Of a stretch of DNA of 64,000 nucleotides, positions 1-64,000 are shown in pieces. The position numbers were made by a program, and so were the translations under genes. Every line of letters starts with the position of its first letter. Positions within the stretch are counted from its first letter, which is position 1. This DNA is from Hadesarchaea archaeon (GTDB lineage: Archaea; Hadarchaeota; Hadarchaeia; Hadarchaeales; Hadarchaeaceae). The notes beneath the pieces are model-generated. The model saw only the letters and a list, made by a program, of their open reading frames with translations, had not been told where the DNA came from and did no database searches. The stretch is taken from the NCBI GenBank assembly GCA_004375695.1, contig SOKQ01000021.1:11505-75504 (forward strand), given 5' to 3'.

Positions 1-423
1 ATAATTCCTAAAAACCACATTTACGGTACCTTGTACACCTACGACGAAAAAGGGGTAGTTAAAGGCGCTGAATGGGTTAGGGCAGGGTCGGCTAAGGTAC
101 AAGCACTTAATCTGGCCAGAAATAAGGAGAGAATTCCTCCGGAAAGAACCGTCTATGTGGGAGATGGCCATTCCGATATGTACGTGATGTTACACGTAAA
201 AACTTACAATGGATACCCGATAGCCGTCTCGCCATCACCTTTCCTTGGGCACATCTCTAAAAGAACAGTACTTTCGCAGAACGCATTGTGTATCTTAATC
301 CCGGTTCTAGAAGATATAGTCAAACTAAGTGAAGAAGAAGTCAGAGAATTCTTAGAAAAAATGGGGCACCCGATTCAAGAGTGGGATAGGGCAAAAATTG
401 AATGGGTCGATTTAGCTAACTGA
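1..423 (+). CDS. HAD-superfamily hydrolase, C-terminal part (gene continues upstream of window)
   Basis: Frame is open back to position 1. VYVGDGHSDM resembles HAD motif IV (GDGxxD). Confidence 0.45.
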   Translation: MIPKNHIYGTLYTYDEKGVVKGAEWVRAGSAKVQALNLARNKERIPPERTVYVGDGHSDMYVMLHVKTYNGYPIAVSPSPFLGHISKRTVLSQNALCILIPVLEDIVKLSEEEVREFLEKMGHPIQEWDRAKIEWVDLAN

Positions 424-950
424 TAGTGTATCTCTTTGCGACTATGAAAGAGGCGCCCCACGTTAAAATTAAAAACAAAACGGCGGGGACTTCGACCCTT
501 CCGTTACTATTTCGCCAAGCTTCGGAGTCTCGACCACTTCCGTTGCTTAACGCTTTTTCACATCAGGATCTTTATCCCACAGTCGTTGCCTCGCACTATA
601 CTTCCTAGTGCTTATCCGCAACCATCCGTGGTTTTTCGTCCACGTTTTTTCGCGGCTCCCTGTTGTCCGTAGACTTCAGTTCGGCCTCCTCTATGGGCTT
701 CTATCCCCGCCATTCTTTTTTTAGATTCAACTTCTATAAATAAGTTGTTTTTAAAAATGGAAATATATCCAATTTAGAAATATCATTAAATGCGGTTAGA
801 TGCGGTTTTATTCGCGTATTATGAGAACTTTTTTCACATGATTTGATGTTTATATAAGGGGTTAATTTTTTTTGTTGGAATTTCGTTGCCGAGTAACTTC
901 AATTCCTTTAATTTTTACATCTTGCGGCTCCGAGTAAACAGGGGTGTTGA

Positions 951-1661
951 CTAACTGATGTGAACTCTAAATTCTTTACAACCATTTCTTACGGGGCAGT
1001 TTTGGCATCTTTGGGGCTTGCAATACTTTAGACTCAACCTGACCAACTGGGATTCGAGGGATTTTATCTCACTCTCCTTCTCCAGCCCTAGTTTCTTCGC
1101 GGCGTCATCCGCAAGGCGGGATATAGTTGGGTTGGCCTTCTCCCACACGGACCTCAGCTCCCGCAAGAAGATGTTGATCGTTGTCGGCCCCACGCCCTTG
1201 AATTCCAGCAATCTTTTCTCCAAGTCTTCGCTGTCGTTGGCGCTTGCGTACAGGTTTTCAAGTGATTTGTATTTCCCCTTCAACGATTTAGACACTTCAA
1301 GCAATTTTGTGGCGGTAGAAAAATCGTAACGTACGTACCCACCGGAGTCCAAAATTTCGACGAGCTTGTCCCATCCCGCATCCAAAATTTTCTCAGGTGT
1401 GTTTATCCCAGACCTTTCGAACTCCATGTAAGTCCTCTTTGCTATTTCTGCTGAGATTCGTTTGGCGAACAACATTGATGCTAGAAACCACTTGAATCGG
1501 TCTTTTGGCTCTCCCAGATTCAAGCCGAGCTCTTCCGAATAGCTAGGTAACTCCTTGAGCTTTCGTTTGACTTTCAGCTTAACCAACGATATTCTATCTT
1601 CCAATCTCACCAAAATAATGTTTCTTTCAGCTTGACCCCCTACGGTTGCCCGACGCCTCAT
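951..1661 (-). CDS. HhH-GPD family DNA glycosylase (endonuclease III-like) with C-terminal Cys4 [4Fe-4S]-type loop
   Basis: Helix-hairpin-helix LEFKGVGPTTINIFL, and a C-terminal C-x4-C-x2-C-x5-C cluster as in Nth/MutY Fe-S loops. Confidence 0.5.
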   Translation of the reverse strand: MRRRATVGGQAERNIILVRLEDRISLVKLKVKRKLKELPSYSEELGLNLGEPKDRFKWFLASMLFAKRISAEIAKRTYMEFERSGINTPEKILDAGWDKLVEILDSGGYVRYDFSTATKLLEVSKSLKGKYKSLENLYASANDSEDLEKRLLEFKGVGPTTINIFLRELRSVWEKANPTISRLADDAAKKLGLEKESEIKSLESQLVRLSLKYCKPQRCQNCPVRNGCKEFRVHIS

Positions 1662-1756
1662 GGCAACTAGGTGAAAATCGTTTCAATTTTAACTTCCGCG
1701 ACGGGAAATCTTCTTTGTTCACAGAAGAGATGAAAACCAACTTCATTGTAAATAGC

Positions 1757-1764
1757 ATATAAAT
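1757..1764 (+). promoter_or_regulatory. TATA-like box (atataaat) about 30 nt upstream of in-frame ATG 1798
   Basis: AT-rich box at archaeal promoter spacing. It suggests a leaderless transcript starting near 1798. Confidence 0.3.
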
Positions 1765-1797
1765 ACTTTTACAGCGCGATTGCATGAATGGGATGCA

Positions 1798-2985
1798 ATG
1801 GAATCAGAATTTTACAGAACAAAGCTAGACAACGGCTTGACAGTGTTACTTGAGCGCAGAAAGTCTCCAGTTGTGACTTCCCTTTTAGCCTACAGGTTGG
1901 GTGCGGCTCGCGAGCCAGCCGAATTCAAAGGCGTTGCGCACTATTTAGAGCACTGTATCTTTCAGGGGACGAAGACCAAGTCTTTCAAGGAAATTTCGGC
2001 CGTCGTGGAGAAGCATGGGGGAATACTCAACGGGTCCACCGAAGAAGAGGTAACAACGTTTTGGACAAAATTGCCGTCTAAATATTTGGATTTGGGAGTG
2101 GATTTGCTTTCTGACATGCTGGCCAATCCCGCTTTTGATGAACGAAAAATAGAGAAAGAGAAAAAAGTTGTTTTAGAAGAAGTAAAGATGCATCACGATA
2201 CGCCTACCACGTACGTTTTCGAAAGGGCAAAATCCTTTTTGTACGAGAAACCCTTTGGAATGAAAATCGTGGGGACGGAGAAAACAATCAAACCAATCTC
2301 TAGGGAAATTCTTTTGAGTTTTTTCGACCTTTACAATGACCCCGTCCTCTGTGTTGTCGGTGAAGCAGATTTCGACGAGGTAGTCGAGGCTGCCGAACGG
2401 AAAATAACCGTTAAGAGGATGCCTCCATCAAAATTGAAGATAAACAAAATAAACAAACAGGCGGTGGAGCGGAGGAAAGGGCTTAAACAGGCACACCTCG
2501 TGCTCGCCTTTCACACGGCGACTTTGAGAGATAGAAGGAGATATGCGCTTGAATCCTTTAACGCTATTTTTTCGGATGGGGGATCTTCTCGATTATTCCA
2601 AGAAATAAGAGACAAAAGAGGGCTTGCCTATCATGTTAGATCTTATCCTCAAATTGGGGTTGATTACGGGCATAATTTAATTTATGTCGGTACAGATGCG
2701 GGGCACGTCAAGCAGGTAAAGGAACTCATTTTAAAGGAAATCAAGAAAATGCGGGAGCTAGATAAAAAAGAGTTTGAGGAATCAAAAGAGCAACTGATCG
2801 GCCGGTATAAGTTAATTCAAGAGGATAGCTGGAGGGTTGCCCTCGCGTTGCTTTGGGAAGAACTCGCAGGGTCTGCAGAGGAATTTTACAGATATGAGCA
2901 AAGAATTTCCGAGTTAAAGCTTCAGGATGTGAGAGAGCTCGGCAAATTGAAAAGATATTCTTTTGCGGCGCTTGTTCCAAAGTGA
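1798..2985 (+). CDS. M16 family zinc metallopeptidase (insulinase/pitrilysin-like)
   Basis: Inverted zinc motif HYLEH (HxxEH). ORF track starts at TTG 1780, but ATG 1798 fits the TATA spacing better. Confidence 0.7.
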   Translation: MESEFYRTKLDNGLTVLLERRKSPVVTSLLAYRLGAAREPAEFKGVAHYLEHCIFQGTKTKSFKEISAVVEKHGGILNGSTEEEVTTFWTKLPSKYLDLGVDLLSDMLANPAFDERKIEKEKKVVLEEVKMHHDTPTTYVFERAKSFLYEKPFGMKIVGTEKTIKPISREILLSFFDLYNDPVLCVVGEADFDEVVEAAERKITVKRMPPSKLKINKINKQAVERRKGLKQAHLVLAFHTATLRDRRRYALESFNAIFSDGGSSRLFQEIRDKRGLAYHVRSYPQIGVDYGHNLIYVGTDAGHVKQVKELILKEIKKMRELDKKEFEESKEQLIGRYKLIQEDSWRVALALLWEELAGSAEEFYRYEQRISELKLQDVRELGKLKRYSFAALVPK

Positions 2986-3068
2986 CTTGGTAAAATTGAT
3001 TTACCACTTTTTGAGTAACAACTGGAACGCTGCAACCGAAACTACTAATTCATTGAAAAACCATTACC

Positions 3069-3641
3069 GTGAAGAGAGAAATGGAGGTATTTGAAGCCAT
3101 TCGGAGGAGGAAATCGGTTCGAGCATATGCCTCAACTCCAGTACCGAGGGATATACTGGAGAGAATTTTAGAGGCGGCCCGTTTGGCACCCTCGGCCGAA
3201 AACCGCCAGCCCTGGTATTTCATCGTCGTGACGGACCTGGAGAAGCGAAAGCGGATCGCGAAGAGCGGTAGGTTTGCAGGTTTTCTGAAGGAGTCCCCAA
3301 TCGTAATCGTCGGCTGCGGCGACCGGAAGGCCTCGCCAAAATGGCACGTGGTTGATGTCACCATCGCCATGCAGAATATGGTCTTAGTAGCAACAGGGGA
3401 GGGCCTAGGAACTTGTTGGGTTGGAAGCTTCGATGAAGGACTGGTCAAGAGGCTGTTGAAGATCCCGGAGCACTTGAAGGTGGTCGCACTCTTGGCTGTG
3501 GGATACCCGCGCAAGAAACTTGACTTGCTGGCGAAAATTTTGCATTTTTTCCGTCGAAGGAAGCGATTAGACAAGATAGTTGGGTTTGAGGAATATAAGG
3601 GGAAAGCACCGAATATTTATCCGGGACCCCATGCTCGATAG
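3069..3641 (+). CDS. nitroreductase family protein
   Basis: N-terminal RRSVRAY...ILEAARLAPSAENRQPW signature of the NADH/flavin nitroreductase fold. Confidence 0.75.
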   Translation: MKREMEVFEAIRRRKSVRAYASTPVPRDILERILEAARLAPSAENRQPWYFIVVTDLEKRKRIAKSGRFAGFLKESPIVIVGCGDRKASPKWHVVDVTIAMQNMVLVATGEGLGTCWVGSFDEGLVKRLLKIPEHLKVVALLAVGYPRKKLDLLAKILHFFRRRKRLDKIVGFEEYKGKAPNIYPGPHAR

Positions 3642-4209
3642 GGAAAAGAGGTTACGGGTTGCCGGGCTTTGTGGAGTGATCGTCCCGGTGGTGGCATTTT
3701 CGTGTATTTTCATCGCCATATCCCTGTCCCCGTGGTTCAGCTGGACGGCGAACGCGCTGAGCGACCTCGGGGTGGGTGAAGCCGCTTGGGTGTTCAATTC
3801 TGGGCTGATGGCCAGCGGGATCCTCATGATGATTTTTGCAGCCGGCCTCTTGGTGGCGTTTGGGGGACGAGCTCTGAGGCGCGTGGGTGCAGTCTTTTTG
3901 TTTTTTGACGCCGTTGCCCTATTTGGTATAGGGGTGTTCTCGGAGGCAGCAGGGGATATCCACTCCTACTTCTCGGTGGCATTCTTCGTGCTGTTACCCC
4001 TCTCGCTTTTCCTGCTCGGTGCCGGCGCAGTCATGGCTGGTTCCAAGAAGTTCGGGTCCTTCACGATCGTAGACGGAATCCTAGCCGCTCTTCCCTGGGC
4101 CTTCGGCTGGGATGGTGTGGCGATTCCAGAGGCGATTTCAGCGCTCGTCGCGTCAATTTGGATTGTGGCAGAAGGGGCGAGGCTCTACCTAGGGCATGGA
4201 AAAGGGTAG
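3631..4209 (+). CDS. polytopic membrane protein (DUF998-like)
   Basis: Five or six hydrophobic helices. Start moved to ATG 3631 to remove the overlap with the nitroreductase gene. Confidence 0.5.
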   Translation: MLDREKRLRVAGLCGVIVPVVAFSCIFIAISLSPWFSWTANALSDLGVGEAAWVFNSGLMASGILMMIFAAGLLVAFGGRALRRVGAVFLFFDAVALFGIGVFSEAAGDIHSYFSVAFFVLLPLSLFLLGAGAVMAGSKKFGSFTIVDGILAALPWAFGWDGVAIPEAISALVASIWIVAEGARLYLGHGKG

Positions 4210-4770
4210 TCTCTGAACGAGGGACCAGTACTCGGACAAATGTTTCTCCATCTCCTTGTAATTCCCGAATTCGCTCCCCACCAGCTTCCAGAAAGCCTTG
4301 CGGTGATTTCTTTCCTTGAGGTGCGCGACCTCGTGACACGCGATGTACCGGATGAGGTCGGGAGGGAGATATACCAGCCGGAGGTTGAAGTTCAAATTTC
4401 CATCGGACGAGCAACTGCCCCACCTAGTCCGCTGTCTCCTTATGGTTATCCGGTTGAACCTCACGCCAAGCTTCCCGCTGTAGTGAGCAAGTGCGGGTTC
4501 AAGTTCATCGAGGAGCCTTCGCTTCAGGATCCGCTCGAGCCGATTAAGGTGGTTCGGGCTGCTTGGGTCGAACTCGATAACTTTTTCGTCGAAGTCGACC
4601 ATCAGGGACCCGTTTTCACGGAACTCGAAGCGCTCCCCCAAGATGAGAGGACCTCTGGAGTTTCTTGAAGTGACCGATTGCTCCCTCATGCGCCCCCCAG
4701 CAAATTCGGTTCGTTCGGGTTTTATATAAATTAAATTACAAGGAGGAGAAGATACGTGATCGCATGACAA
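4189..4770 (-). CDS. YgjP/DUF45-like metal-dependent hydrolase (HExxH)
   Basis: CHEVAHL zinc-binding HExxH motif near the C-terminus, as in the DUF45/WLM/M48-like fold. An internal start at 4689 is possible. Confidence 0.55.
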   Translation of the reverse strand: MSCDHVSSPPCNLIYIKPERTEFAGGRMREQSVTSRNSRGPLILGERFEFRENGSLMVDFDEKVIEFDPSSPNHLNRLERILKRRLLDELEPALAHYSGKLGVRFNRITIRRQRTRWGSCSSDGNLNFNLRLVYLPPDLIRYIACHEVAHLKERNHRKAFWKLVGSEFGNYKEMEKHLSEYWSLVQRLPFSMP

Positions 4771-5399
4771 AGGTCGTTTCGTTTGACCTGGACGGGACGC
4801 TAATCGACCGGAAGTTCATGGATTCTCTCTGGTTCGAGGGCTTCTCCAGGCGTTACGCCGAGCGGTGGGGAGTTAGTCAGGAGGAGGCGCTGAAGGAGAT
4901 CACGCGCAGGTACGGCGGGGTCGGGATGGAAAGGCTCGAGTGGTACGATATCGACTATTGGTGGAAGGAGTTCGAGCTGGGCGGGAGCTGGAGGGACCTT
5001 GTCGATGAGCTCCGCTCGAACGTGAGGGCCTATCCGGAGGTCCACGAAGTCCTGGATGAACTCCATCGGAGGTTCAAGCTCATAGTCATCACGAACGGGG
5101 CGCGCGAGTTGGTCGAGGTGGAGACCGAGCAGGCCGGATTAAACGACTACATTGACCGGATGTTCTCCGCGACCTCGGATTTCGGGCTTGTAAAGAAGAC
5201 GAGCGAGTTCTACTTGGATATCCTGAAGGAGGTTGGCGTTTCCACCGCGGAGGTGGTACACGTGGGTGACAACTGGGTGTTCGACTACCTCGCGCCGAGG
5301 GAGGCCGGCATTCGGGCATTTTTCCTCGACCGCGATGGAAAGCAATCTGGGGAGTCAGTGGTTAGGGACCTGAAGGAGTTCTCGCGTCAGCTGTTGTGA
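4764..5399 (+). CDS. HAD family hydrolase
   Basis: N-terminal FDLDGTL motif I and a later VGDNWVFD motif IV. Confidence 0.7.
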   Translation: MTKVVSFDLDGTLIDRKFMDSLWFEGFSRRYAERWGVSQEEALKEITRRYGGVGMERLEWYDIDYWWKEFELGGSWRDLVDELRSNVRAYPEVHEVLDELHRRFKLIVITNGARELVEVETEQAGLNDYIDRMFSATSDFGLVKKTSEFYLDILKEVGVSTAEVVHVGDNWVFDYLAPREAGIRAFFLDRDGKQSGESVVRDLKEFSRQLL

Positions 5400-6229
5400 A
5401 CCTCATGAAAGCGGGACCTGAATGTCTGGATTGTCTGTGGAAGCTCTCGCGCCAGGCCACGGAGCTAGCGACCTCCGACCCCAAGGTGAAATCCATGATC
5501 GAGAGGGAAGTTTCGCGCATCCTAGGGCGCTTCTCTGAGGATATCGTTCCTTCGGATTTCGGCAACCAACTCCACCAGACCATCAGGGAGATCTCCAAGA
5601 ACCCCGACCCCTACAGCGAGCAAAAGTTGCGGGAGATCAAGACTGCAAGGCTGGCATTTTCGAAAATCAAACCTCGAGGGGATTTAAGGAGCTGTGTGGA
5701 GATCGCCGCCCAGGGGAACGCCATCGACTTCTTCGTGGATCCCGAAAGCCTCGGTCGCGAACTTTCCGTTAGACCGAATTTTGTCATAGACGATATAGCG
5801 AAGCTCGAGCGCAAGCTGGAGGGTGTCAAGGACATCCTGTATCTGGCCGACAACGCTGCCGAGGTGTTCTTCGACCTGCCCCTGCTGACGTTCCTCGGGA
5901 GGAAGGCGAGGGTGGGGTATGTGGTCAAGGAGAGCCCGGTTCAGAACGATCTGTCTGTTGGGGATATTCGACTTACGGGGCTTAGGCTTCCGGCCGAGAT
6001 CATCCCTTCACCCGCCACGGTGGGCTTTTACCCGGACAGGTCTTCTCCCCAGCTTAGAGAAAGGTTCGCGCGGGCGGACCTGGTGGTGGCTAAAGGGATG
6101 GGAAATTATGAAACGCTTTCGGAGTTGCCAGAAAGTGGGAAATTCTTCTACATCTTTCGAGCTAAATGTGGGCCAGTTGCACGAAGTCTGGGTGTAAACG
6201 TTGGAGACTACGTGGCGATGCTGCGATAG
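5396..6229 (+). CDS. DUF89/ARMT1-like protein (damage-control phosphatase family)
   Basis: N-terminal C-x2-C (ECLDC) and overall length and pattern typical of archaeal DUF89 proteins. Confidence 0.55.
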   Translation: MNLMKAGPECLDCLWKLSRQATELATSDPKVKSMIEREVSRILGRFSEDIVPSDFGNQLHQTIREISKNPDPYSEQKLREIKTARLAFSKIKPRGDLRSCVEIAAQGNAIDFFVDPESLGRELSVRPNFVIDDIAKLERKLEGVKDILYLADNAAEVFFDLPLLTFLGRKARVGYVVKESPVQNDLSVGDIRLTGLRLPAEIIPSPATVGFYPDRSSPQLRERFARADLVVAKGMGNYETLSELPESGKFFYIFRAKCGPVARSLGVNVGDYVAMLR

Positions 6230-6388
6230 GTCTGGCGAAAAAGTGTGGAATCAAATAAGGGTATTTATTCTATTCACTCCCGAACTAGGAGTTATATTTC
6301 TTATTATTGGGGCCTTAGTAACCGCTAGGGCGGATGAAGCCAGTACATTTGGCTAACAATGAGTTAAAAAGTTTCAGCAAGAGTAACT

Positions 6389-7135
6389 TTGATGCCCAAC
6401 AACTTGTACTATCGCATTTCCCACCGCCTATCCGGCTTCCGTCTTCTCGGCCTAGCCTTCACCCTGTTCGCCCTGGCAAACATCATAATTTACCTTTTGA
6501 TTTCCCTCCACCCCCCGCTCCTCGAGGGCCTCTGGCTCTCCGCCGACCGCCCCTGGGGCATCCTGACCTCAGCCTTCACCCACGCCGACCTCCCCCACCT
6601 CGCCAGCAACCTCGAGGGTTTCACCTTGGCGGCTTTGCTTTTCATCCCCGTGAGTTTGGCGTATCCGGCGAGGGTCCGCAGGCGTTGGAGCCGCATCTTC
6701 TTCTGGCTCGTATTCCTCGCCGGCATCGGTGCGAACGTGATAGAGTATCCGCTGATACTGGTCGGTCCTGGCTTCAACTCCTGGGGCGCTTCGGGAATCG
6801 TATACGGGGCCCTCGGAGTCCTCCTGGCGGCTTGCCTCCAGAGCCTACCGGACCACCTAAAGACACTTTCCAAGGAGCGTCGCCGGGTCCGCAGGCGTAA
6901 AAAATGGAGGCCGTTCAGATTCAATCGGAGATTCCTGAAAACTTTTCCCGCCCTCGTGACACTTTCCCTTCTCTTCTCCTTTTTCTGGCTGATTTTCACC
7001 GACCCCGGGGTTTTCCTGAGTGCCGGGCCGGGGATCGATGTGTTCGCCCACGGGTTCGGGTTCTTAGGGGGGTTCGGAGGTGCTATGGTTCTCTTCAGAT
7101 TTGATTTTCGCCGTGTTCGAGCAAGCGAAAATTAA
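6389..7135 (+). CDS. rhomboid family intramembrane serine protease
   Basis: GASGIVYG (GxSG catalytic Ser), a downstream AHGFGFLGG (catalytic His in the AHxxGxxxG context), and multiple TM helices. Confidence 0.7.
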   Translation: MMPNNLYYRISHRLSGFRLLGLAFTLFALANIIIYLLISLHPPLLEGLWLSADRPWGILTSAFTHADLPHLASNLEGFTLAALLFIPVSLAYPARVRRRWSRIFFWLVFLAGIGANVIEYPLILVGPGFNSWGASGIVYGALGVLLAACLQSLPDHLKTLSKERRRVRRRKKWRPFRFNRRFLKTFPALVTLSLLFSFFWLIFTDPGVFLSAGPGIDVFAHGFGFLGGFGGAMVLFRFDFRRVRASEN

Positions 7136-7316
7136 GTGGCGCGGTACATTTTCTATCGTATTTGATTCAAAATGCACTTCGTACAAACCGCTACACCTTC
7201 TTGCTTTCCGTTATTGGTAAACATTTTTATTCTTGCGGTCACATGTATCATTACCGATTGGGTCCGCGCAGGATGTCGTGATTCTCGTTCGACGGACCCG
7301 AGTTGAGGTGTTTCAG

Positions 7317-8513
7317 ATGCGAAAGTTAAAAGTTGCAGTTCTCGGTTGGGAGCCCCCATCTAGGAACAGGGTGGTGACGGGGGCCGGGATGTACCTCGGC
7401 TACCTAGCGGAGCTTGGAGTGTTTGCCCGTGCCCGAGGCCGAAAGCTCAGCCTCACATTCATCGTCCCCTCGCAGCGGGACAGGCTGGTCCACCGCGAGG
7501 GTTATCGGGTGCTGTTTGTCCGCACCCCGAGGTTTCGCGAGCACCGCCCGTACGACGCGGATGTCCTGTATCCGGCGACCAAAAGATTTGCGAAACGGTT
7601 GCTTGGAAGACGCAGCCCCGTCGATCTCAAAAAATTTGACGTGATCTTGGCCAACTCATTCGCCTTCGGGGAGCTGATCGCCCGCGCAAGACTCGACAAC
7701 TTCGTGTACATCTCTCACCGTCCCGAGTTCCTGCGGGAAAAATTTGCAGAGCGCTTTGGGGTCCGAATAGCAAGCAAACGCAGGCTTCGCCGTGATGCGA
7801 GGCTGGAGGCCAAAGCGATTGAGAATTCTAGGCGGACGATAACTGTGAGCAAAGCTTGTAAACGAGAGCTAGCTCGGCGGTTCGACCGTAACTGCATCGA
7901 CGTAATCTACAACGGAGTCGACACAAACCTGTTCAGCCGAGTCAAGTGCGAGTCCAACGGGAAAACTGTATTTACCTACGCCGGGCGGAACCACCCCGAA
8001 AAGGGAATCGACCTTCTCTTGCGGAGCGTCCAGCGCGTGGTAGACAGGGGGTGCTCCAACTTCGAGCTTCGGATGCTCACAGACGACGGCATCTTGTTAA
8101 AGCGGGCGGTGAAGCGCATGGACCTCTCTAAGTATGTCAAGCTGGTGGGATGGCGGCGGCTGCGCGAGCTTCCTCGCTATTACTCCTCAAGCACCTTCAC
8201 CATCATGCCCTCCTACTGGGAGAGCTTCTCATACGCGACGGCCGAGGGGCTGGCGTGTGAGGTGCCTACGATAGTCTCGACGGCTGGTGCGCTGCAAGAG
8301 ATGGTTGATGGTGAGGTTGGGCTGCACTTCCGGGCTGGGAGCGAGCGTGAGCTTGCCAACAGGCTGGAGGAGGCCTGTAGTTGTGACTCGGAGCGCGCGG
8401 CCGAGATGGGGCGGCGAGGGCGAAGGAGAGTCAAGCAGAAATTCTCGAAGGAGGCTTTCCTGAACAAATACCTACGGTACATCGAGCGGTTCGCGGATGG
8501 CGTGTTCTCTTAA
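7317..8513 (+). CDS. glycosyltransferase family 4 (GT-B, RfaB-like)
   Basis: C-terminal E-x7-E region ESFSYATAEGLACEVPTI typical of GT4. Start set at ATG 7317. Confidence 0.7.
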   Translation: MRKLKVAVLGWEPPSRNRVVTGAGMYLGYLAELGVFARARGRKLSLTFIVPSQRDRLVHREGYRVLFVRTPRFREHRPYDADVLYPATKRFAKRLLGRRSPVDLKKFDVILANSFAFGELIARARLDNFVYISHRPEFLREKFAERFGVRIASKRRLRRDARLEAKAIENSRRTITVSKACKRELARRFDRNCIDVIYNGVDTNLFSRVKCESNGKTVFTYAGRNHPEKGIDLLLRSVQRVVDRGCSNFELRMLTDDGILLKRAVKRMDLSKYVKLVGWRRLRELPRYYSSSTFTIMPSYWESFSYATAEGLACEVPTIVSTAGALQEMVDGEVGLHFRAGSERELANRLEEACSCDSERAAEMGRRGRRRVKQKFSKEAFLNKYLRYIERFADGVFS

Positions 8514-8523
8514 AAAAACACAT

Positions 8524-10095
8524 TTATCTATCTTCAGCCCAAGTGAACTTTCGCTGGAGAGTTTTGGGGTAGATTTTTTTCCAATCGTATGAAACTCCTC
8601 CCGCCCACTTGACGTAGAGGCGCGGGTCGATGTAGGACTTGAGCGATGTACCGAGGTTGTAGTCTCGCGTAGCCTTTGTCAGCTTCACCTTGAGTCTAGC
8701 AGCTCTCATCCTCCCCTGAAGGCTCTTTATCCGCTTCGCACGTGAGCGGGAGCGGGGCCTTTCCCTGACTTCCTTCAGCTTCTCCTTCAGGACTTTCAGT
8801 CTGTTCACTTTATTTTCAAGGGATTCCTTCCAGTTCTTCGGGAGCTTTCGTTTGTGGTGGCAGGTGATCGCCGCTTCAAGATTCGCCATCTTGGCCACAT
8901 ACTTCTTCTCGAAGTCTGTATCTTCCGGTCGAACCTTGGAATTGGCTAGATAGTCTCTGACGCTCTTCGAGGCGTGATAAGTCCTGAAGACCTTAGCCGT
9001 GAGCCCTGGCATCACTTGACCTAAGAAAGCGTTTACGTGCTCCGAGCGGACTCCCGAGAAAATGGGCGCCCTAGGCTTCCCGATGAAGGACTTCAGGTTG
9101 CTCACGACTTGAGCAGGCGGCCTGATGGTCCTGACCCACCTCACCGAGTCCTTGCCCAGGAAGTTGAATTTTACCCGTCCAGAGTGGTCTATCTTGACGT
9201 GTGCACCCCTCAGCGTTACTGCGCCAACGGTGTCAGCTTCATCCTTGTCCTTCTCGTCGCCGACCCTCGTCTTCAGATTATCTATCAAGTAAGATACGGT
9301 CGCGGTCTTGCGCTGAGCGAGGTCCTCCGAGGCCAAGCTCCCCTCGATGTGTTGCCGAACCCTTTCAACGAGCTCCTCCAGCTCTCGGGCCTTGTTGAAC
9401 TTTTCGATCTCGCGCTCTTGTTTGAATCGCGCGGTGTCGGCTATCCATAAATACTTAAGTTCCTCACTGAGCTTGTCTTGCCACTTGGCTATCCACATGG
9501 CATTCGGATCGAAGGCCCTTTCCTTCCAGCGCTTCCCGTTTGGAGGTGTTGGGGTGGGGGCATCGAGTGACAGGTTTAGAATTATATCCTCATAGGCGAC
9601 TCTTGGCTTCCATCTTCCTCGAAACGGATGCTTTCCCCTACCCATGAAAATGCTAGGGGGTTCGACGGTGTAGCCGATCTCTACCCGTTCACCGTTAAGC
9701 ACAGCGTATCCGTACTTTTCCTTGTTGGCTTCCCGAATTTTCTTCCTTGCTTCAGCCAACGCTTTTCGCTCCTCGCGTGACATGTTTTCCTTTTTGATTT
9801 TTTCCTGCTCGACCCAGCGTTGAATCTCGGAGAAATCGAAGTCTTCTATTTTAGAGGGAGTTTCAACCCCTAGGGCTTTGGAGAAGTCTTCCACAAAGTT
9901 CCTGGCGAAGACCGGGTCTTTCACGTAGTCAGTACCCAGTTTCTTGACCCATGCGACGGCCATCTCTTCTTGGTCTGGAGCTAAAGAGAGTTTCTTCCCC
10001 TTATAGCGGATGGTGAAGCCTCGGGGTTCGTAGGTAGGGATGAGAACACCATTGTGAATCAGTTGCTTTATTCTGGTAGGTTGCGGCATCTGCAT
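8524..10095 (-). CDS. DNA topoisomerase IB, eukaryotic type
   Basis: EPPSIFMGRGKHPFRG core. FLGKDSVRW, GLTAKVFRTYHAS and the active-site Tyr context LGTSLKSYIDPRL match the eukaryotic Top1 catalytic domain. Confidence 0.85.
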   Translation of the reverse strand: MQMPQPTRIKQLIHNGVLIPTYEPRGFTIRYKGKKLSLAPDQEEMAVAWVKKLGTDYVKDPVFARNFVEDFSKALGVETPSKIEDFDFSEIQRWVEQEKIKKENMSREERKALAEARKKIREANKEKYGYAVLNGERVEIGYTVEPPSIFMGRGKHPFRGRWKPRVAYEDIILNLSLDAPTPTPPNGKRWKERAFDPNAMWIAKWQDKLSEELKYLWIADTARFKQEREIEKFNKARELEELVERVRQHIEGSLASEDLAQRKTATVSYLIDNLKTRVGDEKDKDEADTVGAVTLRGAHVKIDHSGRVKFNFLGKDSVRWVRTIRPPAQVVSNLKSFIGKPRAPIFSGVRSEHVNAFLGQVMPGLTAKVFRTYHASKSVRDYLANSKVRPEDTDFEKKYVAKMANLEAAITCHHKRKLPKNWKESLENKVNRLKVLKEKLKEVRERPRSRSRAKRIKSLQGRMRAARLKVKLTKATRDYNLGTSLKSYIDPRLYVKWAGGVSYDWKKIYPKTLQRKFTWAEDR

Positions 10096-10242
10096 CGTTC
10101 TTTCTAAATCATTTGTTGTAATTAAATGTCATGGAGATTAGTTATGAAGTCAAAAATCGGTTCATGGTTTAATTGACCCAAGGGTTGTGGCGAGTTCGAA
10201 AAATGTCTGTGGGGCAAGATATCCCACCGAAGTGCTGCGCGA

Positions 10243-11331
10243 TTATAACCTGATTGCTCGCGTTGGGCAGACCGAAACACAGAGTCCGCAGCCGTAGCAT
10301 TTGACAGGGTCTAGGCGGGCGATTCTCCCGACGATACGGATCGCATCGTATGGACAGTATCGCTCGCAAAGTCCGCAGCCCGTGCACCTCGACGCAGTCA
10401 CCTCAGGAGGTTTGGTTGTGGTACGAAGAGGCTGCTCGGGCAAGTGATGAAGTGCGATGCCCTTAAAATCGCTGATCGAGTTGTAGCCTTTTGCACGCAT
10501 GAACTTGACCATCTCGTCTGCTATTAGCCCATAAATCTTGTATCCGCGGATTATCGCTGCAGTTGAGAGTTGCACCGCCGAGGCCCCAACCATGATGAAC
10601 TCAACCGCATCGCGCCCGTTGCTGATTCCGCCCGCTCCAATGACAGGTATCTTCACCGCGCGGCAGATGTCGGCCACGCATCGAACAGCGAGAGACTTGA
10701 TCGCGGGGCCTGAGAGCCAGCCATAGCCAGAGATGCTCCCGAGCATGGGCATCGTGTTTTCTATGTCGATTGCCAAGCATGGCCCCACCGAGTTTATCGC
10801 GACTATGCCATCTGCCCCCGCTTCCTCTACAGCTCGCGCGAACTGGGTCACGTCGGGTACGTTCGGGCTGAGTTTCACGAACACCGGGATATCGATGACC
10901 TCCTTCGCGGCTTTCGTCGCTTCGACCACCAGCGTCGAGTCGTTTTCGAGGTGGTGAGTCGATAGCTCGAGGGCATCCACACCGGCCGCCTTGAGCTTGG
11001 GGGCAACAGCCCGGATCTCCTCGGCATTGTAGCCAACGCTCGCTATCAACGGCAGCCTCGTTCGCTTCGCCTTCGCATACTCGTGGCGAAGCCATTGCTC
11101 GAGCGGCAGGTCGGTCCAAAGCTCGGCATTCAGCAAGCTATCCTTTACCTTGATTATACAGGGGCGGGGTACATGGGCAGGAGAAACGCTCACAGTTTTC
11201 GCGACCAATCCGCCCGCGCCACCCTCGGCGGCTTTTACCAAAGCATCTCCGTTGTGCACCGTGGGGCCAGCCGCAGGCAAAATGGGGTTACGGAATTTTA
11301 AGCCACATATTTCAACAGATAAATCAACCAT
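10243..11331 (-). CDS. dihydroorotate/dihydropyrimidine dehydrogenase-family flavoprotein with C-terminal 2x[4Fe-4S] ferredoxin domain (PreA-like)
   Basis: TIM-barrel DHOD-like N-terminus (GLKFRNPILPAAGP...GAGGISNGRDA) plus two CxxCxxCxxxCP motifs at the C-terminus. Confidence 0.65.
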   Translation of the reverse strand: MVDLSVEICGLKFRNPILPAAGPTVHNGDALVKAAEGGAGGLVAKTVSVSPAHVPRPCIIKVKDSLLNAELWTDLPLEQWLRHEYAKAKRTRLPLIASVGYNAEEIRAVAPKLKAAGVDALELSTHHLENDSTLVVEATKAAKEVIDIPVFVKLSPNVPDVTQFARAVEEAGADGIVAINSVGPCLAIDIENTMPMLGSISGYGWLSGPAIKSLAVRCVADICRAVKIPVIGAGGISNGRDAVEFIMVGASAVQLSTAAIIRGYKIYGLIADEMVKFMRAKGYNSISDFKGIALHHLPEQPLRTTTKPPEVTASRCTGCGLCERYCPYDAIRIVGRIARLDPVKCYGCGLCVSVCPTRAIRL

Positions 11332-11335
11332 CTCA

Positions 11336-12685
11336 TCAGCTCCTCTTTATTGCCTCAAACTTCTGCCAGAGTTTTTCCGCCGATTTCCGCGCCACTTTCA
11401 CCGCCTCCGCCTCGTCGAACATCTGCATTTTTCGTTCGCGCATTATGACCTTGCCCCCGACGACGACCGTTTCGATATCATCGCCATTAACGGTGTTGAC
11501 GATGTGTTCGGCGACATTTTCAGGACGTACAGGCGTAGGCGCGGGGGCCGAATTTATGATGATGATATCCGCGAGCTTTCCGTGCTCAATTGAACCTAGT
11601 TCGTTCTCCAGCCCGTAGAGTTCTGCCCCGCGGATTGTCGCCATCTTGAGCGCTTCCATGAACGAGATCGCGCGAGGATCGCGGAGGGCAACCTTGTGCA
11701 GCAAGAAGGCGGCCCGGATGTTCTCAAATCCATCGAAGATGTACCCATCGTTGCCCAAGCCCACAGGGATATCCATCATGAGCATTCGCACTATCGGCGC
11801 GACCCCAACTGCGTTGAGCATGTTGCTCATGGGGTTGTGAGCAACCTTTGCTCCAGTCTTTTTGATGATCGTCAACTCATCATCGTTGACATGCACGCAA
11901 TGAGCGAGCACGACATCCTGTGCGAGCAGCCCTTCATCGTTCAACCGTTCGATGGTGCGCTTGCCGAACCGTCCTAAATTGTGATAGAGGTCCGTCAGCC
12001 CCTCGGAGGTGTGGATGGTCACGGGCACTTTATAGCGACTCGCGAGTTCTCGGACGTAATGGAAGAGCTCGTTGGAAACTGTGAATGAAGCGTGAATGCT
12101 GAACATCCCTCGCACCCGGCTCATGCGTTTTTTCTTGATCTTCCGGATGAACCGCTCACTCTCTTTCGTGCCCCTGGCCCCCTCGGCGTGGGTGCGGCGC
12201 TCGGTCGCCTCAAACGATATGATGCCACGCATCCCCGATTGCTCGACCGCTGTAGCAATCCGATCCAGCACGCCAGTTATGGCGTTCGGGCCTGAAAAGG
12301 TGTCGGCAAACATAGTTGTGCCCGTCTTGATAAACTCAAGGCAGGAAATCAAAGCGCTAGCGTACGCATCCTCGCGGGTCATCTCCTCCTCCATCGGCCA
12401 CCAGACGCGCTGTAAAATTTGTGAGAAATCGGTAGGGGTTTCAATTTTCAACGGGGCGCCACGCAGAAGCGTGCCATAGAGATGGGTGTGTGAGCAAATG
12501 AGGCCGGGCATGACAATCTTGCCGCAGGCGTCGATGACCTCTTCTGGCTTGCTCTTGGTTTTCACCTTGCCCCGCTTGACCGAGATGATGCGGCCGTCTT
12601 CAACTGCAATCGAACCATTTGCAATGATGCGACAATCTTTGTCCATCGTGACTATCAAACCATTTTTAATTAATAAGTCAACCAT
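11336..12685 (-). CDS. metal-dependent amidohydrolase (SsnA/MtaD-like chlorohydrolase/deaminase family)
   Basis: PGLICSHTHL metal-binding HxH, HASF and HCVH motifs, about 450 aa. Confidence 0.65.
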   Translation of the reverse strand: MVDLLIKNGLIVTMDKDCRIIANGSIAVEDGRIISVKRGKVKTKSKPEEVIDACGKIVMPGLICSHTHLYGTLLRGAPLKIETPTDFSQILQRVWWPMEEEMTREDAYASALISCLEFIKTGTTMFADTFSGPNAITGVLDRIATAVEQSGMRGIISFEATERRTHAEGARGTKESERFIRKIKKKRMSRVRGMFSIHASFTVSNELFHYVRELASRYKVPVTIHTSEGLTDLYHNLGRFGKRTIERLNDEGLLAQDVVLAHCVHVNDDELTIIKKTGAKVAHNPMSNMLNAVGVAPIVRMLMMDIPVGLGNDGYIFDGFENIRAAFLLHKVALRDPRAISFMEALKMATIRGAELYGLENELGSIEHGKLADIIIINSAPAPTPVRPENVAEHIVNTVNGDDIETVVVGGKVIMRERKMQMFDEAEAVKVARKSAEKLWQKFEAIKRS

Positions 12686-12832
12686 TCAATCCCTGAGAAC
12701 AAAACCATCGGCGAACATTTAAACTTTCGGTGTCTTAAATTTGGACCGAGCGAGAAATCATGTGTTTCAACCGTGGGGGATATCACCAAACCCAAATAAA
12801 CCATTAAATCAGTTGATTATAGTGACGAGAAC

Positions 12833-13045
12833 ATGTCAGAATTTTCAGTATCCACAATGGATCGGATTATTCGAAAAGCAGCTAAAGTCCGCGTGTCGCG
12901 CGACGCCGCCCTTGAGCTTAGTGCGATTATCGAGGAATATGCGACTGAGCTGTCAAATGAAGCGATAAAGCTAGCTAAACATCGCGGCGCGAAAACTGTG
13001 AACGAAAGTGATATTCGGGCAGCTGCTTTGAGGATACGCACATAA
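12833..13045 (+). CDS. archaeal histone (HMf-like histone fold)
   Basis: 70 aa. RIIRKAAKVRVSRDAALEL...KLAKHRGAKTV parallels HMfB (RIIKNAGAERVSDDA...KLAKHAGRKTI). Confidence 0.85.
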   Translation: MSEFSVSTMDRIIRKAAKVRVSRDAALELSAIIEEYATELSNEAIKLAKHRGAKTVNESDIRAAALRIRT

Positions 13046-13068
13046 CTTATCCTAATCCTGGTGATGTT

Positions 13069-14454
13069 TTGGCCGATTTAGTCATTCGAAATGCGCGCTT
13101 GGTTTTGCCTGAGGGAATCATCCGCGGAGAGCTCGCGGTCGAAAAAGGACACATCTCCGAAATTGCCGCAAGTGGGTTGTCCAAAGCTGATCGAGAAATC
13201 GATGCGAAGGAGAGAATTGTGATGCCTGGAGTTATTGATTCCCATGTCCACCTCTACGACCCCCGTCATCCTTTTCGAGAGGATTTTCAAAATGGTAGTG
13301 CCGCGGCCGCAGCGGGAGGCATAACCAGTGTAATTGTGACACCCCTCGACACCTCGATGCTGACACCAAAAATGATAAAAAATATCATTGAATTCGGGCA
13401 AAGGGAGAGCGTCATAGATTTTGACCTTCATGCGGGAAAAATGACCGCTGACTCGATCAAAGATATCCCCAAGCTCGCCACGCTCGGCATCAAATCTTTC
13501 AAGGCATTTACGTGTGCTCTCTACCGTATCGAAGACCCGGTGTTAGAGAAGCTGATGGCCGCGATAAAAAATATTGGTGGCATTGTGTTTGTCCACGCGG
13601 AGGATGACAAAGTTCTGCAGAAGCGCACTGAGAGGCTCCTCAAGGAAGGACGGAGGGACCCATTAGCTCATGCGGAATCATGCCCGAATGAAGCCGAGGA
13701 AAAGGCTATCCAAAAAGTGATTATGCTCGCCAAACGGACCGGATGTAAACTGCACTTAGCCCACATCACGACACGCCAGGGTATCGAGCTCGTCAAAAAG
13801 GCGAAGGACAAGCGGATACCAGTGACCAGCGAAATATGCCCGCACTACCTGCTTTTCACGCGAGAAGACATGCAAAGGTTGGGGCCGTACCTAAAGGTAA
13901 ATCCTGCGTTGAAAACAAGTGAAGAGTGTGAGGCGCTCTGGAATGCCTTGGCTAGAGGAATAATCGATATCGTCTCGAGCGACCATGCACCTCGCACCAA
14001 GGCGGAGAAGGAGGGCGGGGGGGAAAACATCTGGACAGCCCAAGTCGGAGTTCCGAGCGTCGAAACCTTATTGCCGCTCATGCTTAGCGAGGGTGTCGCG
14101 AAGGGCAGGCTGACGTTCGAACGACTTGTCGATGCACTCTGTACCAAGCCTGCGCAAATCTTCGGACTCTACCCGCGCAAAGGGGCCATCAGCGAGGGCT
14201 CCGATGCTGACCTAGTGATCGTGGACCTTAAGAAGGAGGCAACGATAACCGCTGAAAAAATGCACTACAAAGTTGGCTGGACCCCTTACGAGGGAATGAG
14301 GATTAAGGGGGTGCCTGTGATGACGATTTTGCGGGGCATTGTAGTGGCCGAAAATGGAGATGTAGTTGGAAAGCCCGGATATGGGCAGTTTTTGACTAAG
14401 CAGAAGCCAACAAGAGATTCAGCTTTCGCCTCACCGCTTCCGACTCGTCCCTGA
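13069..14454 (+). CDS. cyclic amidohydrolase (dihydropyrimidinase/hydantoinase/dihydroorotase family)
   Basis: PGVIDSHVHL and SSDHAP motifs of the DHOase/hydantoinase superfamily, 461 aa. Confidence 0.7.
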   Translation: MADLVIRNARLVLPEGIIRGELAVEKGHISEIAASGLSKADREIDAKERIVMPGVIDSHVHLYDPRHPFREDFQNGSAAAAAGGITSVIVTPLDTSMLTPKMIKNIIEFGQRESVIDFDLHAGKMTADSIKDIPKLATLGIKSFKAFTCALYRIEDPVLEKLMAAIKNIGGIVFVHAEDDKVLQKRTERLLKEGRRDPLAHAESCPNEAEEKAIQKVIMLAKRTGCKLHLAHITTRQGIELVKKAKDKRIPVTSEICPHYLLFTREDMQRLGPYLKVNPALKTSEECEALWNALARGIIDIVSSDHAPRTKAEKEGGGENIWTAQVGVPSVETLLPLMLSEGVAKGRLTFERLVDALCTKPAQIFGLYPRKGAISEGSDADLVIVDLKKEATITAEKMHYKVGWTPYEGMRIKGVPVMTILRGIVVAENGDVVGKPGYGQFLTKQKPTRDSAFASPLPTRP

Positions 14455-14547
14455 ATTTCTTTTTAATAAGCTCCTGCAGGCGCTCGCGCTAATTATTCGT
14501 TACGATCCCGCGGGGCACGGCATTCGGTTGAAATTTTCCCGTCTCTT

Positions 14548-15885
14548 TCATTTTCCAAATCTTTTGAGAGTTTTCCCGTATGAGCAAAGCGCGCACAACG
14601 CTCGAGCGGCTTTCCTCGGTGAATCGTAAACGCAGACATCTTTGCCTCGGAGCTTCTCCCGCACAAGGACGCAGTCCTTCCCGCACATCACAATGTCGAT
14701 CACTGGCGTATCCTCCGACTTTTTCGCTGCTTTTGCTACTTCCTGAATATCTTCAAGTTTGAGAAACGTCGACTTGAGCTCGTTTACTACTACCACACCA
14801 TCGACACCTGAGTCCGATAGCACTTGTTCAAGAACAAACTTGTACCGATCGCCATTTGCGTCAATGCCGATGTCCACCCAATCCGCGATGCTGGTATTCG
14901 GATATGTCTGAATAATCTTCTTCGTGACTTTGTTGGAGAGCTTCGCCAACGCTAACCCCTCGCGGGATAACACGTCCGCGACCAAAACTGCCGGTCCACT
15001 AACGTTAGTGACTACAGCCACCCGATTGCCCCGCATGCATGGCTGTTTCGCTAGCGCATCCGCGACGCTAAGGAGCTCCTCGATGTCACTGACTTGAAGA
15101 GCGCCGACCTGCTTAAGGGCAGAGACGAATATTCTATCCCGCTCAACCCCCTCGCGCACCGTGCTGCCCTTCAGTACAACGACTGGCTTTTTTTGCACCG
15201 CCTCACGAATCGACTCAAGAAACCTTCGCCCATCACGAACGCTTTCCAAGTAAATACAAATTACCTTCGTCTCCTTGTCCTGTGTTAGAAATTCAAGCAA
15301 GTCCGTCTCTGTGATGTCAGCGCCCCCACCGATTGACGCGAATTTGCTCACGCCCGCACTATAAGAGCAGGCTCGATCAAGCATCGCCGTTCCAACCGCG
15401 CAGTTCTGCGAGATCATCGCAATGCCGCCGCATGGTGGCATGATCTCACGCTCAAGAGTTATACACAAGCCTTTCGCCGTGTTGATCACCCCCGCCAGCA
15501 CGTTTGGGCCAAGTACCCGAACCTTTTGCTTGGCGGCCACGCGCGTGAGTTCCTCTAGCTGGTGTTGATCAAAACCTCCGGCGACCAAAACCATGGACTT
15601 CACTTTTCGAGCAAACAGCTTCCGTAAATTTTTCATAACAAGTTTGGGGGGTAACACAATTACCGCGATATCGCATCCGCTGGGGACTTCACTCAAATTT
15701 TTAACAGAACCGTTAAGTCTACCACTAAAATCAACGACGTGAGTCTTACCCTTAAAGAAGTGAAGTGTGTTGTGAACAAGCGAGCCAAAAAAGACTGGCG
15801 AAGCGGCTCCCACTCCTTCCCTAGCAGAAGCGCCTACTAGTACGACTGACTTCGGCTCGAAAATTGCCTTAACTTCGCCCGACAT
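14548..15885 (-). CDS. acdA: acetyl-CoA synthetase (ADP-forming) alpha subunit (CoA-binding/ligase-CoA domains)
   Basis: N-terminal CoA-binding IFEPKSVVLVGAS plus a succinyl-CoA-synthetase-like domain. Start overlaps the stop of the upstream beta-subunit gene. Confidence 0.7.
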   Translation of the reverse strand: MSGEVKAIFEPKSVVLVGASAREGVGAASPVFFGSLVHNTLHFFKGKTHVVDFSGRLNGSVKNLSEVPSGCDIAVIVLPPKLVMKNLRKLFARKVKSMVLVAGGFDQHQLEELTRVAAKQKVRVLGPNVLAGVINTAKGLCITLEREIMPPCGGIAMISQNCAVGTAMLDRACSYSAGVSKFASIGGGADITETDLLEFLTQDKETKVICIYLESVRDGRRFLESIREAVQKKPVVVLKGSTVREGVERDRIFVSALKQVGALQVSDIEELLSVADALAKQPCMRGNRVAVVTNVSGPAVLVADVLSREGLALAKLSNKVTKKIIQTYPNTSIADWVDIGIDANGDRYKFVLEQVLSDSGVDGVVVVNELKSTFLKLEDIQEVAKAAKKSEDTPVIDIVMCGKDCVLVREKLRGKDVCVYDSPRKAARALCALCSYGKTLKRFGK

Positions 15886-16625
15886 TACTTGCCCCTCCCG
15901 AGGACTATCCGGGCGTCGGCTGTCACCGCGCCCTTTCCGTCGTCAAACGCGAAAATTGGGTTCAGATTTATCTCGGTTATTTCAGGGAATTCGTGCGCTA
16001 GCTGCCCGACCTTTTGGATGATGTCAACGAGCGCATTGATGTCGGCTGGAGGAGCCCTCTGAATGCCCGCGAGCACTGGGTAGCCCTTAATCTCTTGGAT
16101 CATCTCTCGCGCATCCTCAGCGTTGAGCGGGGCCAGCCTGAAGCTGATGTCCTTAAGTACCTCGGCCCATACACCCGCCAACCCGAACATCACCGTAGCG
16201 CCGAAGGAGGGGTCCTGCAGAGCGCCCACGATCACCTCGCGGGCAGGAGGAAGATATTCTTGGATCGTCACTCCGAGAATTTTTGCGTCTGGCTTGTATG
16301 CGTGAACGTTATCGATTAGTTCGCCAAAAGATTGTCGAAGCTCCAGCTCCGAGGTCAATCCAACTTTGACGCCCTTAGCTTCGTTCTTATGAATAATGTC
16401 GGGAGAAGCAATTTTTAGAACGAGAGGATAACGAATCTCTCGTGCAACTTTAACGGCCTCGCTCAGGTCACGAGCGAGTTCAGTTCGATTCACTGGCACC
16501 CCCCAGGCAGCGAGAACCCGCTTGGAATCGAGTTCCGTTAACTCAAGTCTGCCCTCCTTGCGGATTGAACTGAGGATTCCAGTCACATTTTTCTTTGCTG
16601 CGGCCAACTCAATCACCGAGAACAA
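15885..16625 (-). CDS. acdB: acetyl-CoA synthetase (ADP-forming) beta subunit (ATP-grasp domain)
   Basis: ATP-grasp fold: YPLVLKIASPDIIHKNEAKGV. Co-oriented and abutting acdA. Confidence 0.7.
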   Translation of the reverse strand: MFSVIELAAAKKNVTGILSSIRKEGRLELTELDSKRVLAAWGVPVNRTELARDLSEAVKVAREIRYPLVLKIASPDIIHKNEAKGVKVGLTSELELRQSFGELIDNVHAYKPDAKILGVTIQEYLPPAREVIVGALQDPSFGATVMFGLAGVWAEVLKDISFRLAPLNAEDAREMIQEIKGYPVLAGIQRAPPADINALVDIIQKVGQLAHEFPEITEINLNPIFAFDDGKGAVTADARIVLGRGK

Positions 16626-16860
16626 GCTAAATTATGGTCAAGTGGTATAAAAATTTTCCTCCAAATCAATAAAAATAATGAATTTGGAACTGTTTTGGCA
16701 AAAATGGTCATTTATCCCCATATAAATTGTAAAATTGGAAAATATGCGTCTTTAAAGTTGAAAATAAGGGTATTGTGTACTATTCTTCAATCCTCACGCC
16801 TAAATGTTAGATATTAATTGTGTATCAAGTAATTGGATTATCCGGAGAGGAAAAAGCGAT

Positions 16861-17967
16861 TTAAGATGATGGTTGGTGCTTCATTGCGATGTTACATGCG
16901 CCCTCTGTGGTTACGGCACATGGTCCTACTGGATGCTCTGAGGTGCACGCTTTGTTAAACAGCGGGCATTCACAGGGATGAATCAGCCCCCTAAGTACCT
17001 CGCCGCATCTGCATCCCTTTGCGAAGTCCGCCATGCTCTCCACATGAACATCAAATCTTGTACGTGCATCATATTCTTTGAATTCACGCCTCAACTGAAG
17101 GGCCGACTTCGGAATCACCGGGAAACCGCGCCATCGCTTGTCCACAATTTTGAACACCTCGCGCATTTTTTCCTGTGCTACCACATTCCCCTCTGAGCGA
17201 ACCGAGCGGGTGTACTCGATCTCCACTTCTCCCTTCCCTTCGTGTAACTGCTTTAACAACATCCAGACCCCGAGTAGAATGTCGATGGGCTCAAATCCAG
17301 CGATCACCTGTGGTACTCCATAGCGCTTTGAGAGAGGCTCGTAGGGCCTAGAACCGATGATGGTCGAAACATGGCCCGGGCAGATGAACCCGTCGAGTGA
17401 AGCCTCCCCCGACGCGAGCAGAAATTCCATCGCGGGGGGAATCAGGCGGTGGCACACGAGCAAGCTGAAATTCTCGGGGGGTTCGCGGAGGAGCTCGGAG
17501 GCGGTCGTGGGGGCGGTCGTTTCAAATCCAACAGCCGCGTGGACGACTTCTCGCTCGGGATTTCGTCGTGCCGTTTCGACCGCATCCGCCACACCGTAGA
17601 TTATCCTGACATCCGCGCCGTCGGTCTTTGCACCGGCGAGCGAAGTTTGGGTTCCGGGGACCTGAAACATGTCGCCAAAGGTGGTGATGAGGTGCCCCTG
17701 TTTAGCGAGTTCAATCGCCTCGTCGATTTCCGCCGCGTTCGTTACACAAACTGGGCAGCCGGGGCCGCTAATTACTTCGAGCCAATCGGGAAAAAGTGAG
17801 CGGAGACCAAATTTTGTGATGGTTAACTCGTGGCTCCCGCATACATGCATGAATTTTACTTTGCGATTTGGGCTAAGCCCTCGGATTTCCCGCAGGATTC
17901 GAGCCGCCAAACCGCGATCCCTAAACTTCTCCAGCAATGCACTTACCATTTTTAAGACCCAAAACAC
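16861..17967 (-). CDS. hypD: [NiFe]-hydrogenase maturation factor HypD
   Basis: CGSHE (CGxH), GPGCPVC and CPGHVS conserved HypD motifs. Start uncertain (17967 or 17949). Confidence 0.8.
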   Translation of the reverse strand: MFWVLKMVSALLEKFRDRGLAARILREIRGLSPNRKVKFMHVCGSHELTITKFGLRSLFPDWLEVISGPGCPVCVTNAAEIDEAIELAKQGHLITTFGDMFQVPGTQTSLAGAKTDGADVRIIYGVADAVETARRNPEREVVHAAVGFETTAPTTASELLREPPENFSLLVCHRLIPPAMEFLLASGEASLDGFICPGHVSTIIGSRPYEPLSKRYGVPQVIAGFEPIDILLGVWMLLKQLHEGKGEVEIEYTRSVRSEGNVVAQEKMREVFKIVDKRWRGFPVIPKSALQLRREFKEYDARTRFDVHVESMADFAKGCRCGEVLRGLIHPCECPLFNKACTSEHPVGPCAVTTEGACNIAMKHQPSS

Positions 17968-18006
17968 TTTTAATGCTCTCTGCCGCCTATAAGCTTCGGT
18001 GGGCAG

Positions 18007-18663
18007 TTGAATATTTTAGCAGTCGCCGACTTCCATGGTAGTCCGAATGGCGAGCAAAGCCTCTTGAAGCTCCTCAAACGCGGCTATGATTGTGTTTTGC
18101 TTATAGGTGACCTCACGAACTTCGGTCCAGCTAATCTCGCTGAGAGTTTGCTCGAGCGGGTCAAAGCGACGGGCGTGTCCATATTTGCGGTACCAGGGAA
18201 CTGTGACCCCAAGCAGATTCTGCAGGTGTTCGACAAGTACGGGGTTAACCTCCACGGCAAGTGCGAGCGGCTCGGAGATATCACTTTCGTGGGGCTAGGG
18301 GGTTCCAATCTAACTCCTTTCAACACTCCCTTCGAGCTCACCGAGGTGGAAATCCAAGAGGAACTGGCGGCTCTAGCCTGCACCCCCGATGTCAACCGGA
18401 TATTGGTTACCCACGCTCCGCCCTACGACACTAAGCTCGACCAGATCGCCGATGGTACTCATGTTGGGAGCAAGAGCATACGCAAGTTCATCGAGCAGAA
18501 GCAGCCGTTGGTGGCGCTCTGCGGCCACGTGCACGAGGCCCGAAACACCGAAAAGCTAGGGCGAACCTTGATGATCAATCCCGGGCCAATCAGCAAGGGT
18601 TATGCCGCCGAGATAACGATAAACAGCGGCGATGAAATTCGGGCCAAACTGCTCGAGATCTAG
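18007..18663 (+). CDS. metallophosphoesterase (calcineurin-like, YfcE-type)
   Basis: ADFHG, GDLTNFG, GNCD and GHVH metal-ligand motifs. Confidence 0.7.
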   Translation: MNILAVADFHGSPNGEQSLLKLLKRGYDCVLLIGDLTNFGPANLAESLLERVKATGVSIFAVPGNCDPKQILQVFDKYGVNLHGKCERLGDITFVGLGGSNLTPFNTPFELTEVEIQEELAALACTPDVNRILVTHAPPYDTKLDQIADGTHVGSKSIRKFIEQKQPLVALCGHVHEARNTEKLGRTLMINPGPISKGYAAEITINSGDEIRAKLLEI

Positions 18664-18848
18664 CGGTTGCAAAGATGATGAAAGAAGTACCGGAGACACC
18701 GCTTTTGTTGCGGTTCTTCAAGGCGCAAATGAGCTTCGGGGCTACCCCAGCTTTGGAAGTTTATTTATCATTGGGGAAAGATCGCGAGGAAAATCAGGAA
18801 AAGTGGTTAAAAGGCTGATGGTGAGGGAAGGGTTACGCTACCACCAAA

Positions 18849-19895
18849 CTAAATTACCCCTGTCGTTCTCGCTAACCGCTCCACCGCGCGTTTGCTCAAC
18901 CCAGCGCCTAGCACGGTGTAGCGCTCGGGTCTTATCCGATGTGCTATGGTAAGAGCTCTAACTACATACTTAGCTGGAATGCCGAGTTCCTTCGCATTCG
19001 TCGGACATCCTATCGTGCGGAGTGCTTCGCGGATTGCCTGCCAGTCCTCCCCATGCAGGTAGGCTGTCATCACCGCCCCGACGCCACACTGCTCACCATG
19101 GAGCGCAGGTTTGGGAGCGAGCTGATCAAGTGCGTGGCTAAACAAATGCTCTGCGCCACTCGCCGGACGGCTGCTCCCAGCGATTCCCATCGCCACGCTG
19201 CTCGAGATTAGCGCCTTCACGACTTTGCGCACGCTCTCCTCGGTGTGCTTTTTGATGAGCTCAGCATTTTCCATCACGATCTGGGAACTAAGGAGCGAGA
19301 GGGCCGTGGCATATTCACTGTAGGGCTCGCCAAACAGTCGATGCGCGAGGTCCCAGTCGCGGACCGCTGTGAAGTTAGCCACGAGGTCCCCGCAACCAGC
19401 TGCGAGTAGGCGATGAGGCGCGCGTTTGATGATGCGCGTGTCGGCGACGATTGCGATGGGGGCGCGTGTTTCTATCGATGTCGGTTTTCGTCCACCCTTG
19501 ATTGAGGCCCTGGAGGAAGCGATGCCATCATGAGAAGCAGCAGTAGGCACTGAGATGAAGGGCTTACCCTCCTTGAACGACGCCAGCTTTGCCACATCTA
19601 TGCATGTGCCACCTCCGACACCCAGCAGAAAGTTTACTTTGCCCTTGATGAGCTTGCGCACCTTGGCGACGGTCGCCATATCGGCCTGTTTAACTAACGA
19701 GTACTCGACCTCAAAACCGGCACGCCTAAGTGAACGCTGGACTCCAGCCCCAACCAGTTTGAAAGTCGTGGCGTCGGCTATTATTAAGGCGCGTTTGCCG
19801 GAACACAAGCGCTCGCAAACGTCAGTGATCTGCGCAATCACGCGTGGGCCTATCCAGACCTCGCGAGGCAGTTCTATGCGTTTGGGTTCTTTCAT
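18849..19895 (-). CDS. egsA: glycerol-1-phosphate dehydrogenase [NAD(P)+]
   Basis: Iron-type ADH fold with GGGTCID and PTAASHDG, about 350 aa, typical archaeal G1PDH. Confidence 0.75.
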   Translation of the reverse strand: MKEPKRIELPREVWIGPRVIAQITDVCERLCSGKRALIIADATTFKLVGAGVQRSLRRAGFEVEYSLVKQADMATVAKVRKLIKGKVNFLLGVGGGTCIDVAKLASFKEGKPFISVPTAASHDGIASSRASIKGGRKPTSIETRAPIAIVADTRIIKRAPHRLLAAGCGDLVANFTAVRDWDLAHRLFGEPYSEYATALSLLSSQIVMENAELIKKHTEESVRKVVKALISSSVAMGIAGSSRPASGAEHLFSHALDQLAPKPALHGEQCGVGAVMTAYLHGEDWQAIREALRTIGCPTNAKELGIPAKYVVRALTIAHRIRPERYTVLGAGLSKRAVERLARTTGVI

Positions 19896-19927
19896 CAGTT
19901 TTACCGCACTTTTGTTGGTTGATAAAC

Positions 19928-19935
19928 TTTATATA
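19928..19935 (+). promoter_or_regulatory. TATA-like box (tttatata) upstream of psmB
   Basis: About 25 nt upstream of start 19956. Confidence 0.3.
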
Positions 19936-19955
19936 CAGTTAACGCCAGCTCTAAA

Positions 19956-20621
19956 TTGTTGCGTTTAGCGCAGCATTTTTTCAAGCGAGGAATTAGATTG
20001 GAAAAATCAAAGCTTAAACATCTTGAGGGTACGACAACGGTTGGGCTCGCTTGCAGGGACGGAGTGGTGCTCGCTACGGACACCAGGGCCACGATGGGCT
20101 ACCTTGTGGCGAGCAAGCAAGCGCGGAAGGTGTTTAAGATAACCAACACCATCGGCGCCACCACTGCGGGAGGAGTCGCGGACACTCAGAGCTTGGTGAG
20201 CGCGCTCCAGGCCGAGGCCAGCTACTACCTGTTGCGGGAGGGGATCTCCATGAACGTGCGAGCAAGTGCCAGGCTCGCCGCCAACATCCTCCACGCGTAC
20301 GGTCTACTCCCTTACATCGCGAATCTGCTGATCGGGGGCTCCGATGCCTCCGGCTCTAAGTTGTTCTTCGTCGACATCGATGGCGCCCTGACCGAGGAAA
20401 CTATGGTGGCTACGGGCTCGGGTTCACCGGTCGCATATGGTGTGCTCGAAACCGAGTTTAAGGAGGGCATGAGTATCGAGGAAGCCTTGCCCATTGCGAT
20501 CAAGGCTGTACAAACGGCGATAAAGCGCGATATCGCCACGGGTAACGAAGTCATGGTTGCCGCAATAACAAGCAAGGGGTATCGCGAGCTTTCACCTGAA
20601 GAGATAAAAAAATTAGCTTAA
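19956..20621 (+). CDS. psmB: proteasome beta subunit
   Basis: Propeptide followed by the catalytic TTTVGL. An alternative TTG start at 19998 would give a shorter propeptide. Confidence 0.85.
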   Translation: MLRLAQHFFKRGIRLEKSKLKHLEGTTTVGLACRDGVVLATDTRATMGYLVASKQARKVFKITNTIGATTAGGVADTQSLVSALQAEASYYLLREGISMNVRASARLAANILHAYGLLPYIANLLIGGSDASGSKLFFVDIDGALTEETMVATGSGSPVAYGVLETEFKEGMSIEEALPIAIKAVQTAIKRDIATGNEVMVAAITSKGYRELSPEEIKKLA

Positions 20622-20646
20622 TCTGATCTACTTAAAAGGCGATGGC

Positions 20647-22554
20647 ATGGCTGCAGAAGGACTATTACAGGAAATCAAACGGATTGTGCGAGAGGAGACC
20701 CCTTTCTCCAGCGCAATCTCCGATATCGATTTCGAGGGCCCCCGGGTCGTGTTCTACTGCAAGGACCTTGACCTTCTAATGGAGAACGGCGAGGTGATAA
20801 AAGAGTTCGCACGTAAAATCCGGAAACGAATAATCCTCCGTCCAGCTCCCAATATCCTGACCGAGTCTGAGAAAGCCGAGAAGAAAATCCGACGCCTTGT
20901 TCCCGCCGAGGCTGGGATAACCAATATAATTTTCAGCCAGGATGTGGGGGAAGTTACTATCGAGGCGCAGAAGCCCGGAATAGCTATAGGTAAGGGAGGG
21001 GGCCTGCTCCGCGAGATAATGCAAAAAATCAGCTGGACGCCTCGGGTGGTTCGGGCGCCACCTATCGAATCGGACATCGTGCAGAACATCCGCCGCTCCA
21101 TAATCCAAGGAGGTACCAAGCGGCGCGACATCTTGCGGAAAATAGGCAGGCGGATCCACCGCGAGCCCAAGAGCAAGGGCGACTGGATTCGCTTCACGAC
21201 TCTAGGAGGGTCGCGCGAGGTCGGGCGCTCCTCATTTTTGCTCCAGACCCCCGAAAGCCGAGTCATGATTGACTGCGGTGTAAACGTCGCGTCCGAGAAT
21301 CGAGCTTTTCCCCACCTCGAGGTTCCGGAGGTAAGGTTACCCGAACTGGACGCTGTGATTCTCACCCATGCCCACCTTGATCATTGCGGGTTCGTTCCCT
21401 ATCTCTTCAAGTACGGGTTCGAAGGGCCCGTCTACTGTACTCCAGCCACACGCGACCTCGCCGTACTTCTTCAGCTGGACTACGTGGGCATCGCTGAGCG
21501 CGAGGATCGACCACTCCCTTACAACAAGCGCGACATCACCACCTTCCTTCGTCACTGCATTCCGCTCGATTACAGCGATGTCACCGATATTGCACCCGAT
21601 GTCCGGATCACCTTCCACAACGCGGGGCACATCTTAGGTTCTGCGATTGCACACATCCACATTGGTGAGGGGATCTACAACCTCGTGTACACGGGCGACC
21701 TGAAGTTCGACCGTACGCGCCTCTTATCTCCCGCCGTCTGCACGTTTCCCCGCTTGGAGACCCTCGTCATGGACAGCACATACGGAGGTTCTGAGGACAT
21801 CCAACCCTATCGCGCAGATGCCGAGAAGGAATTCATTCGAATCGTGACCGAGACCACGAAGCATGGGGGCAAGGTTATCGTGCCGGCATTCGCGGTCGGG
21901 CGCGCGCAGGAGATTATGGTTCTGCTCGAGGATTACAAGCGAAGGGGACTGCTCGATGGGACGCCTGTTTATCTAGACGGAATGATATGGGAAGCGACGG
22001 CAATCCACACGGCTTATCCAGAGTATCTATCCCCAGAGCTGCGCGAACGGATATTCCGAGCTGATGAGAACCCATTCCTCTCTGATCTCTTCGAGCGAGT
22101 GAAGGGTTCAGACCAACGCGCACAGGTAATCGACGGCGATCCAGCGATAATCGTATCGACGGCAGGGATGATGGCTGGTGGGCCCGTGCTCGAATACTTC
22201 AAAAATCTCGCGCCAGATCCGCGTAACACCCTCGTCTTCGTCGGGTACCAGTGTGAGGGGTCCCTTGGGCGACGCATCCAGAAGGGATGGCGTGAGATCC
22301 CCCTACGTAGTGATAAGGGGAGGGTAGAGGAGGTGAAGGTAAACATGGAAGTTCGAACGGTCGAAGGATTCAGCGGGCACTCGGATCGGGCACAGCTGTT
22401 GAATTACGTGCGGAGGGTCTCACCCAAACCGCAGCGCGTCATATGCATCCATGGTGATGAAAACAAGTGTATCGACTTGGCAAGCGCGCTGCACAAACTT
22501 TTCAGGGTCGAGACGAAGGCGCCCCGGAGCTTGGAGACCATCAGGCTCCACTAG
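20647..22554 (+). CDS. archaeal beta-CASP ribonuclease aCPSF1/FttA (KH + metallo-beta-lactamase + beta-CASP)
   Basis: N-terminal KH (IGKGGG), HAHLDHCG metallo-beta-lactamase motif, 635 aa. Sits immediately downstream of psmB as in many archaea. Confidence 0.85.
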   Translation: MAAEGLLQEIKRIVREETPFSSAISDIDFEGPRVVFYCKDLDLLMENGEVIKEFARKIRKRIILRPAPNILTESEKAEKKIRRLVPAEAGITNIIFSQDVGEVTIEAQKPGIAIGKGGGLLREIMQKISWTPRVVRAPPIESDIVQNIRRSIIQGGTKRRDILRKIGRRIHREPKSKGDWIRFTTLGGSREVGRSSFLLQTPESRVMIDCGVNVASENRAFPHLEVPEVRLPELDAVILTHAHLDHCGFVPYLFKYGFEGPVYCTPATRDLAVLLQLDYVGIAEREDRPLPYNKRDITTFLRHCIPLDYSDVTDIAPDVRITFHNAGHILGSAIAHIHIGEGIYNLVYTGDLKFDRTRLLSPAVCTFPRLETLVMDSTYGGSEDIQPYRADAEKEFIRIVTETTKHGGKVIVPAFAVGRAQEIMVLLEDYKRRGLLDGTPVYLDGMIWEATAIHTAYPEYLSPELRERIFRADENPFLSDLFERVKGSDQRAQVIDGDPAIIVSTAGMMAGGPVLEYFKNLAPDPRNTLVFVGYQCEGSLGRRIQKGWREIPLRSDKGRVEEVKVNMEVRTVEGFSGHSDRAQLLNYVRRVSPKPQRVICIHGDENKCIDLASALHKLFRVETKAPRSLETIRLH

Positions 22555-23120
22555 CGTGGTGGATCTCCCCTGAGCAATGCTAATTCCCGCTTGGTCAACT
22601 CGCGTTTCTTGGCCCGTCTGTTCACAATTGTGCTATGCCCGAATGGGTCCATGAAAATCAGCCTAGCCTTCCGTTTCCCGGCGCGTATTTCATCAAGCTT
22701 TTTCAGCTTCGCCTGACCTCGCCGGCGCTTGGTGGCATCATTTTTTTTAATCGCCAGCTTTATCGCTCCCTCTACACGGTTGAGCACTCCCTCGACGTTC
22801 GACACGTAGCCCTCGCTCGCTGGCCCTGGCTCTACAGTCACCCCGAGTTCTGGAAGCTTGATCGTTCCCGTGCTCGACTTCACGACTCTAACCTTGAGGT
22901 CTTCTTCGGATGTGATCTGAAACTCGTAGCGTAGCGGGGGGCGCTCGCCTAAACACATGACATCCGCATGCCTGAATTTGCAGCTGGTGCAGCTTGCGAA
23001 GGTTTCCATTATCTCTCCAAAATATGGGATGTGGTCGATTCTACCCTTGACGCGAAAAGTGTCCTTGGCCCCACAGATGGGACAACGCTCGATAGGGAGC
23101 AGGAACTCCCTCTTCCGCAT
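22551..23120 (-). CDS. ZPR1-type zinc finger protein
   Basis: CPICG...(about 20 aa)...CTSC module. Start chosen at internal ATG 23120. Confidence 0.55.
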   Translation of the reverse strand: MRKREFLLPIERCPICGAKDTFRVKGRIDHIPYFGEIMETFASCTSCKFRHADVMCLGERPPLRYEFQITSEEDLKVRVVKSSTGTIKLPELGVTVEPGPASEGYVSNVEGVLNRVEGAIKLAIKKNDATKRRRGQAKLKKLDEIRAGKRKARLIFMDPFGHSTIVNRRAKKRELTKRELALLRGDPPR

Positions 23121-23134
23121 AAATTCACCAAAAA

Positions 23135-23509
23135 TTATGCGATGGCTCGTTTGAACTGGATGTTGACGAACCTCGGGGTAGCTAACACTTTTGACTCCGT
23201 CAGGCGTCCCACGTCCCCACCGATAGCTTGGCAAATCCCTTTTAGCTGGTCGATCGCCCGCTTGAGTTCGGCGGGGTCTTGGTTCATAAGCATGCTGATG
23301 TCGAGGATCATGATGTTCCCGGCTCGAAGTTCATCTGATACTTCTTGGACATCGACAAGGCTATGAAGCTCCATGCTCTTGATGTAGATGGGCTCAAGCG
23401 CGCTGACGCCCTTCGGTCTGCTAACAGACTTTTCCTCGATTTCCATTATCGGTACTTCTTCGACCGTTTCAGGCTTTACCTTTGGTTTTCCCCCGAGCAA
23501 TCGTTTCAA
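23135..23509 (-). CDS. sepF: cell division protein SepF homolog (DUF552)
   Basis: 124 aa. LRAGNIMILDIS...AIGGDVGRL...VLATP matches the SepF core. Confidence 0.65.
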   Translation of the reverse strand: MKRLLGGKPKVKPETVEEVPIMEIEEKSVSRPKGVSALEPIYIKSMELHSLVDVQEVSDELRAGNIMILDISMLMNQDPAELKRAIDQLKGICQAIGGDVGRLTESKVLATPRFVNIQFKRAIA

Positions 23510-23557
23510 GGATTTCAGGCAATCACCCTAACAAATGGTCGGTGGCTTTCAATCTAT

Positions 23558-24043
23558 TTAACTCTTTGCTTGAAACTGCCACATTTCATCGCCGACGTAG
23601 TGGAAGTTCTTGATTACTTTCCCCTTCGGGCCTCGCATCTCAACTCCGGGCACAAGAGCTTGTCCAATCGCGATGGGCTTACCGTGTCGTTCATCCACAA
23701 TTACCACACTCTCCCCCAGCGTGATTTCCTCGTCGGCTGAAATTACACCCGGGGCCATAATGTCGGCTCCGTTGACGACGTGAGGAACCGCCCCCATGTC
23801 AATGGCTACACGCTTTAGTGGAATTCGATCAAGTGATTTCAGCGTCGGAAAAATCTCATCACTCAACCTGAACAAGAGTGCTTTACCGTCAACCAAGATG
23901 ATTTCCCTGCTCTCGCCCAGCTCTATCACTTCAATCGCCCCTTTTAAAAGTTCGGCCGTGTTTTCGCCAAACTTTTTGACGACTTCCTGTGTAAGCTGCT
24001 TAAGCAAGGCTTTTCTCACGTGATAACGACGCTTTATAGGCAT
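23558..24043 (-). CDS. PUA-domain RNA-binding protein (MCT-1/Tma20- or Nip7-like)
   Basis: C-terminal PUA-like segment ([11 protein letters not shown]...[15 protein letters not shown]). Start set at ATG 24043. Confidence 0.5.
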
Positions 24044-24067
24044 CAAACAAAAGTGGTTCGATAAGGT

Positions 24068-24077
24068 TAAATATACA
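24068..24077 (+). promoter_or_regulatory. TATA-like box (ttaaatatac) upstream of Sm/L37e operon
   Basis: About 30 nt upstream of ATG 24102. Confidence 0.35.
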
Positions 24078-24101
24078 GCTAGCGAGGAGTTGATGATTTT
24101 C

Positions 24102-24326
24102 ATGGCGCAGCGACCTCTCGATGTGCTCAACCGCGCCCTAGGGTCGTCAGTGTTGGTTGGACTCAAGGGCGGCCGGGAGTTTAGGGGAAAGCTAAGCGGT
24201 TTCGACATGCACATAAATCTAGTGCTTGAGGAGACCGAGGAAATCCAGGGCGGCGAAGCAGCGAAGCGCTACGGGATGATGGTAATCCGAGGGGACAGCG
24301 TAGTATTCATCTCGCCTGCTGAGTGA
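24102..24326 (+). CDS. Sm-like archaeal protein (SmAP/LSm)
   Basis: Sm1/Sm2 motifs: [28 protein letters not shown]...IRGDSV. Confidence 0.8.
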
Positions 24327-24331
24327 GTGGA

Positions 24332-24517
24332 ATGGTCAAGGGCACTCCATCAATGGGCAGGCGCCACAAGGTGGTGCACATCCGTTGCCGACGTTGTGGG
24401 AGACGAGCTTACCATGCCCAGCGTGGGGTTTGCGCGGCCTGTGGTTACGGGCGTTCGCGTCGCATCAAGCGGTACAATTGGAAAGTGAAAACCATCCAAG
24501 GGTTGCGGCTCCGGTAG
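24332..24517 (+). CDS. rpl37e: 50S ribosomal protein L37e
   Basis: [11 protein letters not shown]...[10 protein letters not shown]...CAACG zinc ribbon. The Sm-L37e pairing is conserved. Confidence 0.85.
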
Positions 24518-24766
24518 CCGTTATTTACTAGCGTGGACATGGGGGCTTTTTCGAATAAGCAACTAGTTAACTTAGGCTTTTCACCCTTGTCCTATTTGAG
24601 AAACGTTATTGGGTTTCAGCTGAGTTGTCCTATTTAGGGCACATGCCCGCTTAAATTGACAATACCCTTGGCAACCAGATGGCTAAATGAAGTTTTTCTC
24701 GGGTGGCATGTCTAACTTTAGACAATCACAAAATTTCTTAAGCTCGCGTGACAACCTTTTCTCGGT

Positions 24767-24896
24767 GGGCCGGTGGATCAGCCTGGAAATGAAGGGGAAA
24801 CATTTCCTCGTCAACAGAATGATCGTCCGCTTGGCAAATTGTAGAATCCATCCAAATTGCGGGAGGTCGCGGGTTCAAATCCCGCCCGGTCCACCA
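24767..24896 (+). tRNA. tRNA-Ala(GGC) with two introns (D-loop and canonical 37/38), CCA encoded
   Basis: Acceptor GGGCCGG/CCGGTCC with G3:U70. Anticodon arm TCCGC-TTGGCA|21-nt intron|T-GCGGG. T-arm GCGGG-TTCAAAT-CCCGC. The D-stem halves (GATC) are separated by about 31 extra nt. Confidence 0.7.
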
Positions 24897-24944
24897 CTTT
24901 TGAACTGTAGAGGATTTATACCAACTCAACTCAAATTCATTTTG

Positions 24945-25049
24945 GGGCCCGTGGTCTAGTGGTTATGAGGGAGTTGGCGTAGCCGCGCCCTAACAAACGT
25001 CGCCTTGACATGGCGAAGTTCCCGAGTTCGAATCTCGGCGGGCCCACCA
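24945..25049 (+). tRNA. tRNA-Val(GAC) with about 29-nt intron at non-canonical position (about 24/25 in D-stem), CCA encoded
   Basis: Acceptor GGGCCCG/CGGGCCC, discriminator A. Anticodon arm TCGCC-TTGACAT-GGCGA. T-arm CCGAG-TTCGAAT-CTCGG. An insert at 24969..24997 interrupts the D-stem. Confidence 0.65.
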
Positions 25050-25051
25050 CC

Positions 25052-25057
25052 TTTTTT
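25052..25057 (+). terminator. oligo-T (T6) tract after tRNA-Val
   Basis: Archaeal-type oligo-T terminator directly after the tRNA 3' end. Confidence 0.3.
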
Positions 25058-25080
25058 GCTGGTAGCGCAAGTTGTTCGTG

Positions 25081-25872
25081 ATGAAGCTCGTCCTCGCCTC
25101 TGCCCAAGACCCAGCCGCCAAAAATATCGCCATGCGGCTGCTGAAGGATTACGACTTTAAGAAATCACCGAGCCTGACGAACGCATATGTGTATGGAAAT
25201 GTTACACTAATGACAATCGCGGGTGAAGTAACCCGAATCACCGAGCTACCCATAGATGCGGAAGAAGTCATCGTTGCCTCCCGACATGCAAGCGAGTCAG
25301 GTGTCCCCACGCTTACCGTGCATGTGCCGGGCGAGGTTATGAAGATGGGACTCGCAGAAGCCTCCCCGTCAACGGTAAAAACCGCTCTCAGAACTCTTGT
25401 GGAGATGCGCGACAAGCTCGGGCTGACTTACGATGTCTCCCTTGAGGCCACCCATCATGGTCCAACGCGGCTCGATGTCCCGGTGACGTTCGTGGAAATC
25501 GGCAGCTCCCCCGAGCAGTGGCACGACAAAAAAGCCGGGGAAGCTGTTGCCCGAGCGATTATGGCCGCAGCGACCTTACCGATGAAGTGCCGCCATGCTA
25601 TAGGTCTCGGAGGACCCCACTACGCCCCCCGCCACACCAATGTGGTCCTGTCAACCGACGTTGGAGTGGGACACATCTTCCCAAAGTACGCGAGCATCGA
25701 TGAAACGTTGATTGAGCGAGCGTTCGTTCGTACCCGAGGAGGCGTAGAACTGCTGGCACTTGACTGGAAGGGCATGAGCGGTGAACAACGTCAGGTTTCC
25801 CAGCGGGTCGCCGACAGGCTGGGCATTCAAGCGATACGTACGCGGGAAATCCTCAGTGGGGCAAAGGTTTAA
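25081..25872 (+). CDS. dtdA: D-aminoacyl-tRNA deacylase, archaeal type (DtdA/DTD2)
   Basis: LEATHHGPT...FVEIGSS matches the archaeal DTD2 signature EATHHGP...IEIGSS. Confidence 0.7.
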   Translation: MKLVLASAQDPAAKNIAMRLLKDYDFKKSPSLTNAYVYGNVTLMTIAGEVTRITELPIDAEEVIVASRHASESGVPTLTVHVPGEVMKMGLAEASPSTVKTALRTLVEMRDKLGLTYDVSLEATHHGPTRLDVPVTFVEIGSSPEQWHDKKAGEAVARAIMAAATLPMKCRHAIGLGGPHYAPRHTNVVLSTDVGVGHIFPKYASIDETLIERAFVRTRGGVELLALDWKGMSGEQRQVSQRVADRLGIQAIRTREILSGAKV

Positions 25873-25919
25873 ATTAACTCGGGAGAAATTTGCCAACGTG
25901 GATGATAAGAGGGATTTGA

Positions 25920-27056
25920 TTGCAGAAGACTGAATCGGCTGTGTTCTCTCCCGAGACGGGGTTTGAACTTACGAAGCCGGGAATTTCAACCGCTAGAGCT
26001 AAGGTGTCTAAGGCAGTCCCTACGGTTACTAACGAGGAGCTCGAACGGGCTTTGCAGGAGGCGCGAGCCCGAATTGCCGTCGTCGGCTGCGGCGGCGCGG
26101 GCTGTAACACTCTCTCCCGCATGATGGGAGTTGGCATCGAAGGCGTCGACACAATAGCTCTCAACACCGATGCTCAAGACTTGCTCTACACGGCCGCCGA
26201 TCGAAAAATCCTCATAGGGCGCGAAATAACGAGTGGCCTCGGAGCCGGCAATGATCCGGCGAAGGGAGAGGCTGCCGCGAGGGAGGACGAAGCGATTGTG
26301 AAGGACCACATCTACGGTGTCGACATGGTCTTCGTGACATGCGGCTTAGGCGGGGGGACTGGAACCGGTGCGGTACCTGTCGTGGGCGAGATTGCGAAAA
26401 AACTCGGGGCGTTAACTATCGGCGTTGTGACCTTACCCTTCTCCGTCGAGGGGACGCGCCGGAGGTTGAATGCCGAGCAGGGGCTCGTGCGCCTTCGAGA
26501 GGTAGTAGACACAGTGGTCGTGATTCCTAACGACAAGTTGCTCCAGCTTGCGCCAGACATTCCCATTGGGGCGGCATTTAAGGTAGCCGATCAACTTCTG
26601 ATGGATGCAATCAAAGGAATAACGGAGATGATTACGAAGCCCGGGCTCATCAACCTCGACTTTGCTGATGTGCGCACGGTGCTACAGGGCGGCGGGGTGG
26701 CGATGCTGGGTATAGGCGAATCCGACACCGACAACCGCGCCAAGGAGGCTGTCGAGGAAGCACTGAACAGCCCGCTTCTAGATGTCGACATCACCGGGGC
26801 AAAAGGAGTGCTCGTGAACGTGATCGGGAGCCCGGACATGACGCTCGAGGAGGCAGAGCGAATCATCTCTCACATTTCCGAGTCTCTTGACCCAGAAGCC
26901 CAAGTCATCTGGGGCGCACAGATCTCCGAGGACATGAAGAACGCGGTGCGGGTCATGGTCGTGCTCTCTGGAGTCCACTCACCCTACGCGCTTGGTCCAG
27001 GTGAGCAGCTCCCACGAGAGGGTGAGCCCGTCGACCTAGGACTGGAGTCCTTGTAG
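25920..27056 (+). CDS. ftsZ: cell division GTPase FtsZ
   Basis: GCGGAG nucleotide-binding start, tubulin signature GLGGGTGTG, T7 loop region. Confidence 0.9.
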   Translation: MQKTESAVFSPETGFELTKPGISTARAKVSKAVPTVTNEELERALQEARARIAVVGCGGAGCNTLSRMMGVGIEGVDTIALNTDAQDLLYTAADRKILIGREITSGLGAGNDPAKGEAAAREDEAIVKDHIYGVDMVFVTCGLGGGTGTGAVPVVGEIAKKLGALTIGVVTLPFSVEGTRRRLNAEQGLVRLREVVDTVVVIPNDKLLQLAPDIPIGAAFKVADQLLMDAIKGITEMITKPGLINLDFADVRTVLQGGGVAMLGIGESDTDNRAKEAVEEALNSPLLDVDITGAKGVLVNVIGSPDMTLEEAERIISHISESLDPEAQVIWGAQISEDMKNAVRVMVVLSGVHSPYALGPGEQLPREGEPVDLGLESL

Positions 27057-27230
27057 ATGCGAAAGTTCCTCTCTAACTGTAAACGCGTGTTGCGGATAGC
27101 GCGAAAGCCAGACAGAAGCGAATACTTGCAAGTAGCGAAAATCACCGGGATTGGAATCATGCTCATAGGTTTCATAGGGTTCTTGATAATGCTCGTCGGA
27201 GTTTTTTTCGGTGCGACACCAGCCACGTAA
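27057..27230 (+). CDS. secE: protein translocase subunit SecE/Sec61-gamma (57 aa, below ORF-track cutoff)
   Basis: Hand translation gives MRKFLSNCKRVLRIARKPDRSEYLQVAKITGIGIMLIGFIGFLIMLVGVFF..., a single C-terminal TM helix. The ftsZ-secE-spt5-rpl11 order is conserved. Confidence 0.65.
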   Translation: MRKFLSNCKRVLRIARKPDRSEYLQVAKITGIGIMLIGFIGFLIMLVGVFFGATPAT

Positions 27231-27239
27231 GGTGATTAA

Positions 27240-27719
27240 ATGGAGAAAATCCAGAAGTCAGCCATATTCGCAATCCGCTCAACCATAGGTCAGGAGAAGA
27301 ACACAGCGGATATGATTGTGACGCGTGCGAAAAATTTCAACTTACCAATTAAGACCGTGCTCTCGCCTCCAGGAATAAGAGGCTATGTGTTTGTCGAGGC
27401 CACCGGCAAATCTGTTGTAGAGCAGGTGCGGGGCGGAATCAAGCATGCGAAGGGCGTCATCCCGGGCGAAATCCCTATGAGCGAGATTGAGCGCTTCCTC
27501 GTGCCGAAGCCGGTCGTCGTAGGCATGGAGATCGGGGACATCGTCGAGCACACCTCAGGCCCCTTCCGAGGGGAGCGAGCGCGAATAATTCGGATTGATG
27601 AGGGGAAGGAAGAGATAACCGTCGAGCTCTTCGAGGCAACCGTTCCCATTCCGGTCACGGTTCGAGGTGATTTTGTGAAGGTGATTCAAAAAAAGGAGAA
27701 AGAGGAGGAAGCTAAATGA
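27240..27719 (+). CDS. spt5: transcription elongation factor Spt5 (NusG homolog)
   Basis: NGN domain N-terminus and a C-terminal KOW (GDIVEHTSGPFRGERARI). Confidence 0.85.
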   Translation: MEKIQKSAIFAIRSTIGQEKNTADMIVTRAKNFNLPIKTVLSPPGIRGYVFVEATGKSVVEQVRGGIKHAKGVIPGEIPMSEIERFLVPKPVVVGMEIGDIVEHTSGPFRGERARIIRIDEGKEEITVELFEATVPIPVTVRGDFVKVIQKKEKEEEAK

Positions 27720-28006
27720 AGGCAAGCGATGTAAAGCCTGGAATGCGAAGCATAGACCTAGATCTGAAAATCGTCGAAATCGAAGATTCGCGCCCGTACG
27801 TCAGCCGGGCTGGACGAGAGGGCAAGGTGACCACCGCGATCGGGGAGGACGACTCTGGGCGAATCAAAATCTCGCTCTGGGACAAAGATATCGATCGTGT
27901 CAAGGTCGGCTGTACGGTTCGGATCCGCAACGGATATTCGAGGCTCTTCCGCGATGAAGTCCATGTCAGCTCGGGCATGTACGGAAAACTTGAAGTCGCC
28001 GAATAG
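27716..28006 (+). CDS. single-OB-fold SSB-like protein (crenarchaeal SSB type, no acidic tail)
   Basis: VKPGMRSIDLDLKIVEI...GKVTTAIGEDDSGRIKISLWDK...RIRNGY parallels Sulfolobus SSB (LKPNMESVNVTVRVLE...ISEAIVGDETGRVKLTLWGK...KIENV). Confidence 0.5.
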   Translation: MKASDVKPGMRSIDLDLKIVEIEDSRPYVSRAGREGKVTTAIGEDDSGRIKISLWDKDIDRVKVGCTVRIRNGYSRLFRDEVHVSSGMYGKLEVAE

Positions 28007-28087
28007 TCAGCTGCACCACAGCTTTTTTTACCGCGTGGAGCCTACTTTTGAGGGAATCACGCCTATCGTTTAGGTGAGGCGATTGCG

Positions 28088-28564
28088 ATGAAATCGAGAG
28101 TCAAGGTGTTAGTCGAAGGCGGGAAAGTCAGTCCCGGTCCACCGCTAGGTCCAGCCCTAGGTCCGCTCGGCATCAACATCGGGCAGGTGGTAGCGAAGAT
28201 AAATGAGAAGACATCAACTTTCGAGGGTATGAAGGTCCCCGTGAGCGTAATCGTAGACAAGAAGACAAAGCAATTTGAGATCGAAGTCGGCTCACCACCT
28301 ATCGCTGCACTGATTAAAAAGAAATTAGGCCTAGAGAAGGGGGCGAAAACTTCTGGCACGGAAGTCGTCGGAAATCTCGCCCTCACTCAAGCGGTCGAAA
28401 TCGCGAAGCTGAAACTCGAAGGCACGCTGGCCAAGGGGCTGAAAGCTGCAGTCAAGGAGGTTCTCGGGACGTGTGTGAGTGCTGGTGTGACAGTGGAGGG
28501 TAAAGATGCTCGCGAAGTACAACGTGAGGTGGACGAAGGAAAATACGACGAGGTGTTGAAATAA
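28088..28564 (+). CDS. rpl11: 50S ribosomal protein L11
   Basis: [13 protein letters not shown] signature. Confidence 0.9.
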
Positions 28565-29211
28565 TGCCAGTTTTAAGTGAAAACTTGCTCAAGGCAATCA
28601 AGCTTATGCGGGAAAACAGCCATCAGCGAAAATTTGTGCAGGGTGTCGACCTATCGATCAACCTGAGGGACATCGACCCTAAGAAGCCAGAGGGGCGCAT
28701 CGACCTAGACATCGCGCTCCCCTACGAAGTCGGCAAGCCGTACAAGGTCGGCGTCTTCGGGGAGGGGGAGTTCGCACGTCAGGCGCGGGATGCCGGTGCA
28801 GATATTGTGTTTGGACGGGCGGACATCGAAACTCTCAAGCGGGAGCGAAAGCGGGCAAAGAAGTTAGCCGATGAATTTCAATTTTTCCTAGCTCAAGCCG
28901 ATTTTATGGTCATGATAGGAAAAGCGCTCGGACCTGTGTTGGGCCCGAGGGGAAAAATGCCTAAACCGGTCCCACCCACGGTCAACCAGAAGCCACTCAT
29001 TGAGCGTCTCAAGAAAACCCTAAAGGTGCGAACGAGGGACCAACCAACCCTGCGTGCTCACATCGGTGTTGAAAACATGCGCGATGAGGAGCTCGCGGAG
29101 AATGCGCGGGCGGTACTCGATGCGGTCGAACACAGGTTGGAGGGTCTCAGCAAGGTGCGCTCAATCCACCTCAAGACAACGATGGGGAAACCGGTCAAAG
29201 TTGAGGTGTGA
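28564..29211 (+). CDS. rpl1: 50S ribosomal protein L1
   Basis: L1 fold pattern. Operon position between L11 and P0. Confidence 0.9.
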   Translation: MPVLSENLLKAIKLMRENSHQRKFVQGVDLSINLRDIDPKKPEGRIDLDIALPYEVGKPYKVGVFGEGEFARQARDAGADIVFGRADIETLKRERKRAKKLADEFQFFLAQADFMVMIGKALGPVLGPRGKMPKPVPPTVNQKPLIERLKKTLKVRTRDQPTLRAHIGVENMRDEELAENARAVLDAVEHRLEGLSKVRSIHLKTTMGKPVKVEV

Positions 29212-29214
29212 TGA

Positions 29215-30183
29215 ATGGCGGTGAAAGTTGAAAAAGTTGCGCCTTGGAAGCAGGAGGTCGTCAGCGAGCTCGTCGAGAAGCTCGAGCGCTACCCAGTGGT
29301 TGGGATACTCGACATTGCGGATCTCCCAGCCGCGCAGTTCCAGCAAATGCGCCAGAAGTTAAGGGAACAGGCCGAGATCATCGTCTCCAAAAACACTCTG
29401 TTGAAGTTCTCGCTCGATCGGGTGGCTGAGCGAAAAGATCCCAAGCTCCAAGAACTCATCGATCACCTGCGAGGGCCAACAGCGCTTATTCTCGCGCGCG
29501 TGGGCCCATTCAAACTTAGCAAGGTTCTTCGCGAGAGCAAGACCAGCGCCCCCGCGAAGCCCGGCTCCAGTTCGCCTCGGGACATCGTGATCCCAGCCGG
29601 AGATACTGACTTCGCCCCAGGGCCCGTGGTCGGGGAGCTCCAGCGCGTGGGGATCAAGGCGAGAATCCAAGCGGGGAAAATCGTCATCCTCGAAGACTGC
29701 CTGCTTTTGAAGGAGGGAGATGTGATATCTAAGGAGGTCGCCGATGTGCTTGTGAAGTTCGGTATCCGCCCGCTTGAGCTCGGACTGAAGCTCCGGGCCG
29801 TCTACGAGGCTGGCATGATATTCTCGGGTGAGGTGCTCGAGTTCGACGAGGCAAAAGCCATCGGACAACTCCAGCTCGCTTGCGTCGGTGCGGTGAATCT
29901 CGCGATAAACGCGGACTACCCAACCAGCATTACAATTGGCGTGATGATCGCGAAAGCGGGTGCCGCTGCGCGCAACTTGGCGCTGAATGTGCGCTTGCCC
30001 ATCTCGGAAGTCATGCCGGCGCTGTTGAATAGAGCTTACGCTGAAATGATTGGTCTGGCTGCATCCGTTCACTCTAAAGATGAAAAAGCGCTCGACGAGG
30101 AGCTTAGGGGCATGTTCACAACCGCGCCAGCGCCCGAGGCAAAACCAGAGGAGAAGCCCAAATCTGTGGATAAAAAAGACTAA
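29215..30183 (+). CDS. rpl10: 50S ribosomal stalk protein P0 (L10)
   Basis: N-terminal KQEVVSEL...L10 domain and a C-terminal acidic/Ala-rich tail. Confidence 0.9.
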
Positions 30184-30305
30184 ATCACTATATGCTTAGC
30201 TGGAGCTCAACGGACGAGTATTTTCAACCCCTTAATTATGAAGTATTTTCTTTCCGAGACGCATTAATTTATATTGGAGTATTCATAAAGACGAAAGGGA
30301 TTAAC

Positions 30306-30605
30306 ATGGAATATGTACATGCGGCTCTTTTGCTGCACTCGGCTGGCAAGAAGGTGGACGAGGCTGGTCTAGCGAACATCCTCAAAGCAGCGGGAGCGCA
30401 GGTGGACGAAGCTAGAGTGAAGGCCCTAGTCGCAGCGCTTGAAGGAGTGAATATCGAAGATGCAATTAAGAGTGCGGCAGTTCCTGCGGTAGCTGCACCT
30501 GCGGCGGCTCCAGCAAAGGCCGAAGAAAAGAAGGAAGAGAAGAAAGTCGAAGAGGAGAAGAAAGAAGAGGAAGCTTTGGCCGGACTTGGCGCGCTGTTCG
30601 GTTGA
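30306..30605 (+). CDS. rpl12: 50S ribosomal stalk protein P1 (L12)
   Basis: [17 protein letters not shown]... and a C-terminal [17 protein letters not shown] tail. Start set at internal ATG 30306. Confidence 0.8.
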
Positions 30606-30686
30606 TGCAAGTCCTAGCCTTCAGTTTTTCTGAGCTAAGAATAATTTGGCATTGACAAGCGAAACTTTTAACCTCCGCTCTGATAT

Positions 30687-33437
30687 TTGCTTGGCGGGGA
30701 GCACGTGAAGGACATATACAAAGCGGCCCTTTTCAAGCGGGAGGGCTTCGAGCGCAGACAGTGCCAGAGTTGTGGGCGCACCTTCTGGACGCTCAAATCA
30801 GGGCGGAAAACCTGCGGTGACACTCCTTGCGACGAGTACGCGTTCATAGGAAAACCCCCGACGAAGCGGAAATACTCGCTGGCGGGAATAGAGCGGGCTT
30901 TCTTGAAATTCTTCGAGCGTCGAGGGCATAAGGTAATCAAGCGCTACCCCGTCGTGGCCCGGTGGCGTGACGACATCTTCCTCACTATCGCCTCGATCGC
31001 TGATTTTCAACCTTGGGTGACCAGCGGCTTGGTTCCGCCTCCTGCAAACCCCCTCGTTGTGAGCCAGCCCAGCATCCGCCTAAAGGACATCGACAACGTC
31101 GGGCGCTCGGGACGACACTTCACGCTCTTCTTCATGGGCGGTCATCATGCTTTCAACTCCCGCCGTGAACGCATCTATTGGAATGACGAGACCGTTGCCC
31201 TCTGCCATGAGTTCTTAACGAAAGATTTGGGAATTCGTTCCGATGAAATCTCATATATCCAGGACTTCTGGGAGGGTGGGGGGAACGCTGGAGAGGACTT
31301 TGAAGTAAACGTGCGCGGGCTGGAGCTCGCGACGCTCGTGTTCATGCAATATGTAAGCAAGGATGGCAAATATGCGCCGCTCCCCCTGAAGATTGTCGAC
31401 ACGGGTTATGGCTTGGAGCGCCTCGCTTGGATCTCGCAAGGCGTCGCTTCGAGCTATGAGGCTATCTTCGGGCCAGTGGTTGAACAGTTGCGCAAGTTTG
31501 CTGGAGTTCGCATGCCTCCAGCTGACGTACTTGAACAAAACTCAAAACTCGCCGGGCTCATGGACATCGAGACGGGGCGAGACCTCCTCATGCTTCGGAA
31601 AAAGGTCGCAGCCCGCACAGGTGTGAGTGTTGAAGAGTTGGATAAACTCTTGGTTCCGGTCGAGGCCGTCTACGCAATTGCTGACCACCTGAGATGTCTA
31701 GCGTTCATGTTTGGGGATAGGATAACCCCAAGCAACGTCAAGGAAGGCTACCTCGCGCGCGTCGTGCTCCGGCGCACCCTACGTTTGCTTCGGGAGCTGG
31801 AACTAAAGAAGCCGCTCGCGGAACTAATGGCGCTCGAACTCAAGCAGCTCACGCCTCAGTTCCCCGAGCTGAAAGAGCGGGAGGATTACATTTTGGAGGT
31901 AATCGGGCTCGAGGAACGGCGCTATAGGGACGCAATTTCTCGGGGGAGCAAGCTGGTCGAGCGACTCGCGGGAGGACTCCGTGCGGAGGGCAAACCCCTT
32001 TCCTCTGAGAATCTCATCGAACTCTATGATAGCCACGGGCTCCCACCTGACATCGTGAAAGAGGTTGCTAGTAAGGCTGGTGTTGTGGTAGAGGTTCCGG
32101 ATGATTTTTACATCAAGGTTGCGAAGTCTCACAGTCGAGCCCGGCATGTTCCCGCAGCCGCAGCTCCTGTCTCGAAGGAGAAGCTCAGCCGCCTCTCCCC
32201 GACGAAGACCATTTACTACAAAGATCCATACGCTCGGGAGTTCAAAGCGAAAGTGTTGCAAACCATCGATGACTACGTCGTGCTCGACCAAACTTTATTT
32301 TACCCGGAAGGTGGAGGGCAGCCGAGCGATGTGGGGTCGCTTGAAGTCAGGAAAACCAAGGCCGAGGTTGTGGATGTCAAAAAAGCTGGCGACATCATCC
32401 TGCACCGCGTGAAGCCGAATCCTTTTAAGGCTGGGCAACGTGTGCGTGGGAAGATTGATTGGGCTCGCCGCAGCTCTCTCATGCGTCACCACACAGGGAC
32501 TCACATTCTGCTCGGGGCGGCCCGACGAGTGCTTGGCGACCATATCTGGCAGCACGGGGTACAAAAGGGAGTCGAGCGCACACGCTTGGACATCTCCCAC
32601 TTCAAGCGTATTGAACCCAAGGAGTTGCGGGAAATCGAACACTTGGCGAACGAGATAGTGATGGAGAACCGCCCGGTGAACACTGAGTGGATGGATCGAA
32701 ATCAAGCCGAGCGAAAGTACGGCTTCGACCTTTATCAGGGAGGGATTGTGCCCGGGAAAAAAATCAGGGTGGTGGAAGCGAAAGATTGGAATACTCAGGC
32801 TTGCGCTGGAACTCATTGTTCGCGCACGGGTGAGATTGGGTTCATCAAGATCATACGAACCGAACGGATTCAAGATGGCGTCGAGCGGGTTGAGTTTGCT
32901 GTTGGAGATGCCGCGCTGAAGTTCGTGCAAGCGCAGGAGCGGCAACTCGCCAAGGCGGCAGAAATCCTGCGCGCCACGCCCGATCGAGCGGCAGCAGCAG
33001 CCCAGCAGCTCTTCGACGAGTGGAAGGCAGTGCAGAAGGAGCTAGACAGATTACGCGATCGGATGGCTGAACTCCGAATCACCGAGCTGCGGTCAAAAAT
33101 CAAGCAGGTGGGGAGGGTGCAAGCGATATGTGAGGAGATTGAGGATGCCAGTACGGATCAGTTAATCAAAATCGCGAGTGCCCTGACACGGGAAGATAAG
33201 AGATTAGTTATTGTGCTTGGCGTGCGCGATGCAATGGCCAAGCTTGTGGCGATGGCTGGGGAGGAAGCCGTGCGTGCAGGAGCTGACTGCGGCGCGATAG
33301 CTGCCGAAGCCGCGAAGGTGCTGGGCGGCGGTGGCGGTGGAAAACCAGAGCTTGGTCAAGGAGGCGGCCCGAAAGCGGATTACTTGACCGCTGCGCTCCG
33401 AAAAGCACTTGAAACATGTGAGAAGCAACAAGCGTAA
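30687..33437 (+). CDS. alaS: alanyl-tRNA synthetase (archaeal type)
   Basis: 916 aa. Class II core, editing-domain HxxxH...CxxxH-like region and a C-terminal DHHA1-like region (GGGGGKPELGQGG). Confidence 0.9.
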   Translation: MLGGEHVKDIYKAALFKREGFERRQCQSCGRTFWTLKSGRKTCGDTPCDEYAFIGKPPTKRKYSLAGIERAFLKFFERRGHKVIKRYPVVARWRDDIFLTIASIADFQPWVTSGLVPPPANPLVVSQPSIRLKDIDNVGRSGRHFTLFFMGGHHAFNSRRERIYWNDETVALCHEFLTKDLGIRSDEISYIQDFWEGGGNAGEDFEVNVRGLELATLVFMQYVSKDGKYAPLPLKIVDTGYGLERLAWISQGVASSYEAIFGPVVEQLRKFAGVRMPPADVLEQNSKLAGLMDIETGRDLLMLRKKVAARTGVSVEELDKLLVPVEAVYAIADHLRCLAFMFGDRITPSNVKEGYLARVVLRRTLRLLRELELKKPLAELMALELKQLTPQFPELKEREDYILEVIGLEERRYRDAISRGSKLVERLAGGLRAEGKPLSSENLIELYDSHGLPPDIVKEVASKAGVVVEVPDDFYIKVAKSHSRARHVPAAAAPVSKEKLSRLSPTKTIYYKDPYAREFKAKVLQTIDDYVVLDQTLFYPEGGGQPSDVGSLEVRKTKAEVVDVKKAGDIILHRVKPNPFKAGQRVRGKIDWARRSSLMRHHTGTHILLGAARRVLGDHIWQHGVQKGVERTRLDISHFKRIEPKELREIEHLANEIVMENRPVNTEWMDRNQAERKYGFDLYQGGIVPGKKIRVVEAKDWNTQACAGTHCSRTGEIGFIKIIRTERIQDGVERVEFAVGDAALKFVQAQERQLAKAAEILRATPDRAAAAAQQLFDEWKAVQKELDRLRDRMAELRITELRSKIKQVGRVQAICEEIEDASTDQLIKIASALTREDKRLVIVLGVRDAMAKLVAMAGEEAVRAGADCGAIAAEAAKVLGGGGGGKPELGQGGGPKADYLTAALRKALETCEKQQA

Positions 33438-33445
33438 GGAGGGGC

Positions 33446-36337
33446 ATGATGAACTTTCAGGAGCTAGACGCCAAGTGGCAGCAGGCGTGGCACGAGGCAA
33501 AGCTCTTCGAGGTCGACTCGGACAAGAAGCCGAAGTTCTACCTCACTGTTGCCTACCCATATGTTTCAGGCCCCATGCATGTGGGACATGGGCGCACTTA
33601 CACAGTGCCCGACGTGATCGCACGCTACAAACGGATGCGGGGGCTCAACGTGTTGTTCCCCATGGCCTACCACTTCACAGGAACCCCTATCGTTGGAGCT
33701 GCCAAGAGGGTCACCCGTCGAGAGCCTGATTTCGTGCGGGTGCTCACTGAGCGCTACGGCGTTGCCGAGCCCGAACTGCCAAAGTTTGAAGATCCTCACT
33801 ACTTCGCAACTCACTTCGCACGCGAGAGCGAGTTGAGTTATCGAAAAGGGATGGAGTGGTTGGGTTACTCGATTGACTGGCGGCGAGAGTTCACCACCGT
33901 CGACCCCTCCTACAGCAAATTCATCGCCTGGCAGTATCACAAGCTGTACGACGCGGGCTTGATAGTCAAAGGCAAGCACCCGGTAAAATGGTGCCCCGGA
34001 TGTGGGAATCCTGTGACCGACCACGATCTGCTTGAGGGTGAGGGTGTCGGGATAGTCGAGTTCACTCTGTTGAAATATAAAATAGATGACTACGTAATCC
34101 CCGCCGCCACGCTTCGGCCCGAGACCGTTTTTGGGGTCACGAACCTTTGGCTCAATCCTGATGTGAAATACGTAAGTGCCCAAGTGAACGGCGAAAGATG
34201 GATCGTGAGCGAGCAAGCCGTCAAGAAACTGCGTGATCAAGGATATCAGGTCGGCGAGGTCTCGTCGATTCGGATAAATTTCGGTAGAGAAGTTGAAGTC
34301 CCGCTTACCCACAAACGAGTCCCCATCCTCCCCGCTAAGTTCGTCGACCCGGACAATGCTACAGGGGTGGTTGGGTCTGTCCCTTCGCACGCACCTTACG
34401 ACCATGTCGCTCTACTTGAACTCCAGCAACACCCGGACACACTCAAAGCTCACGGGGTAAAATCCAGCGATGTGGAAGGACTGAAGCCCATCTCACTCAT
34501 CGAGGTCGAAGGATTCGGCGAGTCTCCTGCAATAGATGTCGTCAATCGAATTGGAATCAAGGATCAAACCGACTCCCGCCTCGAAGAAGCTACTGCCGAG
34601 GTCTACCGAAACGAGTTCGCGAAAGGTCGAATGCGCTCCTGGGTGCCGAAATACGCAGGCATGCTGGTCTCGCGAGCCAAAACGGCCGTGTGCGATGACA
34701 TGCTGGCGAACAACGAGGCTGCCACGATGTACGAGTTCTCGGCAAAACCGGTAGTCTGTAGGTGCGGCACACCCGTGACGGTGAAAGTAGTCGAGGATCA
34801 GTGGTTCCTGAACTACGCGGACGAAGGCTGGAAGGAAAAGGCGCGAGCTTGCCTAGCGCGGATGGACTTGGTGCCTCCTGAGACGCGAGCGCAGTTTGAA
34901 CACACCATCGGGTGGCTCCACGAGTGGCCGTGCACTCGCAGCATAGGAATGGGGACGCCCGCACCTTGGGATCCCAAGTGGATAATTGAGTCCCTCAGCG
35001 ACTCGACGATATACATGGCCTACTACACGATTGCACACATTCTCAAAACCATCGACCCCGCGAAGCTCACCGACGAGGTCTTCGACTACGTTTTTCACGG
35101 GAAGGGCAGTGCTGATTCGATTTCTCGTTCCACAGGCATCGATCGGCAGGCCCTTGAGCGGATGCGTCGTGAGTTCGAGTACTGGTACCCGCTCGACTAC
35201 CGAATGTCGGCGAACGAGCTGATTCCCAACCACCTCACCTTCCACATTTTCCATCACGCACTGCTCTTCCCCAAGCTTTGTCCCCGCGGCATTATTTCGT
35301 TCGGGATGGCGGTGCTCGAGGGGGAGAAGATGTCCTCGTCGAAGGGAAACATCATCGCGATTAACGAAGCCGTTCGAGAATACGGTGCAGACACGGTGCG
35401 GCTCTACTTGATGTCGGTTTCCGAACCCTGGCAGGACCTGGATTGGCGGACCAGCGAGGTTGAGGCGATGCGGAGGAACTTGGAGCGCTTTTACTCATTG
35501 GCCGAAGAAATTCTTGTGCTACCCGAGACGGGGAGTCCAAGCTTTGCCCAACCCGAGCTATGGATGCTGAGTCAGCTCCAGAGACACGTCCAAGCGGTGA
35601 CCGAAGCACTCGAAGCGTTCGAAACGCGCAAGGCCGTACAGCACGCTTTCTTTTTCATCATGCAAAATCTGCGATGGTACATGAAACGAGCGCAGCAGCC
35701 TGAGGCACGCGCCCACATGCTTAAGCGGGTGTTCAATGTCTGGCTCCGCTTGCTCGCCCCGTTCACGCCTCACATTTGCGAAGAACTGTGGGAGCGCGCA
35801 AAGAGCGGCGGTTTCATCTCGGTGGCTCCTTGGCCGAAGGTGGAGGAGGGACTCATCGACGAGGGGGCTGAGCTGGTGGAAAGCTACCTCGGGCGCGTGC
35901 TCGAAGACATCGGAAAAATCCTTCGTGTGGTGAAAGTTGAAAAGCCCAAGCGAGTCTGCCTTTACGTTGCGCAGGATTGGAAGTGGCGGGCTTATCGCAT
36001 CGCCATGACGCGCGTGCAAGATGGACGAGTTGATTTTGGCAAGCTGCTCCGCACGGTCGAGAAGGAACTCGGGCTCAGGCTGCATACCGCAGATTTGGCG
36101 AAGTACCTCCAGCAGGCGGTGCAGGAGCTTAGGGGTATGCCCGAACAAGACCTCAAGACATTGGCGAGAGTGGAAGTGGATGAGCTGCAAGTCCTGCTAG
36201 ACGCTACCAATTTCCTCCGTGAACAGCTGGGGGTGCAAGAAGTGCGCGTGTTCAAGGCTGAAGATGCTACACGGTACGATCCGCAGGATAGGGCTAAACT
36301 CGCGACTCCAATGAGGCCTGCGATTTTTGTTGAATAA
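33446..36337 (+). CDS. leuS: leucyl-tRNA synthetase (archaeal type)
   Basis: Class I HMGH (PMHVGHGRTY) and KMSSSKG (KMSKS) motifs, 963 aa. Confidence 0.9.
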   Translation: MMNFQELDAKWQQAWHEAKLFEVDSDKKPKFYLTVAYPYVSGPMHVGHGRTYTVPDVIARYKRMRGLNVLFPMAYHFTGTPIVGAAKRVTRREPDFVRVLTERYGVAEPELPKFEDPHYFATHFARESELSYRKGMEWLGYSIDWRREFTTVDPSYSKFIAWQYHKLYDAGLIVKGKHPVKWCPGCGNPVTDHDLLEGEGVGIVEFTLLKYKIDDYVIPAATLRPETVFGVTNLWLNPDVKYVSAQVNGERWIVSEQAVKKLRDQGYQVGEVSSIRINFGREVEVPLTHKRVPILPAKFVDPDNATGVVGSVPSHAPYDHVALLELQQHPDTLKAHGVKSSDVEGLKPISLIEVEGFGESPAIDVVNRIGIKDQTDSRLEEATAEVYRNEFAKGRMRSWVPKYAGMLVSRAKTAVCDDMLANNEAATMYEFSAKPVVCRCGTPVTVKVVEDQWFLNYADEGWKEKARACLARMDLVPPETRAQFEHTIGWLHEWPCTRSIGMGTPAPWDPKWIIESLSDSTIYMAYYTIAHILKTIDPAKLTDEVFDYVFHGKGSADSISRSTGIDRQALERMRREFEYWYPLDYRMSANELIPNHLTFHIFHHALLFPKLCPRGIISFGMAVLEGEKMSSSKGNIIAINEAVREYGADTVRLYLMSVSEPWQDLDWRTSEVEAMRRNLERFYSLAEEILVLPETGSPSFAQPELWMLSQLQRHVQAVTEALEAFETRKAVQHAFFFIMQNLRWYMKRAQQPEARAHMLKRVFNVWLRLLAPFTPHICEELWERAKSGGFISVAPWPKVEEGLIDEGAELVESYLGRVLEDIGKILRVVKVEKPKRVCLYVAQDWKWRAYRIAMTRVQDGRVDFGKLLRTVEKELGLRLHTADLAKYLQQAVQELRGMPEQDLKTLARVEVDELQVLLDATNFLREQLGVQEVRVFKAEDATRYDPQDRAKLATPMRPAIFVE

Positions 36338-36345
36338 GTGATTTC

Positions 36346-36993
36346 ATGGCCAAGATTTCAGATGCCGTGCAGAACCTGCGTTACCTACTCAACCAAGGTT
36401 ATCCCCGTAAGTCAGCCGTGAACTTCGTCGCCAACCACTACCGCTTTCCGCTTAATCAACGGCACCTGCTGGCGCGCTGCGTCTTCTCCAAAATTGAAAT
36501 AGTCGAGCATCGCCGAAAAGCTATCAGAGCTAGCGCCGTTCGGGGCAAGCGCCTAGGTGTTGACGGCTACAACGTCCTAATAACCCTCGAGAGCATCTTC
36601 ACCCGCAAACAAGTCGTGCGATGCGACGATGGCTACATCCGAGACCTGCGTGCGATCTTCGGCAAGTATCGCAGATCTCCTGCAACCACGCGAGCGCTTG
36701 CGGAGCTTTTGCGAATCATCGCCGGGGCAAAGCCAAGTCACGTCGAGTTTTTGTTCGACAAGCAAGTAAGCAGGAGCGGTGAGCTTGCAGGCATGGTGAG
36801 GCAGCGACTCAAGCAAGCTGGGCTGAAGGGTGATGCTCAAGCGATCGGTGGGGTTGATTTGAAGCTCCGTTCATTTGATGTCGTCGCAAGCGGTGACCGT
36901 GCGATAATCAGGCGGGCGAAAGCAATTTGGGACATCCCGGCCGAGCTTCTGAAGCGAAAAAAAGTGAAAGTTTTCGATTTAAAGAAATTTTAA
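36346..36993 (+). CDS. hypothetical protein, possible NYN/PIN-like nuclease fold (DUF434/DUF5616-like)
   Basis: GVDGYNVLI and a later VVASGDRAIIRRA resemble NYN/LabA acidic motifs. Weak, from memory only. Confidence 0.4.
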   Translation: MAKISDAVQNLRYLLNQGYPRKSAVNFVANHYRFPLNQRHLLARCVFSKIEIVEHRRKAIRASAVRGKRLGVDGYNVLITLESIFTRKQVVRCDDGYIRDLRAIFGKYRRSPATTRALAELLRIIAGAKPSHVEFLFDKQVSRSGELAGMVRQRLKQAGLKGDAQAIGGVDLKLRSFDVVASGDRAIIRRAKAIWDIPAELLKRKKVKVFDLKKF

Positions 36994-36998
36994 TTCAG

Positions 36999-37586
36999 TT
37001 ATACCATACTTTTGACGATTTGTCCGAGCTTTTTGAAATCCGCCTGTAATCTAGTTTTCGTCTCGGCGCCGTAGAGGGCTGCGGCGGGGTGATAGGTAAG
37101 GAAAAGCTTGAAGCTCGCACCAGCGTAGGTGAAGTCGAATAGTTTGCCGTGCTCCCTGCCTATACTTACGTGTTTGCCGAGCAGCGTGCGTGCGGCTATC
37201 CTGCCCAGAGCAACTATGAATTTTGGCTTGATTATGGAGACATGCCCCTCGAGAAAACGTCTGCACGCTTCGATTTCATCAGGCAGGGGGTCTCTGTTCT
37301 GGGGCGGCCTGCACAACACAACATTGGTCACGTGCACATCCTCCCTCCTCAGCCCGGCTTCACGTAAGAGTTCATTCAAGATTTTGCCGGCTGCCCCGCT
37401 GAACGGAATTTTGGTTTGGTCTTCCGTGAACCCAGGACCCTCCCCGACCAGCATTATCTTTGCATCCGCTGGCCCAACGCCAAATACAACGTTCGTTCGG
37501 GTTTTGTGTAACATACAGCGCTTGCAGACCACCGCTTCGGCCTCAAGCTGGCGCAGGGCTTTTTCAGTTTCTTCCTTCATGGACAC
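36999..37586 (-). CDS. udg: uracil-DNA glycosylase, family 4 (Fe-S type)
   Basis: CKRC...GEGPG...HPAA family-4 UDG motifs. Confidence 0.8.
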   Translation of the reverse strand: MSMKEETEKALRQLEAEAVVCKRCMLHKTRTNVVFGVGPADAKIMLVGEGPGFTEDQTKIPFSGAAGKILNELLREAGLRREDVHVTNVVLCRPPQNRDPLPDEIEACRRFLEGHVSIIKPKFIVALGRIAARTLLGKHVSIGREHGKLFDFTYAGASFKLFLTYHPAAALYGAETKTRLQADFKKLGQIVKSMV

Positions 37587-37612
37587 ACCACTAACTTGCG
37601 TAGAACCTGAAG

Positions 37613-38131
37613 TCAGTATGAGCGCTCGACCTGCGGCTTGAGCTTCTCGTGGACGTGCTTGAGCACCACGATGTCCGCCTTACAGTGTTCGACGATCAGC
37701 CTCCGCGCCTCGAGATCGCCGCGCTCGACCAGTTTGAACAACGTTAGGACATCAGCTCCGTGAAAATTGGCTGGCTTTTGTATCCCCAGAAACCGCGCTA
37801 CCGAGCTCAGCCTGTAGCTGGAAAGGAGCAGATGTCCGCGGGACCACTCGCAGAGGTCGAGCATCGGGATGTTGATGAGTCTGGAGAGGTCGATGTTGTG
37901 AGCCAAGGCGCGGGTGCAAAGAAAGGGGATGTCGAAACCTGAACCGTACCAAGTCACGAGCATCTCACAGTCCTCCAGTTCATCGCGGAGCCACTCGAGC
38001 ACCTTCCGCTCCTCCTCGGGGGTTTCCGCGAAGCGGATTTCCGGCTCTTCTCCCTTGAGCAGGCCGACCGCCACGACCATGCCCCGGTCGGCTTTCGTCG
38101 AAGTTGTCTCAATGTCCAAATACGCTATCAC
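37613..38131 (-). CDS. RNase H-like 3'-5' exonuclease (DnaQ/PolB-exo-like, YprB-type)
   Basis: YLDIETT (Exo I DxE), WYGSGFD (Exo II), HCKAD (Exo III H-x-D) arrangement. Confidence 0.5.
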   Translation of the reverse strand: MIAYLDIETTSTKADRGMVVAVGLLKGEEPEIRFAETPEEERKVLEWLRDELEDCEMLVTWYGSGFDIPFLCTRALAHNIDLSRLINIPMLDLCEWSRGHLLLSSYRLSSVARFLGIQKPANFHGADVLTLFKLVERGDLEARRLIVEHCKADIVVLKHVHEKLKPQVERSY

Positions 38132-38135
38132 TCGA

Positions 38136-38546
38136 TCACTCGCCCATCACGAAAATCGCGAGTCTGCGGGTACGGGGGCCATCCTGCTCGATCACCAAAA
38201 AGCTCTGCCAAGTGCCCCGAACTACGCGCCCATCGGCAATCGGCAGGACTCGAGAGGAACCTATGAAAGCTGACTTCAGGTGCGCGTGCGCATTGTCATC
38301 GATGCGGTCGTGCTGATATCCCCCACGCACCGGCGCGAAGTCATCGAGTTTGTTTAATAAATCCTGCTTGAGCCCGCTTTCGTTCTCGTTCAGCACGAGC
38401 GAGGCCGTCGCATGAGGAAGTTGCACGATGAGCAGACCATTTTTTATGCCGGATTCTCGAACTGCCGAGGTGACCTTGCTCGTTAGATCGATTACCTCGC
38501 GCGCCTTGCTCGTTGAAAAGCTCAGCTCCTTGAACCATGTTTTCAT
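38136..38546 (-). CDS. YjbQ/UPF0047 family protein (secondary thiamine-phosphate synthase-like)
   Basis: 136 aa. LLIVQLPHATASLVLNENES...DDNAHAHLKS conserved YjbQ pattern. Confidence 0.7.
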   Translation of the reverse strand: MKTWFKELSFSTSKAREVIDLTSKVTSAVRESGIKNGLLIVQLPHATASLVLNENESGLKQDLLNKLDDFAPVRGGYQHDRIDDNAHAHLKSAFIGSSRVLPIADGRVVRGTWQSFLVIEQDGPRTRRLAIFVMGE

Positions 38547-38561
38547 AAAATCACAGTTTGG

Positions 38562-39467
38562 TCACTGTTTTTTGGGTCGTGCTTCCCCATAATACTCCAC
38601 TGTTCTCCTGACCCCATCCTCAAGCTTCACGGTGGGGGCCCAAGACAATTCACGTTTCACCAAGCTTATGTCAGCTTGAGTTCGCTCGACGTAATTTTCT
38701 AGTGGATTTGGCACGTATTTGATTTTTAGCGGCTTTACTTCTTGTATCAACTTCGCCACCTCATTGAAAGACGTTTCTCTCCCGGTTCCAACGTTGAAAA
38801 CAAAAGTCCCATCCTTTCCCGCTGCAAGGACAAGTGCCCTAACAATATCATCCACATGGGTAAAATCCCTCGTCTGGGAACCATCGCCGTAAATGGTGAA
38901 TTCATCGTTAAGGATCATCTGGGTTATTACATTTGCATACTTTCCCTTCGCCCGCTCGTGGGGCCCGTAGACAGAGAAGAAGCGCATCCCTGCCGAAGAA
39001 ACGCCGTGAAGCTGGTGGTACACTCGCGCCAGGCGTTCCATCGCAAGTCGGGCCTCGGTGTAGTAGTCGAACGGCTCGGTCTGCACGTCCTCGCGATTGG
39101 GTCTCGGACAGCCACGATACATGCTCGAGCTGGATGCGTAGACGACTTTTGCTTGGTTCCGCTTGGCGAGCTCCATCACGTTCATGAAGCCACTTATCGC
39201 CTCTCCGACGAGCAGGGGGTTATCGCGGTACATGGGCGAGCTGGAGGGAATGCCAAGGTGAAAGATCAGCTCGGGTTGAAGCTTCAATTTTAGGAGCTCT
39301 GTGCAGGACCCCTGAACGGTTTTTACCCGGTCGCGAACCTTCTCCAAGTTCTCCACCGTCCCCGTCGAAAAATTATCGAGCACCGTGACATCGTCGCCCC
39401 GCCCGACAAGCGCCTCAACGAGGTTTGAGCCTATGAAGCCGGCACCGCCCGTGACGAGCACTCGCAT
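38562..39467 (-). CDS. NAD-dependent epimerase/dehydratase (SDR, nucleotide-sugar)
   Basis: MRVLVTGGAGFIGSNLV Rossmann start and a YxxxK catalytic dyad. Confidence 0.75.
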   Translation of the reverse strand: MRVLVTGGAGFIGSNLVEALVGRGDDVTVLDNFSTGTVENLEKVRDRVKTVQGSCTELLKLKLQPELIFHLGIPSSSPMYRDNPLLVGEAISGFMNVMELAKRNQAKVVYASSSSMYRGCPRPNREDVQTEPFDYYTEARLAMERLARVYHQLHGVSSAGMRFFSVYGPHERAKGKYANVITQMILNDEFTIYGDGSQTRDFTHVDDIVRALVLAAGKDGTFVFNVGTGRETSFNEVAKLIQEVKPLKIKYVPNPLENYVERTQADISLVKRELSWAPTVKLEDGVRRTVEYYGEARPKKQ

Positions 39468-39603
39468 TTGTGACCTCCGTTCTCCCTTCGCTTGGAACCT
39501 TATAATAATTCGGCTTTGAAATCGGTAGTTCGGTGGGTGAGGTTCGGATGTTCGCAGGCTTTGTCTATTTTAGTGTGAGTATGAAAAATAAAGAGGGGTA
39601 GAG

Positions 39604-40533
39604 ATGAAAGTTCTGGTAACTGGAGGTGCTGGTTTTATTGGTTCACATTTGGTCGACGAACTTCTAGCTAGGGGCCACTCCGTTACAGTGCTTGACGACC
39701 TCTCCAGCGGCACCATGGACAACTTGAAAACTCACACAGGCGAGCCTGCTTTCCGATTCATCCAAGGCGATATCAGGGATGCCGAAGCGGTCGAACGGGC
39801 TTTGGCGGGGGTCGATGCCGTCATCCACGAGGCGGCGATGATGAGTGTGCCCCTCTCGATCGAGGACCCGGAGCTCGCTCAGAGCGTGAACGTTGATGGG
39901 ACGCTGGCGCTGCTCAAAGCCAGCTTGGGGCATGGTGTCAAGCGATTCGTCTACGCTTCGTCCTGTGCGGTCTACGGCGAACAGGCCGAACTCCCGATAA
40001 ACGAGGATGCGCCACCCCAACCGCTTTCACCTTACGCCAGCTCGAAACTCGCGGCTGAGAAAAACTGTCTGGCCTTCCATGAGCGGGAGGGGCTGGAGAC
40101 CGTTTGCCTGCGCTATTTCAACGTATACGGGCCAAGACAAACTTTCGGTGAATATGCGGGCGTAATGATGAAATTCCTCGAATGTCTCCGCACCGACCAA
40201 CCACCGATCATTTACGGCGACGGCGAACAGACGCGGGATTTCATCTTCGTGGGTGATGTTGCCGAGGCGACCTTGCTTGCCCTCGAGCGGAAAGGCGTGG
40301 CGGGAGAGGTAATGAACATCGGAACGGGAGAGGCGACGAGCATCAACAAACTTTGCGAGGTGTTCTTGAGGTTGGTTGGTAAGAGCGAACTAAAGCCAAT
40401 CTACGAGGTTCCCCGGGGTGGCGACATCAAGCACAGTCTGGCCGATATCACGAAAGCTAGGAAGCTCCTAAGTTTCAAACCAAAGACCTCGCTCGAAGAG
40501 GGGATTAAAAAATTGCTGGGGGGCCTCGAGTGA
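39604..40533 (+). CDS. NAD-dependent epimerase/dehydratase (UDP-glucose 4-epimerase-like)
   Basis: MKVLVTGGAGFIGSHLV and YASSKLAAE (YxxxK). Divergently transcribed from the previous gene. Confidence 0.75.
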   Translation: MKVLVTGGAGFIGSHLVDELLARGHSVTVLDDLSSGTMDNLKTHTGEPAFRFIQGDIRDAEAVERALAGVDAVIHEAAMMSVPLSIEDPELAQSVNVDGTLALLKASLGHGVKRFVYASSCAVYGEQAELPINEDAPPQPLSPYASSKLAAEKNCLAFHEREGLETVCLRYFNVYGPRQTFGEYAGVMMKFLECLRTDQPPIIYGDGEQTRDFIFVGDVAEATLLALERKGVAGEVMNIGTGEATSINKLCEVFLRLVGKSELKPIYEVPRGGDIKHSLADITKARKLLSFKPKTSLEEGIKKLLGGLE

Positions 40534-41186
40534 AAGTCTGGGTAGTGATGCCAGCATACAACGAGGAGCGATCAATCGGGAGGGTGCTCGATGTTCTTAA
40601 GCGCGAGGGACGGCGCAACATCATCGTGGTGGACGACGGGTCGAGCGACCGAACCGCGGAAATCGCTCGCTCGAAGAGAGCACTTGTCATTCGTCATAAA
40701 AAGAATAGAGGGTTGGGGGCGGCGCTTCGAACTGGGCTAGCGAAGGCTCGAAAGCTGGGTGCGGACTGCGCTGTCACCTTCGACTCCGATGGGCAGCACG
40801 ACCCGAAAGCAGTCGGACTTCTAGTCAAGGCCCTAAACGACGCCGATCTCGTGATAGGGGTCCGGCGGCACTTGGGAATCCCGCTCCACAAGCGCCTCGG
40901 CAACTTCGGCCTGAACTTGATAACGTGGTTTTTCAGCGGGGTGCTTACGGACTCGCAATCTGGCTCGAGGGCTTTTAACAAGCGGGCGCTCAAGCGAATC
41001 CGTATCCGCAGCAATCGCTACGAGGTTTCGTCTGAGATTATTATTCAAGCGAGGCGGAAGGGGCTGAGGCTCCGGGAGGCGCCGGTCAAGTGTTTTTACA
41101 CCAAATACTCCAAAGCGCGAGGGACGACCATCGTCAGTGGGTTCAAGATTTTTTGGGCGCTGGTTAGGCAGGGGATGTCTAAATGA
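40530..41186 (+). CDS. glycosyltransferase family 2 (dolichyl-phosphate hexosyltransferase-like)
   Basis: VVMPAYNEE...IIVVDDGSSD GT-A DxD region, 218 aa. Confidence 0.7.
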   Translation: MKVWVVMPAYNEERSIGRVLDVLKREGRRNIIVVDDGSSDRTAEIARSKRALVIRHKKNRGLGAALRTGLAKARKLGADCAVTFDSDGQHDPKAVGLLVKALNDADLVIGVRRHLGIPLHKRLGNFGLNLITWFFSGVLTDSQSGSRAFNKRALKRIRIRSNRYEVSSEIIIQARRKGLRLREAPVKCFYTKYSKARGTTIVSGFKIFWALVRQGMSK

Positions 41187-42355
41187 ATATACTATACATC
41201 ACAGAAATTTACCCGGATCCCAAGCGAGGAATCGGCGTATGGGGCGGGGGGGAGCGACAATTCTATGAGATTTCCCGCCGGGTGGCCGACCGCGGACATA
41301 ACGTTACAATTTTAACGTGTCGTTTCCCCGGCCAGCCTGCCGAGGAGATTGTCGATGGTATGAAGATACATCGAATCGGGCTAAGCAGGAACCCAAAGAC
41401 CGGCGGTGCACGCAAGACCGTTCTGCCTATCTTTTCCTATATTATTAAGACGGCAAGACGAGCGATGAAATTGGCCCCTGACGTGATTCACTGCAACACG
41501 TACTTTCCAGTATACCCGGGCAAAATGGCGGCACGATCGAAAGGGGGACAGCCGGTGAGCACGTGCCACCACATCTCGGGCCTGCGGGGGGGGATGGAGC
41601 GCCAGCGCTCGCTGGTGTGGGGGTTGCTGGGACACCTCGCCACGACCATCGCCGCCCGACTGCCGCACGACCGAATAATCTCCGTTTCGCCGCAGTGCAG
41701 ACAAAAGCTGATTGATCTCGGCATCCGGGAAGACAAGATCACCGTGATCCCTAACGGAGTAGACTTGAAGCTCTTCGACTCAACTCGCGTGGAGAAAGTT
41801 CCTAACCAAATCCTGTATGTGGGGCGCCTGGTGGACTTCAAGCACGTGGACTGGCTCATTCAAGCATTTTCAGAGGTTTTGAAGGAGGTGCCTAGCGCCA
41901 AGCTGAAGATAGTCGGTGGAGGTCCCGAAAGAGGCAATCTAGAGGTGCTCGTTAAGAAGCTAGGTCTCCAGGCGCACGTCACTTTTACTGGTCTTACCCC
42001 AACCTACGATGCCGTGACGCGTTACTACAACGAGTCCGAGGTCTTCGTCTTGCCCAGCACAGTTGAGGGGGAAGCCATCGTGCTTAAGGAGGCGATGGCG
42101 GCGCGTCTGCCTCTTATAGCGATGAACATCCCCGGCTCCGGTGTCTTGAGCTTGATGCGGGACGGGAAAAATGGGTTCCTGCTCGAGCCTGGGCGACCGG
42201 AGCTCATCGCTGAGAAGCTGGTTCACCTCCTGCAGAATGAAGAATTGAGGAAAGAGATGGGGGCAGCGGGCAGAAAATTTGTTGAGAAGTACGATTGGGA
42301 TGTCATTGCCGAGCGAACCCTTCAGGTGTACCAAAAGGCGATAGAGGATAGGTGA
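41183..42355 (+). CDS. glycosyltransferase family 4
   Basis: GT-B fold with an E-x7-E region (EGEAIVLKEAMAARLPLIA). Confidence 0.75.
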   Translation: MNILYITEIYPDPKRGIGVWGGGERQFYEISRRVADRGHNVTILTCRFPGQPAEEIVDGMKIHRIGLSRNPKTGGARKTVLPIFSYIIKTARRAMKLAPDVIHCNTYFPVYPGKMAARSKGGQPVSTCHHISGLRGGMERQRSLVWGLLGHLATTIAARLPHDRIISVSPQCRQKLIDLGIREDKITVIPNGVDLKLFDSTRVEKVPNQILYVGRLVDFKHVDWLIQAFSEVLKEVPSAKLKIVGGGPERGNLEVLVKKLGLQAHVTFTGLTPTYDAVTRYYNESEVFVLPSTVEGEAIVLKEAMAARLPLIAMNIPGSGVLSLMRDGKNGFLLEPGRPELIAEKLVHLLQNEELRKEMGAAGRKFVEKYDWDVIAERTLQVYQKAIEDR

Positions 42356-43155
42356 TAGAGGTGCCCCTTCTCAGTGTTATTATGTCGGTTTTTAATGGGG
42401 AGAAATATGTTAAAGAAACGGTTGAGAGCATCCTAAATCAATCGTTCCGGGATTTCGAGTTCATAATAGTGAACGATGGCTCAACAGATGGGACGCCAAG
42501 GATATTGAGAAACTTTGATGATGATAGGATAAAAATAATTGATCAGGAAAACCAAGGGCCAGCGAAGGCGCGAAACAGAGCTATAAGGGTCTCGAAAGGG
42601 AAATACATCGGGATAATAGATTGCGGAGATGTAGCCTTTAAGAAAAAAATGGAAATACAAATAAATTTTCTTGAAAGAAATAAGGAGATTTATGGTGTAG
42701 GTGCTTGGGCCAATATCGTTGATGAAGACGGAAAAATAGTTGGAGTAATGGAGCAATCTACAGAATTTAAAGATATAAAGAAAACAATCCTAAAATCTAA
42801 CACATTCATACACTCCTCTATGGTGTTTAGGAGAAAGCTGTTTGATAAAATTGGACTTTACGATGAGTCATTCAAATTCGCTCATGACTATGATCTAGTA
42901 ATAAGAGCAGTAAGAAAATTCAAAATTGTTAACATACCGCAAGTTTTATTAAACTATCGGATTTCAGAGGAAAGCATCTCTTTTCAGAAGCGAAAACAAC
43001 AGTCGTATTATGCTTTGAAAATAAGAGCACGGGCTCTGGGTCATGGTTATCCTACGTGGCAGTGCATTTATCTTATAAGACCTTTCTTTTCTTTTCTAGT
43101 ACCAGCTGATTTGAAGAATGTTATCGTGAGGAGATTTTTGTGGCGCCCTCGTTAA
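42352..43155 (+). CDS. glycosyltransferase family 2
   Basis: LSVIMSVFNGEKYV...IIVNDGSTD GT-A motifs. Locally low GC. Confidence 0.7.
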   Translation: MIEVPLLSVIMSVFNGEKYVKETVESILNQSFRDFEFIIVNDGSTDGTPRILRNFDDDRIKIIDQENQGPAKARNRAIRVSKGKYIGIIDCGDVAFKKKMEIQINFLERNKEIYGVGAWANIVDEDGKIVGVMEQSTEFKDIKKTILKSNTFIHSSMVFRRKLFDKIGLYDESFKFAHDYDLVIRAVRKFKIVNIPQVLLNYRISEESISFQKRKQQSYYALKIRARALGHGYPTWQCIYLIRPFFSFLVPADLKNVIVRRFLWRPR

Positions 43156-43212
43156 CGTATTTCGTTTAAGCGATATGAAACTTTATCTGATAATGCGATA
43201 AAAATGTCCACC

Positions 43213-44250
43213 TCATTTTTTCTCTTGTACCAACGCTTTATTATAAATATTCATAATTTGTCTTGCACAAATATCCCATCTGAATCTTCTTTCAACCCTT
43301 TTTCTTCCTTTTTGTCCCATTTTTCGTGCTAGGGCCTTATCAGATAGAACGGTAAGTATTTTTTGAGATAGATCATTAGAATCCCCCGTTTGAAAAAAAA
43401 GCCCAGCATCTCCCACTACCTCTGGGGGGGATCCTTGATTCGACGCTACAACGGGGATTCCGCACGCCATCGCTTCGGTTAAAACATATCCGAAGCCTTC
43501 ACAGATAGAAGTAAATGCAAAAACATTAGCAGCGGCGTAATATTCATTTATCTTTTCAGCAAACGCTGGAAAGATTACAGAGCTTCTTAATTGCGGTGAA
43601 TTCTTAACAAAAGATTTAATATTTAATTTTAATGGCCCTTCGCCCAACATAATGAACTTAGCGCTTGGGTACTTGGGCAATATTAAAGGAATGGCATTTA
43701 AAAATGTAAATGGGTCTTTCCAAGGAATAAAACGTCCGACCCAAAGCATCACTGGATTATTTTTTAATCCCAATTTTTTTCTTATGTATCTCCCTGATAT
43801 CGATGGATTGAATTTGTTCAAATCTACTCCATGGTAAACGGTATATGTTTTTATTCCATAATTCTTCTTCAACCTAGAGGCGGCAAATTGGGAAATTGAG
43901 ATTACTGCACGTGCATTTCTTGAGATTAAAGAAGTTAATTTATGCTCAATAACATGAAAAAAGTCAACTTTTTTAGATAACCCATATTCGTATTTAAGAA
44001 GATCTTTAGCCCCAACTCCATGTACTGTAAAAATATATGGAATACCAAAAAACTTATTGATGACTAGGGGTTTTAGCCCATGGCATGCATAATTCACATG
44101 TATTATATCCGCATTTTGGAATTCGCGGATAAAATGAAATGGATGCCTTAATGAAAATTGTGCAAATTTGACCGTGTGTCCCCTTTTAGTAAATTCTTTT
44201 GCGAGTTGGATAGAATATTCCCCAGGTGAATTGGTTATCACTATATTCAA
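43213..44250 (-). CDS. glycosyltransferase family 4
   Basis: GT-B C-terminal EGFGYVLTEAMACGIPVV. Very AT-rich gene. Confidence 0.7.
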   Translation of the reverse strand: MNIVITNSPGEYSIQLAKEFTKRGHTVKFAQFSLRHPFHFIREFQNADIIHVNYACHGLKPLVINKFFGIPYIFTVHGVGAKDLLKYEYGLSKKVDFFHVIEHKLTSLISRNARAVISISQFAASRLKKNYGIKTYTVYHGVDLNKFNPSISGRYIRKKLGLKNNPVMLWVGRFIPWKDPFTFLNAIPLILPKYPSAKFIMLGEGPLKLNIKSFVKNSPQLRSSVIFPAFAEKINEYYAAANVFAFTSICEGFGYVLTEAMACGIPVVASNQGSPPEVVGDAGLFFQTGDSNDLSQKILTVLSDKALARKMGQKGRKRVERRFRWDICARQIMNIYNKALVQEKK

Positions 44251-44265
44251 ACGAAACTCCTCATG

Positions 44266-44913
44266 TTAAATTTTCTTCTTCAAAATAGCAACGAGTATTA
44301 ATGCATTAACTCGAGGAGGGAGAAGCATCCTGCAAAGATTTAGAAAAATCCTGCCTTTAAGACTCTTCGGTTTATCAACATGTCGAACATAATAAAGATT
44401 CTTAATTTTAAAGCCAAAGCGCTTCGCAAGTTCAGCTAATGTCTCACCGTTGTGCCATATTATATGCCCGGGACTCATTTTTACTTTCAAACCAAAAAGC
44501 CCTTTAGTACAAAAAGTAGCGTAGTATGCGTTTGGTGTGGATATCACTAGAACTCCATCATCTCTCAAGTGCCGGCGCATATTTTCTAGAAATAACCCCT
44601 GGTTATTTACATGCTCGATTACTTCACCTGCAACAATCACATCAAATTTTTTCTCTAAATGTATATTTTCTGCATTGCCTAGGACAACATTGTAGCCACG
44701 CGACCGCAGCCTTTTGATGTTTTTTTCATCGCAGTCCACGCCAATAACTTTCCAGGCAACACTGGCTATTCGCTCATGTAACTCTCCAGGCTTTTCAAAA
44801 TCCGCGCTATAACCTGCACAACCTACATCGAGCACTTCGCGTCCTTTACATAAAGGTAAAATGATATCCTCTCGCCTTTCAATGATTTTTTTATTGCCCT
44901 TTCGTTTGCTCAA
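44266..44913 (-). CDS. class I SAM-dependent methyltransferase
   Basis: VLDVGCAGY motif I and DVIVAGEVIEHV motif II/post-I. Confidence 0.65.
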   Translation of the reverse strand: MSKRKGNKKIIERREDIILPLCKGREVLDVGCAGYSADFEKPGELHERIASVAWKVIGVDCDEKNIKRLRSRGYNVVLGNAENIHLEKKFDVIVAGEVIEHVNNQGLFLENMRRHLRDDGVLVISTPNAYYATFCTKGLFGLKVKMSPGHIIWHNGETLAELAKRFGFKIKNLYYVRHVDKPKSLKGRIFLNLCRMLLPPRVNALILVAILKKKI

Positions 44914-45646
44914 GCTTATCAGCCTCTTTTAAAGATCCGAAAGTTCCTATGTCGTATCTTGCCCCCTTAAACAAAAAACCATAGATTGTTGCCCCATCTT
45001 CCTTCATCAGCTGTATGGAATCCGTTAGCCATATCTCGTTGTGTTTTCCAAGATTTGTTTTTTCGATATATTCAAAGACCACAGGTTTTAAAACAAGCAA
45101 TCCTGCAATACTGAGATAAATGTTCTCCATTTTGTAGGACTGCGCTTCCTCCAGCGTCGGCTTTTCGATTATCCCAAGAACCTTGTTGTTCGCATCAATT
45201 TTAACTATCCCAAATCTTCTGGGGTCCTTGACGGGGTGCAAGACAAGCGTTGCGTCAGCTCTCTTCTCTTCATGAAATTTTACTATTTCCTTCATGACCT
45301 CGTAGGGTTTGAGGTAGTTGTCCCCATAAATGACTACAAAGTCCTCATTGCCGATGAAATCCTTGCCTTGGTAAACTGCATGCGCCGTCCCCTTCAACTC
45401 CTCTTGGATCTTGTATGAAATGTCGACCCCAAGCCTCTCGCCGGAACCGAGATAATCCATAATCGCCTCTTTCTTCCGTCCAACCACGACCAGAATTTCC
45501 CCTATGCCACCGGCTTTCAAGACGTTTATTGCATGCTCGATTACCGGCTTAGTGCCGACCCTTATCATCTCCTTCGGAATCGCTAAGGTTAGAGGCCTCA
45601 ATCGCATCCCCTCGCCAGCTGCTAGGACAATCGCTCTTTTTATCAT
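44891..45646 (-). CDS. sugar-phosphate nucleotidyltransferase (glucose-1-P thymidylyl/uridylyltransferase-like)
   Basis: LAAGEGMRLRPLTLAIPKEM signature. Confidence 0.75.
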   Translation of the reverse strand: MIKRAIVLAAGEGMRLRPLTLAIPKEMIRVGTKPVIEHAINVLKAGGIGEILVVVGRKKEAIMDYLGSGERLGVDISYKIQEELKGTAHAVYQGKDFIGNEDFVVIYGDNYLKPYEVMKEIVKFHEEKRADATLVLHPVKDPRRFGIVKIDANNKVLGIIEKPTLEEAQSYKMENIYLSIAGLLVLKPVVFEYIEKTNLGKHNEIWLTDSIQLMKEDGATIYGFLFKGARYDIGTFGSLKEADKLEQTKGQ

Positions 45647-45654
45647 GCAGATAC

Positions 45655-46539
45655 CTACTCTCTAACACCTCTTTCGGCTTTGATACGTTCGTTTATCTCG
45701 GTGACCGCTTTCAAGAGCTTTGGCTCACAACTCAATTTCTCAGAAAAACTGATAAACGCATCTAAATCCTTTGGAAGGCATTTGCCCCCGAAAGCTTTTC
45801 CATGGATTGTCCCGTATTTGCCGATTCGCTTGTCCATCCCGGCAACTTTGGCAACTAAGTTTGAATCAATTCCCAATCTCTGGCAAATGTAGTAGATCTC
45901 ATTCCAATAGGAGATCCGGCTGGCCAAAGCACAGTTACATGCATATTTGATCATCTCAGCCGTTTGTAGATCGGTTCGGATAATCGGAACTTTTAATGGC
46001 TCATACAATGCTTGAAGGACATCTCCGGAACGCTTGTCGAACTCCCCGATTACCACCCTATCCTCGCTGAAGAAGTCCCGGGCATATGATTTGTTGTCGG
46101 TCCAAGATCGATGAATTTCAGTAAGGAACTCCGGATTCACACACACTCCGATATCGGGGCCAACCTTCTTACCTGAGTGTTCTTCCAAAAGCGGAATAAC
46201 CACTTTTTCTGTTGTCGTGGGTAGCACAGTACTCTTAACGACCACCACGTGATAATCATTTTTTTCTTTCAGACAACGGGCTAGATTTTCAGTTACGGAT
46301 CTAATGTAAGATAAGTCAATTTTCCGATCTTTTGTGGGTGTTGGGAGGCACAAGAATGAGATATCAGACTCGCGAATAGCGTTGCTCAGCTCAGTGGTGG
46401 AATCAAGGCCTGAATTGCGAAGATTTTGAACCTTTTTTTCATCGATATCGTAGAATATCACTCGGTTTCCGAACTCTTTGAAACCCCTGCCGACGATTGT
46501 TCCCACAATACCGCTGCCGAGAATACTAATTTTCGCCAT
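45655..46539 (-). CDS. NDP-sugar dehydrogenase (UDP-glucose/GDP-mannose dehydrogenase family), short form lacking C-terminal domain
   Basis: ILGSGIVG Rossmann start and central GGKCLPKD catalytic-Cys motif. Only 294 aa against the usual 400+. Confidence 0.6.
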   Translation of the reverse strand: MAKISILGSGIVGTIVGRGFKEFGNRVIFYDIDEKKVQNLRNSGLDSTTELSNAIRESDISFLCLPTPTKDRKIDLSYIRSVTENLARCLKEKNDYHVVVVKSTVLPTTTEKVVIPLLEEHSGKKVGPDIGVCVNPEFLTEIHRSWTDNKSYARDFFSEDRVVIGEFDKRSGDVLQALYEPLKVPIIRTDLQTAEMIKYACNCALASRISYWNEIYYICQRLGIDSNLVAKVAGMDKRIGKYGTIHGKAFGGKCLPKDLDAFISFSEKLSCEPKLLKAVTEINERIKAERGVRE

Positions 46540-46582
46540 TCGTACACCCTTGTTATCGTATCTTCTAGCTTTTAATTAAAGT

Positions 46583-46783
46583 CTATTTCCCGATAAAGTT
46601 CCCAGCAGCCTTGACCAGCCACCCAGGCATCGGCACTATCCGCGCTATGAGCTTCAGATCGTCCTTCGTCACCGCTTTTGTTGCCAGGACCCACACCCCG
46701 TAGAATAGGAGGCTCGGTATCATGACGGCAAATGCTTCACGCCAGAGTGGCAGCACTAGATCCTCTCCCATGATTTCCCCCAC
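46583..46783 (-). pseudogene. duplicated 3' fragment of the Wzx-like flippase gene (about 51 C-terminal codons)
   Basis: Translation EAFAVMIPSLLFYGVWVLATKAVTKDDLKLIARIVPMPGWLVKAAGNFIGK is about 85% identical to the C-terminus of the 47376..48965 product. Confidence 0.6.
46590..46760. repeat. direct repeat copy 1 (about 170 bp, about 90% identical to 47383..47553)
   Basis: Nucleotide alignment by eye: catcggcactatccgcgctatgagc.tcagatcgtc.ttcgtcac.gcttttgttgc.aggacccacaccccgtagaa. Confidence 0.65.
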
Positions 46784-46837
46784 GATGTCGGGTCGAGCTT
46801 TCAGTAGATTTTATAGGCAACGGCAGACGAACAACCT

Positions 46838-47068
46838 TTGGTGTGGGAAATGAAAAAAAGATTTAACATCGTTATCGAAAGAGACGAAGATGGATATTAC
46901 GTGGCTTCGGTGCCCGAGTTACCGGGTTGCCATACCCAAGCTAAGAGCTTAGACGAACTGACCGCGCGTATGGACGAGGCAATCAAATTGTACCTCGAAG
47001 TTGAAAAAGAGGCTATTGATGTCAGCACTGAATTTGTTGGCGTGCAGGTAGTAGAGGTATCCATCTGA
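46838..47068 (+). CDS. hicB: HicB-family antitoxin (UPF0150)
   Basis: FNIVIERDEDGYYVASVPELPGCHTQAKSLDEL core. Confidence 0.75.
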   Translation: MVWEMKKRFNIVIERDEDGYYVASVPELPGCHTQAKSLDELTARMDEAIKLYLEVEKEAIDVSTEFVGVQVVEVSI

Positions 47069-47295
47069 GACTCAAACCCCTCTCAGCAGAAAAAGTCATT
47101 AAAGTTTTAGAAAAGATCGGTTTCAAAAGAGTGAGGCAAAAGGGAAGTCATCTTTTTCTCAAACACTTGGATGGGCGAATTACTGTAGTACCGATTCATA
47201 AGGGTGAGGAAATTGGGCGCGGTTTGTTGAGGAAGATAGTCAGGGATTCCAAGCTAACTAGGGAAGAATTTCTGAAATTTATTGAGGAAGTTTAG
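47065..47295 (+). CDS. hicA: HicA-family toxin (YcfA-like), no canonical start codon found
   Basis: Frame translates LKPLSAEKVIKVLEKIGFKRVRQKGSHLFLKH...V, a HicA fold. It overlaps the hicB stop. No in-frame ATG/GTG/TTG follows the upstream stop at 47029, so the start is unclear. Confidence 0.55.
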   Translation: MRLKPLSAEKVIKVLEKIGFKRVRQKGSHLFLKHLDGRITVVPIHKGEEIGRGLLRKIVRDSKLTREEFLKFIEEV

Positions 47296-47375
47296 CTGCG
47301 GATCCGATTTCAAGAAAAAAGCTACACGGAACGGAGATCGTCGTTTCTAAGCAATAAACGTCCATTACGAACTAG

Positions 47376-48965
47376 TCACCTCCCAACAAATCTCCCAGCA
47401 GCCCTGACCAGCCACTCGGGCATCGGCACTATCCGCGCTATGAGCCTCAGATCGTCTTTCGTCACTGCTTTTGTTGCTAGGACCCACACCCCGTAGAACA
47501 CGAGGCTCGGTATCACTACCACAAATGCCTCCGGCCAAGGTGACAGCACCAAGACGGATTTGAGTCCAAAAATGATGAGCAATGTGAGCACCCCCCCAGT
47601 TACCGTTTTGAGCAGCGATAAAGCCGGCACGGTGAATTTAACGAGCTTCCGCGCGTAATAGAACATCAGGACTAGGCCGAGCGTGTAGGCGGAGAAGGTC
47701 GCTATCGCTGCTCCTTCGATTCCATAAGTCGGGATCAACACCAGGTTTCCCGCTAGGTTCAGCCCGGCCATCAGGGCAACGACTTTTGTGTTGATAATCG
47801 GCTTGCCTATCCCATTTATGGTGCTCACGAGGATGGCGTATAGCATGTAAACGATTGCGGCCCCGGCGAGAATCTGGAGAACCGTTGTCCCGGCCAAGTA
47901 TCTCGAGCCGAACAGCAGGTTGATAACTATGTCTGGAAACGCTATGAAGACGAGCGCCGCCGGGATGATTAAAATAAATGAAAATTTGATCAGAAAGTGT
48001 AGCGCGTTCCTCAAGAGTTTCCGCTCGCGCCTCGCCCAGAGCTCGGATATCATCGGAAAGAGAACGACCACCAAGGGGGTCACGAGGTACCACAGGATGC
48101 GAGCGGCCGGCTGCGCGGTCTGGTAGAAGCCGACCTGTTTCGAGGACCAAAAACCGGCGATCATCAGGGTATCCGTGTAGCCGATGATAAGTCCCCCAAG
48201 TCCACCGATGAAAACCGGCAGCGCAAACACGAACAGCTTTTTGATCAGTGATTTTGTAATCTGGACTTTTTCCTTGATGACTCGGGGATAGCCCCTCCAG
48301 AAGAGGAAAAACCCGAGAACCGCCACGACCGATAAAGCGAGCATATAGGCGTAAGCGGCTCCCTCGATACCGATACCGAACAGGCCGACGAGGAGGATCG
48401 CCGAGAGTAAAACGAAGAATATTTCAAAGAAACTCATCAACGCATACGCCGGCATGTTCTGAAAGCCCTGAAATGTCCACCTGAAAGTGAAGGAAAAAAT
48501 CGCCACGAAGAACCAGATGCTCAAAATTTTGACCACGAGCGACGCATTTGCCATCCCGACAATAGCCAGATCGGCAGGGCTGGAAAATGCGAGGACAATC
48601 TGATCGGAAAATACGAACAACATCACTGCGACCAAAAACGCGAGGATTGCCTGGAAGAGCAGGATAAATGTCATGGACGATTTTATTCTGCCGTACTGCC
48701 CCCTGAGCTTGAACTCGGGGATGTGCTTCACCACGGCCGAACCCAGGCCAAAATCACGGAAGAGCGCGAAGAAGGAGACCAACGCGATGGCCGTGTAAAA
48801 AAAGCCGTACTCTTCAACGCTGAACGAACGTGCGAGGAACATTCGCAGCAGGAACGCTATGAAGCCCGATGCGATGAGCGCCACGAAAACTATGGCACTG
48901 CCCTTGACCAGGCGCCTAGCGTAGCTTTTGGGGTCGGGCATTTCATCCTCCTCGAACGGTTCCAC
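47376..48965 (-). CDS. polysaccharide biosynthesis protein, Wzx-like MOP flippase
   Basis: 529 aa, about 14 TM helices, MATE/Wzx-like pattern. Confidence 0.75.
   Translation of the reverse strand: MEPFEEDEMPDPKSYARRLVKGSAIVFVALIASGFIAFLLRMFLARSFSVEEYGFFYTAIALVSFFALFRDFGLGSAVVKHIPEFKLRGQYGRIKSSMTFILLFQAILAFLVAVMLFVFSDQIVLAFSSPADLAIVGMANASLVVKILSIWFFVAIFSFTFRWTFQGFQNMPAYALMSFFEIFFVLLSAILLVGLFGIGIEGAAYAYMLALSVVAVLGFFLFWRGYPRVIKEKVQITKSLIKKLFVFALPVFIGGLGGLIIGYTDTLMIAGFWSSKQVGFYQTAQPAARILWYLVTPLVVVLFPMISELWARRERKLLRNALHFLIKFSFILIIPAALVFIAFPDIVINLLFGSRYLAGTTVLQILAGAAIVYMLYAILVSTINGIGKPIINTKVVALMAGLNLAGNLVLIPTYGIEGAAIATFSAYTLGLVLMFYYARKLVKFTVPALSLLKTVTGGVLTLLIIFGLKSVLVLSPWPEAFVVVIPSLVFYGVWVLATKAVTKDDLRLIARIVPMPEWLVRAAGRFVGR
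47383..47553. repeat. direct repeat copy 2 (within 3' end of intact flippase gene)
   Basis: See copy 1. Confidence 0.65.
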
Positions 48966-49040
48966 CGTGATATCTGCCTAAATCATTAAAAATAGTGAGC
49001 CCGAGGGATTCATCTAAGCGGGAAACAGGCAATCAAGCTT

Positions 49041-49796
49041 TCAGACATTGGAGCCAATCCATTCCTGAACAGCTTTGACGATGCGTTTTACGCTCTCCTC
49101 TATGAGGGTTTCTCCCTTTTCTTTAGAGGCTTCACTGACTCTTCCATGATAACCAGCCCAAGTCTCTCGATGAGTTTCCCCACACACTACATGAAGTGCC
49201 TCATTCGCGCTTCCGGGTTTTAGGTCGATGTCTTTTCCTTTGCTCAGTTCCACCGCCTCGGGTTTGATCGCTTGAACTACTGAAGTTTCCAGCGGACCAC
49301 CGTGACCGTGCCCCCCGCTTTGAGAGAAGAAGCCCAACGAATTAACGAAAGACTCTGGGAGCGTCTGCCACCAATTAATTAGCAGGACAAATCGGTCCGG
49401 AAATTCATCGGCAATAACCTCCCCCGCGGCCTTGACCACCTCGATATTTCCGTCGTGCGCGTTTAGCACGAGTATTCCTTTCACACCCGCTGCTAGGATG
49501 CCACGAAATACCTCGGTCAGATACTCGATCATTGCGTCTGTTCTTACGGACACGGTTCCCGGATATCCCTTGGTGGCTGATGGGCAATGACTGTAAGCAA
49601 TCAGGGGGAAAAGTACTCCCCCCAGTCTTTTTGCAACCCGTTCTGCGATAGCGGTGGCGATGATGCTGTCAGTGCCGAGTGGAGCGTGAGGCCCGTGGAA
49701 CTCGATACTCCCCATCGGAAGAATTCCCAGGGAGGCCCCGCGAAGCTGTTCCTTGGCACGAAATCCGGTAACGTTAAGAACCTCAACATGTTCCAT
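49041..49796 (-). CDS. creatininase-family amidohydrolase
   Basis: LGILPMGSIEFHGPHAPLGTDS N-terminal signature, 251 aa. Confidence 0.7.
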   Translation of the reverse strand: MEHVEVLNVTGFRAKEQLRGASLGILPMGSIEFHGPHAPLGTDSIIATAIAERVAKRLGGVLFPLIAYSHCPSATKGYPGTVSVRTDAMIEYLTEVFRGILAAGVKGILVLNAHDGNIEVVKAAGEVIADEFPDRFVLLINWWQTLPESFVNSLGFFSQSGGHGHGGPLETSVVQAIKPEAVELSKGKDIDLKPGSANEALHVVCGETHRETWAGYHGRVSEASKEKGETLIEESVKRIVKAVQEWIGSNV

Positions 49797-49855
49797 TCTA
49801 TCCTATCACCCATTTTCACTATTTTGATTTAAGATTGATGTAGAACGGCACAAAA

Positions 49856-49935
49856 TGGCGGGCCCGCGGGGATTCGAACCCCGGATTTGCAGCTTTCTTC
49901 GCCAAGATAGAAGGCTTGCGGGTGTTGCCACTTGC
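49856..49935 (-). repeat. partial tRNA-Arg(TCT) copy A (3' two-thirds, retains intron, carries a 13-nt insertion, ends ...CGGGCCC-G-CCA)
   Basis: Minus strand reads GCAAGTGGCAACACCCGCAAGCCTTCTA[TCTTGGCGAAGAA]AGCTGCAAATCCGGGGTTCGAATCCCCGCGGGCCCGCCA. It matches the full gene at 52143..52232. No matching 5' acceptor strand is found upstream. Confidence 0.6.
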
Positions 49936-49978
49936 TCTACGCGATTTGAATAGAGAAAAGACCTTCATTCAGTTTATT

Positions 49979-50015
49979 GACCGATAGGTTTATACAGTAA
50001 CCGATAGGTTTATAA
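49979..50015 (+). promoter_or_regulatory. tandem 15-nt direct repeat (accgataggtttata x2, 7-nt spacer) ending 4 nt upstream of the MNT gene start
   Basis: Exact duplication seen in sequence at 49979..49993 and 50001..50015. Confidence 0.35.
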
Positions 50016-50018
50016 GTT

Positions 50019-50582
50019 ATGCTACGAGAATTCAGGAAATTCAAAGGCTGGGTAATCCTCGAGTTCTTCCTCACTCATCCTAGCACCAAAATCCACTTCA
50101 AGGAACTTGTCCGCAAGCTCAGAGTGAGCCCAAGAACGGCACAGATATATCTCAAGACATTTGAGGACGATGGAATTTTGACGAAAGAGAGAGTCGGGAA
50201 CCTGACAATTTTTTCTTTAAATAACGAGTTGCAACTGGTTAGAGAATTAAAAAAAGCGCATTTTCTCCTCGCGCTGAATGAACTCGGGTTTCTTGATCAT
50301 TTTTTAAAAGGGAATTCTGGGGCTGTATCTCTAGCGTTATACGGTAGCTGCGCGGAGGGAACCTACGATGAAAAGAGTGATATTGATTTTTTAGTCATTA
50401 AACGCAGGGAAGTGGACAAACGTTCATTCAAAGAACTCGAAAAGTGGGCGAAGAAGGAGGTCCTCGTCACATGCATGGAACCCGTAGAATGGAATAGGAA
50501 AGCCAAGGAAAAAGATCCGTTTTATCGCAACGTCGTCAGAAAACACATCCTGCTCTATGGGGCCGATTTGGTGGTAGAGTGA
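50019..50582 (+). CDS. minimal nucleotidyltransferase (MNT) with N-terminal wHTH
   Basis: ALYGSCAEGTYDEKSDIDFLVI (GS-x9-13-DxD) Pol-beta-type NTase motif. Confidence 0.7.
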   Translation: MLREFRKFKGWVILEFFLTHPSTKIHFKELVRKLRVSPRTAQIYLKTFEDDGILTKERVGNLTIFSLNNELQLVRELKKAHFLLALNELGFLDHFLKGNSGAVSLALYGSCAEGTYDEKSDIDFLVIKRREVDKRSFKELEKWAKKEVLVTCMEPVEWNRKAKEKDPFYRNVVRKHILLYGADLVVE

Positions 50583-51007
50583 ACCTGCGTGAATGTTTTG
50601 AGAAGGGCTTGTTGGTAAAGGGGCGAGCGAGCGAGGCAACTGTTGAGAGCACTATCCGGTTGGCTAAGCATAGCATCGAGAGGGCCGAAGGAAATTTTAA
50701 CATGGAGTACTTCGATGTTGCGTTCACCCTAGCGTATCAAGCGATGCTACATGCTGCTAGAGCGCTTCTTTTCAGGGATGGGGTCAAAGAAAGGAGCCAT
50801 GCTTGTGTGGTAGTGTACCTAAAGGAGAAATACAGAAGAAATTCACGGTTGATTAAGTATTTCAATCTCTTGGACTCTTACAGGATCAGCCGGCACGAGA
50901 TAGTGTACAGAGGAGGTAACATCCCACGGGAGGAAGCTTCCAGCGTGATTGAAGACGCTAAAGATTTCCTAAATACTGTGGAAAATATTTTGAAGCCGCA
51001 GCGGTAA
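50579..51007 (+). CDS. HEPN domain protein (partner of MNT)
   Basis: 4-bp overlap with the MNT gene and an R-x4-H motif (RISRHE) in the C-terminal helix. Confidence 0.65.
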   Translation: MNLRECFEKGLLVKGRASEATVESTIRLAKHSIERAEGNFNMEYFDVAFTLAYQAMLHAARALLFRDGVKERSHACVVVYLKEKYRRNSRLIKYFNLLDSYRISRHEIVYRGGNIPREEASSVIEDAKDFLNTVENILKPQR

Positions 51008-51061
51008 AACGTCTTGTTTAGATATCGCAAAAAACTAGCTCAAATAAGCCCCCTTAAAAGT

Positions 51062-51113
51062 GGGCCCGCGGGGATTCGAACCATAGGTCTGCAGCTTAGA
51101 AGTCTGCCGCCTG
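51062..51113 (-). repeat. partial tRNA-Arg(TCT) copy B (3' part, intron-less, degenerate T-arm)
   Basis: Minus strand reads AGGCGGCAGACTTCTAAGCTGCAGACCTATGGTTCGAATCCCCGCGGGCCCAC. It matches the spliced form of the 52143..52232 gene from the D-stem 3' strand onward. Confidence 0.55.
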
Positions 51114-51145
51114 CGTGCTGACGCCGATTCCCTGTTTGGTATAAT

Positions 51146-52114
51146 ATGGTATTTAATATAAAGTCAGAGAAATCCATATATATTTATAAGACTGATATGG
51201 ATTTGACTAATATGGTAAATCAAGACATATTACTTGAGAAACTGCGTTCGATCCTCCTTGAACGGGTGAGTTTAGAGAACATCCCCGAGCCCGTGTGGAA
51301 GCGTACGGCGGCCCTTAACACATGGGGCACGAACGCGGTAGAGGGAAGCACGATCAGTTGGGAAGACGCGCAGCGCTTGCTCATTGATGGCAAGGGGGTC
51401 CCAGACAAGCCGGTGAGGGACATCATGGAGACGATTCAGCACGAGCGTGCATTCCGCTCGCTCCCGGAGCTTCGAGGGACGCCCTTGGATTTGAAACGCA
51501 TCCTCCAACTCCACGAATCCGTCTTCAGAGGAATCCTGTCCGACGCTGGCCAGTGGCGGCGGGCAAACGTCCGGGTGAGGGGGGCCGCCTTTACACCTCC
51601 GAGGATGGAAAAGGTCTTGGCAGAACTCGAGGTTTATGAGCAGGAGTACAGGAAACGGGATGTTGCAGGAGATGGGGTATTCAGGCTGGGCGCTTGGATG
51701 CATTTCGAGTTCGAACGCATTCACCCATTCACGGATGGAAACGGGCGGGTCGGCAGGCTGCTGCTGAACCTTCACTTCCTCAATCACAACTGGCCGCCAA
51801 TACATGTCCTCCCCCGCCATAGGGATAACTACCTCCACGCGCTGAACGAGGCTGCAAAGGGTAACCTCTCACCGCTGGAGCGCCTCCTGAAGCTCCTGAT
51901 GGGCGCTAGCCTCGTGGACCTTCTGCATCAACTGGGAACCTCCGTGGACGAGCTAATGGACCTGAAGGATATCTCAAAATTCGTGCCCTATGGACCAAAG
52001 TACTTGGCGCTCCGATGTCAACAGGGTGCCATACCCGCAGTTAAGACGGGCAGGGAATGGCAGACGAGCAGAAGGGTGCTTGATCTTTATTCCAAGCTTG
52101 TAGCTAGAAAGTAG
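51146..52114 (+). CDS. Fic/DOC family protein
   Basis: Canonical Fic motif HPFTDGNGRVGR. Start uncertain (several in-frame ATGs up to about 51212). Confidence 0.8.
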   Translation: MVFNIKSEKSIYIYKTDMDLTNMVNQDILLEKLRSILLERVSLENIPEPVWKRTAALNTWGTNAVEGSTISWEDAQRLLIDGKGVPDKPVRDIMETIQHERAFRSLPELRGTPLDLKRILQLHESVFRGILSDAGQWRRANVRVRGAAFTPPRMEKVLAELEVYEQEYRKRDVAGDGVFRLGAWMHFEFERIHPFTDGNGRVGRLLLNLHFLNHNWPPIHVLPRHRDNYLHALNEAAKGNLSPLERLLKLLMGASLVDLLHQLGTSVDELMDLKDISKFVPYGPKYLALRCQQGAIPAVKTGREWQTSRRVLDLYSKLVARK

Positions 52115-52142
52115 TTGGGATTTAGCTCCATTTGAAAAGGCG

Positions 52143-52232
52143 GGCCCGCGGGGATTCGAACCCCGGATCTGCAGCTTAGAAGGCTTGCGGGTCTGAGACT
52201 TGCCGCCTTATCCAGCTAGGCCACGGGCCCAT
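52143..52232 (-). tRNA. tRNA-Arg(TCT) with 16-nt intron inside the anticodon stem (about 29/30), CCA not encoded
   Basis: Minus strand reads GGGCCCG-TG-GCCT-AGCTGGATA-AGGC-G-GCA[AGTCTCAGACCCGCAA]GC-CTTCTAA-GCTGC-AGATC-CGGGG-TTCGAAT-CCCCG-CGGGCCC-G. After excision the product is 74 nt. Confidence 0.65.
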
Positions 52233-52287
52233 GTTGAATTTAACGCGAGATGATTTAATATGTATGATACAATTATTCACGGTACCC

Positions 52288-53637
52288 ATGTTGAAACTCT
52301 TCGGAACCTTCGGCGTTCGGGGCATCGCAAATCGAGAGTTGACCCCCAAGCTAGCGTTTGAGCTCGGTCTAGCCCTAGCAACACACCTGAATGGCAAGGG
52401 AAAAATCGCGGTTGGGCGCGATAATCGCACTTCAAGCGAGATGTTAGAGCATGCGCTGATCGCTGGCCTAACAGCTGGCGGGTGCGAAGTGCTTAAGCTA
52501 GGCCTAACCCCCACGCCTGTGCTCTCCTTCGCCATCCGCCACTTCTCGTGTGACGCGGGCGTCATCATCACCGCTTCCCACAATCCACCCGAGTACAACG
52601 GGATCAAGTTCTGGGATAGCGAGGGCGCTGGGTTCGAGCGCAAGCGCGAGCGGGAGATCGAGCGCATCGTTTTCAAAGGGGGAAAGCGGGCTGATTGGCA
52701 GCACATCGGGCGCGTAAGCGAGGCCGACCCTCTGGAGCCCTATATCGATGCCATGTTGAAGCGTGTCCCAAAGTTCAAGCGTGGACTAAAAGTGGTCGTA
52801 GATTGCGGTAATGCCACAGGCAGCGTGGTGACACCTCGTTTGCTTCGAGAACTTGGCTGCAAGGTGGTCTCGCTCAACTGCCAGCTAGACGGCACTTTTC
52901 CGGGGCGCAAGCTCGAGACGGTTCCAGAAAACTTGGGTGAGCTCGCTAAAACCGTCGTCGCCTGCAAGGCCGATTTGGGGGTAGCCCACGATGGTGACGC
53001 GGATCGAACGTTGATCGTGGATGAGCGAGGTGAGATTCTCAGCGGCGACCGCATTTTCGCACTCGTGGCGTTGCATTACCTTCGCGAACGGAAGCGCCCC
53101 CGCATCGTGACCACGGTGGCCACCAGCACGGTACTTGATGATGTAGCTTCGAAGCTCGGCGGAGAAATCGCACGCACGCGAGTGGGGGAGCCTGAGATTA
53201 TCGGGGAATTTCGAAAGCGGGGTGGCGACATTGGCGGCGAAGAGAACGGAGGCGTCATCTTCCCAGACTGGCTGCTCTGCCGTGAAGGTATCATGACCGC
53301 TGTGAAGTCCATTGAGCTGCTCGACCGTACTGGCATGAAGGTTTCGGAATTAAATTCCACGCTGCCTCGTTACTCGCAGATTAAGCAAAGAGCCAAATGC
53401 CCGAACGAGCTTAAGCCCAAAGTCCTCAAAGCTCTCGCCAAGCGCTTCGCTAAGTACAAATTGGACCGCACCGATGGTCTGCGGGTAATTTTCGATGACG
53501 GCTGGCTGCTGCTCCGGCCTTCTGGGACCGAGCCTATCTTTAGATGCTTCGCCGAGGCTCGCGATGAGGAGCGGGTAGAGAAGCTGGTAAAACTTGGGAT
53601 GCGAGAACTGAAGGAATGCATTCGAAAGTTGTCGTGA
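52288..53637 (+). CDS. phosphohexomutase (phosphoglucosamine mutase/phosphomannomutase family)
   Basis: TASHNPPEYNGIKF active-site Ser loop and GDGDADR metal loop. Start moved to ATG 52288 to clear the tRNA. Confidence 0.8.
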   Translation: MLKLFGTFGVRGIANRELTPKLAFELGLALATHLNGKGKIAVGRDNRTSSEMLEHALIAGLTAGGCEVLKLGLTPTPVLSFAIRHFSCDAGVIITASHNPPEYNGIKFWDSEGAGFERKREREIERIVFKGGKRADWQHIGRVSEADPLEPYIDAMLKRVPKFKRGLKVVVDCGNATGSVVTPRLLRELGCKVVSLNCQLDGTFPGRKLETVPENLGELAKTVVACKADLGVAHDGDADRTLIVDERGEILSGDRIFALVALHYLRERKRPRIVTTVATSTVLDDVASKLGGEIARTRVGEPEIIGEFRKRGGDIGGEENGGVIFPDWLLCREGIMTAVKSIELLDRTGMKVSELNSTLPRYSQIKQRAKCPNELKPKVLKALAKRFAKYKLDRTDGLRVIFDDGWLLLRPSGTEPIFRCFAEARDEERVEKLVKLGMRELKECIRKLS

Positions 53638-53659
53638 TTTTTCAACTTGGAGAGACGAA

Positions 53660-54694
53660 CTATCCCCGTTTGCTTGACGCGTGTTCACCAACGATGTTTA
53701 TTTTGGCCCCACACTTCGGGCACTGCTTATCTTTTAACTCATAGCGCGTGACGCTGAACCCGTAACGCTCGATTAGCAGCTCACCACACTTGGGGCAGTA
53801 AGTGTTGTCGGACTCGTGCCCGGGGACGTTTCCAATATAAATATAGTACAGCCCTGCTTCCTTGGCTATTTTCACCGCTCGCTCAAGCGTTTCTACCGGT
53901 GTTTGCGATCGGTCAGTCATTTTATAGTGGGGGTAGAATCGGCTGAAGTGGGTGGGAACCTCAGGGCCGAGTTTTTCAAAAACCCATTTACAGAATTTTC
54001 GGATTTCCTCAGGGCTGTCGTTCTCGCGGGGAACCACCAAATAAGTCACTTCTAGATGAATTCCATGCCCGACCATCCACTCGCAGGTTTCTAGGACTGG
54101 GTTGATGCTCGGAACCCCACATATCTTTCTGTAAAAATCGTCGTTAAACGCCTTGACATCGACATTGGCTGCGTCTAGATATGGCCCGAGCTCCTGCAAC
54201 GCGTCGATGGTTATGTAGCCGTTGGTCACGTATACGTTGTAAAGATTCTCGCGGTGTGCCAGTTTTCCTACATCGATAGCATATTCCGTCCAAATTGCTG
54301 GCTCAGTGTAAGTATGCGCTATGCCCTTGCAACCGTAGCGCTTGGTCAGTTCAATTGTTCGCTCGGGTGGAATGTCCTCGTGGGCGACCTTCTCGACGTT
54401 TACCTGCGAGATGGTCCAATTCTGACAGTGCAGACACTTGAAATTACAACCCGGGGCCGCGAGAGAAAAAACGCTGGTTCCTGGCCAAAAGTGATAAAGG
54501 GGTTTTTTCTCGATGGGGTCAGGCGTCATTGAAACGATTGAGCCGTAAACCAAGGTGTAGAATTCGCCGTCTTCGTTCTTTCGGGAACGACAGACGCCCA
54601 GCTTGCCAGGAGCTATCACACACCTCCATGGGCAAAGTGAGCAACGGACTTTCTTGTCCGGTAATTTCTCCCAAAATTTGGCGAGTTTTTTCAA
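53660..54694 (-). CDS. radical SAM enzyme, AmmeMemoRadiSam-system type (PflA-like)
   Basis: CSLCPWRC N-terminal Cys pair, radical-SAM CNFKCLHCQNW (CxxxCxxC), and a C-terminal CPKCG...CPKCG ribbon. Confidence 0.7.
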   Translation of the reverse strand: MKKLAKFWEKLPDKKVRCSLCPWRCVIAPGKLGVCRSRKNEDGEFYTLVYGSIVSMTPDPIEKKPLYHFWPGTSVFSLAAPGCNFKCLHCQNWTISQVNVEKVAHEDIPPERTIELTKRYGCKGIAHTYTEPAIWTEYAIDVGKLAHRENLYNVYVTNGYITIDALQELGPYLDAANVDVKAFNDDFYRKICGVPSINPVLETCEWMVGHGIHLEVTYLVVPRENDSPEEIRKFCKWVFEKLGPEVPTHFSRFYPHYKMTDRSQTPVETLERAVKIAKEAGLYYIYIGNVPGHESDNTYCPKCGELLIERYGFSVTRYELKDKQCPKCGAKINIVGEHASSKRG

Positions 54695-54737
54695 GCCGCC
54701 ACCAAAAGAAAATTAGTCAGTTTAAGCTTAAAGTTAC

Positions 54738-55055
54738 ATGTCAAACGTTGGACACCAAACTTTTCATAGGGCTGTGGAAATATCAAGTGGGGTCTGGATG
54801 GCCGAAAGGGAGAAAGAGGTCGGGCATAGCTCCAAGGAAATAGTCGAGTCATTCGCATGCGCGGCGGAGGGGCTTCCTAAGCTCAAGGAAACTTACTACA
54901 ACCAGGAGACTTACAACGTTGCACGTCCTGATGGCGAGCCCTCCCGCGAAGAAGAGCGAACTGAATTTCGAAAACGTTTTATCTCGATTATGCCGGGGGT
55001 GGACGAAAAGGGGAACCTCAGGGTGGAGGTGGCGAAGTGGGTCGAGGAACGCTAG
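54738..55055 (+). CDS. hypothetical protein (105 aa), overlaps gatA start by 19 nt
   Basis: Open frame only. No recognisable motif. Not GatC-like. Confidence 0.25.
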   Translation: MSNVGHQTFHRAVEISSGVWMAEREKEVGHSSKEIVESFACAAEGLPKLKETYYNQETYNVARPDGEPSREEERTEFRKRFISIMPGVDEKGNLRVEVAKWVEER

Positions 55056-56407
55056 AGAAACTTGGGGCAATCCAGCAGGGGGAGCTTTCAGCTACGAAAA
55101 ACGTGCAGCAAGCACTAGACCGAATCAAAAAGTTGGATAAAAAAATAAAGGCGTTCATTGAACTCAACCCAAATGCTCTTGCTGAGGCCGAGGCCATTGA
55201 CCGCAAGCTCAAGCGTGGAGAACTGGCGGGCAAGCTGGCTGGCCTCACGATCGGAATAAAGTCGAACATCAATGTCAAGGGGCTCCGGGCCACTTGTGCC
55301 TCTCGCACCCTGGAAGATTACGTCTCCCCTTACGACGCCGAGGTCATCCGAAGAGTCCGTGATGCAGGGGGCATAATAGTGGGTATGAACAACATGGATG
55401 AGTTCGCGTGCGGCTCGAGCGGCGAGACCAGCTCATTTGGTCCGACCGACAATCCTGCTGCACCAGGCCATATACCAGGGGGTTCGAGCAGCGGTAGTGC
55501 CGCAGCAATAGCAGCTGGGATGTGCGACCTCTGTCTGGGCACGGATACGGGCGGCGCAATTGGGAACCCTGCGAGCCATTGTGGGGTCGTTGGCATCAGA
55601 CCAACCCAAGGTTTGGTACCAGCCCACGGTTTGATCGAGTTAGCAGTAAGCTTTGATCAGGTCGGGCCGTTAGCGCCAGATGTCTACGGTGCAGCGCTGA
55701 TGTTGGAGATCATCGCGGGTCGCAACCCGAACGAGTGCACAGCTCTAGACTCCCCAAGCGTCAACTATTCAGATAAGCTCGACATCGACATCGAAAATAT
55801 TCGTGTAGGGACGAGCTCCAAGTTTAGAGAGCTAACGAGTCCCGCAATCATGAAGGTCATTGATGGCGCGGTCGAGAAACTGCATCATCTCGGAGCAGAG
55901 GTCGTAGAAGTTGAGCTTCCCAATCTCGAAAAGGGCCTGTCAGCATATTACGTGATTATGTCGGCCGAGTTCTTCTCCGCAACGCGCAAGTTCGACGGCC
56001 GCAAGTACGGGCGACGCATCGAAGAAGTTTGTGGTGATGAGGTCCTTCGTAGGATCAAGTGCGGGGAATACATCAGCCGCATGGAGCAGCGCGACAAGTA
56101 CTACAAACGCGCGCTACAAGTCCGCACGCTTATGAGGCGAGAGTTTAAGGAAGCGTTGGATAGAGTTGACGTCATCGTGGGGCCAACCGTGCCGAAGCTG
56201 CCCCATCAGTTGGGCACGAAGTTGTCCCCGGCCGAGATGTACGCATACGATTACCTGACTTCACCAATCAGCCTCGCTGGCATCTGTGCTGGAACCGTCA
56301 AAGCAGGTGAGGCTAGTGGCATCCCGGTTGGTCTGCAGGTGCAAGGCAAAGTGCTTGGTGAAGAGACAGTATTGCGCGTCATGCGTGCCTTGGAGGCTGT
56401 GAAATGA
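55037..56407 (+). CDS. gatA: Asp-tRNA(Asn)/Glu-tRNA(Gln) amidotransferase subunit A
   Basis: Amidase signature GGSSGGSAAA and Ser-cisSer-Lys context, 456 aa. Confidence 0.85.
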   Translation: MGRGTLEKLGAIQQGELSATKNVQQALDRIKKLDKKIKAFIELNPNALAEAEAIDRKLKRGELAGKLAGLTIGIKSNINVKGLRATCASRTLEDYVSPYDAEVIRRVRDAGGIIVGMNNMDEFACGSSGETSSFGPTDNPAAPGHIPGGSSSGSAAAIAAGMCDLCLGTDTGGAIGNPASHCGVVGIRPTQGLVPAHGLIELAVSFDQVGPLAPDVYGAALMLEIIAGRNPNECTALDSPSVNYSDKLDIDIENIRVGTSSKFRELTSPAIMKVIDGAVEKLHHLGAEVVEVELPNLEKGLSAYYVIMSAEFFSATRKFDGRKYGRRIEEVCGDEVLRRIKCGEYISRMEQRDKYYKRALQVRTLMRREFKEALDRVDVIVGPTVPKLPHQLGTKLSPAEMYAYDYLTSPISLAGICAGTVKAGEASGIPVGLQVQGKVLGEETVLRVMRALEAVK

Positions 56408-57858
56408 GGATGAAAATAGGGTTCGAGATCCACGAGCAGCTAGCAACCAAACGCAAATTATGCTGTGATTGCCCAACTGATTACAGGGAGGCTCCTCCAA
56501 ACACGAATGTATGTCCGATATGCACGGCCATGCCCGGTGCCAAGCCCATGCCACCAAACGTGAAGGCGGTTGATGCAGTAATCGAGCTTGCGCTGATGCT
56601 TGGCTGTGAGGTGGTGCTTGACCAACCGATCTACGTCCAACGCAAGCACTACGATTACCCCGACCTACCCGCTGGTTATCAACACTCGAGCACACCGATT
56701 GGCATAAACGGTGAGCTCGTGGGCGTCAGGATTCGAGAAGTGCATCTCGAGGAGGACCCGGGGGCATATGATCCTGTTGCAGGAACCGTAGATTTCAACC
56801 GCTGTGGAGTACCGCTCGTGGAGATAGTGACGGAGCCGGATATGCACTCGCCCGAGGAGGCCCGTAGATTCCTAAGACAGTTGATGCTTGTGCTCGACTA
56901 TTCAGGCAGAGTCAGGCCGGAACCGGGCACGCTGCGCGCAGATACCAATATTTCGCTTGAAGGTGGAACCCGAGTCGAAATAAAAAATATTAATTCAACT
57001 AAGGGGGCCTATCGCGCGGTCAAGTTCGAGGTTATGCGGCAGAAGGCTTTGATCGAGCGCGGGGCGGTTATCCCATATGAAACGCGTGCTTATCTGGAAA
57101 GTCAAATGATTACGGTACCCATGCGAATGAAAGTCGTAGATTTTCATGTTATACCGGATCCTGACATTTTCCCAATCGTCATAGATCGCGCACGTGTCGA
57201 GACGATCCGAAAGCGCATGGTCGAGGTACCTCACCAACGCGAGCAGCGATTGGTCAAACAGTATCAAATATCCCAAGCTGTGGCGGGAGTTATCGTCAGT
57301 GAACGAGAACTTGCAGACCTCTTCGAGGCTGTCGCAAAAGAGGTGGACCCGAAGCTCGTCGCGACTTGGTTCCAGACAAATCTCAAGAAGGTACTCAATT
57401 ATATGAAACTCCGCGCGGCGGATGTGCGGTTTACACCAGAGCAGTTCGGGGGATTGCTCCGAATGGTCAAGGATAAGCGGATAACTCCTGAACAGGGAGA
57501 GCTCGTGCTCCGGGAGCTCGTAAAGCAGCCAGCCGAACTCGAGAAGCTGCTTCGAAGGATTGGGATACCCATCACGGTTGAGCTCAGGGAGAAAATAAAA
57601 TTGGAAGACAGGCTAAAGGTAGTCCCCCTCAAACATGGTGAACTCGAGGCCGCCGTGGTCAAAACACTCGAGGAGAACCCCAAGGCGGTCGAGGACTACC
57701 TGAAGGGGCGAAAGGAGGCCTTGAATTTCTTGGCCGGAAAGGTGATGAAGCTCACGCGGGGGCGAGCTGACCCAAGGGAAATCCTAAAATTCCTGAGTGC
57801 GAAACTCAAGGGGAAGAAAAAGCGCCGTGTCAGTCGCCGAACAAAGCGTTCAAAATAA
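56404..57858 (+). CDS. gatB: Asp-tRNA(Asn)/Glu-tRNA(Gln) amidotransferase subunit B
   Basis: GFEIHEQL start, 484 aa, 4-bp overlap with gatA. Confidence 0.85.
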   Translation: MRMKIGFEIHEQLATKRKLCCDCPTDYREAPPNTNVCPICTAMPGAKPMPPNVKAVDAVIELALMLGCEVVLDQPIYVQRKHYDYPDLPAGYQHSSTPIGINGELVGVRIREVHLEEDPGAYDPVAGTVDFNRCGVPLVEIVTEPDMHSPEEARRFLRQLMLVLDYSGRVRPEPGTLRADTNISLEGGTRVEIKNINSTKGAYRAVKFEVMRQKALIERGAVIPYETRAYLESQMITVPMRMKVVDFHVIPDPDIFPIVIDRARVETIRKRMVEVPHQREQRLVKQYQISQAVAGVIVSERELADLFEAVAKEVDPKLVATWFQTNLKKVLNYMKLRAADVRFTPEQFGGLLRMVKDKRITPEQGELVLRELVKQPAELEKLLRRIGIPITVELREKIKLEDRLKVVPLKHGELEAAVVKTLEENPKAVEDYLKGRKEALNFLAGKVMKLTRGRADPREILKFLSAKLKGKKKRRVSRRTKRSK

Positions 57859-58885
57859 TTTCCGGCTTGAACTCGACCAGATCTTCGTAGCCCTGTCCAG
57901 TGCCCAAAAACAAAATCGGTTGCCCTGTCACTTGGGTTATCGAGAGAGCGGCGCCTCCCCGGGAGTCGGCATCCATCTTGCACAGAATTGAACCGTTTAT
58001 CCCTACGACTTGGTCAAACGTTCGCGCCTGCTCGACCGCATCGTTTCCCGTTAGGGCATCCCCAACAAAAATCGTGAGGTCGGGTTTCGCTACCCGTATG
58101 ATTTTCCGCATCTCGTCCATGAGGTTGAGATCGGTCTGCATCCGCCCAGCTGTATCGACGAGGACGACATCGAGCCCTCGGGCCTTTGCATGGGCGATCG
58201 CGTCGTAAGCAACTGCCGCGGCGTCGGCTCCCCTTCGCTGTTTGATCACCCCAACGCCTACACGCTTGGCGTGAATCTCAAGCTGCTCGATGCCAGCCGC
58301 GCGGAAGGTGTCTGCAGCCGCGAGTACTGGTTTGTACCCGTGCCCGATGAGATATCGTGCCAACTTGGCGATTGTTGTGGTTTTACCGTGACCATTGATT
58401 CCAACAAAAACTATCACAGCGGGTTCACCCTCGGCGCGCTTGGCTTCGATGACCTTGAGTAAATCAACCTTTTGCTCGGTTGTCAGAATTTCTTGAATCG
58501 CCTGACGGAGGACTTCATCCGCGAGTTTCTTGGGGTTCTCCCGCAGCCCCAGCTTTCGTCCCGTTAGGCCAGCCTTCACGCGCTCGATGATGTGGTCGGC
58601 AACTGGCACCGCGACATCGCTCTCGAGCAGGCCAACTTGAAGCTCCCAGACGATGTCCTCGACATCCGTTGGGGAGAGCTCCCTCCGGATGATGCGCTTC
58701 ACTACCCGCTTCAACGTTTTGCGCGGTTTTTTGGGAGGTGGGACTTTTGAGGGGGTTTTGGGCGGGACTTCTGGAGGGATCTCTGGAAGAACTTCGGGTG
58801 GCGCTTCAGGTGGTTCCTCGGGGGCCGCCTTCTGACTAATACGTTCCACTACACGTTTGAGCTTCTTCTTCAGTTTCTCAAACAT
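57830..58885 (-). CDS. ftsY: signal recognition particle receptor FtsY
   Basis: NG domain: GINGHGKTTT (G1), DTAGR (G3). N-terminal Pro/Glu-rich repeats. Confidence 0.85.
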   Translation of the reverse strand: MFEKLKKKLKRVVERISQKAAPEEPPEAPPEVLPEIPPEVPPKTPSKVPPPKKPRKTLKRVVKRIIRRELSPTDVEDIVWELQVGLLESDVAVPVADHIIERVKAGLTGRKLGLRENPKKLADEVLRQAIQEILTTEQKVDLLKVIEAKRAEGEPAVIVFVGINGHGKTTTIAKLARYLIGHGYKPVLAAADTFRAAGIEQLEIHAKRVGVGVIKQRRGADAAAVAYDAIAHAKARGLDVVLVDTAGRMQTDLNLMDEMRKIIRVAKPDLTIFVGDALTGNDAVEQARTFDQVVGINGSILCKMDADSRGGAALSITQVTGQPILFLGTGQGYEDLVEFKPEIILNALFGD

Positions 58886-58894
58886 CGAGCTCCC

Positions 58895-59338
58895 CTAGGG
58901 CTGCTCTTTTCGGGATTTCTCGAGGAGCCGCTCCGCCTCTGGCGTAAGGGCTTCGATTCGCTCATCCAGTTTTTCCAGTTCCTCGCGCGTCTTGTTCAAA
59001 GCTTGCTCGAGCTCCGCCATTCGATCTTGAAGCGTCACGATTGCATCGATGATACTGCGCTCAGCAGCGACATCTGCGCCCAGCCCTGTGATCACTTTCT
59101 CCGTCGTTCCCAACTTGGCGGAAATGAAAGAGTCGGAGCCTATGGGCACGAGGATATCGGTCCCCGGTTTAAGTCTTTTTATCGTCTTAATCGCCTCAAC
59201 GGTCATCGAGAGCTCGGAAAGTGATGCGGTAAGCAACGAGAGGTTTTGGCGAAGGGCCTCAGTCGTTGCTTGGTGGTTGCGAAGCTCGCTTAGGATGCGC
59301 TGCAGTTTTTTCTGCTCCTCTTCATTTATCTTTTCCAT
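58895..59338 (-). CDS. pfdA: prefoldin alpha subunit
   Basis: 147 aa coiled coil, beta-hairpins, coiled coil. Conserved position upstream of ftsY. Confidence 0.75.
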   Translation of the reverse strand: MEKINEEEQKKLQRILSELRNHQATTEALRQNLSLLTASLSELSMTVEAIKTIKRLKPGTDILVPIGSDSFISAKLGTTEKVITGLGADVAAERSIIDAIVTLQDRMAELEQALNKTREELEKLDERIEALTPEAERLLEKSRKEQP

Positions 59339-59342
59339 CCTA

Positions 59343-59564
59343 TCACTCCAACATAGCCAGCACTTGAGGATCTTTTACCTCTTCGGGTTTAACTTCGATT
59401 GCCTCTTCTATATGGATTAGGTTGCGTTTAACCCGGTGCTTGCTCCCGACATCTGAGTAAATCCGCTCGAGAGCCTGCTCTTTCGAGAGCGCCAGCAGCT
59501 CGCGCGTGAAGCGCTGGCGGTAGAGCCCCTGCTTGAACCAACCCTGAATGCGAAATATTTTCAT
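59343..59564 (-). CDS. rplX: 50S ribosomal protein LX (L18Ae/L20A)
   Basis: 73 aa MKIFRIQG... Conserved position between eIF6 and pfdA. Confidence 0.7.
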   Translation of the reverse strand: MKIFRIQGWFKQGLYRQRFTRELLALSKEQALERIYSDVGSKHRVKRNLIHIEEAIEVKPEEVKDPQVLAMLE

Positions 59565-59573
59565 TTAACCACC

Positions 59574-60236
59574 TTAGATGAACCCCAATGCGCTCTCCAC
59601 GCGGCCTAACTCGGGGCCTGTCGTGGACCTGCCCGCGATTACCCCATTAGAATTTGCTACCAAACATAACCCAACATACTTCACCCCGCTGCACGCGGTG
59701 CCGACTTCCGTGAGCACGCCAAGAACACTCGAAATGTGTTTGAGTTCCTCGTTAGACACGTCTGGATGTGCGAGCACCCCTCGATTTGTTGCCACGCCTG
59801 CTGCTCCCACGTTTTTGACCCCCGCAATCGTTCCTCGCTCCACGGGCACGCCTAAGTTCTTACTTATGAGTTTTAAAATCTCATCGGGAAGGTCGGGGTT
59901 CACAATAGCGCCGTGGTCGTTCGCCAGCACGAGATTTCCGAACGCCGTGTATTGCCCAGGAATGCGTGAAACTCTCACTCCAAGCTCGGTAAGCCGCCCC
60001 TCCTCCTCGGACTCAAGCAACTCAGAGCACACGAGCACATTAGAGTTGCCAGCAGCCAGAATACCCAGCAAGGGGCTATTGTGCATGTTCGCCCGGGCTA
60101 CCGGTACACCCAGCGCATCTTCTACGATCTGCTCTCGAACGTGAAAGCGCTTGGGGAGAAGCGCGATTTTGTCTGTGGTTAGGGCGAAAGCTCCCAAGAA
60201 CGGAATTCGATTGAAGCTCAGCCTGACAATCGACAT
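59574..60236 (-). CDS. eif6: translation initiation factor 6 (aIF6)
   Basis: Five-fold pseudo-repeat, 220 aa, typical FGN..L.ND..A.V motifs. Confidence 0.85.
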   Translation of the reverse strand: MSIVRLSFNRIPFLGAFALTTDKIALLPKRFHVREQIVEDALGVPVARANMHNSPLLGILAAGNSNVLVCSELLESEEEGRLTELGVRVSRIPGQYTAFGNLVLANDHGAIVNPDLPDEILKLISKNLGVPVERGTIAGVKNVGAAGVATNRGVLAHPDVSNEELKHISSVLGVLTEVGTACSGVKYVGLCLVANSNGVIAGRSTTGPELGRVESALGFI

Positions 60237-60245
60237 GGCGCCACC

Positions 60246-60506
60246 TTATTCTGCCAAAAAAGCTTCGATCGAACCATCATCCTGTTTGACGACCCGCACC
60301 CGGATTCGCGGCAGGTGGTGCTTCGCTCCTCGCTCCCAGAGCTTGCGATTCAACGCTTGATTGAGCTTTATCTCCTCAGACTTCATGTGGCGCCTCAGGA
60401 ACTCGTGCACGATCTTGACGGCCCGAGATGTCCGCCTTTGGCGGCGGGCACTTTTGGCTTCCCTTAGCGGGATGACATATATCCGCTCCTCTGGCATGGG
60501 TATCAC
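60246..60506 (-). CDS. rpl31e: 50S ribosomal protein L31e
   Basis: ERIYVIPLR...KLNQALNRKLWERG pattern. Confidence 0.85.
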   Translation of the reverse strand: MIPMPEERIYVIPLREAKSARRQRRTSRAVKIVHEFLRRHMKSEEIKLNQALNRKLWERGAKHHLPRIRVRVVKQDDGSIEAFLAE

Positions 60507-60662
60507 CTAAGGTTTTATGCGCTGTCTCCGCCAGCTGCGCCGCTTCGAGTGGGTGCGAACTCTTCCCCCGGTCTTGGACATCACCCATATGGGGGCACGT
60601 CGCGTACGCTTGGCTGCTTTTCCCAGTCTTCGCTTAAGCGGAGCCGGTTTATTTCGCGCCAT
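60507..60662 (-). CDS. rpl39e: 50S ribosomal protein L39e (51 aa, below ORF-track cutoff)
   Basis: Hand translation gives MARNKPAPLKRRLGKAAKRTRRAPIWVMSKTGGRVRTHSKRRSWRRQRIKP. Confidence 0.75.
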   Translation of the reverse strand: MARNKPAPLKRRLGKAAKRTRRAPIWVMSKTGGRVRTHSKRRSWRRQRIKP

Positions 60663-60998
60663 CTAAACCCTCCTTATCTTGAACTCGCGCTTCCGTGCCT
60701 GCAGCCGGCCCAAAATCTGGCGCAGCTGGGCGTCGGTAATCTTTGATCCGAGCTTTCCCGTTTGGGCTAACTGAATAAGCTGGATTTCTAGTTGCTCAGC
60801 GAACTCTGGTTTGGCCGCTCGAATGTTCGCCAGCCTGCTTCGGGCCTCGGGAGTTAGGATTTGCTGAATCGCCAGTCTTTTCTGAATCTCGTATTGTCTT
60901 CGTTGTTCAACTTGGCGTTGCTGTTCCTCAAGCTTCGCTCTCAGCTCGAGCATCTTTCGCTTGCGCAGTTCCTCGATTTCTTCTTCCTCCATTTTCAC
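60663..60998 (-). CDS. PDCD5/TFAR19-like dsDNA-binding protein
   Basis: 111 aa, charged helical. ILTPEARSRLANI core, in its conserved slot between rps19e and rpl39e. Confidence 0.65.
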   Translation of the reverse strand: MKMEEEEIEELRKRKMLELRAKLEEQQRQVEQRRQYEIQKRLAIQQILTPEARSRLANIRAAKPEFAEQLEIQLIQLAQTGKLGSKITDAQLRQILGRLQARKREFKIRRV

Positions 60999-61435
60999 GC
61001 CTCCTTTTGCTCGGTCTTCATCTGTTTAGCCAAGTTATCGAGCATCGCTGCGCCTTTCTGGGTGAGCTTCCGCCCCCTCCGCTCGATCTTTCGCACGAGG
61101 CCAGCTTGCTCGAGCTGTTGAAGGATGGTGCGTAGAATCTTGCCCCCTGCCTTGCGAAAATGCTCGGGGGCCTGTCCGCGGTTCTGCCGTCCACCGTAAT
61201 AGCTACGGAGTCTCGAGATCCCCACAGGACCGTCGATGTAAATTCGTCTAAGTAGCGAGGCCGCGCGTGTGTACCACCAATCGGGTTGCTCTGGAAGACG
61301 CTCCTTGTGGACCCCGGTCTTGACGAAGTGGCTCCACTGGGGGGGCTGGAGCTCGCTCAACTTCTTAAGCTCCTCCTTCAATCGCGCGAGCAACGCTTTC
61401 GAATCGACTTCTCGAACTGTCATTTTCTCCACCAT
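60995..61435 (-). CDS. rps19e: 30S ribosomal protein S19e
   Basis: VKTG.HKERLPEQPDWWYTRAASLLRRIY signature. Confidence 0.85.
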   Translation of the reverse strand: MVEKMTVREVDSKALLARLKEELKKLSELQPPQWSHFVKTGVHKERLPEQPDWWYTRAASLLRRIYIDGPVGISRLRSYYGGRQNRGQAPEHFRKAGGKILRTILQQLEQAGLVRKIERRGRKLTQKGAAMLDNLAKQMKTEQKEA

Positions 61436-61468
61436 TAGCTTACTTTCGCCTATTCTTCGAGTTCATCG

Positions 61469-61825
61469 TTAATTAACATTATTACCGCTGGCCCTTGCAC
61501 GTTTTTGCTTGTAGGGTAAACGGGTGATCTTGCCGCAGCGCAGGCAGGTGATAATCACGCGAGGCGGATGGGGGCAAGTTCGGACGCGACATGTGACGCT
61601 GGGCACCCAGAAGCTCTTGCATCGTCTGCAGAATTTTCGCTTCAGGTGGGGCGGGAACCTGACGTTGTAGCGCGTCGCGAGCCTCCATGCGAGCTGCACG
61701 TACCGATCTGCGAGCTCGGGGCGCCTGCCAAATATCTCCTCAGCTAGTTCGAGTAGGTGCTCCATGCGCTCGGCTGCAATTCGCTTGTGTTCGGCTTTTC
61801 GTTCTTGGATAGCTCTACGTGACAT
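61469..61825 (-). CDS. rnp4: RNase P protein component Rpp21 (Rnp4)
   Basis: Basic N-terminus and a C-terminal zinc ribbon CRRCKSF...CLRCG. Start set at internal ATG 61825. Confidence 0.7.
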   Translation of the reverse strand: MSRRAIQERKAEHKRIAAERMEHLLELAEEIFGRRPELADRYVQLAWRLATRYNVRFPPHLKRKFCRRCKSFWVPSVTCRVRTCPHPPRVIITCLRCGKITRLPYKQKRARASGNNVN

Positions 61826-61829
61826 TTGA

Positions 61830-62534
61830 TCACCTGCCAAGCCTGATTTTCTGGATATCGAAAGCATCCTCGTATGCAAAAATCGCCCTCATCAAAACAG
61901 TCGGCGCACGAAGGGGTTCTGGATCTATGCTCACGAGCTCATTCGAAAGCTCGGTTACATTGGACAGGAAATCACCGTGAGGGAATCCGCCGATGATGAC
62001 GCATGTTTCGTCCTCTTTCGAAACATTGCTGAAGAGGTCTTTGTAATGTTGTATCTGCCCCCGCTGACTGAATGATATAACTTTTTTCGGTTTGATTCGC
62101 CCGACCAGCTCGACAAGCGAGGCATTTTCGAGGCGGAGCAAAGGTTTTCCCGGCGGCGTTTCACCCGTGAGGAAGAGGTGCTCGATTAGTCCCACGAATC
62201 GATTGAACGCCCGGGGGAGGCGGGTGGATGGGTCCACGGTGATGACTTTGTTGTGACGGGTATGTACGTAGGTGCGAAGTAGTCCTTCTCGGTTGAGGGG
62301 TGTGTCGAGCGCGAGCAACAAACAAACGTGCACGATGTCCGGCCTCCCCCGCCGGTCACCATCAGGCAGCCTTCGCATCGCAGGGTAATGGAGGCTCGAG
62401 TTGAGCAATATTTCTGTCGGTCTCCTTCCTAGGCGTCGCGCGCTCCACTTGATGACGCGGTGGTTAGCGATCTCCCGAGGCACGGTTTCGAGCTCGGAGT
62501 CCGCTAGGATTAGGTGAAGCATCTCGAGCACCAA
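61830..62534 (-). CDS. nep1: ribosomal RNA small-subunit methyltransferase Nep1 (Emg1)
   Basis: SPOUT-fold pattern LILADSELETVP...RPDIVHVCLL, 234 aa. Confidence 0.75.
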   Translation of the reverse strand: MVLEMLHLILADSELETVPREIANHRVIKWSARRLGRRPTEILLNSSLHYPAMRRLPDGDRRGRPDIVHVCLLLALDTPLNREGLLRTYVHTRHNKVITVDPSTRLPRAFNRFVGLIEHLFLTGETPPGKPLLRLENASLVELVGRIKPKKVISFSQRGQIQHYKDLFSNVSKEDETCVIIGGFPHGDFLSNVTELSNELVSIDPEPLRAPTVLMRAIFAYEDAFDIQKIRLGR

Positions 62535-62621
62535 CCCAACTTCGGCAAAGGGCTATTTTAATCTAAGACAAACAGGACATACGCTACGATAAGAGATTGA
62601 AATACACTCGCGTGGGATTGA

Positions 62622-63311
62622 ATGTTTCCTTTGAAAGACGAGAATCCAACGCGGCGAAGACCTGTCCTCACCTACACTTTGATTGTCGTAAACGTCGCGA
62701 TCTTCTTAGGGGCGCTGGTTACGGGGACCTTCAATCAAATTAACCAAGAATTCGGGATGAAGCCGAAAGAAGTGTTTGCGGGGCAGAACATTCACACCCT
62801 TTTCACCTCGATGTTCTTGCACGGGGGGGTTCTGCACATTCTCTTTAACATGTGGTATCTCTGGATTTTCGGCGACAACATCGAGGACGTGCTGGGGAGG
62901 GGTAAATTCATCCTGTTCTACCTCGGCGCGGGGCTGGCGGCGAGCTTCGTGCATGCGTTTTCTGACCCGGGGTCGATGATTCCGACGATTGGGGCGTCAG
63001 GAGCGATTGCGGGAGTGCTCGGGGCTTACGCGCTTCTGTACCCGTGGGCGAGGGTGCACACGGCCGTCATTTTCTTTTACATTATTCACTTGGTCATGGT
63101 TCCGGCTGTGGTGATGATAGGGTTCTGGTTCGTGCTTCAGGTGATTTCGGCGTCCGTGCTTTGGGCGGCAGGGGCGACCGCAGGGGTGGCGTACTGGGCG
63201 CACATCGGAGGCTTCCTTGCGGGCATGCTCTTGATTTTGCCGGTGTGGATGAAGCTCAGAAAGCGTAGGCGAGCGAGGCAGGAAGAAGCATTAACTTTCG
63301 GGATAAGGTGA
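62622..63311 (+). CDS. rhomboid family intramembrane serine protease (second copy)
   Basis: GASGAIAGVLG (GxSG) and AHIGGFLAG (AHxxGxxxG). Confidence 0.7.
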   Translation: MFPLKDENPTRRRPVLTYTLIVVNVAIFLGALVTGTFNQINQEFGMKPKEVFAGQNIHTLFTSMFLHGGVLHILFNMWYLWIFGDNIEDVLGRGKFILFYLGAGLAASFVHAFSDPGSMIPTIGASGAIAGVLGAYALLYPWARVHTAVIFFYIIHLVMVPAVVMIGFWFVLQVISASVLWAAGATAGVAYWAHIGGFLAGMLLILPVWMKLRKRRRARQEEALTFGIR

Positions 63312-63382
63312 GCTTTTTAGTTTTTGGCCATAGGCTTTGCACATAAATTCGGTACTAACATAAAATCCATGTTTTTTGCTCT

Positions 63383-64000
63383 TCATTCACCTTCAAACTT
63401 TTGTCTGTAAAGGAATATTGCCGCGGGGATGACCAAGACCACAACGATTATCCCCGCCACGATTTCCCACGGGAATGGCACTACGGTAACGGTCAAAGTG
63501 TATGTACAGATGTGGGTCTTCTCTCCTCCCGTGCCCGTTATGGTGATCGAGTATGTTCCCGCCGGAGTCGTCGAGGCAGTCGAGATCGTCAGCGTTGAGG
63601 TGAAGCTCAGCGTTCCGGAGGAAGGGCTGAAGCTGGCGGTCGAGCCCGAGGGCAGACCCGAAGCCGACATGCTCACTGTGCTGGCGAACCCGGCAATGGG
63701 CGAGACGGAAACGGTCGCGCTTGCGGGTTCTCCCTGAACGGCCTCGCCGCTCATCGGGCTAACCGAGACCAAGAAGTCTGGGATCACGAGCGGATATTTG
63801 TCTTGGTTAGTCCCGCCCAAGATTGGCCGGGGCTCATCCACTACTCTGTCATTATCGGCGTCGGGGTAGTCGGAGGTCTGCCAGTCGCTCCAGTAGTTCC
63901 CTTCCCCGTTTTTGTCCCAGTAGTTGGTGCCGTCGTCGCAGGCGTTGTTAAGCGTGTTGTTCAGCAGGTAGTTGTGGAAGATTGTGTTGTAGTTTGGCGA
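63383..64000 (-). CDS. secreted/surface protein, C-terminal part: beta-helix (NosD/CASH-like) repeats, Ser/Thr-rich linker, C-terminal TM anchor. Gene continues beyond the window end.
   Basis: Frame is open through 64000. The translation upstream of the listed start reads ...NYWDKNGEGNYWSDWQTSDYPD. The C-terminal hydrophobic segment is IVAGIIVVVLVIPAAIF followed by basic residues. Confidence 0.5.
   Translation of the reverse strand, partial: SPNYNTIFHNYLLNNTLNNACDDGTNYWDKNGEGNYWSDWQTSDYPDADNDRVVDEPRPILGGTNQDKYPLVIPDFLVSVSPMSGEAVQGEPASATVSVSPIAGFASTVSMSASGLPSGSTASFSPSSGTLSFTSTLTISTASTTPAGTYSITITGTGGEKTHICTYTLTVTVVPFPWEIVAGIIVVVLVIPAAIFLYRQKFEGE

Follow-up and report, generated by a model that had tools for sequence, protein, structure and literature searches.

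Predicted non-canonical and multiple introns in two adjacent tRNA genes of a Hadarchaeota lineage

The locus and its host

The stretch of DNA analysed here, 64,000 nucleotides long and referred to as the window, is a portion of a 120-kb metagenome contig (JGI 3300022538). Its segment 24767-25049, on the forward strand, consists of two adjacent tRNA genes, tRNA-Ala(GGC) followed by tRNA-Val(GAC), with the features given below, where BHB stands for bulge-helix-bulge.

24730..24742, forward strand: A/T-rich promoter-like element AAAATTTCTTAAG, 25-37 nt 5' of tRNA-Ala, read from the sequence
24767..24896, forward strand: tRNA-Ala(GGC) gene, three exons and two predicted introns, CCA at 24894-24896, G3:U70
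24789..24819, forward strand: predicted Ala intron 1, 31 nt, in the D-loop after G19 plus 2 nt, relaxed BHB, best junction
24837..24857, forward strand: predicted Ala intron 2, 21 nt, canonical position 37/38, strict BHB
24915..24920, forward strand: TTTATA box, 25-30 nt 5' of tRNA-Val, conserved in related spacers
24945..25049, forward strand: tRNA-Val(GAC) gene, two exons and one predicted intron, CCA at 25047-25049
24968..24996, forward strand: predicted Val intron, 29 nt, position 23/24 in the 3' strand of the D-stem, strict hBHBh'

Both genes encode their CCA and are followed by a run of T (24898-24901 after tRNA-Ala, 25052-25057 after tRNA-Val), as had been noted in the initial annotation of this DNA. 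Related loci, the distant L008 among them, have the AAAATTTCTTAAG element equally far upstream, and its position suggests that it may be the promoter of tRNA-Ala; the TTTATA box is a candidate for the same function upstream of tRNA-Val.

The D-aminoacyl-tRNA deacylase (DTD) gene located just 3' of the tRNA pair has nearest relatives, 67-90% identical, in metagenome-assembled genomes (MAGs) that bear the label Hadesarchaea or Hadarchaeota. The phylum is placed in the kingdom Methanobacteriati, outside the TACK group, so the crenarchaeal or TACK origin implied by the initial annotation is not borne out. The neighbouring genes are of the archaeal housekeeping kind and encode FttA/aCPSF1, SepF, a PUA protein, LSm, DTD2, FtsZ, SecE, Spt5, the ribosomal proteins L11/L1/L10, AlaRS and a class I aminoacyl-tRNA synthetase with a leucyl-type editing domain.

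Gene structures and intron junctions

In its unspliced form the tRNA-Val gene scores 53.3 bits against Rfam RF00005, with 31 nt unaligned in the D-arm and one D-stem mismatch, and ARAGORN calls tRNA-Val(GAC) once 29 nt are taken out. Every pair of junctions was scanned for a BHB motif, defined by a 4-bp helix with a 3-nt bulge 3' of each strand and a cut after the second bulge nucleotide, and one strict hBHBh' motif, at 24968-24996, yields a sensible tRNA. Its central helix H pairs GUUA (24962-65) with UAAC (24991-94), the bulges are UGA and AAA, each cut after its second nucleotide, and the outer helix h and the intron helix h' (GGG/CCC) have 3 bp each. The product of excision reads GGGCCCG-UG-GUCU-AGUGGUUA-UGAC-G and onwards, and is matched by orthologues that lack the insert: in ten loci (L003/L021, L004/L020, L005, L015, L022, L025, L027, L029, L030 and L032) the intronless D-arm equals the spliced window sequence, with the exception of L025, where the D-loop is 1 nt shorter. 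The intronless genes submitted to Rfam (L003, L004, L005 and L015) score 68 bits each. The reading of this gene as tRNA-Val(GAC) with an insert between the D-stem strands therefore stands, the insert being 29 nt long at position 23/24.

An intron of 29-31 nt occupies the same site in six further loci (L018, L019, L024, L028, L031 and the distant L008), where H, both bulges and the first three pairs of h' are conserved and the interior varies; the h' pair 24972:24987 appears as A.G in L018, C-G in L019, A.A in L024, A-U in both L028 and L031, and G.U in L008. When the Val intron was shuffled, 0.2% of trials gave an H of four pairs together with an h' of at least three at this junction. In free energy, the BHB conformer is 2.4-6 kcal/mol less favourable than the minimum-free-energy fold and should therefore be accessible rather than dominant. 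The junction had been put one nucleotide downstream, at 24969..24997, which gives the same product; the intron of L031, however, starts with G and not A, so that only a cut between 24967 and 24968 (after G23) keeps the mature sequence. This comparison resolves the 1-nt ambiguity and settles the predicted Val junction to a single nucleotide.

The unspliced tRNA-Ala gene is called neither by ARAGORN nor by Rfam at gathering or permissive thresholds and, being invisible to both, it will be wrongly listed as missing in MAG annotations of this clade. ARAGORN calls tRNA-Ala(GGC) only once 30-32 nt have been taken out of the D-loop, and after this removal it reports by itself the 21-nt intron at 37/38. 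The gene identity, the G3:U70 pair and the approximate sizes and positions of the two inserts (31 nt in the D-loop, 21 nt at 37/38), all proposed previously, are upheld by this result. The exons form an acceptor GGGCCGG/CCGGTCC with G3:U70 and the discriminator A73, a D-stem GAUC/GAUC, an anticodon stem UCCGC/GCGGG with a loop that the intron divides into UUGGCA and U, a variable loop AGGUC and a T-arm GCGGG-UUCAAAU-CCCGC. The minimum-free-energy fold of the 130-nt precursor, like that of most orthologues, consists of the cloverleaf plus both intron structures.

The BHB motif of the 37/38 intron combines a central helix UUGG/CCAA (four of four pairs), the bulges CAA and AUU, cut after their second nucleotides, an h' of 2 bp and an outer helix that is the 5-bp anticodon stem itself. 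It is retained in 12 orthologues whose introns differ freely in interior sequence and in length (17-21 nt). Strict BHB motifs, present in all intron-bearing orthologues, are thus common to the Val and the Ala 37/38 introns. Among close relatives, the interior of the 37/38 intron (24837-24857) diverges much faster than either the spacer 24897-24944 or the D-loop insert, with many substitutions and lengths of 17-21 nt, as compared to 1-3 changes in the 48-nt spacer.

The D-loop insert of tRNA-Ala has a less regular site. Its central helix consists of the pairs C24783-G24817, U24784-A24816 and G24785-C24815 and a G24786.A24814 mismatch (CUGG/ACAG, three of four pairs). The 5' bulge is clean (A24787, A24788 and A24789, cut after A24788), and the 3' cut, between A24819 and U24820, falls in a 2x2 internal loop facing G24781 and C24782, with no true bulge. 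The outer helix is 1 bp and h' is 3 bp, extended to 10 bp in L025; three shifts of the junction upstream, by 1-3 nt, yield the same product. In this form the site resembles the non-canonical intron sites of the HBh' type (PMC4090602). An equally good motif arises in 15% of shuffled inserts, and the motif bases are invariant in 10 lineages; since shuffles do as well and the motif bases never vary, the motif taken alone is weak evidence.

The insert as a whole forms a long irregular stem that continues the D-stem, the minimum-free-energy fold in nine orthologues. Outward from the D-stem, this structure comprises A24780-U24820, a 2x2 loop GC/AA, the helix CUG/CAG (24783-85/24815-17), a 4x1 loop GAAA/A, the intron stem UGA/UCA (24790-92/24811-13), a 1x1 mismatch and a hairpin GGGGAA/UUCCUC (24794-99/24804-09) closed by a tetraloop. 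A24798-U24805 is replaced by G-C in L004, and in L025 a G.U becomes A-U and an A.G becomes G.U. The covariation, although suggestive of the extended stem, is thin, with one compensatory pair among six alignable sequences and 103 of 500 shuffles reaching the observed score; the base of the stem is invariant and therefore uninformative. The hairpin GGAAATG/CATTTCC, which the initial annotation had assigned to the insert, reaches -5.8 kcal/mol versus -15.5 kcal/mol for the extended stem, about 10 kcal/mol above the minimum, and is broken by uncompensated changes in three lineages (L003, L004 and L024); it has to be abandoned in favour of the extended stem of CUG/CAG, UGA/UCA and GGGGAA/UUCCUC, which is favoured in the models by free energy and weakly by covariation. 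A reading of the insert as a K-turn or C/D-box structure was rejected on inspection, with the GA/AG tandem and the box spacing both misfitting.

Independent assemblies supply nine sequence variants of the gene with this insert; across them the exons hardly vary and the upstream element is conserved. Two related loci have the same GAUC/GAUC D-stem without the insert, with the D-loops AGUCUGGUAU (L030) and AGUUGGUAU (L032). Excision of 31 nt predicts a mature D-loop AGCCUGGAAU that shares with them the pattern GG-NAU-GAUC, a pattern that excisions of 30 or 32-33 nt fit less well. Near the 3' junction a single substitution occurs, A24819 to U in L031; it is intronic under the junction given by the BHB rule, 24789-24819, and only with this junction is the mature sequence unchanged. 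The fold of the insert and the length expected of the mature D-loop are established, and the BHB rule together with sequence conservation places the exact junction, in all likelihood, at 24789-24819.

A third tRNA gene in the window also has an intron outside position 37/38.

52141-52230, reverse strand: tRNA-Arg(UCU), with a 16-nt intron at 52185-52200 in the non-canonical position 29/30

Its motif has an H of GCGG/CCGC and an h' of 3 bp. ARAGORN miscalls this gene as tRNA-SeC(TCA), and Rfam aligns it with a 27-nt insert in the anticodon loop. With this intron, all three tRNA genes of the window have non-canonical introns.

Proposed splicing and alternative explanations

On the basis of these comparisons, we give a probability of about 0.85 to the reading that the locus contains two functional, separately promoted Hadarchaeota tRNA genes interrupted by three short introns of the archaeal type. 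Folding of each precursor would place all exon-intron junctions in bulges that adjoin a 4-bp helix; EndA, the endonuclease of tRNA splicing, would then cleave after the second nucleotide of each bulge, and the exons would be joined by a ligase of the RtcB type. The products would be a 78-nt tRNA-Ala(GGC) with the D-loop AGCCUGGAAU and a 76-nt tRNA-Val(GAC) with the D-arm GUCU-AGUGGUUA-UGAC. The Ala D-loop insert would be cut by EndA at a relaxed site, with a good bulge on the 5' side and an internal loop on the 3' side. The general reading of the inserts as archaeal introns of the protein-endonuclease type agrees with the in-silico excisions, which restore Ala(GGC) and Val(GAC) from sequence; the expected BHB structures are found cleanly for two of the three introns (Val and Ala 37/38) and only loosely for the Ala D-loop insert.

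EndA and an RtcB-type ligase are the presumed enzymes. The initial annotation had called for a heterotetrameric endonuclease, a requirement that is at odds with the alpha4-type EndA with an L3 loop reported for Hadesarchaea in PMC5829648. Enzymes whose specificity would suit introns of this kind are alpha2beta2 with the L1 loop, epsilon2 with L2, and forms bearing L3. A phmmer search of all six-frame open reading frames with the M. jannaschii EndA, a query checked against PDB 1A79, found no EndA in the window or in 32 loci; the window and the fetched loci yielded no RtcB gene either. Protein database searches for EndA returned enzymes of Methanococcales, DPANN and Methanosarcinales, none of them labelled Hadarchaeota. 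Both tRNA genes are contiguous and colinear and are thus not split or permuted genes; nor do the inserts fit group I, group II or homing-endonuclease introns, as they measure 21-31 nt and Rfam finds no intron family in the window.

Most of the alternatives concern the Ala D-loop insert. That it is something other than an ordinary BHB intron, being either cut without a true 3' bulge by a homotetrameric EndA of the L3 type or retained or otherwise processed, we regard as unlikely. If true, an L3-type cut at this site would represent a substrate class new for that enzyme type, and a retained or otherwise processed insert would give a tRNA with an extra arm in the D-loop. We know of no experimental demonstration that an L3-type alpha4 enzyme cleaves a site of this kind; as a natural relaxed substrate, the site could be used to ask if an L3 loop broadens the range of substrates of alpha4 EndA. 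Outright retention, which would leave the mature tRNA with an additional stem-loop on the variable part of its D-loop, would be in keeping with the lack of a strict BHB at the outer junctions and with a well-conserved insert and flanks that form a stable stem continuing the D-stem. That conservation, however, is no greater than in the neighbouring intergenic spacer, no tRNA model takes the gene with the insert, and the loop has a normal length of 9-10 nt in related lineages that share the D-stem. In addition, a well-formed 5' bulge of 3-4 nt lies at a distance of exactly four positions from the 3' site, which is what the BHB rule demands, and introns are common in the neighbouring tRNAs of the same genome; we therefore consider retention highly improbable. 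The insert might also leave in two steps or elsewhere, with 24795-24813 removed first and about 12 nt later at the CUG/CAG bulge-helix-loop, or with a junction 1-2 nt off 24789-24819. A strict BHB does exist inside the insert, at 24795-24813 (19 nt, H AUGA/UCGU with four of four pairs, h' of 4 bp); apart from it, sequence reasoning and the scan identified only the D-stem itself as a perfect 4-bp BHB helix around the Ala D-loop junctions. The weakness of the outer motif and a G24810 to A substitution in L026, which turns the G.U pair of the inner BHB into A-U, speak for this route. The inner BHB as the sole intron was rejected, as ARAGORN recognises no tRNA in the product and L025 weakens the motif: its G24810 to U change breaks one of the four central pairs and simultaneously adds a pair to the competing extended stem, which is moreover the minimum-free-energy fold. 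Nested tRNA introns of such a size have no precedent known to us, and we judge this route very unlikely; it would lead to the same end product as one-step excision at 24789-24819, the reading that we prefer.

The remaining two alternatives question the genes themselves. The failure of standard tRNA finders to detect tRNA-Ala could indicate a decaying pseudogene, with another, intact copy serving the GCC and GCU codons. Against this, the exons are nearly invariant and fold perfectly, and at least 11 loci conserve G3:U70, the positions of tertiary pairs, the 37/38 BHB and the element upstream, with intron interiors that change freely, even though the neighbouring protein in these loci has diverged down to 72% identity. 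A pattern search of the metagenome, furthermore, found no second gene with the 5' half of this tRNA-Ala, and the pseudogene explanation is hardly credible. For an artefact of assembly or a chimera, nothing speaks beyond the origin of the window in a metagenome assembly, and the same structures recur, with lineage-specific substitutions, in independent JGI, NCBI, ENA and Logan assemblies, leaving this explanation a negligible chance.

Relation to known tRNA introns

On the euryarchaeote side, the textbook rule is a single strict intron at 37/38, handled by an alpha4 or alpha'2 enzyme. For crenarchaea, non-canonical and multiple tRNA introns were reportedly described by Marck and Grosjean in 2003 and by Sugahara in 2007 and 2008. 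Such introns are documented in Thermoproteales, in other TACK lineages, in ARMAN and in some Asgard lineages (PMC4090602, PMC4033280, PMC11291895), an example from Thermoproteales being the tRNA-Pro of Pyrobaculum islandicum with introns at 25/26, 37/38 and 56/57 (PMC4090602, PMC4033280). The genes studied here share with those of Thermoproteales the short introns (16-31 nt) outside 37/38, the possibility of more than one per gene, rapid gain or loss between relatives, and splice sites that are either strict hBHBh' or, as the Ala D-loop site may be, relaxed HBh'/hBH. They differ in their host, a member of Hadarchaeota (Methanobacteriati), for which the literature predicts an alpha4 enzyme with an L3 loop and not an alpha2beta2 enzyme with the crenarchaeal loop.

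The closest known case is that of Hadesarchaea archaeon YNP_N21, for which the main text of Kaneta et al. 2018 (PMC5829648) describes a marked rise in disrupted tRNA genes and an alpha4 EndA with L3. The phylum is the same, non-canonical and multiple tRNA introns are present, and a homotetramer-type EndA is reported there; the tRNA prediction in that work means that the phenomenon has already been reported for the phylum. In contrast to the present analysis, that main text gives genome-level counts for one genome, in a figure, and it does not describe the Ala D-loop and Val 23/24 introns, their motifs or their presence and absence among relatives. Atabeyarchaeia and Freyarchaeia, Asgard lineages in which multi-intron tRNA genes also occur (PMC11291895), belong to another phylum and have a far heavier intron load, at 92-95% of genes; in the window, all three tRNA genes have non-canonical introns. 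The Ala D-loop site is similar to the relaxed substrates BHL and hBH of the ARMAN-2 epsilon2 EndA and the crenarchaeal alpha2beta2 EndA (PMC3239211, PMC3488258, PMC3241643) in having one good bulge-helix unit and the other splice site in a loop, but differs from them in having its 3' site in a 2x2 internal loop adjacent to the D-stem.

The observation is real and exceeds chance, and it belongs to a kind of gene interruption already known in archaea; the Ala and Val introns leave the current understanding of archaeal tRNA splicing unchanged, and with them a phylum of the euryarchaeote side gains concrete, clearly delimited cases of tRNA genes that have non-canonical or multiple introns. The initial annotation of the Ala and Val inserts is partly supported, being right in kind and wrong on the insert fold, the lineage and the enzyme type.

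Intron turnover across Hadarchaeota

The Val intron is present in seven of the sampled loci and precisely absent in ten, with a patchy distribution among lineages whose DTD protein is 67-100% identical to that of the window, which implies repeated precise loss, or gain. The intron sets of Ala(GGC) vary as well, with D-loop and 37/38 introns in the clade of the window, a 37/38 intron only in L008 and L030, and a 53/54 intron only in L032. Judged by these sequence comparisons, the intron content of the two genes turns over quickly in the phylum. A single-gene DTD tree, meant to date intron loss, was set aside as too poorly resolved to count events. The presence and precise absence of the Val intron among close relatives nevertheless provide clean material for a study of intron loss and gain.

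Several related loci have distinctive arrangements of the tRNA pair. In L032 (1240-1347), from a distant Hadarchaeota MAG labelled Hodarchaeaceae, the tRNA-Ala(GGC) lacking the D-loop and 37/38 introns has a 31-nt intron at 53/54 in the T-arm, with an H of four of four pairs and a 10-bp intron helix. In L028 (385-1341), an open reading frame of 318 amino acids with a weak match to LAGLIDADG_3 lies between tRNA-Ala and tRNA-Val, which are separated in other lineages by the 48-nt spacer. It has the look of a mobile insertion that lies between the tRNA genes and inside neither. Two loci have breakpoints within a tRNA gene: in L006 (2400-2445), only the last ~13 nt of tRNA-Val are left upstream of dtd, and in L027 (1295-1313) only the last ~12 nt of tRNA-Ala are left, followed by the conserved spacer and an intact tRNA-Val. 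Both breakpoints are consistent with integration or excision at tRNA 3' ends.

Other features of the window

Two partial copies of the 3' part of tRNA-Arg(UCU) are located on the reverse strand at 49854-49925 and 51056-51105. One of them is intronless and has a degraded T-stem; the other begins inside the 29/30 intron (ACCCGCAA) and has a 13-nt BHB intron of its own at 37/38. The intervals between the tRNA-Arg copies contain a Fic/DOC gene (51146-52114) as well as a nucleotidyltransferase/HTH gene (50019-50582); no integrase was seen. The partial copies look like remnants of elements that were serially integrated into tRNA-Arg.

A full-length, eukaryote-type topoisomerase IB is encoded at 8524-10095 on the reverse strand, with matches to the Pfam families Topoisom_I_N, Topoisom_I and Topo_C_assoc (E 1e-59 to 1e-64). 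From about 38500 to 49000, the window contains a cluster of glycosyltransferase, sugar-nucleotide and polysaccharide-flippase genes, within which a 169-nt direct repeat occurs at 46588-46756 and 47381-47549 with 86% identity. The GC content is 0.40-0.42 at 42-46 kb versus about 0.54 in the rest of the window, and the cluster is probably a laterally acquired surface-glycan island.

Follow-up and report, generated by a model that had tools for sequence, protein, structure and literature searches.

Among the closest described systems is the cryptic prophage e14 of E. coli K-12, which, like phage 21, lies in the 3′ end of icd, where the displaced original gene end persists as the icdC pseudogene (PMC13626634). 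We confirmed this geometry in the E. coli K-12 record, in which the repeated gene end measures 165 nt with 92% identity and the homology reaches up to the stop codon. CIMEs (cis-mobilizable elements) of Firmicutes are att-flanked islets without recombination genes that build up by tandem accretion at the 3′ end of a gene. Context for the latter is given in PMC5704250. For archaea, "gene capture" by elements bounded by att repeats is described in the account of She et al. (2004) that is relayed in PMC4158269, and 14 of 68 iMGEs of Thaumarchaeota were integrated in 3′-distal parts of protein genes (PMC6563490). Toxin–antitoxin (TA) systems, finally, have been described as mobile two-gene modules (PMC2701414). 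Here we analyzed a locus of an uncultivated Hadesarchaea archaeon (Hadarchaeota) at which a hicBA TA pair is enclosed by two copies of a flippase gene end. The window, i.e., the whole stretch of DNA that was analyzed, comprises 64 kb of contig SOKQ01000021.1 (GCA_004375695.1), and all coordinates refer to it. If our preferred reading is correct, the locus represents a clean, population-resolved archaeal case in which an integration left only an addiction module and an undamaged target gene.

The target is a Wzx/MOP-type polysaccharide flippase gene (47376..48965, minus strand; PF01943, E=1.1e-30, and PF13440) with an intact ORF of 529 aa, equal in length to the flippase of the related locus L002. 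Its functional 3′ end, termed copy B, comprises 58 codons plus TGA (47376..47552, minus strand) and is contiguous with the 529-aa ORF, and a displaced 3′ end of 58 codons plus TAG, copy A, lies at 46583..46759 on the same strand and is 86% identical to copy B. As claimed in the initial annotation, the 3′ end of the flippase gene is thus duplicated in the same orientation around hicBA. A repeat search returned a gapless direct repeat of 169 nt with 86% identity (46588-46756 and 47381-47549, spacing 793 nt), which becomes 177 nt if the 58 codons plus stop are counted; the repeated tail corresponds to about 57-58 codons. The previously noted identity of about 90% fits the central 123 nt of the repeat (92.7%) but not the repeat as a whole. 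In a MAFFT alignment, similarity sets in abruptly at about 46759/47552 and ends with the stop codon of each copy (A, TAG at 46583-46585; B, TGA at 47376-47378). The window contains precisely two occurrences of a 20-mer taken from the repeat, compared with zero expected from 100 shuffles, and the whole 64 kb contain just one further real local direct-repeat family. An assembly artefact was rejected, as at least 10 independent assemblies (JGI, NCBI, ENA, Logan) share this structure. A longer tandem duplication was likewise rejected, as the similarity breaks off abruptly at both repeat ends, and no locus was found that carries the duplicated tail and lacks the insert.

The DNA between the copies (616-624 nt) contains hicB and hicA and no further genes, so that the earlier description of this segment as the hicB–hicA pair alone holds with respect to Pfam matches and ORF content. 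The insert begins with a junction and hicB upstream region (46760..46849, plus strand) that has no counterpart at the empty site of L002 and is nearly invariant in 10 related loci. It includes the TATA-like sequence TTTTATAGG, which, as read from the sequence, is a candidate promoter of hicB. The short antitoxin gene hicB (46850..47068, plus strand; PF15919, E=2.5e-10) encodes 72 aa without a DNA-binding domain and is followed by the toxin gene hicA (47065..47295, plus strand, 76 codons; PF07927, E=8.5e-19), whose HicA domain spans residues 9-63 and whose conserved GSH motif aligns with 76-aa homologues. Judged by domains and operon layout, hicBA is assigned to the type II HicAB TA pairs, with toxicity and neutralization being predicted. 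Like known HicAB cassettes, it combines a HicA_toxin domain, of a dsRBD-like type, and a HicB N-terminal domain, of a partial RNase H-like type, with the antitoxin gene in first position and a stop/start overlap, and the gene order hicB–hicA is kept at 10 homologous loci. The spacer between the stop codons of hicA and the flippase gene (47296..47375) is also insert-derived, without a counterpart in L002, and contains the T-run TTTTTTCTT, located on the minus strand 3′ of the flippase stop codon. A search for vestigial tRNA fragments inside the insert (Rfam, E<=10) gave no match, and a 10/11 match to a tRNA fragment at 47296-47306 was judged to be due to chance.

Related loci show what the site looked like before the insertion. 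In L002 and L026, whose flippase is 88% identical, the flippase gene is followed by 45 nt and then by a gene for a UDP-glucose/GDP-mannose dehydrogenase-family protein (UGDH). In the window, the corresponding short UGDH gene (45655..46539, minus strand; PF03721 and PF00984) is 94% identical to the L002/L026 copy, which there directly adjoins the flippase gene, and the 3′ flank of copy A (46540-46582) is near-identical to the flippase–UGDH spacer of L002. UGDH is therefore the gene that ancestrally followed the flippase gene, and copy A is still attached to it. This orthologous empty site, together with the intact gene end and the homology up to the stop codon, supports the initial interpretation of the duplication as a true insertion footprint that restored the gene end. 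A relic of a second, paralogous flippase gene was considered and rejected, since L002 and L026 have a single flippase gene that adjoins UGDH with the same spacer. Flippase orthologues were found at about 60 Hadarchaeota loci. The extra tail and hicB are present in all eight loci with flippases that are at least 94.5% identical and for which downstream DNA is available, and in none with an identity of 90% or less, including about two dozen loci for which 800 nt or more of downstream sequence are available. This distribution points to a single old insertion that arose in one species-level clade and is fixed throughout it.

The remnant, i.e., copy A, is also the place where strains exchange DNA. 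The cassettes to its left vary by strain, the breakpoints of this variation lie inside the remnant, and its 3′ part covaries with the adjacent cassette, with a very different allele in L016. In some strains, copies A and B show a gene-conversion-like identity. Allelic recombination of the adjoining, variable sugar-gene cassette is thus concentrated in the repeat. Through the use of this gene-end remnant as a recombination anchor, selfish TA modules of an uncultivated phylum are linked to the edge of a hypervariable glycan locus.

The two copies are reciprocal mosaics with respect to outgroup sequences. Among the informative sites, 12 of 13 at tail positions 1-54 are shared by L002 and copy B, whereas 11 of 15 at positions 75-177 are shared by L002 and copy A, and the maximum chi-square breakpoint falls between positions 54 and 75, which is a block of 20 nt that is identical in both copies (46686..46705 and 47479-47498). 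The permutation P values are 0.004 with L002 and 0.044 with L001, but there are just 28 informative sites, and recombination in the tail is a confounder. As recombination between strains is frequent in the flippase tail, the mosaic could have been made or blurred by later exchanges. While the 5′ part of copy B matches L001 and L002, eight differences to L002 fall into its last 30 nt, compared with nine in its first 147 nt, suggesting that the last ~30 nt of copy B may derive from the inserted element.

We consider it somewhat better than an even bet (a probability of roughly 0.55) that one old Campbell-type integration, i.e., a single reciprocal crossover, hit the 3′ end of the flippase gene and left the present locus as its scar. 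In favour of this reading we counted the empty site, the single origin, the homology up to the stop codon as in e14, the reciprocal mosaic, the tRNA-fragment-bounded modules of the window and the tRNA-bracketed hicBA pairs elsewhere (see below), and the 3′-distal integration known for archaeal elements. A circular element carrying its own stop-terminated flippase-tail homologue of about 175 nt would have met the chromosomal tail, and the crossover, made by a tyrosine-type integrase or by host homologous recombination, would have occurred inside the 20-nt identical block. Because the crossover would have lain in the tail, the flippase gene would now read into the element-borne end (the 3′ part of copy B), and the original end, with UGDH still attached, would have been displaced downstream as a remnant (the 3′ part of copy A). 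Of the genes of the element, the hicBA addiction module alone would have escaped later loss, and this loss must have been clean, since the insert is tight around hicBA, with flanks of only 90 and 80 nt. The remnant would then have been reused as a homology anchor for the strain-to-strain exchange of the adjacent sugar-gene cassette.

With such a history, the locus would resemble e14 in icd in that the insert lies within the last ~55 codons, the element supplies an alternative end that keeps the gene intact, and the original end forms a downstream direct repeat (165 nt with 92% identity for e14, 169-177 nt with 86% here). Measured against e14-like integrated elements, the locus has target-derived repeats, an empty site, a restored ORF, and homology that extends as far as the stop codon, but no integrase. 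Whereas e14 has 15 kb, has kept intE and xisE, and can be excised, only about 616 nt with hicBA are left here, without a recombinase, in an archaeal host and fixed in the clade. Cryptic elements of archaea are similar with regard to repeats derived from the target 3′ end, to trapping and decay, and to the tRNA-fragment-bounded modules in the window (see below). However, their att repeats are shorter than the 169 nt found here (29-69 bp in Crenarchaeota and shorter still in Thaumarchaeota), and they are multi-gene elements that have usually kept an integrase or fragments thereof, in contrast to the single TA operon of the present locus. CIMEs share the integrase-less segment, the att-like direct repeats at a gene 3′ end, and the tandem build-up of modules, but the repeats studied here are far longer and only 86% identical, and no resident ICE/IME was found at the same site.

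Current mobility of the insert, as implied by its initial designation as a possible minimal mobile cassette, found no support, as neither an integrase nor a free form was found and the insert is fixed in the clade. No integrase or transposase is encoded between the repeats, and Pfam matches within ±10 kb, for which the near-identical contig L015 was used, included no integrase, transposase, excisionase, or replication gene. Searches of viral contigs with HicA and HicB gave only distant or partial matches, one 57% identical (L096) and another 72% identical at a contig end with uninformative neighbours (L097), and the exact junction strings had no match in viral contigs. A transposon or insertion sequence was rejected, as there is no transposase ORF, inverted repeats do not coincide with the insert ends, and the duplication has 169 nt. 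The points that we counted against an integration scar were the absent recombinase and free form, the recombining tail, the 28 sites, and the tight insert. A search for further repeat–hicBA–repeat units had also been proposed; the unit with flippase tails occurs at this one site only.

Toxin modules are bracketed by repeats more widely. Both local repeat families of the 64-kb window, which has no others, bracket toxin modules; MNT-HEPN and Fic modules are enclosed by tRNA 3′ fragments. One of these tRNA-fragment-bounded units is missing in L024 precisely between the repeats, indicating that att-type accretion operates in this lineage. Elsewhere, hicBA pairs of the same family are found in unrelated genomic contexts and TA-rich islands, in part flanked by tRNA 3′-end repeats in the same orientation (26 nt and perfect in L074, 19 nt in L075). 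The repeats around hicBA of this family measure 19, 23, 26, ~100, 152, and 169 nt, and 6 of the 12 hicBA loci counted as independent show tight target-derived bracketing, with L074 and L075 possibly representing one event. In L078, a hicBA pair with tRNA 3′ fragments is nested in an outer 152-nt repeat that consists of a protein-gene 5′ end and upstream DNA, and as no intact tRNA is nearby, this implies a secondary move by something other than a tRNA-specific integrase. Conserved cassette ends were not found across the hicBA loci, in which the coding part alone can be aligned (69-74% nt identity).

Several other histories have to be weighed against Campbell-type integration. An unlikely one, although the strongest of them, is homology-facilitated illegitimate recombination, in which a donor fragment with the order flippase–hicAB was joined homologously at one end and illegitimately upstream of the recipient tail at the other, thereby duplicating about 170 nt. 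The homologous exchange of flippase tails that is active in the population, with breakpoints within the remnant, the foreign appearance of the last 30 nt of copy B compared with L001 and L002, and the absent integrase all fit such an event, but the donor arrangement, flippase–hicAB without a remnant, exists in 0 of the ~60 flippase loci. Moreover, copy A should then be host-like throughout, but 12 of the 13 informative sites in its first 54 nt differ from the outgroups, which exceeds a rough estimate of neutral drift (pS 0.16-0.18 to L001/L002; an estimate by reasoning, not a computed test). The bracketed loci described above are the basis of a broader and rather doubtful reading, according to which small TA operons (hicBA, MNT-HEPN, Fic, AbiE-like) are natively minimal, integrase-less cassettes of Hadarchaeota and other archaea, and not what is left of larger elements, and duplicate 19-170 nt of target at gene ends and form integron-like arrays. 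Their movement would occur in trans or through a duplicative mechanism that has yet to be described, and it would leave the target intact. The targets concerned are tRNA-Arg, tRNA-Ile, the flippase tail, and a protein-gene 5′ end. The 6 of 12 bracketed loci, the two toxin-bracketing repeat families, and the nesting in L078 make this reading compatible with the data, and if the wider pattern of TA operons tightly bracketed at several kinds of targets is true, it would point to an undescribed cassette-type TA mobility in archaea. Duplicative insertion by repair or replication, through filled-in wide staggered nicks or template switching, appears improbable. The widely varying repeat lengths around hicBA of the same family (19 to 169 nt) and the secondary move in L078 without an intact tRNA nearby would suit it, but a random staggered cut does not predict a repeat boundary within a few nt of the flippase stop codon, and starting from an initially perfect duplication, drift and allelic recombination would have to account for the reciprocal mosaic and the 14% divergence by extra events. 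To our knowledge, no mechanism for duplications of 150-170 nt has been described in archaea.

It is very improbable that copy A was instead maintained as a gene for a useful 62-aa peptide, predicted to be a single-pass membrane protein and divergent from hicB. Gene callers do annotate a 62-aa ORF at 46583-46771, whose ATG was gained from insert-derived DNA, 9 of 11 loci have kept the ORF open, and the pN/pS of the remnants (0.23) is like that of real flippase tails (0.19-0.23). However, the low ratio can be explained by the repeated import of functional alleles, and the 5′ part, which was never exchanged, carries LWRE in place of PWPE, having lost both prolines of a motif that is kept by nearly all real flippase tails compared. 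In addition, the ORF has an internal stop codon in L070 and an early one in L024 and gave zero Pfam matches, and a present function would in any case leave the origin of the duplication unexplained.

After a Campbell-type integration, the module would have degraded on the toxin side, with HicB being held by purifying selection. At least 22 contigs encode the identical HicB protein, and all five nucleotide sites that vary among 11 loci are synonymous. For the toxin gene hicA, in contrast, the lack of a canonical start codon that was already seen in the initial annotation was confirmed: its first codon is CTG (47065), and its frame shares the 4 nt CTGA with the end of hicB. A canonical start first appears with GTG at 47131, the use of which would cost 22 N-terminal residues, those predicted to make up helix 1 of the fold. 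At 10 homologous loci, hicA starts with ATG (five), TTG (three), or GTG (two) and never with CTG, and the 76-aa homologues begin at the aligned CTG position. In L024, hicA has a 2-nt frameshift, and in 7 of 10 related loci it is swapped for an AbiE-like pair of AbiEi_2 and nucleotidyltransferase-like genes. The decay suspected earlier is thus borne out by the CTG start, the frameshift, and the replacements, and it is asymmetric, with the toxin lost or replaced and the orphan antitoxin conserved. The module thereby differs from the usual HicAB cassette, as it has a 72-aa HicB without a DNA-binding domain, a hicA with CTG at the start position, and a toxin that most sister strains have lost or replaced. 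PADLOC gave no match for HicA, HicB, or the 274-aa partner of AbiEi_2. In the AbiE-type strains, the spacer was replaced along with hicA, as the homology breaks at 47080 and resumes at 47369-47374.

The window encodes a Wzx/MOP-type flippase of 529 aa (47376-48965, minus strand; PF01943, E=1e-30), the 3' end of which is duplicated. A sequence match to its last 56-58 codons (47376-47552; copy B) is found at 46583-46759 (copy A) on the minus strand, confirming the duplication in the same orientation that the initial annotation had described. The direct repeat detected by the repeat search comprises 169 nt without gaps at 86% identity and a spacing of 793 nt, with 92.7% identity in the central 123 nt, and a 20-mer out of this repeat has exactly two matches in the window, where 0 are expected. 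The similarity sets in abruptly at about 46759/47552 and ends at both stop codons, past which the sequences are unrelated. A longer tandem duplication, which the initial annotation had considered as a contrary outcome, was not seen, with similarity stopping at both repeat ends. Gene calls and Pfam domains also confirmed that a hicB-hicA pair is the sole content between the tail copies. Both genes are on the plus strand and convergent with the flippase gene, with hicB (72 aa; PF15919) at 46850-47068 and the hicA frame (76 codons; PF07927) open from 47065. The window contains just two real local direct-repeat families, the flippase tail and the 3' part of a tRNA. The window derives from a member of the Hadarchaeota (Hadesarchaea). 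Flippase orthologues of 88-97% identity belong to Hadarchaeota MAGs only, and over the 18 kb compared, the window matches a segment of a 120-kb JGI contig (L015) at 99.93% identity.

Comparison with orthologous flippase loci revealed the empty site in two relatives, L002 and L026 (flippase 88% identical). Their gene order is creatininase, flippase, UDP-glucose/GDP-mannose dehydrogenase-family gene (UGDH), and NTP transferase, with only 45 nt from the flippase stop to the UGDH start and with neither hicBA nor a second tail at this locus. As the 3' flank of copy A (46540-46582) is nearly identical to this flippase-UGDH spacer, copy A is the original gene end in its ancestral context. The presence of tail and hicB was scored over all fetched flippase loci. 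All loci with at least 94.5% flippase identity and downstream DNA (8/8) hold exactly one extra tail plus hicB, and none of those with at most 90% identity has either, about two dozen of which have at least 800 nt downstream. This clean split indicates a single insertion, ancestral to a species-level clade. A duplicated tail without insert, the other contrary outcome, was not found among the fetched flippase loci. The UGDH-family gene of the window (45655-46539, minus strand) encodes 294 aa with N-terminal and central domains and without the C-terminal UDP-binding domain; L002, L026, and a further locus (L070) share this short form with 92-94% identity, and a 294-aa UGDH-family gene is also present at the equivalent position in L018 and L023.

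Three features (the repeat end at the stop codon, a mosaic of the copies, and the geometry of the locus) suggest that the chromosomal flippase tail and a homologous tail on a circular element underwent a single reciprocal crossover, a reading to which we assign a probability of about 0.55. The element-borne copy would have served to rebuild the flippase gene, and a repeat ending at the stop codon is expected in that case and unexpected for a random staggered cut. The two tails form a reciprocal mosaic. With L002 as the outgroup, its bases are those of copy B at 12 of the 13 sites that are informative in tail positions 1-54 and those of copy A at 11 of the 15 in positions 75-177, and the best breakpoint lies within a 20-nt block identical in both copies (46686-46705/47479-47498; permutation P of 0.004, or 0.044 when L001 is used instead). 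This mosaic could also stem from later allelic exchanges in the tail. The crossover is not rated higher because such exchanges may have shaped the mosaic; the enzyme may have been an integrase or part of the host's homologous recombination machinery, acting on about 170 nt of homology. Illegitimate recombination with a donor allele, facilitated by homology, appears unlikely as the origin of the two tails, and insertion by duplicative repair or replication quite improbable.

The crossover would leave an integration scar at a gene 3' end, either e14-like or of the 'gene capture' type. The insertion of the cryptic prophage e14 in E. coli icd is the textbook comparison case (PMC13626634), and archaeal elements integrating into 3'-distal parts of protein genes are documented (PMC6563490). 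Integration of the e14/phage-21 type has the same geometry as the flippase-tail locus; in the E. coli record, the two icd tail copies are 92% identical, and homology stops at the stop codon. The repeat-insert-repeat order also resembles the archaeal 'gene capture' scar. However, the insert lacks the integrase gene of its own that e14-type elements encode and is therefore best named an integrase-less remnant with a CIME-like structure; within ±10 kb of it, no recombinase gene is left. The locus is a well-resolved case whose population history is of interest, though it is not surprising in principle.

The start position of hicA is a CTG that overlaps the hicB stop as CTGA, a 4-nt overlap frequent among homologous loci. 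Nearly all hicA homologues (best 120 listed) have 74-78 aa, most of them 76, and the 12 full-length homologues that we read have their N-terminus at the aligned position (MKLKP.../MRLTP...), where 10 homologous loci carry ATG (five), TTG (three), or GTG (two). Initiation at the first canonical start codon (GTG, 47131) would cost 22 N-terminal residues. The reported absence of a canonical hicA start was borne out. The CTG is common to every related strain still holding hicA, and in L024, an additional 2-nt deletion shortly after it disrupts the long frame. While the pair is ordinary in domain content for a short archaeal HicAB, it differs in its non-canonical toxin start and in clear evidence that the toxin is being lost.

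HicB with exactly this 72-aa sequence occurs on at least 22 contigs. Of 10 shown, only L015 (window population), L022, and L024 hold hicB-hicA; in the other seven (L016, 10223-11682; L017-L021; L023), the genes after hicB encode a 274-aa protein and an AbiEi_2-domain protein of 200 aa (PF09952), leaving hicB as an orphan beside a different putative TA system. In these loci, homology to the window breaks at 47080, in hicA codon 6, and resumes at 47369-47374, at the flippase stop codon or just past it, so that hicA and its downstream spacer (47081-47373) were replaced, and not the reverse. The 274-aa protein has no Pfam or PADLOC match and in its N-terminal ~80 residues shows a distant similarity of 35% to the partner of an L001 AbiEi_2 protein. 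All five variable nucleotide sites of hicB in 11 loci are synonymous (P ~4e-4, given a synonymous-site fraction of 0.21), and the antitoxin is under purifying selection even in strains without its toxin. Of the two alternatives initially proposed, a decaying cassette is supported by the CTG start, the L024 frameshift, and the seven replacements; this locus offers no support for a minimal mobile cassette.

Copy A also appears to act as a recombination site. The sugar-gene cassette to its left varies by strain (UGDH-NTP, epimerases, FAD oxidoreductase, and others), with homology breakpoints within copy A or at its end. The pN/pS of the remnant (0.23) is like that of real flippase tails (0.19-0.23), and its ORF is still open, because functional alleles imported with neighbouring cassettes repeatedly overwrite its 3' part. 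Its first ~37 nt have never been exchanged between strains, and there unique changes remove two prolines (PWPE to LWRE) from a motif retained in nearly all real tails compared. A functional remnant peptide, which would bear on present function and not on origin, is highly improbable. The window shows a low-GC block at ~42300-46540 (0.31-0.47 vs ~0.55 in the flanks) with glycosyltransferase, methyltransferase, NTP-transferase, and UGDH genes, which in sister strains is swapped for unrelated sugar-gene sets with breakpoints inside the flippase-tail remnant.

Same-family hicBA pairs occur in unrelated genomes at 69-74% nucleotide identity, several tightly bracketed by target-derived repeats: a perfect 26-nt repeat from the 3' end of an intron-containing tRNA in L074 (3704-4271), 19 nt within tRNA-Ile in L075 (3709-4269), a perfect 23-nt repeat in L085, ~100 nt in L071, and 152 nt at 96% identity in L078 (2509-3446), with tRNA 3' fragments nested inside. 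In both L074 and L075, the repeats are perfect with a period of 542 nt, and the hicA end abuts the intact tRNA, oriented relative to it as at the flippase tail. The tRNA of L074, with its apparent intron, was missed by ARAGORN. The L078 repeat duplicates the first ~39 codons and the upstream region of a 204-aa gene, and hicBA lies between two tRNA 3'-end fragments that are not identical, whereas the locus has no intact tRNA that could be detected. This suggests a secondary relocation of a hicBA that was already att-flanked. No significant bracket within 400 nt was found for hicBA of L082, L087, L091, L092, L094, or L032, the last of which has tRNA fragments on both sides beyond this range. The bracketed loci provide a lead on TA-cassette mobility, although it is rather doubtful that such operons are a mobile unit in their own right.

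The second repeat family of the window, copies of a tRNA 3' part (49854-49903, 51056-51105, and within the tRNA gene at 52139-52230), brackets an MNT-HEPN pair (50019-51007) and a Fic gene (51146-52114), single-module inserts arrayed in tandem downstream of the tRNA. In L024, the MNT-HEPN unit is missing exactly from repeat to repeat, and in relatives an AbiEi_2 pair (L001/L007/L032), a DUF234 ATPase (L006), and a distant hicBA-like pair (L032) lie between tRNA fragments. Together with the bracketed hicBA loci, these arrays show that toxin modules commonly accrete in att-type fashion in these archaea, in support of reading the flippase-tail insert as an integration. ARAGORN called the 92-nt gene at 52139-52230 (minus strand) tRNA-SeC(tca). 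As it aligns end to end with tRNA-Arg(TCT) apart from a 16-nt insertion in the anticodon-stem region, this call is probably wrong and the gene an intron- or insertion-bearing tRNA-Arg. tRNA-Arg(TCT) lies directly upstream of the flippase in the distant relatives L004, L039, and L049 and is annotated in that place in L008 and L035 as well; in distant relatives with the tRNA directly before the flippase, creatininase is absent. The short flippase-creatininase spacer (~49005-49057) is a further insertion point, holding a second MNT-HEPN pair in L016/L019 (13513-14506 region) and an Amidase_2-domain gene in L018/L023.

Follow-up and report, generated by a model that had tools for sequence, protein, structure and literature searches.

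Small integrative-element remnants probably accreted in tandem at a tRNA-Arg(UCU) gene of Hadarchaeota

Introduction

Why is a working tRNA gene of an uncultured Hadarchaeota archaeon followed by partial copies of its own 3′ part, with accessory genes in between? Fragments of tRNA genes left by integration are widespread (PMC9897764), older elements are displaced by newer ones into tRNA-proximal islands (bioRxiv 10.1101/2020.12.28.424599), and decayed elements without an integrase are known to accumulate by accretion (PMC5704250). The window, the 64-kb stretch of DNA analysed here, carries an array in the order tRNA, Fic, copy B, HEPN-MNT, copy A, creatininase, remnant Z and flippase. It likely arose by tandem accretion of small integrative-element remnants at tRNA-Arg(UCU), a lineage-wide hotspot of Hadarchaeota between glmM and the flippase gene. 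The kind of locus is already known (genomic islet, CIME-like); the present one is unusually compact and integrase-free. For an uncultured archaeal phylum that lacks a genetic system, it documents at which site and by what route the chromosome acquires accessory genes of defence and toxin-antitoxin type.

Layout of the array and its chromosomal flanks

Three minus-strand tRNA-derived segments had been proposed in the original prediction, and all three are present within 1–2 nt of the expected positions. With remnant Z, four tRNA-derived segments form three brackets around cargo in the window. The 3′ repeats all have the same orientation, far beyond chance. A chance origin is excluded: the window contains the 21-mer GGTTCGAATCCCCGCGGGCCC exactly three times, with 0.01 occurrences expected. 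An assembly artefact is unlikely, since the same order of genes and fragments is found in the Logan assembly of SRR7716471 (loci L002, L004) and in contig JABUBO010000004.1 (L096, L130), which is 96–98% identical to the window.

The proximal flank is a GlmM-type phosphoglucosamine mutase (52231..53637, plus strand; Pfam PGM_PMM I–IV), a conserved chromosomal gene divergent from the tRNA. It adjoins tRNA-Arg(TCT) in essentially every related contig covering glmM, and the divergent arrangement is present in 6/6 of the closest MAGs. The conserved distal flank of the hotspot is a polysaccharide flippase (Wzx/MurJ-like; 47376..48965, minus strand; Pfam Polysacc_synt, 1e-30). The order GlmM, tRNA-Arg(TCT), flippase is kept across Hadarchaeota contigs. 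Empty sites, with the tRNA 3′ end 40–95 nt from the flippase gene, occur in about 20 of the related contigs. The native neighbour of the tRNA in relatives is the flippase gene, and not the creatininase gene that had been expected there.

The working tRNA gene and its displaced 3′ parts

The functional tRNA-Arg(UCU) gene (52141..52230, minus strand; Rfam tRNA, 45.7 bits, E 9e-8) forms the proximal, attL-like site. Its T-stem has 5/5 pairs. It contains one non-canonical intron of 16 nt in the 5′ strand of the anticodon stem, at about 52186–52201. The Rfam model, a reading by hand against the intron-less orthologue L006 and an alignment to two-intron orthologues established its identity and anticodon TCT, in agreement with the original prediction. 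The gene sequence is identical in L168, L130, L135 and L114, irrespective of the cargo behind it. Intron-less genomic alleles are functional in five relatives (L006, L102, L118, L149, L097). The ancestral state with two introns was found in L005 and L007–L010, and distal copies in the arrays preserve it.

Copy A (49856..49935, minus strand) starts at position 27 in the anticodon stem with GCAAGT and ends with GCCA. The anticodon-stem start, a retained intron and the CCA end had all been recognised before; the intron measures 17 nt and not 16 nt. The 13 additional nucleotides (49895–49907), previously taken for an insertion, sit exactly at the canonical intron position 37/38 and represent a second intron, still present in the orthologous genes of relatives. 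Copy A hence retains both introns of the ancestral gene, intron 1 in a 17-nt version and the 13-nt intron 2. Its part 5′ of the anticodon loop is common to L137 and L170, which carry the same cassette; after the loop the sequences diverge. The 3′ flank GCCATTTTGTGCC is common to L135 and L168.

Copy B (51061..51112, minus strand) extends from the 3′ strand of the D-stem, where it begins with AGGCGGCAG, to the discriminator base. The start and the lack of an intron are as originally described. The spliced form had been taken as a hint to mature tRNA as the source, an assumption not needed in view of the working intron-less genomic alleles. The T-stem of copy B is only 3/5 paired because its 5′ strand TATGG faces CCCCG, and the anticodon stem has an A:G mismatch. 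Together with the cassette 3′ of it, copy B is 91.5% identical to a working intron-less tRNA and its downstream HEPN-MNT cassette in L102. Its 3′ flank TTAAGGGGCTTATT.GAGCTAG is common to L102 and L137. Three of the 34 differences between the window and the near-identical L096 fall into the approximately 52 nt of copy B.

Remnant Z (48966..49011, minus strand) lies between the creatininase and flippase genes. It consists of the last 16 nt of a tRNA (48996–49011; GAATCCCTCGGGCTCA), which comprise the 3′ half of the T-loop and the 3′ strands of T-stem and acceptor stem, and of the ancestral tRNA 3′ flank (48966–48995), which abuts the flippase start codon. It aligns to the flippase-adjoining tRNA 3′ end plus flank in 12 other loci, including the empty sites L166, L107, L158, L136 and L131. 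The blastn homology with L149 extends exactly to 49011.

Copies A and/or B may also be read as 3′ halves of split tRNAs, to be joined by trans-splicing with 5′ halves from another locus. Archaea are known to have split and multi-intron tRNA genes, and copy A begins close to an intron position, retains T-arm and acceptor strand intact and ends with CCA. This reading is extremely improbable, however. At a distance of 2.2 kb there is an intact full-length gene with the same anticodon, the T-stem of copy B is broken and its anticodon stem contains the mismatch, and the window holds a single 5′ half. Homologous distal copies in relatives (L005, L153 #5) have decayed by deletions and acceptor mutations. 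The DNA upstream of copy A belongs to the divergent MNT promoter region and moves together with the cassette.

Stepwise accretion, the preferred reading, would explain the fragments as follows. Three small foreign segments would have entered successively at the functional tRNA, each carrying a tRNA-like att sequence. Recombination inside the tRNA would join the 5′ part of the host gene to the 3′ part of the incomer and rebuild a working gene, while the earlier 3′ part would be pushed downstream as a dead fragment: Z first, then A, then B. From an age gradient along the array, with the two-intron state kept in distal copies and the distal cassette common to all close relatives, we infer that creatininase is the oldest cassette, that the MNT-HEPN cassette displaced copy A and that the Fic cassette is the most recent arrival; on its arrival, the 3′ part of a formerly functional gene would have been displaced as copy B. 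With a crossover 3′ of intron 1, the working gene would keep that intron and lose the canonical intron 2, so that copy A alone still contains the latter.

Cargo of the three cassettes

The Fic-domain protein of cassette 1 (51146..52114, plus strand; Pfam Fic, 5e-19; PADLOC PDC-S04, 5.6e-28, and SoFic, 5e-24) probably starts at the ATG at 51194; the orthologue in L168 begins with MDLTNM. The gene is convergent with the tRNA, and its stop codon lies 27 nt from the tRNA 3′ end. Class II Fic proteins, described by Engel and co-workers in 2012, are said to combine the motif HxFx(D/E)GN(G/K)R with an inhibitory helix (S/T)xxxE(G/N) located N-terminal to it in the same protein. The translation carries HPFTDGNGRVGR as active-site motif and TNAVEG as inhibitory motif, which predicts a single-gene, self-inhibited protein of class II type. 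The Fic cassette is 93.7% identical in L168, in comparison to about 86% for the creatininase flank.

Cassette 2 encodes a minimal nucleotidyltransferase (MNT) fused to a wHTH domain, a putative antitoxin (50019..50582, plus strand; Pfam NTP_transf_2, 2.8e-9; PADLOC PDC-M05A, 5.4e-22, full length), and a HEPN protein, the putative RNase toxin of the pair (50579..51007, plus strand; Pfam HEPN, 1e-15; PADLOC PDC-M05B, 1.9e-7). The genes overlap by 4 nt, an adjacency as in type VII toxin-antitoxin systems. The N-terminus of the MNT has weak Pfam matches to HTH domains. The match to the NCBIfam model MntA_antitoxin is weak, with 25 bits against a cutoff of 60. In a search for the nucleotidyltransferase motif GS...DxD, the MNT translation revealed GSCAEGTYDEKSDID. 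The HEPN protein has RISRH (R-x3-H; RNLRH in L118), whereas Rx4-6H was the motif sought. Two 15-nt direct repeats ACCGATAGGTTTATA (repeat family D9) lie in the MNT promoter region (49980..50014) and are conserved in the same cassette of L137 and L170. They belong to the element-derived arm of the cassette and probably represent a TATA box and an operator for the wHTH domain. The original calls of the wHTH-nucleotidyltransferase, HEPN and Fic proteins stand, except that Fic is a single-gene protein of self-inhibited class II type and not part of a two-gene toxin module.

Cassette 3 carries a creatininase-family amidohydrolase (49041..49796, minus strand; Pfam Creatininase, 3e-51), oriented like the tRNA. 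Of the loci fetched, only those of the close relatives L096, L114, L135 and L168 revealed it; empty-site loci, where the tRNA adjoins the flippase gene, lack it. With remnant Z as its distal border, the creatininase gene counts as cargo too. The stacking of tandem integrations had been foreseen; their number rises from two to three.

Each cassette is flanked by tRNA-derived repeats and encodes cargo alone, as do CIMEs (cis-mobilizable elements), which have att sites without integration or transfer genes. According to the accretion model, the present segments would be integrase-less remnants or mini-elements of about 0.9–1.2 kb. As self-sufficient, self-promoted genes, mostly of toxin-antitoxin or defence type, they would tend to persist once acquired, and selection may favour the retention of toxin-antitoxin genes. 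The intergenic gaps within the cassettes span only 27–85 nt. If decay took place, it must have been remarkably clean, which counts against remnants.

Related arrays and the spread of cassettes

In thirteen other metagenome contigs and the MAG locus L005, two to five tRNA fragments accompany other cargo, chiefly of toxin-antitoxin or defence type. L135, L114 and L168 share the tRNA sequence and the distal flank of the window (81–96% nucleotide identity of the flanks) and have different cargo. Proximal cassettes vary, and the distal creatininase cassette is common to all close relatives. The layout with three segments is identical only in near-identical strains and not in more distant relatives, as expected for a mobile rather than a syntenic, fixed context.

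Cassettes are 89–92% identical between genomes, in comparison to 67–76% for flanking genes, which indicates that cassettes move horizontally. An AbiEi-like cassette has 90–92% identity against 71–76% for glmM. The MNT-HEPN cassette is 89% identical to L137 and 91.5% to L102, whereas the flanks reach 67–68%. Both junctions of this cassette are conserved, in three contexts each. The T-arms joined to it differ between the window, L102 and L137, which counts against the accretion model.

The fragments may also record events besides integration. Their 5′ ends vary, lying at position 1 or in the D-arm, anticodon stem or T-loop, the fragment boundaries at the AbiEi-like cargo differ in L129, L135 and L153/L160, and chimeric T-stems are present in copy B of the window, the distal copy of L135, L137 #3 and L160 #3. 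This suggests that homologous recombination or gene conversion also shaped the arrays; a single fixed crossover point is therefore not established. Homologous recombination could even be the only process: tRNA duplications or one old integration would be followed by swapping of cargo via glmM plus tRNA on one side and fragments plus flippase on the other, with no site-specific recombinase. The chimeric T-stems and variable endpoints agree with this. So do the T-stem 5′ strand of L160 #2, which matches the resident tRNA while the homologous L153 #3 does not, the modules shuffled between L153 and L160, and a functional tRNA that is identical in five close relatives regardless of cargo. As the sole process it is nevertheless unlikely. 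It leaves unexplained how unrelated cargo entered de novo precisely at the tRNA 3′ end and why each cassette has its own tRNA-like arm, which in the case of MNT-HEPN stays conserved although the tRNAs of its three hosts differ. Transfer between genomes with just about 67% flank identity also speaks against it, and integrase genes abutting or overlapping this tRNA are not accounted for.

The source of the recombinase

As predicted, the window has no integrase. The 14 arrays and their immediate surroundings contain neither an integrase gene nor an integrase pseudogene. Three related contigs have genes or remnants of a single tyrosine-recombinase family immediately 3′ of this tRNA. In L134 the tyrosine recombinase is truncated, and its 3′ end runs antisense across the T-arm of the tRNA; a family HMM matches open reading frames directly 3′ of the tRNA in L010 and L091. 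Intact homologues of about 450–475 amino acids are encoded on an approximately 11.6-kb tRNA-bounded element in Bathyarchaeia and on five IMG/VR viral contigs, one of which has a partial tRNA 56 nt beyond the integrase stop codon. The family matches the Pfam model 'archaeal phage integrase' weakly, a match that does not establish SSV-type membership. The viral contigs searched contained no attP form and no close relatives of the cargo genes, and no excised circle was observed.

Empty sites, swapped cargo on the same flanks, a cassette identity above flank identity and integrases at the same tRNA bear out the prediction of stacked attL-cargo-attR remnants at the tRNA 3′ part. For the accretion model, the recombinase would most likely be a tRNA-targeting tyrosine integrase that was either lost later by deletion or provided in trans from a virus or plasmid.

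The locus might still be active as a cassette platform. Mini-elements of about 1 kb (CIME-like or integron-like) would be excised as circles and re-inserted whole by a tyrosine integrase encoded elsewhere, on a virus, a plasmid or the genome. This is possible, if doubtful. MNT-HEPN appears with the same two arms at different array positions (window, L137, L102, L170) in hosts at about 67% flank identity, and each cassette is a complete operon that includes its promoter region and hardly any DNA beyond that. A family of tRNA-targeting integrases is represented at this site in three contigs and also on viral contigs, and mobilisation of bacterial CIMEs by the integrase of a related element is documented (PMC5704250). 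On the other hand, neither a circular junction (P arm, att, P′ arm) nor a tandem of identical cassettes was seen, and the window lacks an integrase. The size series of the AbiEi-like cargo, 4.9, 2.6 and 1.55 kb (L160, L153, L135/L129), resembles stepwise deletion rather than a fixed unit, and its boundaries differ between genomes.

A broader and rather unlikely version is an integron-like Hadarchaeota platform at one essential tRNA. Cassettes of about 1 kb with a single operon, mostly toxin-antitoxin or defence and also metabolic, would be exchanged between lineages via tRNA-derived att sites by a virus-type tyrosine integrase acting in trans. Insertions would rewrite the tRNA 3′ half and drive intron loss from two to one or none, with older states fossilised in displaced copies.

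Comparison with known systems

Under the favoured accretion model, the closest parallel is CIME accretion (Pavlovic 2004, Bellanger 2011, as reviewed in PMC5704250). There, too, each element contributes one 3′ fragment, in the same orientation, behind a full target gene; the newer elements lie closest to the intact gene, and resident units keep att sites without integration genes. Here, in contrast, the host is a Hadarchaeota archaeon, the single-operon units have only about 1 kb and no conjugative partner element was identified. Identical cassette arms in several hosts make cis- or trans-mobilisation a candidate mechanism.

Tycheposon islands of Prochlorococcus (bioRxiv 10.1101/2020.12.28.424599) share the conserved tRNA-side location, successive integrations that push older elements inward, scattered partial tRNAs, degenerate elements and cargo variation at strain level. 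Many tycheposons keep their tyrosine recombinase and carry mostly nutrient acquisition genes, whereas the arrays here have no intact integrase and mostly toxin-antitoxin or defence cargo. Archaeal tRNA-integrated elements (SSV/pNOB8-type, Thermococcales, Thaumarchaeota iMGEs; PMC6563490, PMC9897764, PMC5495485) also integrate by tyrosine recombinases, including into intron-containing tRNA genes, leave partial tRNA copies as att remnants and are known to form arrays. Those described typically have about 9–23 kb or more (PMC9897764) and an integrase; the present units are minimal and integrase-free.

Integron arrays, including toxin-antitoxin-rich chromosomal superintegrons, likewise consist of about 1-kb single-function cassettes with one recombination-site repeat each, and new cassettes join at one end. 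Integron hallmarks are absent here: at the head of the array stands a tRNA gene next to glmM, with no recombinase, there is no IntI, attI or Pc beside the array, and the repeats are tRNA fragments, not attC hairpins. The cassettes have their own AT-rich promoter regions and mostly read towards the tRNA, an orientation also described in our analysis as mostly facing away from the insertion point. Together with empty sites, cassettes common to divergent hosts and integrase-bearing variants, the arrays, which have between one and four cassettes, provide a clean natural series for integrase-free gene capture in archaea.

Integration into a tRNA gene can alter its intron complement, which bears on why archaeal tRNA genes are interrupted and on intron gain and loss. 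A tRNA disruption in Caldiarchaeum (Sugahara 2012, PMC3293823) also shows heterogeneous intron numbers within a population at one tRNA locus, in connection with a tRNA fragment close by and a small insertion that carries a recombinase. Intron gain and scattering of fragments were proposed there, whereas introns appear to be lost here, with two introns in older distal copies and one or none in the working gene. Such introns also affect annotation. ARAGORN called the working gene tRNA-SeC(tca) because of its intron; the alignment gives tRNA-Arg. Fragments such as copy A could be counted as genes.

The tRNA-Arg gene and its displaced copies

The Rfam tRNA model matched positions 52141-52230 of the minus strand (45.7 bits, E 9e-8). 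Aligned to an intron-less orthologue (L006; L-numbers denote fetched related loci on MAG or metagenome contigs), the working gene reads GGGCCCG UG GCCU AGCUGGAUA AGGC G GC [16-nt intron] AGC CUUCUAA GCUGC AGAUC CGGGG UUCGAAU CCCCG CGGGCCC G. The alignment identifies it as a tRNA-Arg with anticodon UCU and a non-canonical intron at about 52186-52201, in the 5' strand of the anticodon stem (intron 1). Folding the RNA around the intron yielded no significant z-score. ARAGORN named the gene tRNA-SeC(tca), an artefact due to the intron that was rejected on the basis of Rfam and manual alignment. These two were used instead of ARAGORN, which missed every intron-bearing orthologue. It also missed a second intron-bearing tRNA gene in the window (24945-25046, plus strand, 102 nt; Rfam 53.3 bits), whose T-arm and acceptor region is three mismatches away from that of tRNA-Arg.

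Two partial copies lie on the same strand. Copy B (51061-51112) begins in the 3' strand of the D-stem and is intron-less. Its T-stem is mispaired, and of the 34 differences that separate the window from a 98%-identical sister strain, 3 fall within this copy. Copy A (49856-49935) begins at position 27 in the anticodon stem and has a 17-nt version of the intron, 13 extra nucleotides and a GCCA end. A 21-mer common to the tRNA and both copies occurs exactly three times, against 0.01 occurrences expected by chance. The same arrangement was present in two independent assemblies of near-identical strains (L002/L004; L096/L130), so the array is not an assembly artefact. The original prediction of a tRNA with two partial copies in the same orientation was thereby confirmed, and it is extended by a third partial piece.

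The third piece is located in the 75-nt spacer between the creatininase stop and the flippase start. This spacer contains GAATCCCTCGGGCTCA (48996-49011, minus strand), followed by CTATTTTTAATGATTTAGGCAGATATCACG. GAATCCCTCGGGCTCA is a 16-nt remnant of the tRNA 3' end (remnant Z) that the first reading had not noted. The stretch could be aligned in 12 other loci to the flippase-abutting tRNA or most distal fragment, matching its T-loop/acceptor 3' end and 3' flank; five of these are empty-site loci, where the aligned part is the working tRNA's own end. Since remnant Z separates creatininase and flippase, creatininase is also inserted cargo; its reading as a native flank was abandoned once the remnant was found. 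Of the fetched loci, only near relatives of the window (L096, L114, L135 and L168) had a detected creatininase gene. Judged from the sequence, the array consists of tRNA, Fic, copy B, HEPN-MNT, copy A, creatininase, remnant Z and flippase, with three cassettes instead of the two first counted.

Copies A and B could also be viewed as 3' halves of split tRNA genes. This reading is rejected: the window contains an intact gene and only one 5' half, copy B has defects, and homologous distal copies have decayed (L005 and the fifth copy of L153).

The site in related genomes

The window belongs to a JGI metagenome contig of 120.7 kb. Its GlmM protein is 70-80% identical to GlmMs of Hadesarchaea and Hadarchaeota MAGs, and all six closest MAG loci have a tRNA located divergently upstream of glmM. 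With a degenerate DNA pattern of the tRNA 3' part, 87 metagenome stretches were retrieved, on which GlmM, flippase and tRNA pieces were mapped. The order glmM, tRNA-Arg(TCT), flippase is general across them. About 20 contigs have an empty site, with the tRNA 3' end 40-95 nt from the flippase start. In its native context the tRNA directly adjoins the flippase gene, which replaces creatininase as the expected neighbour. The gap between tRNA and flippase spans 0.56-7.5 kb in the window and in 13 other loci with both genes on the contig. Two to five tRNA fragments in the same orientation were found in 13 metagenome loci and in the MAG locus L005. The site is a hotspot throughout the lineage. Four of the six closest MAG contigs (L006, L007, L009 and L010) end 7-500 nt past the tRNA-Arg gene, consistent with assembly breaks at a strain-variable, repeat-bearing hotspot.

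Cargo between the fragments is mostly of the toxin-antitoxin or defence type: MNT-HEPN, AbiEi/AbiEii and an AbiEi-like pair, PIN with RHH or AbrB, DUF3368, other nucleotidyltransferases, Fic and ATPase_2/DUF234. Other cargo comprises a SAM methyltransferase, a cupin, DUF2061, a luciferase-like oxidoreductase and TnpB. Genes for TnpB/IS605 OrfB (Cas12f-like) are located inside or adjoining tRNA-Arg arrays (L137 2640-3761; L085 641-1834); a second class of mobile elements therefore uses the same island.

In the window, the genes between the copies are those named in the original prediction: a wHTH-fused minimal nucleotidyltransferase (MNT, 50019-50582), a HEPN protein (50579-51007) with a 4-nt overlap to MNT, and a Fic protein (51146-52114), which probably starts with the ATG at 51194. 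PADLOC assigned MNT and HEPN to the candidate defence system PDC-M05A/B and Fic to PDC-S04/SoFic. Upstream of the wHTH-MNT gene, at 49980-50014, a direct repeat of 15 nt (ACCGATAGGTTTATA) occurs in two exact copies spaced 20 nt apart. They are kept with the cassette in L137 and L170 and are probably a TATA box and an autoregulatory operator. Just past the flippase and outside the array, the window encodes a HicB-like antitoxin and HicA toxin pair (46838-47295, plus strand); no tRNA fragment was detected adjoining this pair.

Cassette mobility

Three loci share the tRNA sequence and the distal flank of the window, with 81-96% nucleotide identity in the flanking regions, and differ in cargo: an AbiEi-like pair in L135, a luciferase-like gene in L114, and Fic with a different MNT/DUF86 pair in L168. 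The MNT-HEPN cassette of the window is 89% identical to that of L137 and 91.5% to that of L102, with 67-68% identity of the flanking genes. The AbiEi-like cassette is 90-92% identical among genomes with a glmM identity of 71-76%.

The MNT-HEPN cassette keeps both of its ends in different contexts. One end, TTAAGGGGCTTATT.GAGCTAGTTTTTGCGA, starts directly after the tRNA copy in the window (copy B), L102 and L137. The opposite arm, ...TCTTTTCTCTATTCA..TC.CGTAGRGCAAGTGGCAA.ACC(C)GCAAGCCTTCTA, is common to the window, L137 and L170, which diverge past the anticodon loop in the T-arm, the 3' flank and the presence of intron 2. Because the arm is shared up to the anticodon loop, the cassette carries its own tRNA-like arm, mimicking intron 1. 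From the anticodon loop onward, copy A is inherited from the resident gene. Viral contigs yielded no vehicle for the cassettes: they gave 0 matches to the tRNA-Arg 3' pattern and no relatives of the MNT and Fic proteins. In L165, a two-intron tRNA (9481-9587) is followed by an MNT-HEPN cassette with about 73% identity to that of the window (region 7979-9430). Beyond it lie another, partial HEPN-like match and the degenerate remnant of a T-arm, so that related cassettes may stand in tandem here.

Probable intron loss

In five of the six closest MAG loci, the tRNA gene spans 103-105 nt, including two introns: one of 16-17 nt, as in the window, and one of 13 nt at the canonical position 37/38 (intron 2). 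The tRNA of the sixth, L006, is intron-less. The 13 extra nucleotides of copy A are indeed present, but they are not an insertion. They are located exactly at 37/38 and resemble the 13-nt introns of the relatives; thus, copy A preserves the 3' part of an ancestral two-intron gene. Intron 2 appears to have been lost from the working gene and preserved in copy A. Distal copies with two introns beside a working gene with one or none were found in the window, L118, L129 and L153. In the data set as a whole, the intron number of the working gene has no simple link to site occupancy, many empty sites being intron-less; this limits the claim of intron loss to comparisons within arrays. Copy B, which lacks the intron, had been tentatively traced to mature tRNA sequence. 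Intron-less genomic alleles are its source instead, as in the working allele beside the same cassette in L102.

The most distal copy of L129 (272-377, minus strand) is full length and has both introns; its single change is G:U-compatible. Instead of a dead remnant, it could be a second, functioning tRNA-Arg gene. In the fragments L132 8391-8442 and L169 3588-3652, the anticodon loop reads GTCCTAA and is thus Arg(CCT)-like, not TCT; some att copies of the arrays thus come from a different isoacceptor gene or host.

Integrases at the same tRNA

None of the arrays encodes an intact integrase, and a family HMM search of the 64-kb window gave no match, in line with the integrase-free locus first described. 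A truncated tyrosine recombinase is located at the same tRNA in L134 (77-892, minus strand; Pfam Phage_integrase, E 7e-6). Its 3' end overlaps the tRNA-Arg, and its reading frame runs antisense through the T-arm (...GGPAGIRTPDLQ). Upstream, a 551-aa ORF (1297-2952, plus strand) with weak similarity to MULE/Mutator transposases may have disrupted the integrase. A PDB sequence search with the integrase fragment found nothing. Matches of a crude tyrosine-recombinase regular expression over all loci were mostly radical-SAM and sugar-nucleotide enzymes; the L134 protein was the sole real one. Directly 3' of the tRNA in the Hadarchaeota MAG locus L010 and in L091, ORFs cut by the contig ends match the N-terminal half of the L134 integrase family, a half without a Pfam model, so that these matches stem from tblastn and a purpose-built family HMM.

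In total, 594 members of the family were detected; at full length, its proteins measure about 450-475 aa. In the Bathyarchaeia contig L172 (645-12428), a block of about 11.6 kb with mostly hypothetical genes includes a 472-aa family integrase (10001-11419). At one boundary is a 140-nt tRNA with an intron, at the other a 14-nt repeat of this tRNA's 3' end. The block probably represents an integrated virus or plasmid. Five family members are on IMG/VR viral contigs, one of them with a convergent partial tRNA 56 nt past the integrase stop. Several homologues end in peptides that equal the antisense translation of a tRNA acceptor/T-arm. Integrases at this tRNA and the targeting of tRNA ends within the family show that the needed enzyme class is present in the lineage. 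The window cassettes either lost an integrase or never carried one. Together, the sites of the relatives, the mobile cassettes and the integrases at the same tRNA support stacked remnants of integration into the tRNA 3' end, with three corrections to the initial description.

Proposed order of events

Remnant Z and the cassette comparisons suggest an ancestral two-intron tRNA gene adjoining the flippase. The creatininase segment would have entered first, leaving remnant Z, which begins in the T-loop. Entry of the MNT-HEPN segment may have followed, by recombination at a point between intron 1 and the intron-2 site; intron 1 would then have stayed in the working gene, intron 2 would have gone from it, and copy A would be the former 3' part. 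The Fic segment would have entered last, displacing copy B. The intron-less 5' portion of copy B may come from the Fic segment's own arm; the rest resembles the intron-less working allele found with the same cassette in L102. Placing the newest cassette nearest the gene fits a distal creatininase common to all close relatives, varying proximal cassettes, two-intron distal copies, and the T-stem and differences of copy B.

The 5' ends of the fragments vary widely, from position 1 to the D-arm, anticodon stem and T-loop. For the AbiEi-like cargo, fragment boundaries differ between genomes, and its sizes of 4.9 kb (L160), 2.6 kb (L153) and 1.55 kb (L135/L129) look like progressive deletion. Mispaired, often chimeric, T-stems occur in 7 of 26 partial copies versus 1 of 88 full-length copies, and modules are shuffled between L153 and L160. 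These features indicate homologous recombination or gene conversion between repeats, plus deletion, apparently superimposed on site-specific integration; later gene conversion is likely. The chimeric T-stems suggested a crossover in the T-loop, the MNT-HEPN junctions one in the anticodon loop. The data fix no one point for all events, and a single-mechanism account was rejected. Homologous recombination alone would account for the mosaics, but it leaves the cassette-borne tRNA-like arms, the integrases at the site and de novo entry at the tRNA end unexplained. Active cassettes, CIME- or integron-like units of about 1 kb that would still be mobilised in trans, fit the data as an unproven alternative; a cassette platform that is mobilised in trans and remodels tRNA introns seems rather unlikely.

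Comparison with known systems

Integration into tRNA genes leaving partial copies is long established (PMC9897764 and references therein). Arrays of tyrosine-recombinase elements and integration into intron-containing tRNA genes were reported for Thaumarchaeota (PMC6563490), and for bacteria the build-up of decayed elements without an integrase (CIMEs) is well documented (PMC5704250). Prochlorococcus has tRNA-proximal islands with scattered partial tRNAs, in which newer elements push older ones inward (bioRxiv 10.1101/2020.12.28.424599). In Caldiarchaeum, a small mobile element was proposed to be linked to intron heterogeneity at a tRNA locus (PMC3293823). The locus is of a known kind, an accretion of integration remnants at a tRNA gene. 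Notable are the host phylum, the extreme compactness of the cassettes (one operon, with 27-85-nt spacers), the toxin-antitoxin and defence bias of the cargo, the array depth of up to five tRNA pieces, and an intron loss fossilised in displaced copies.
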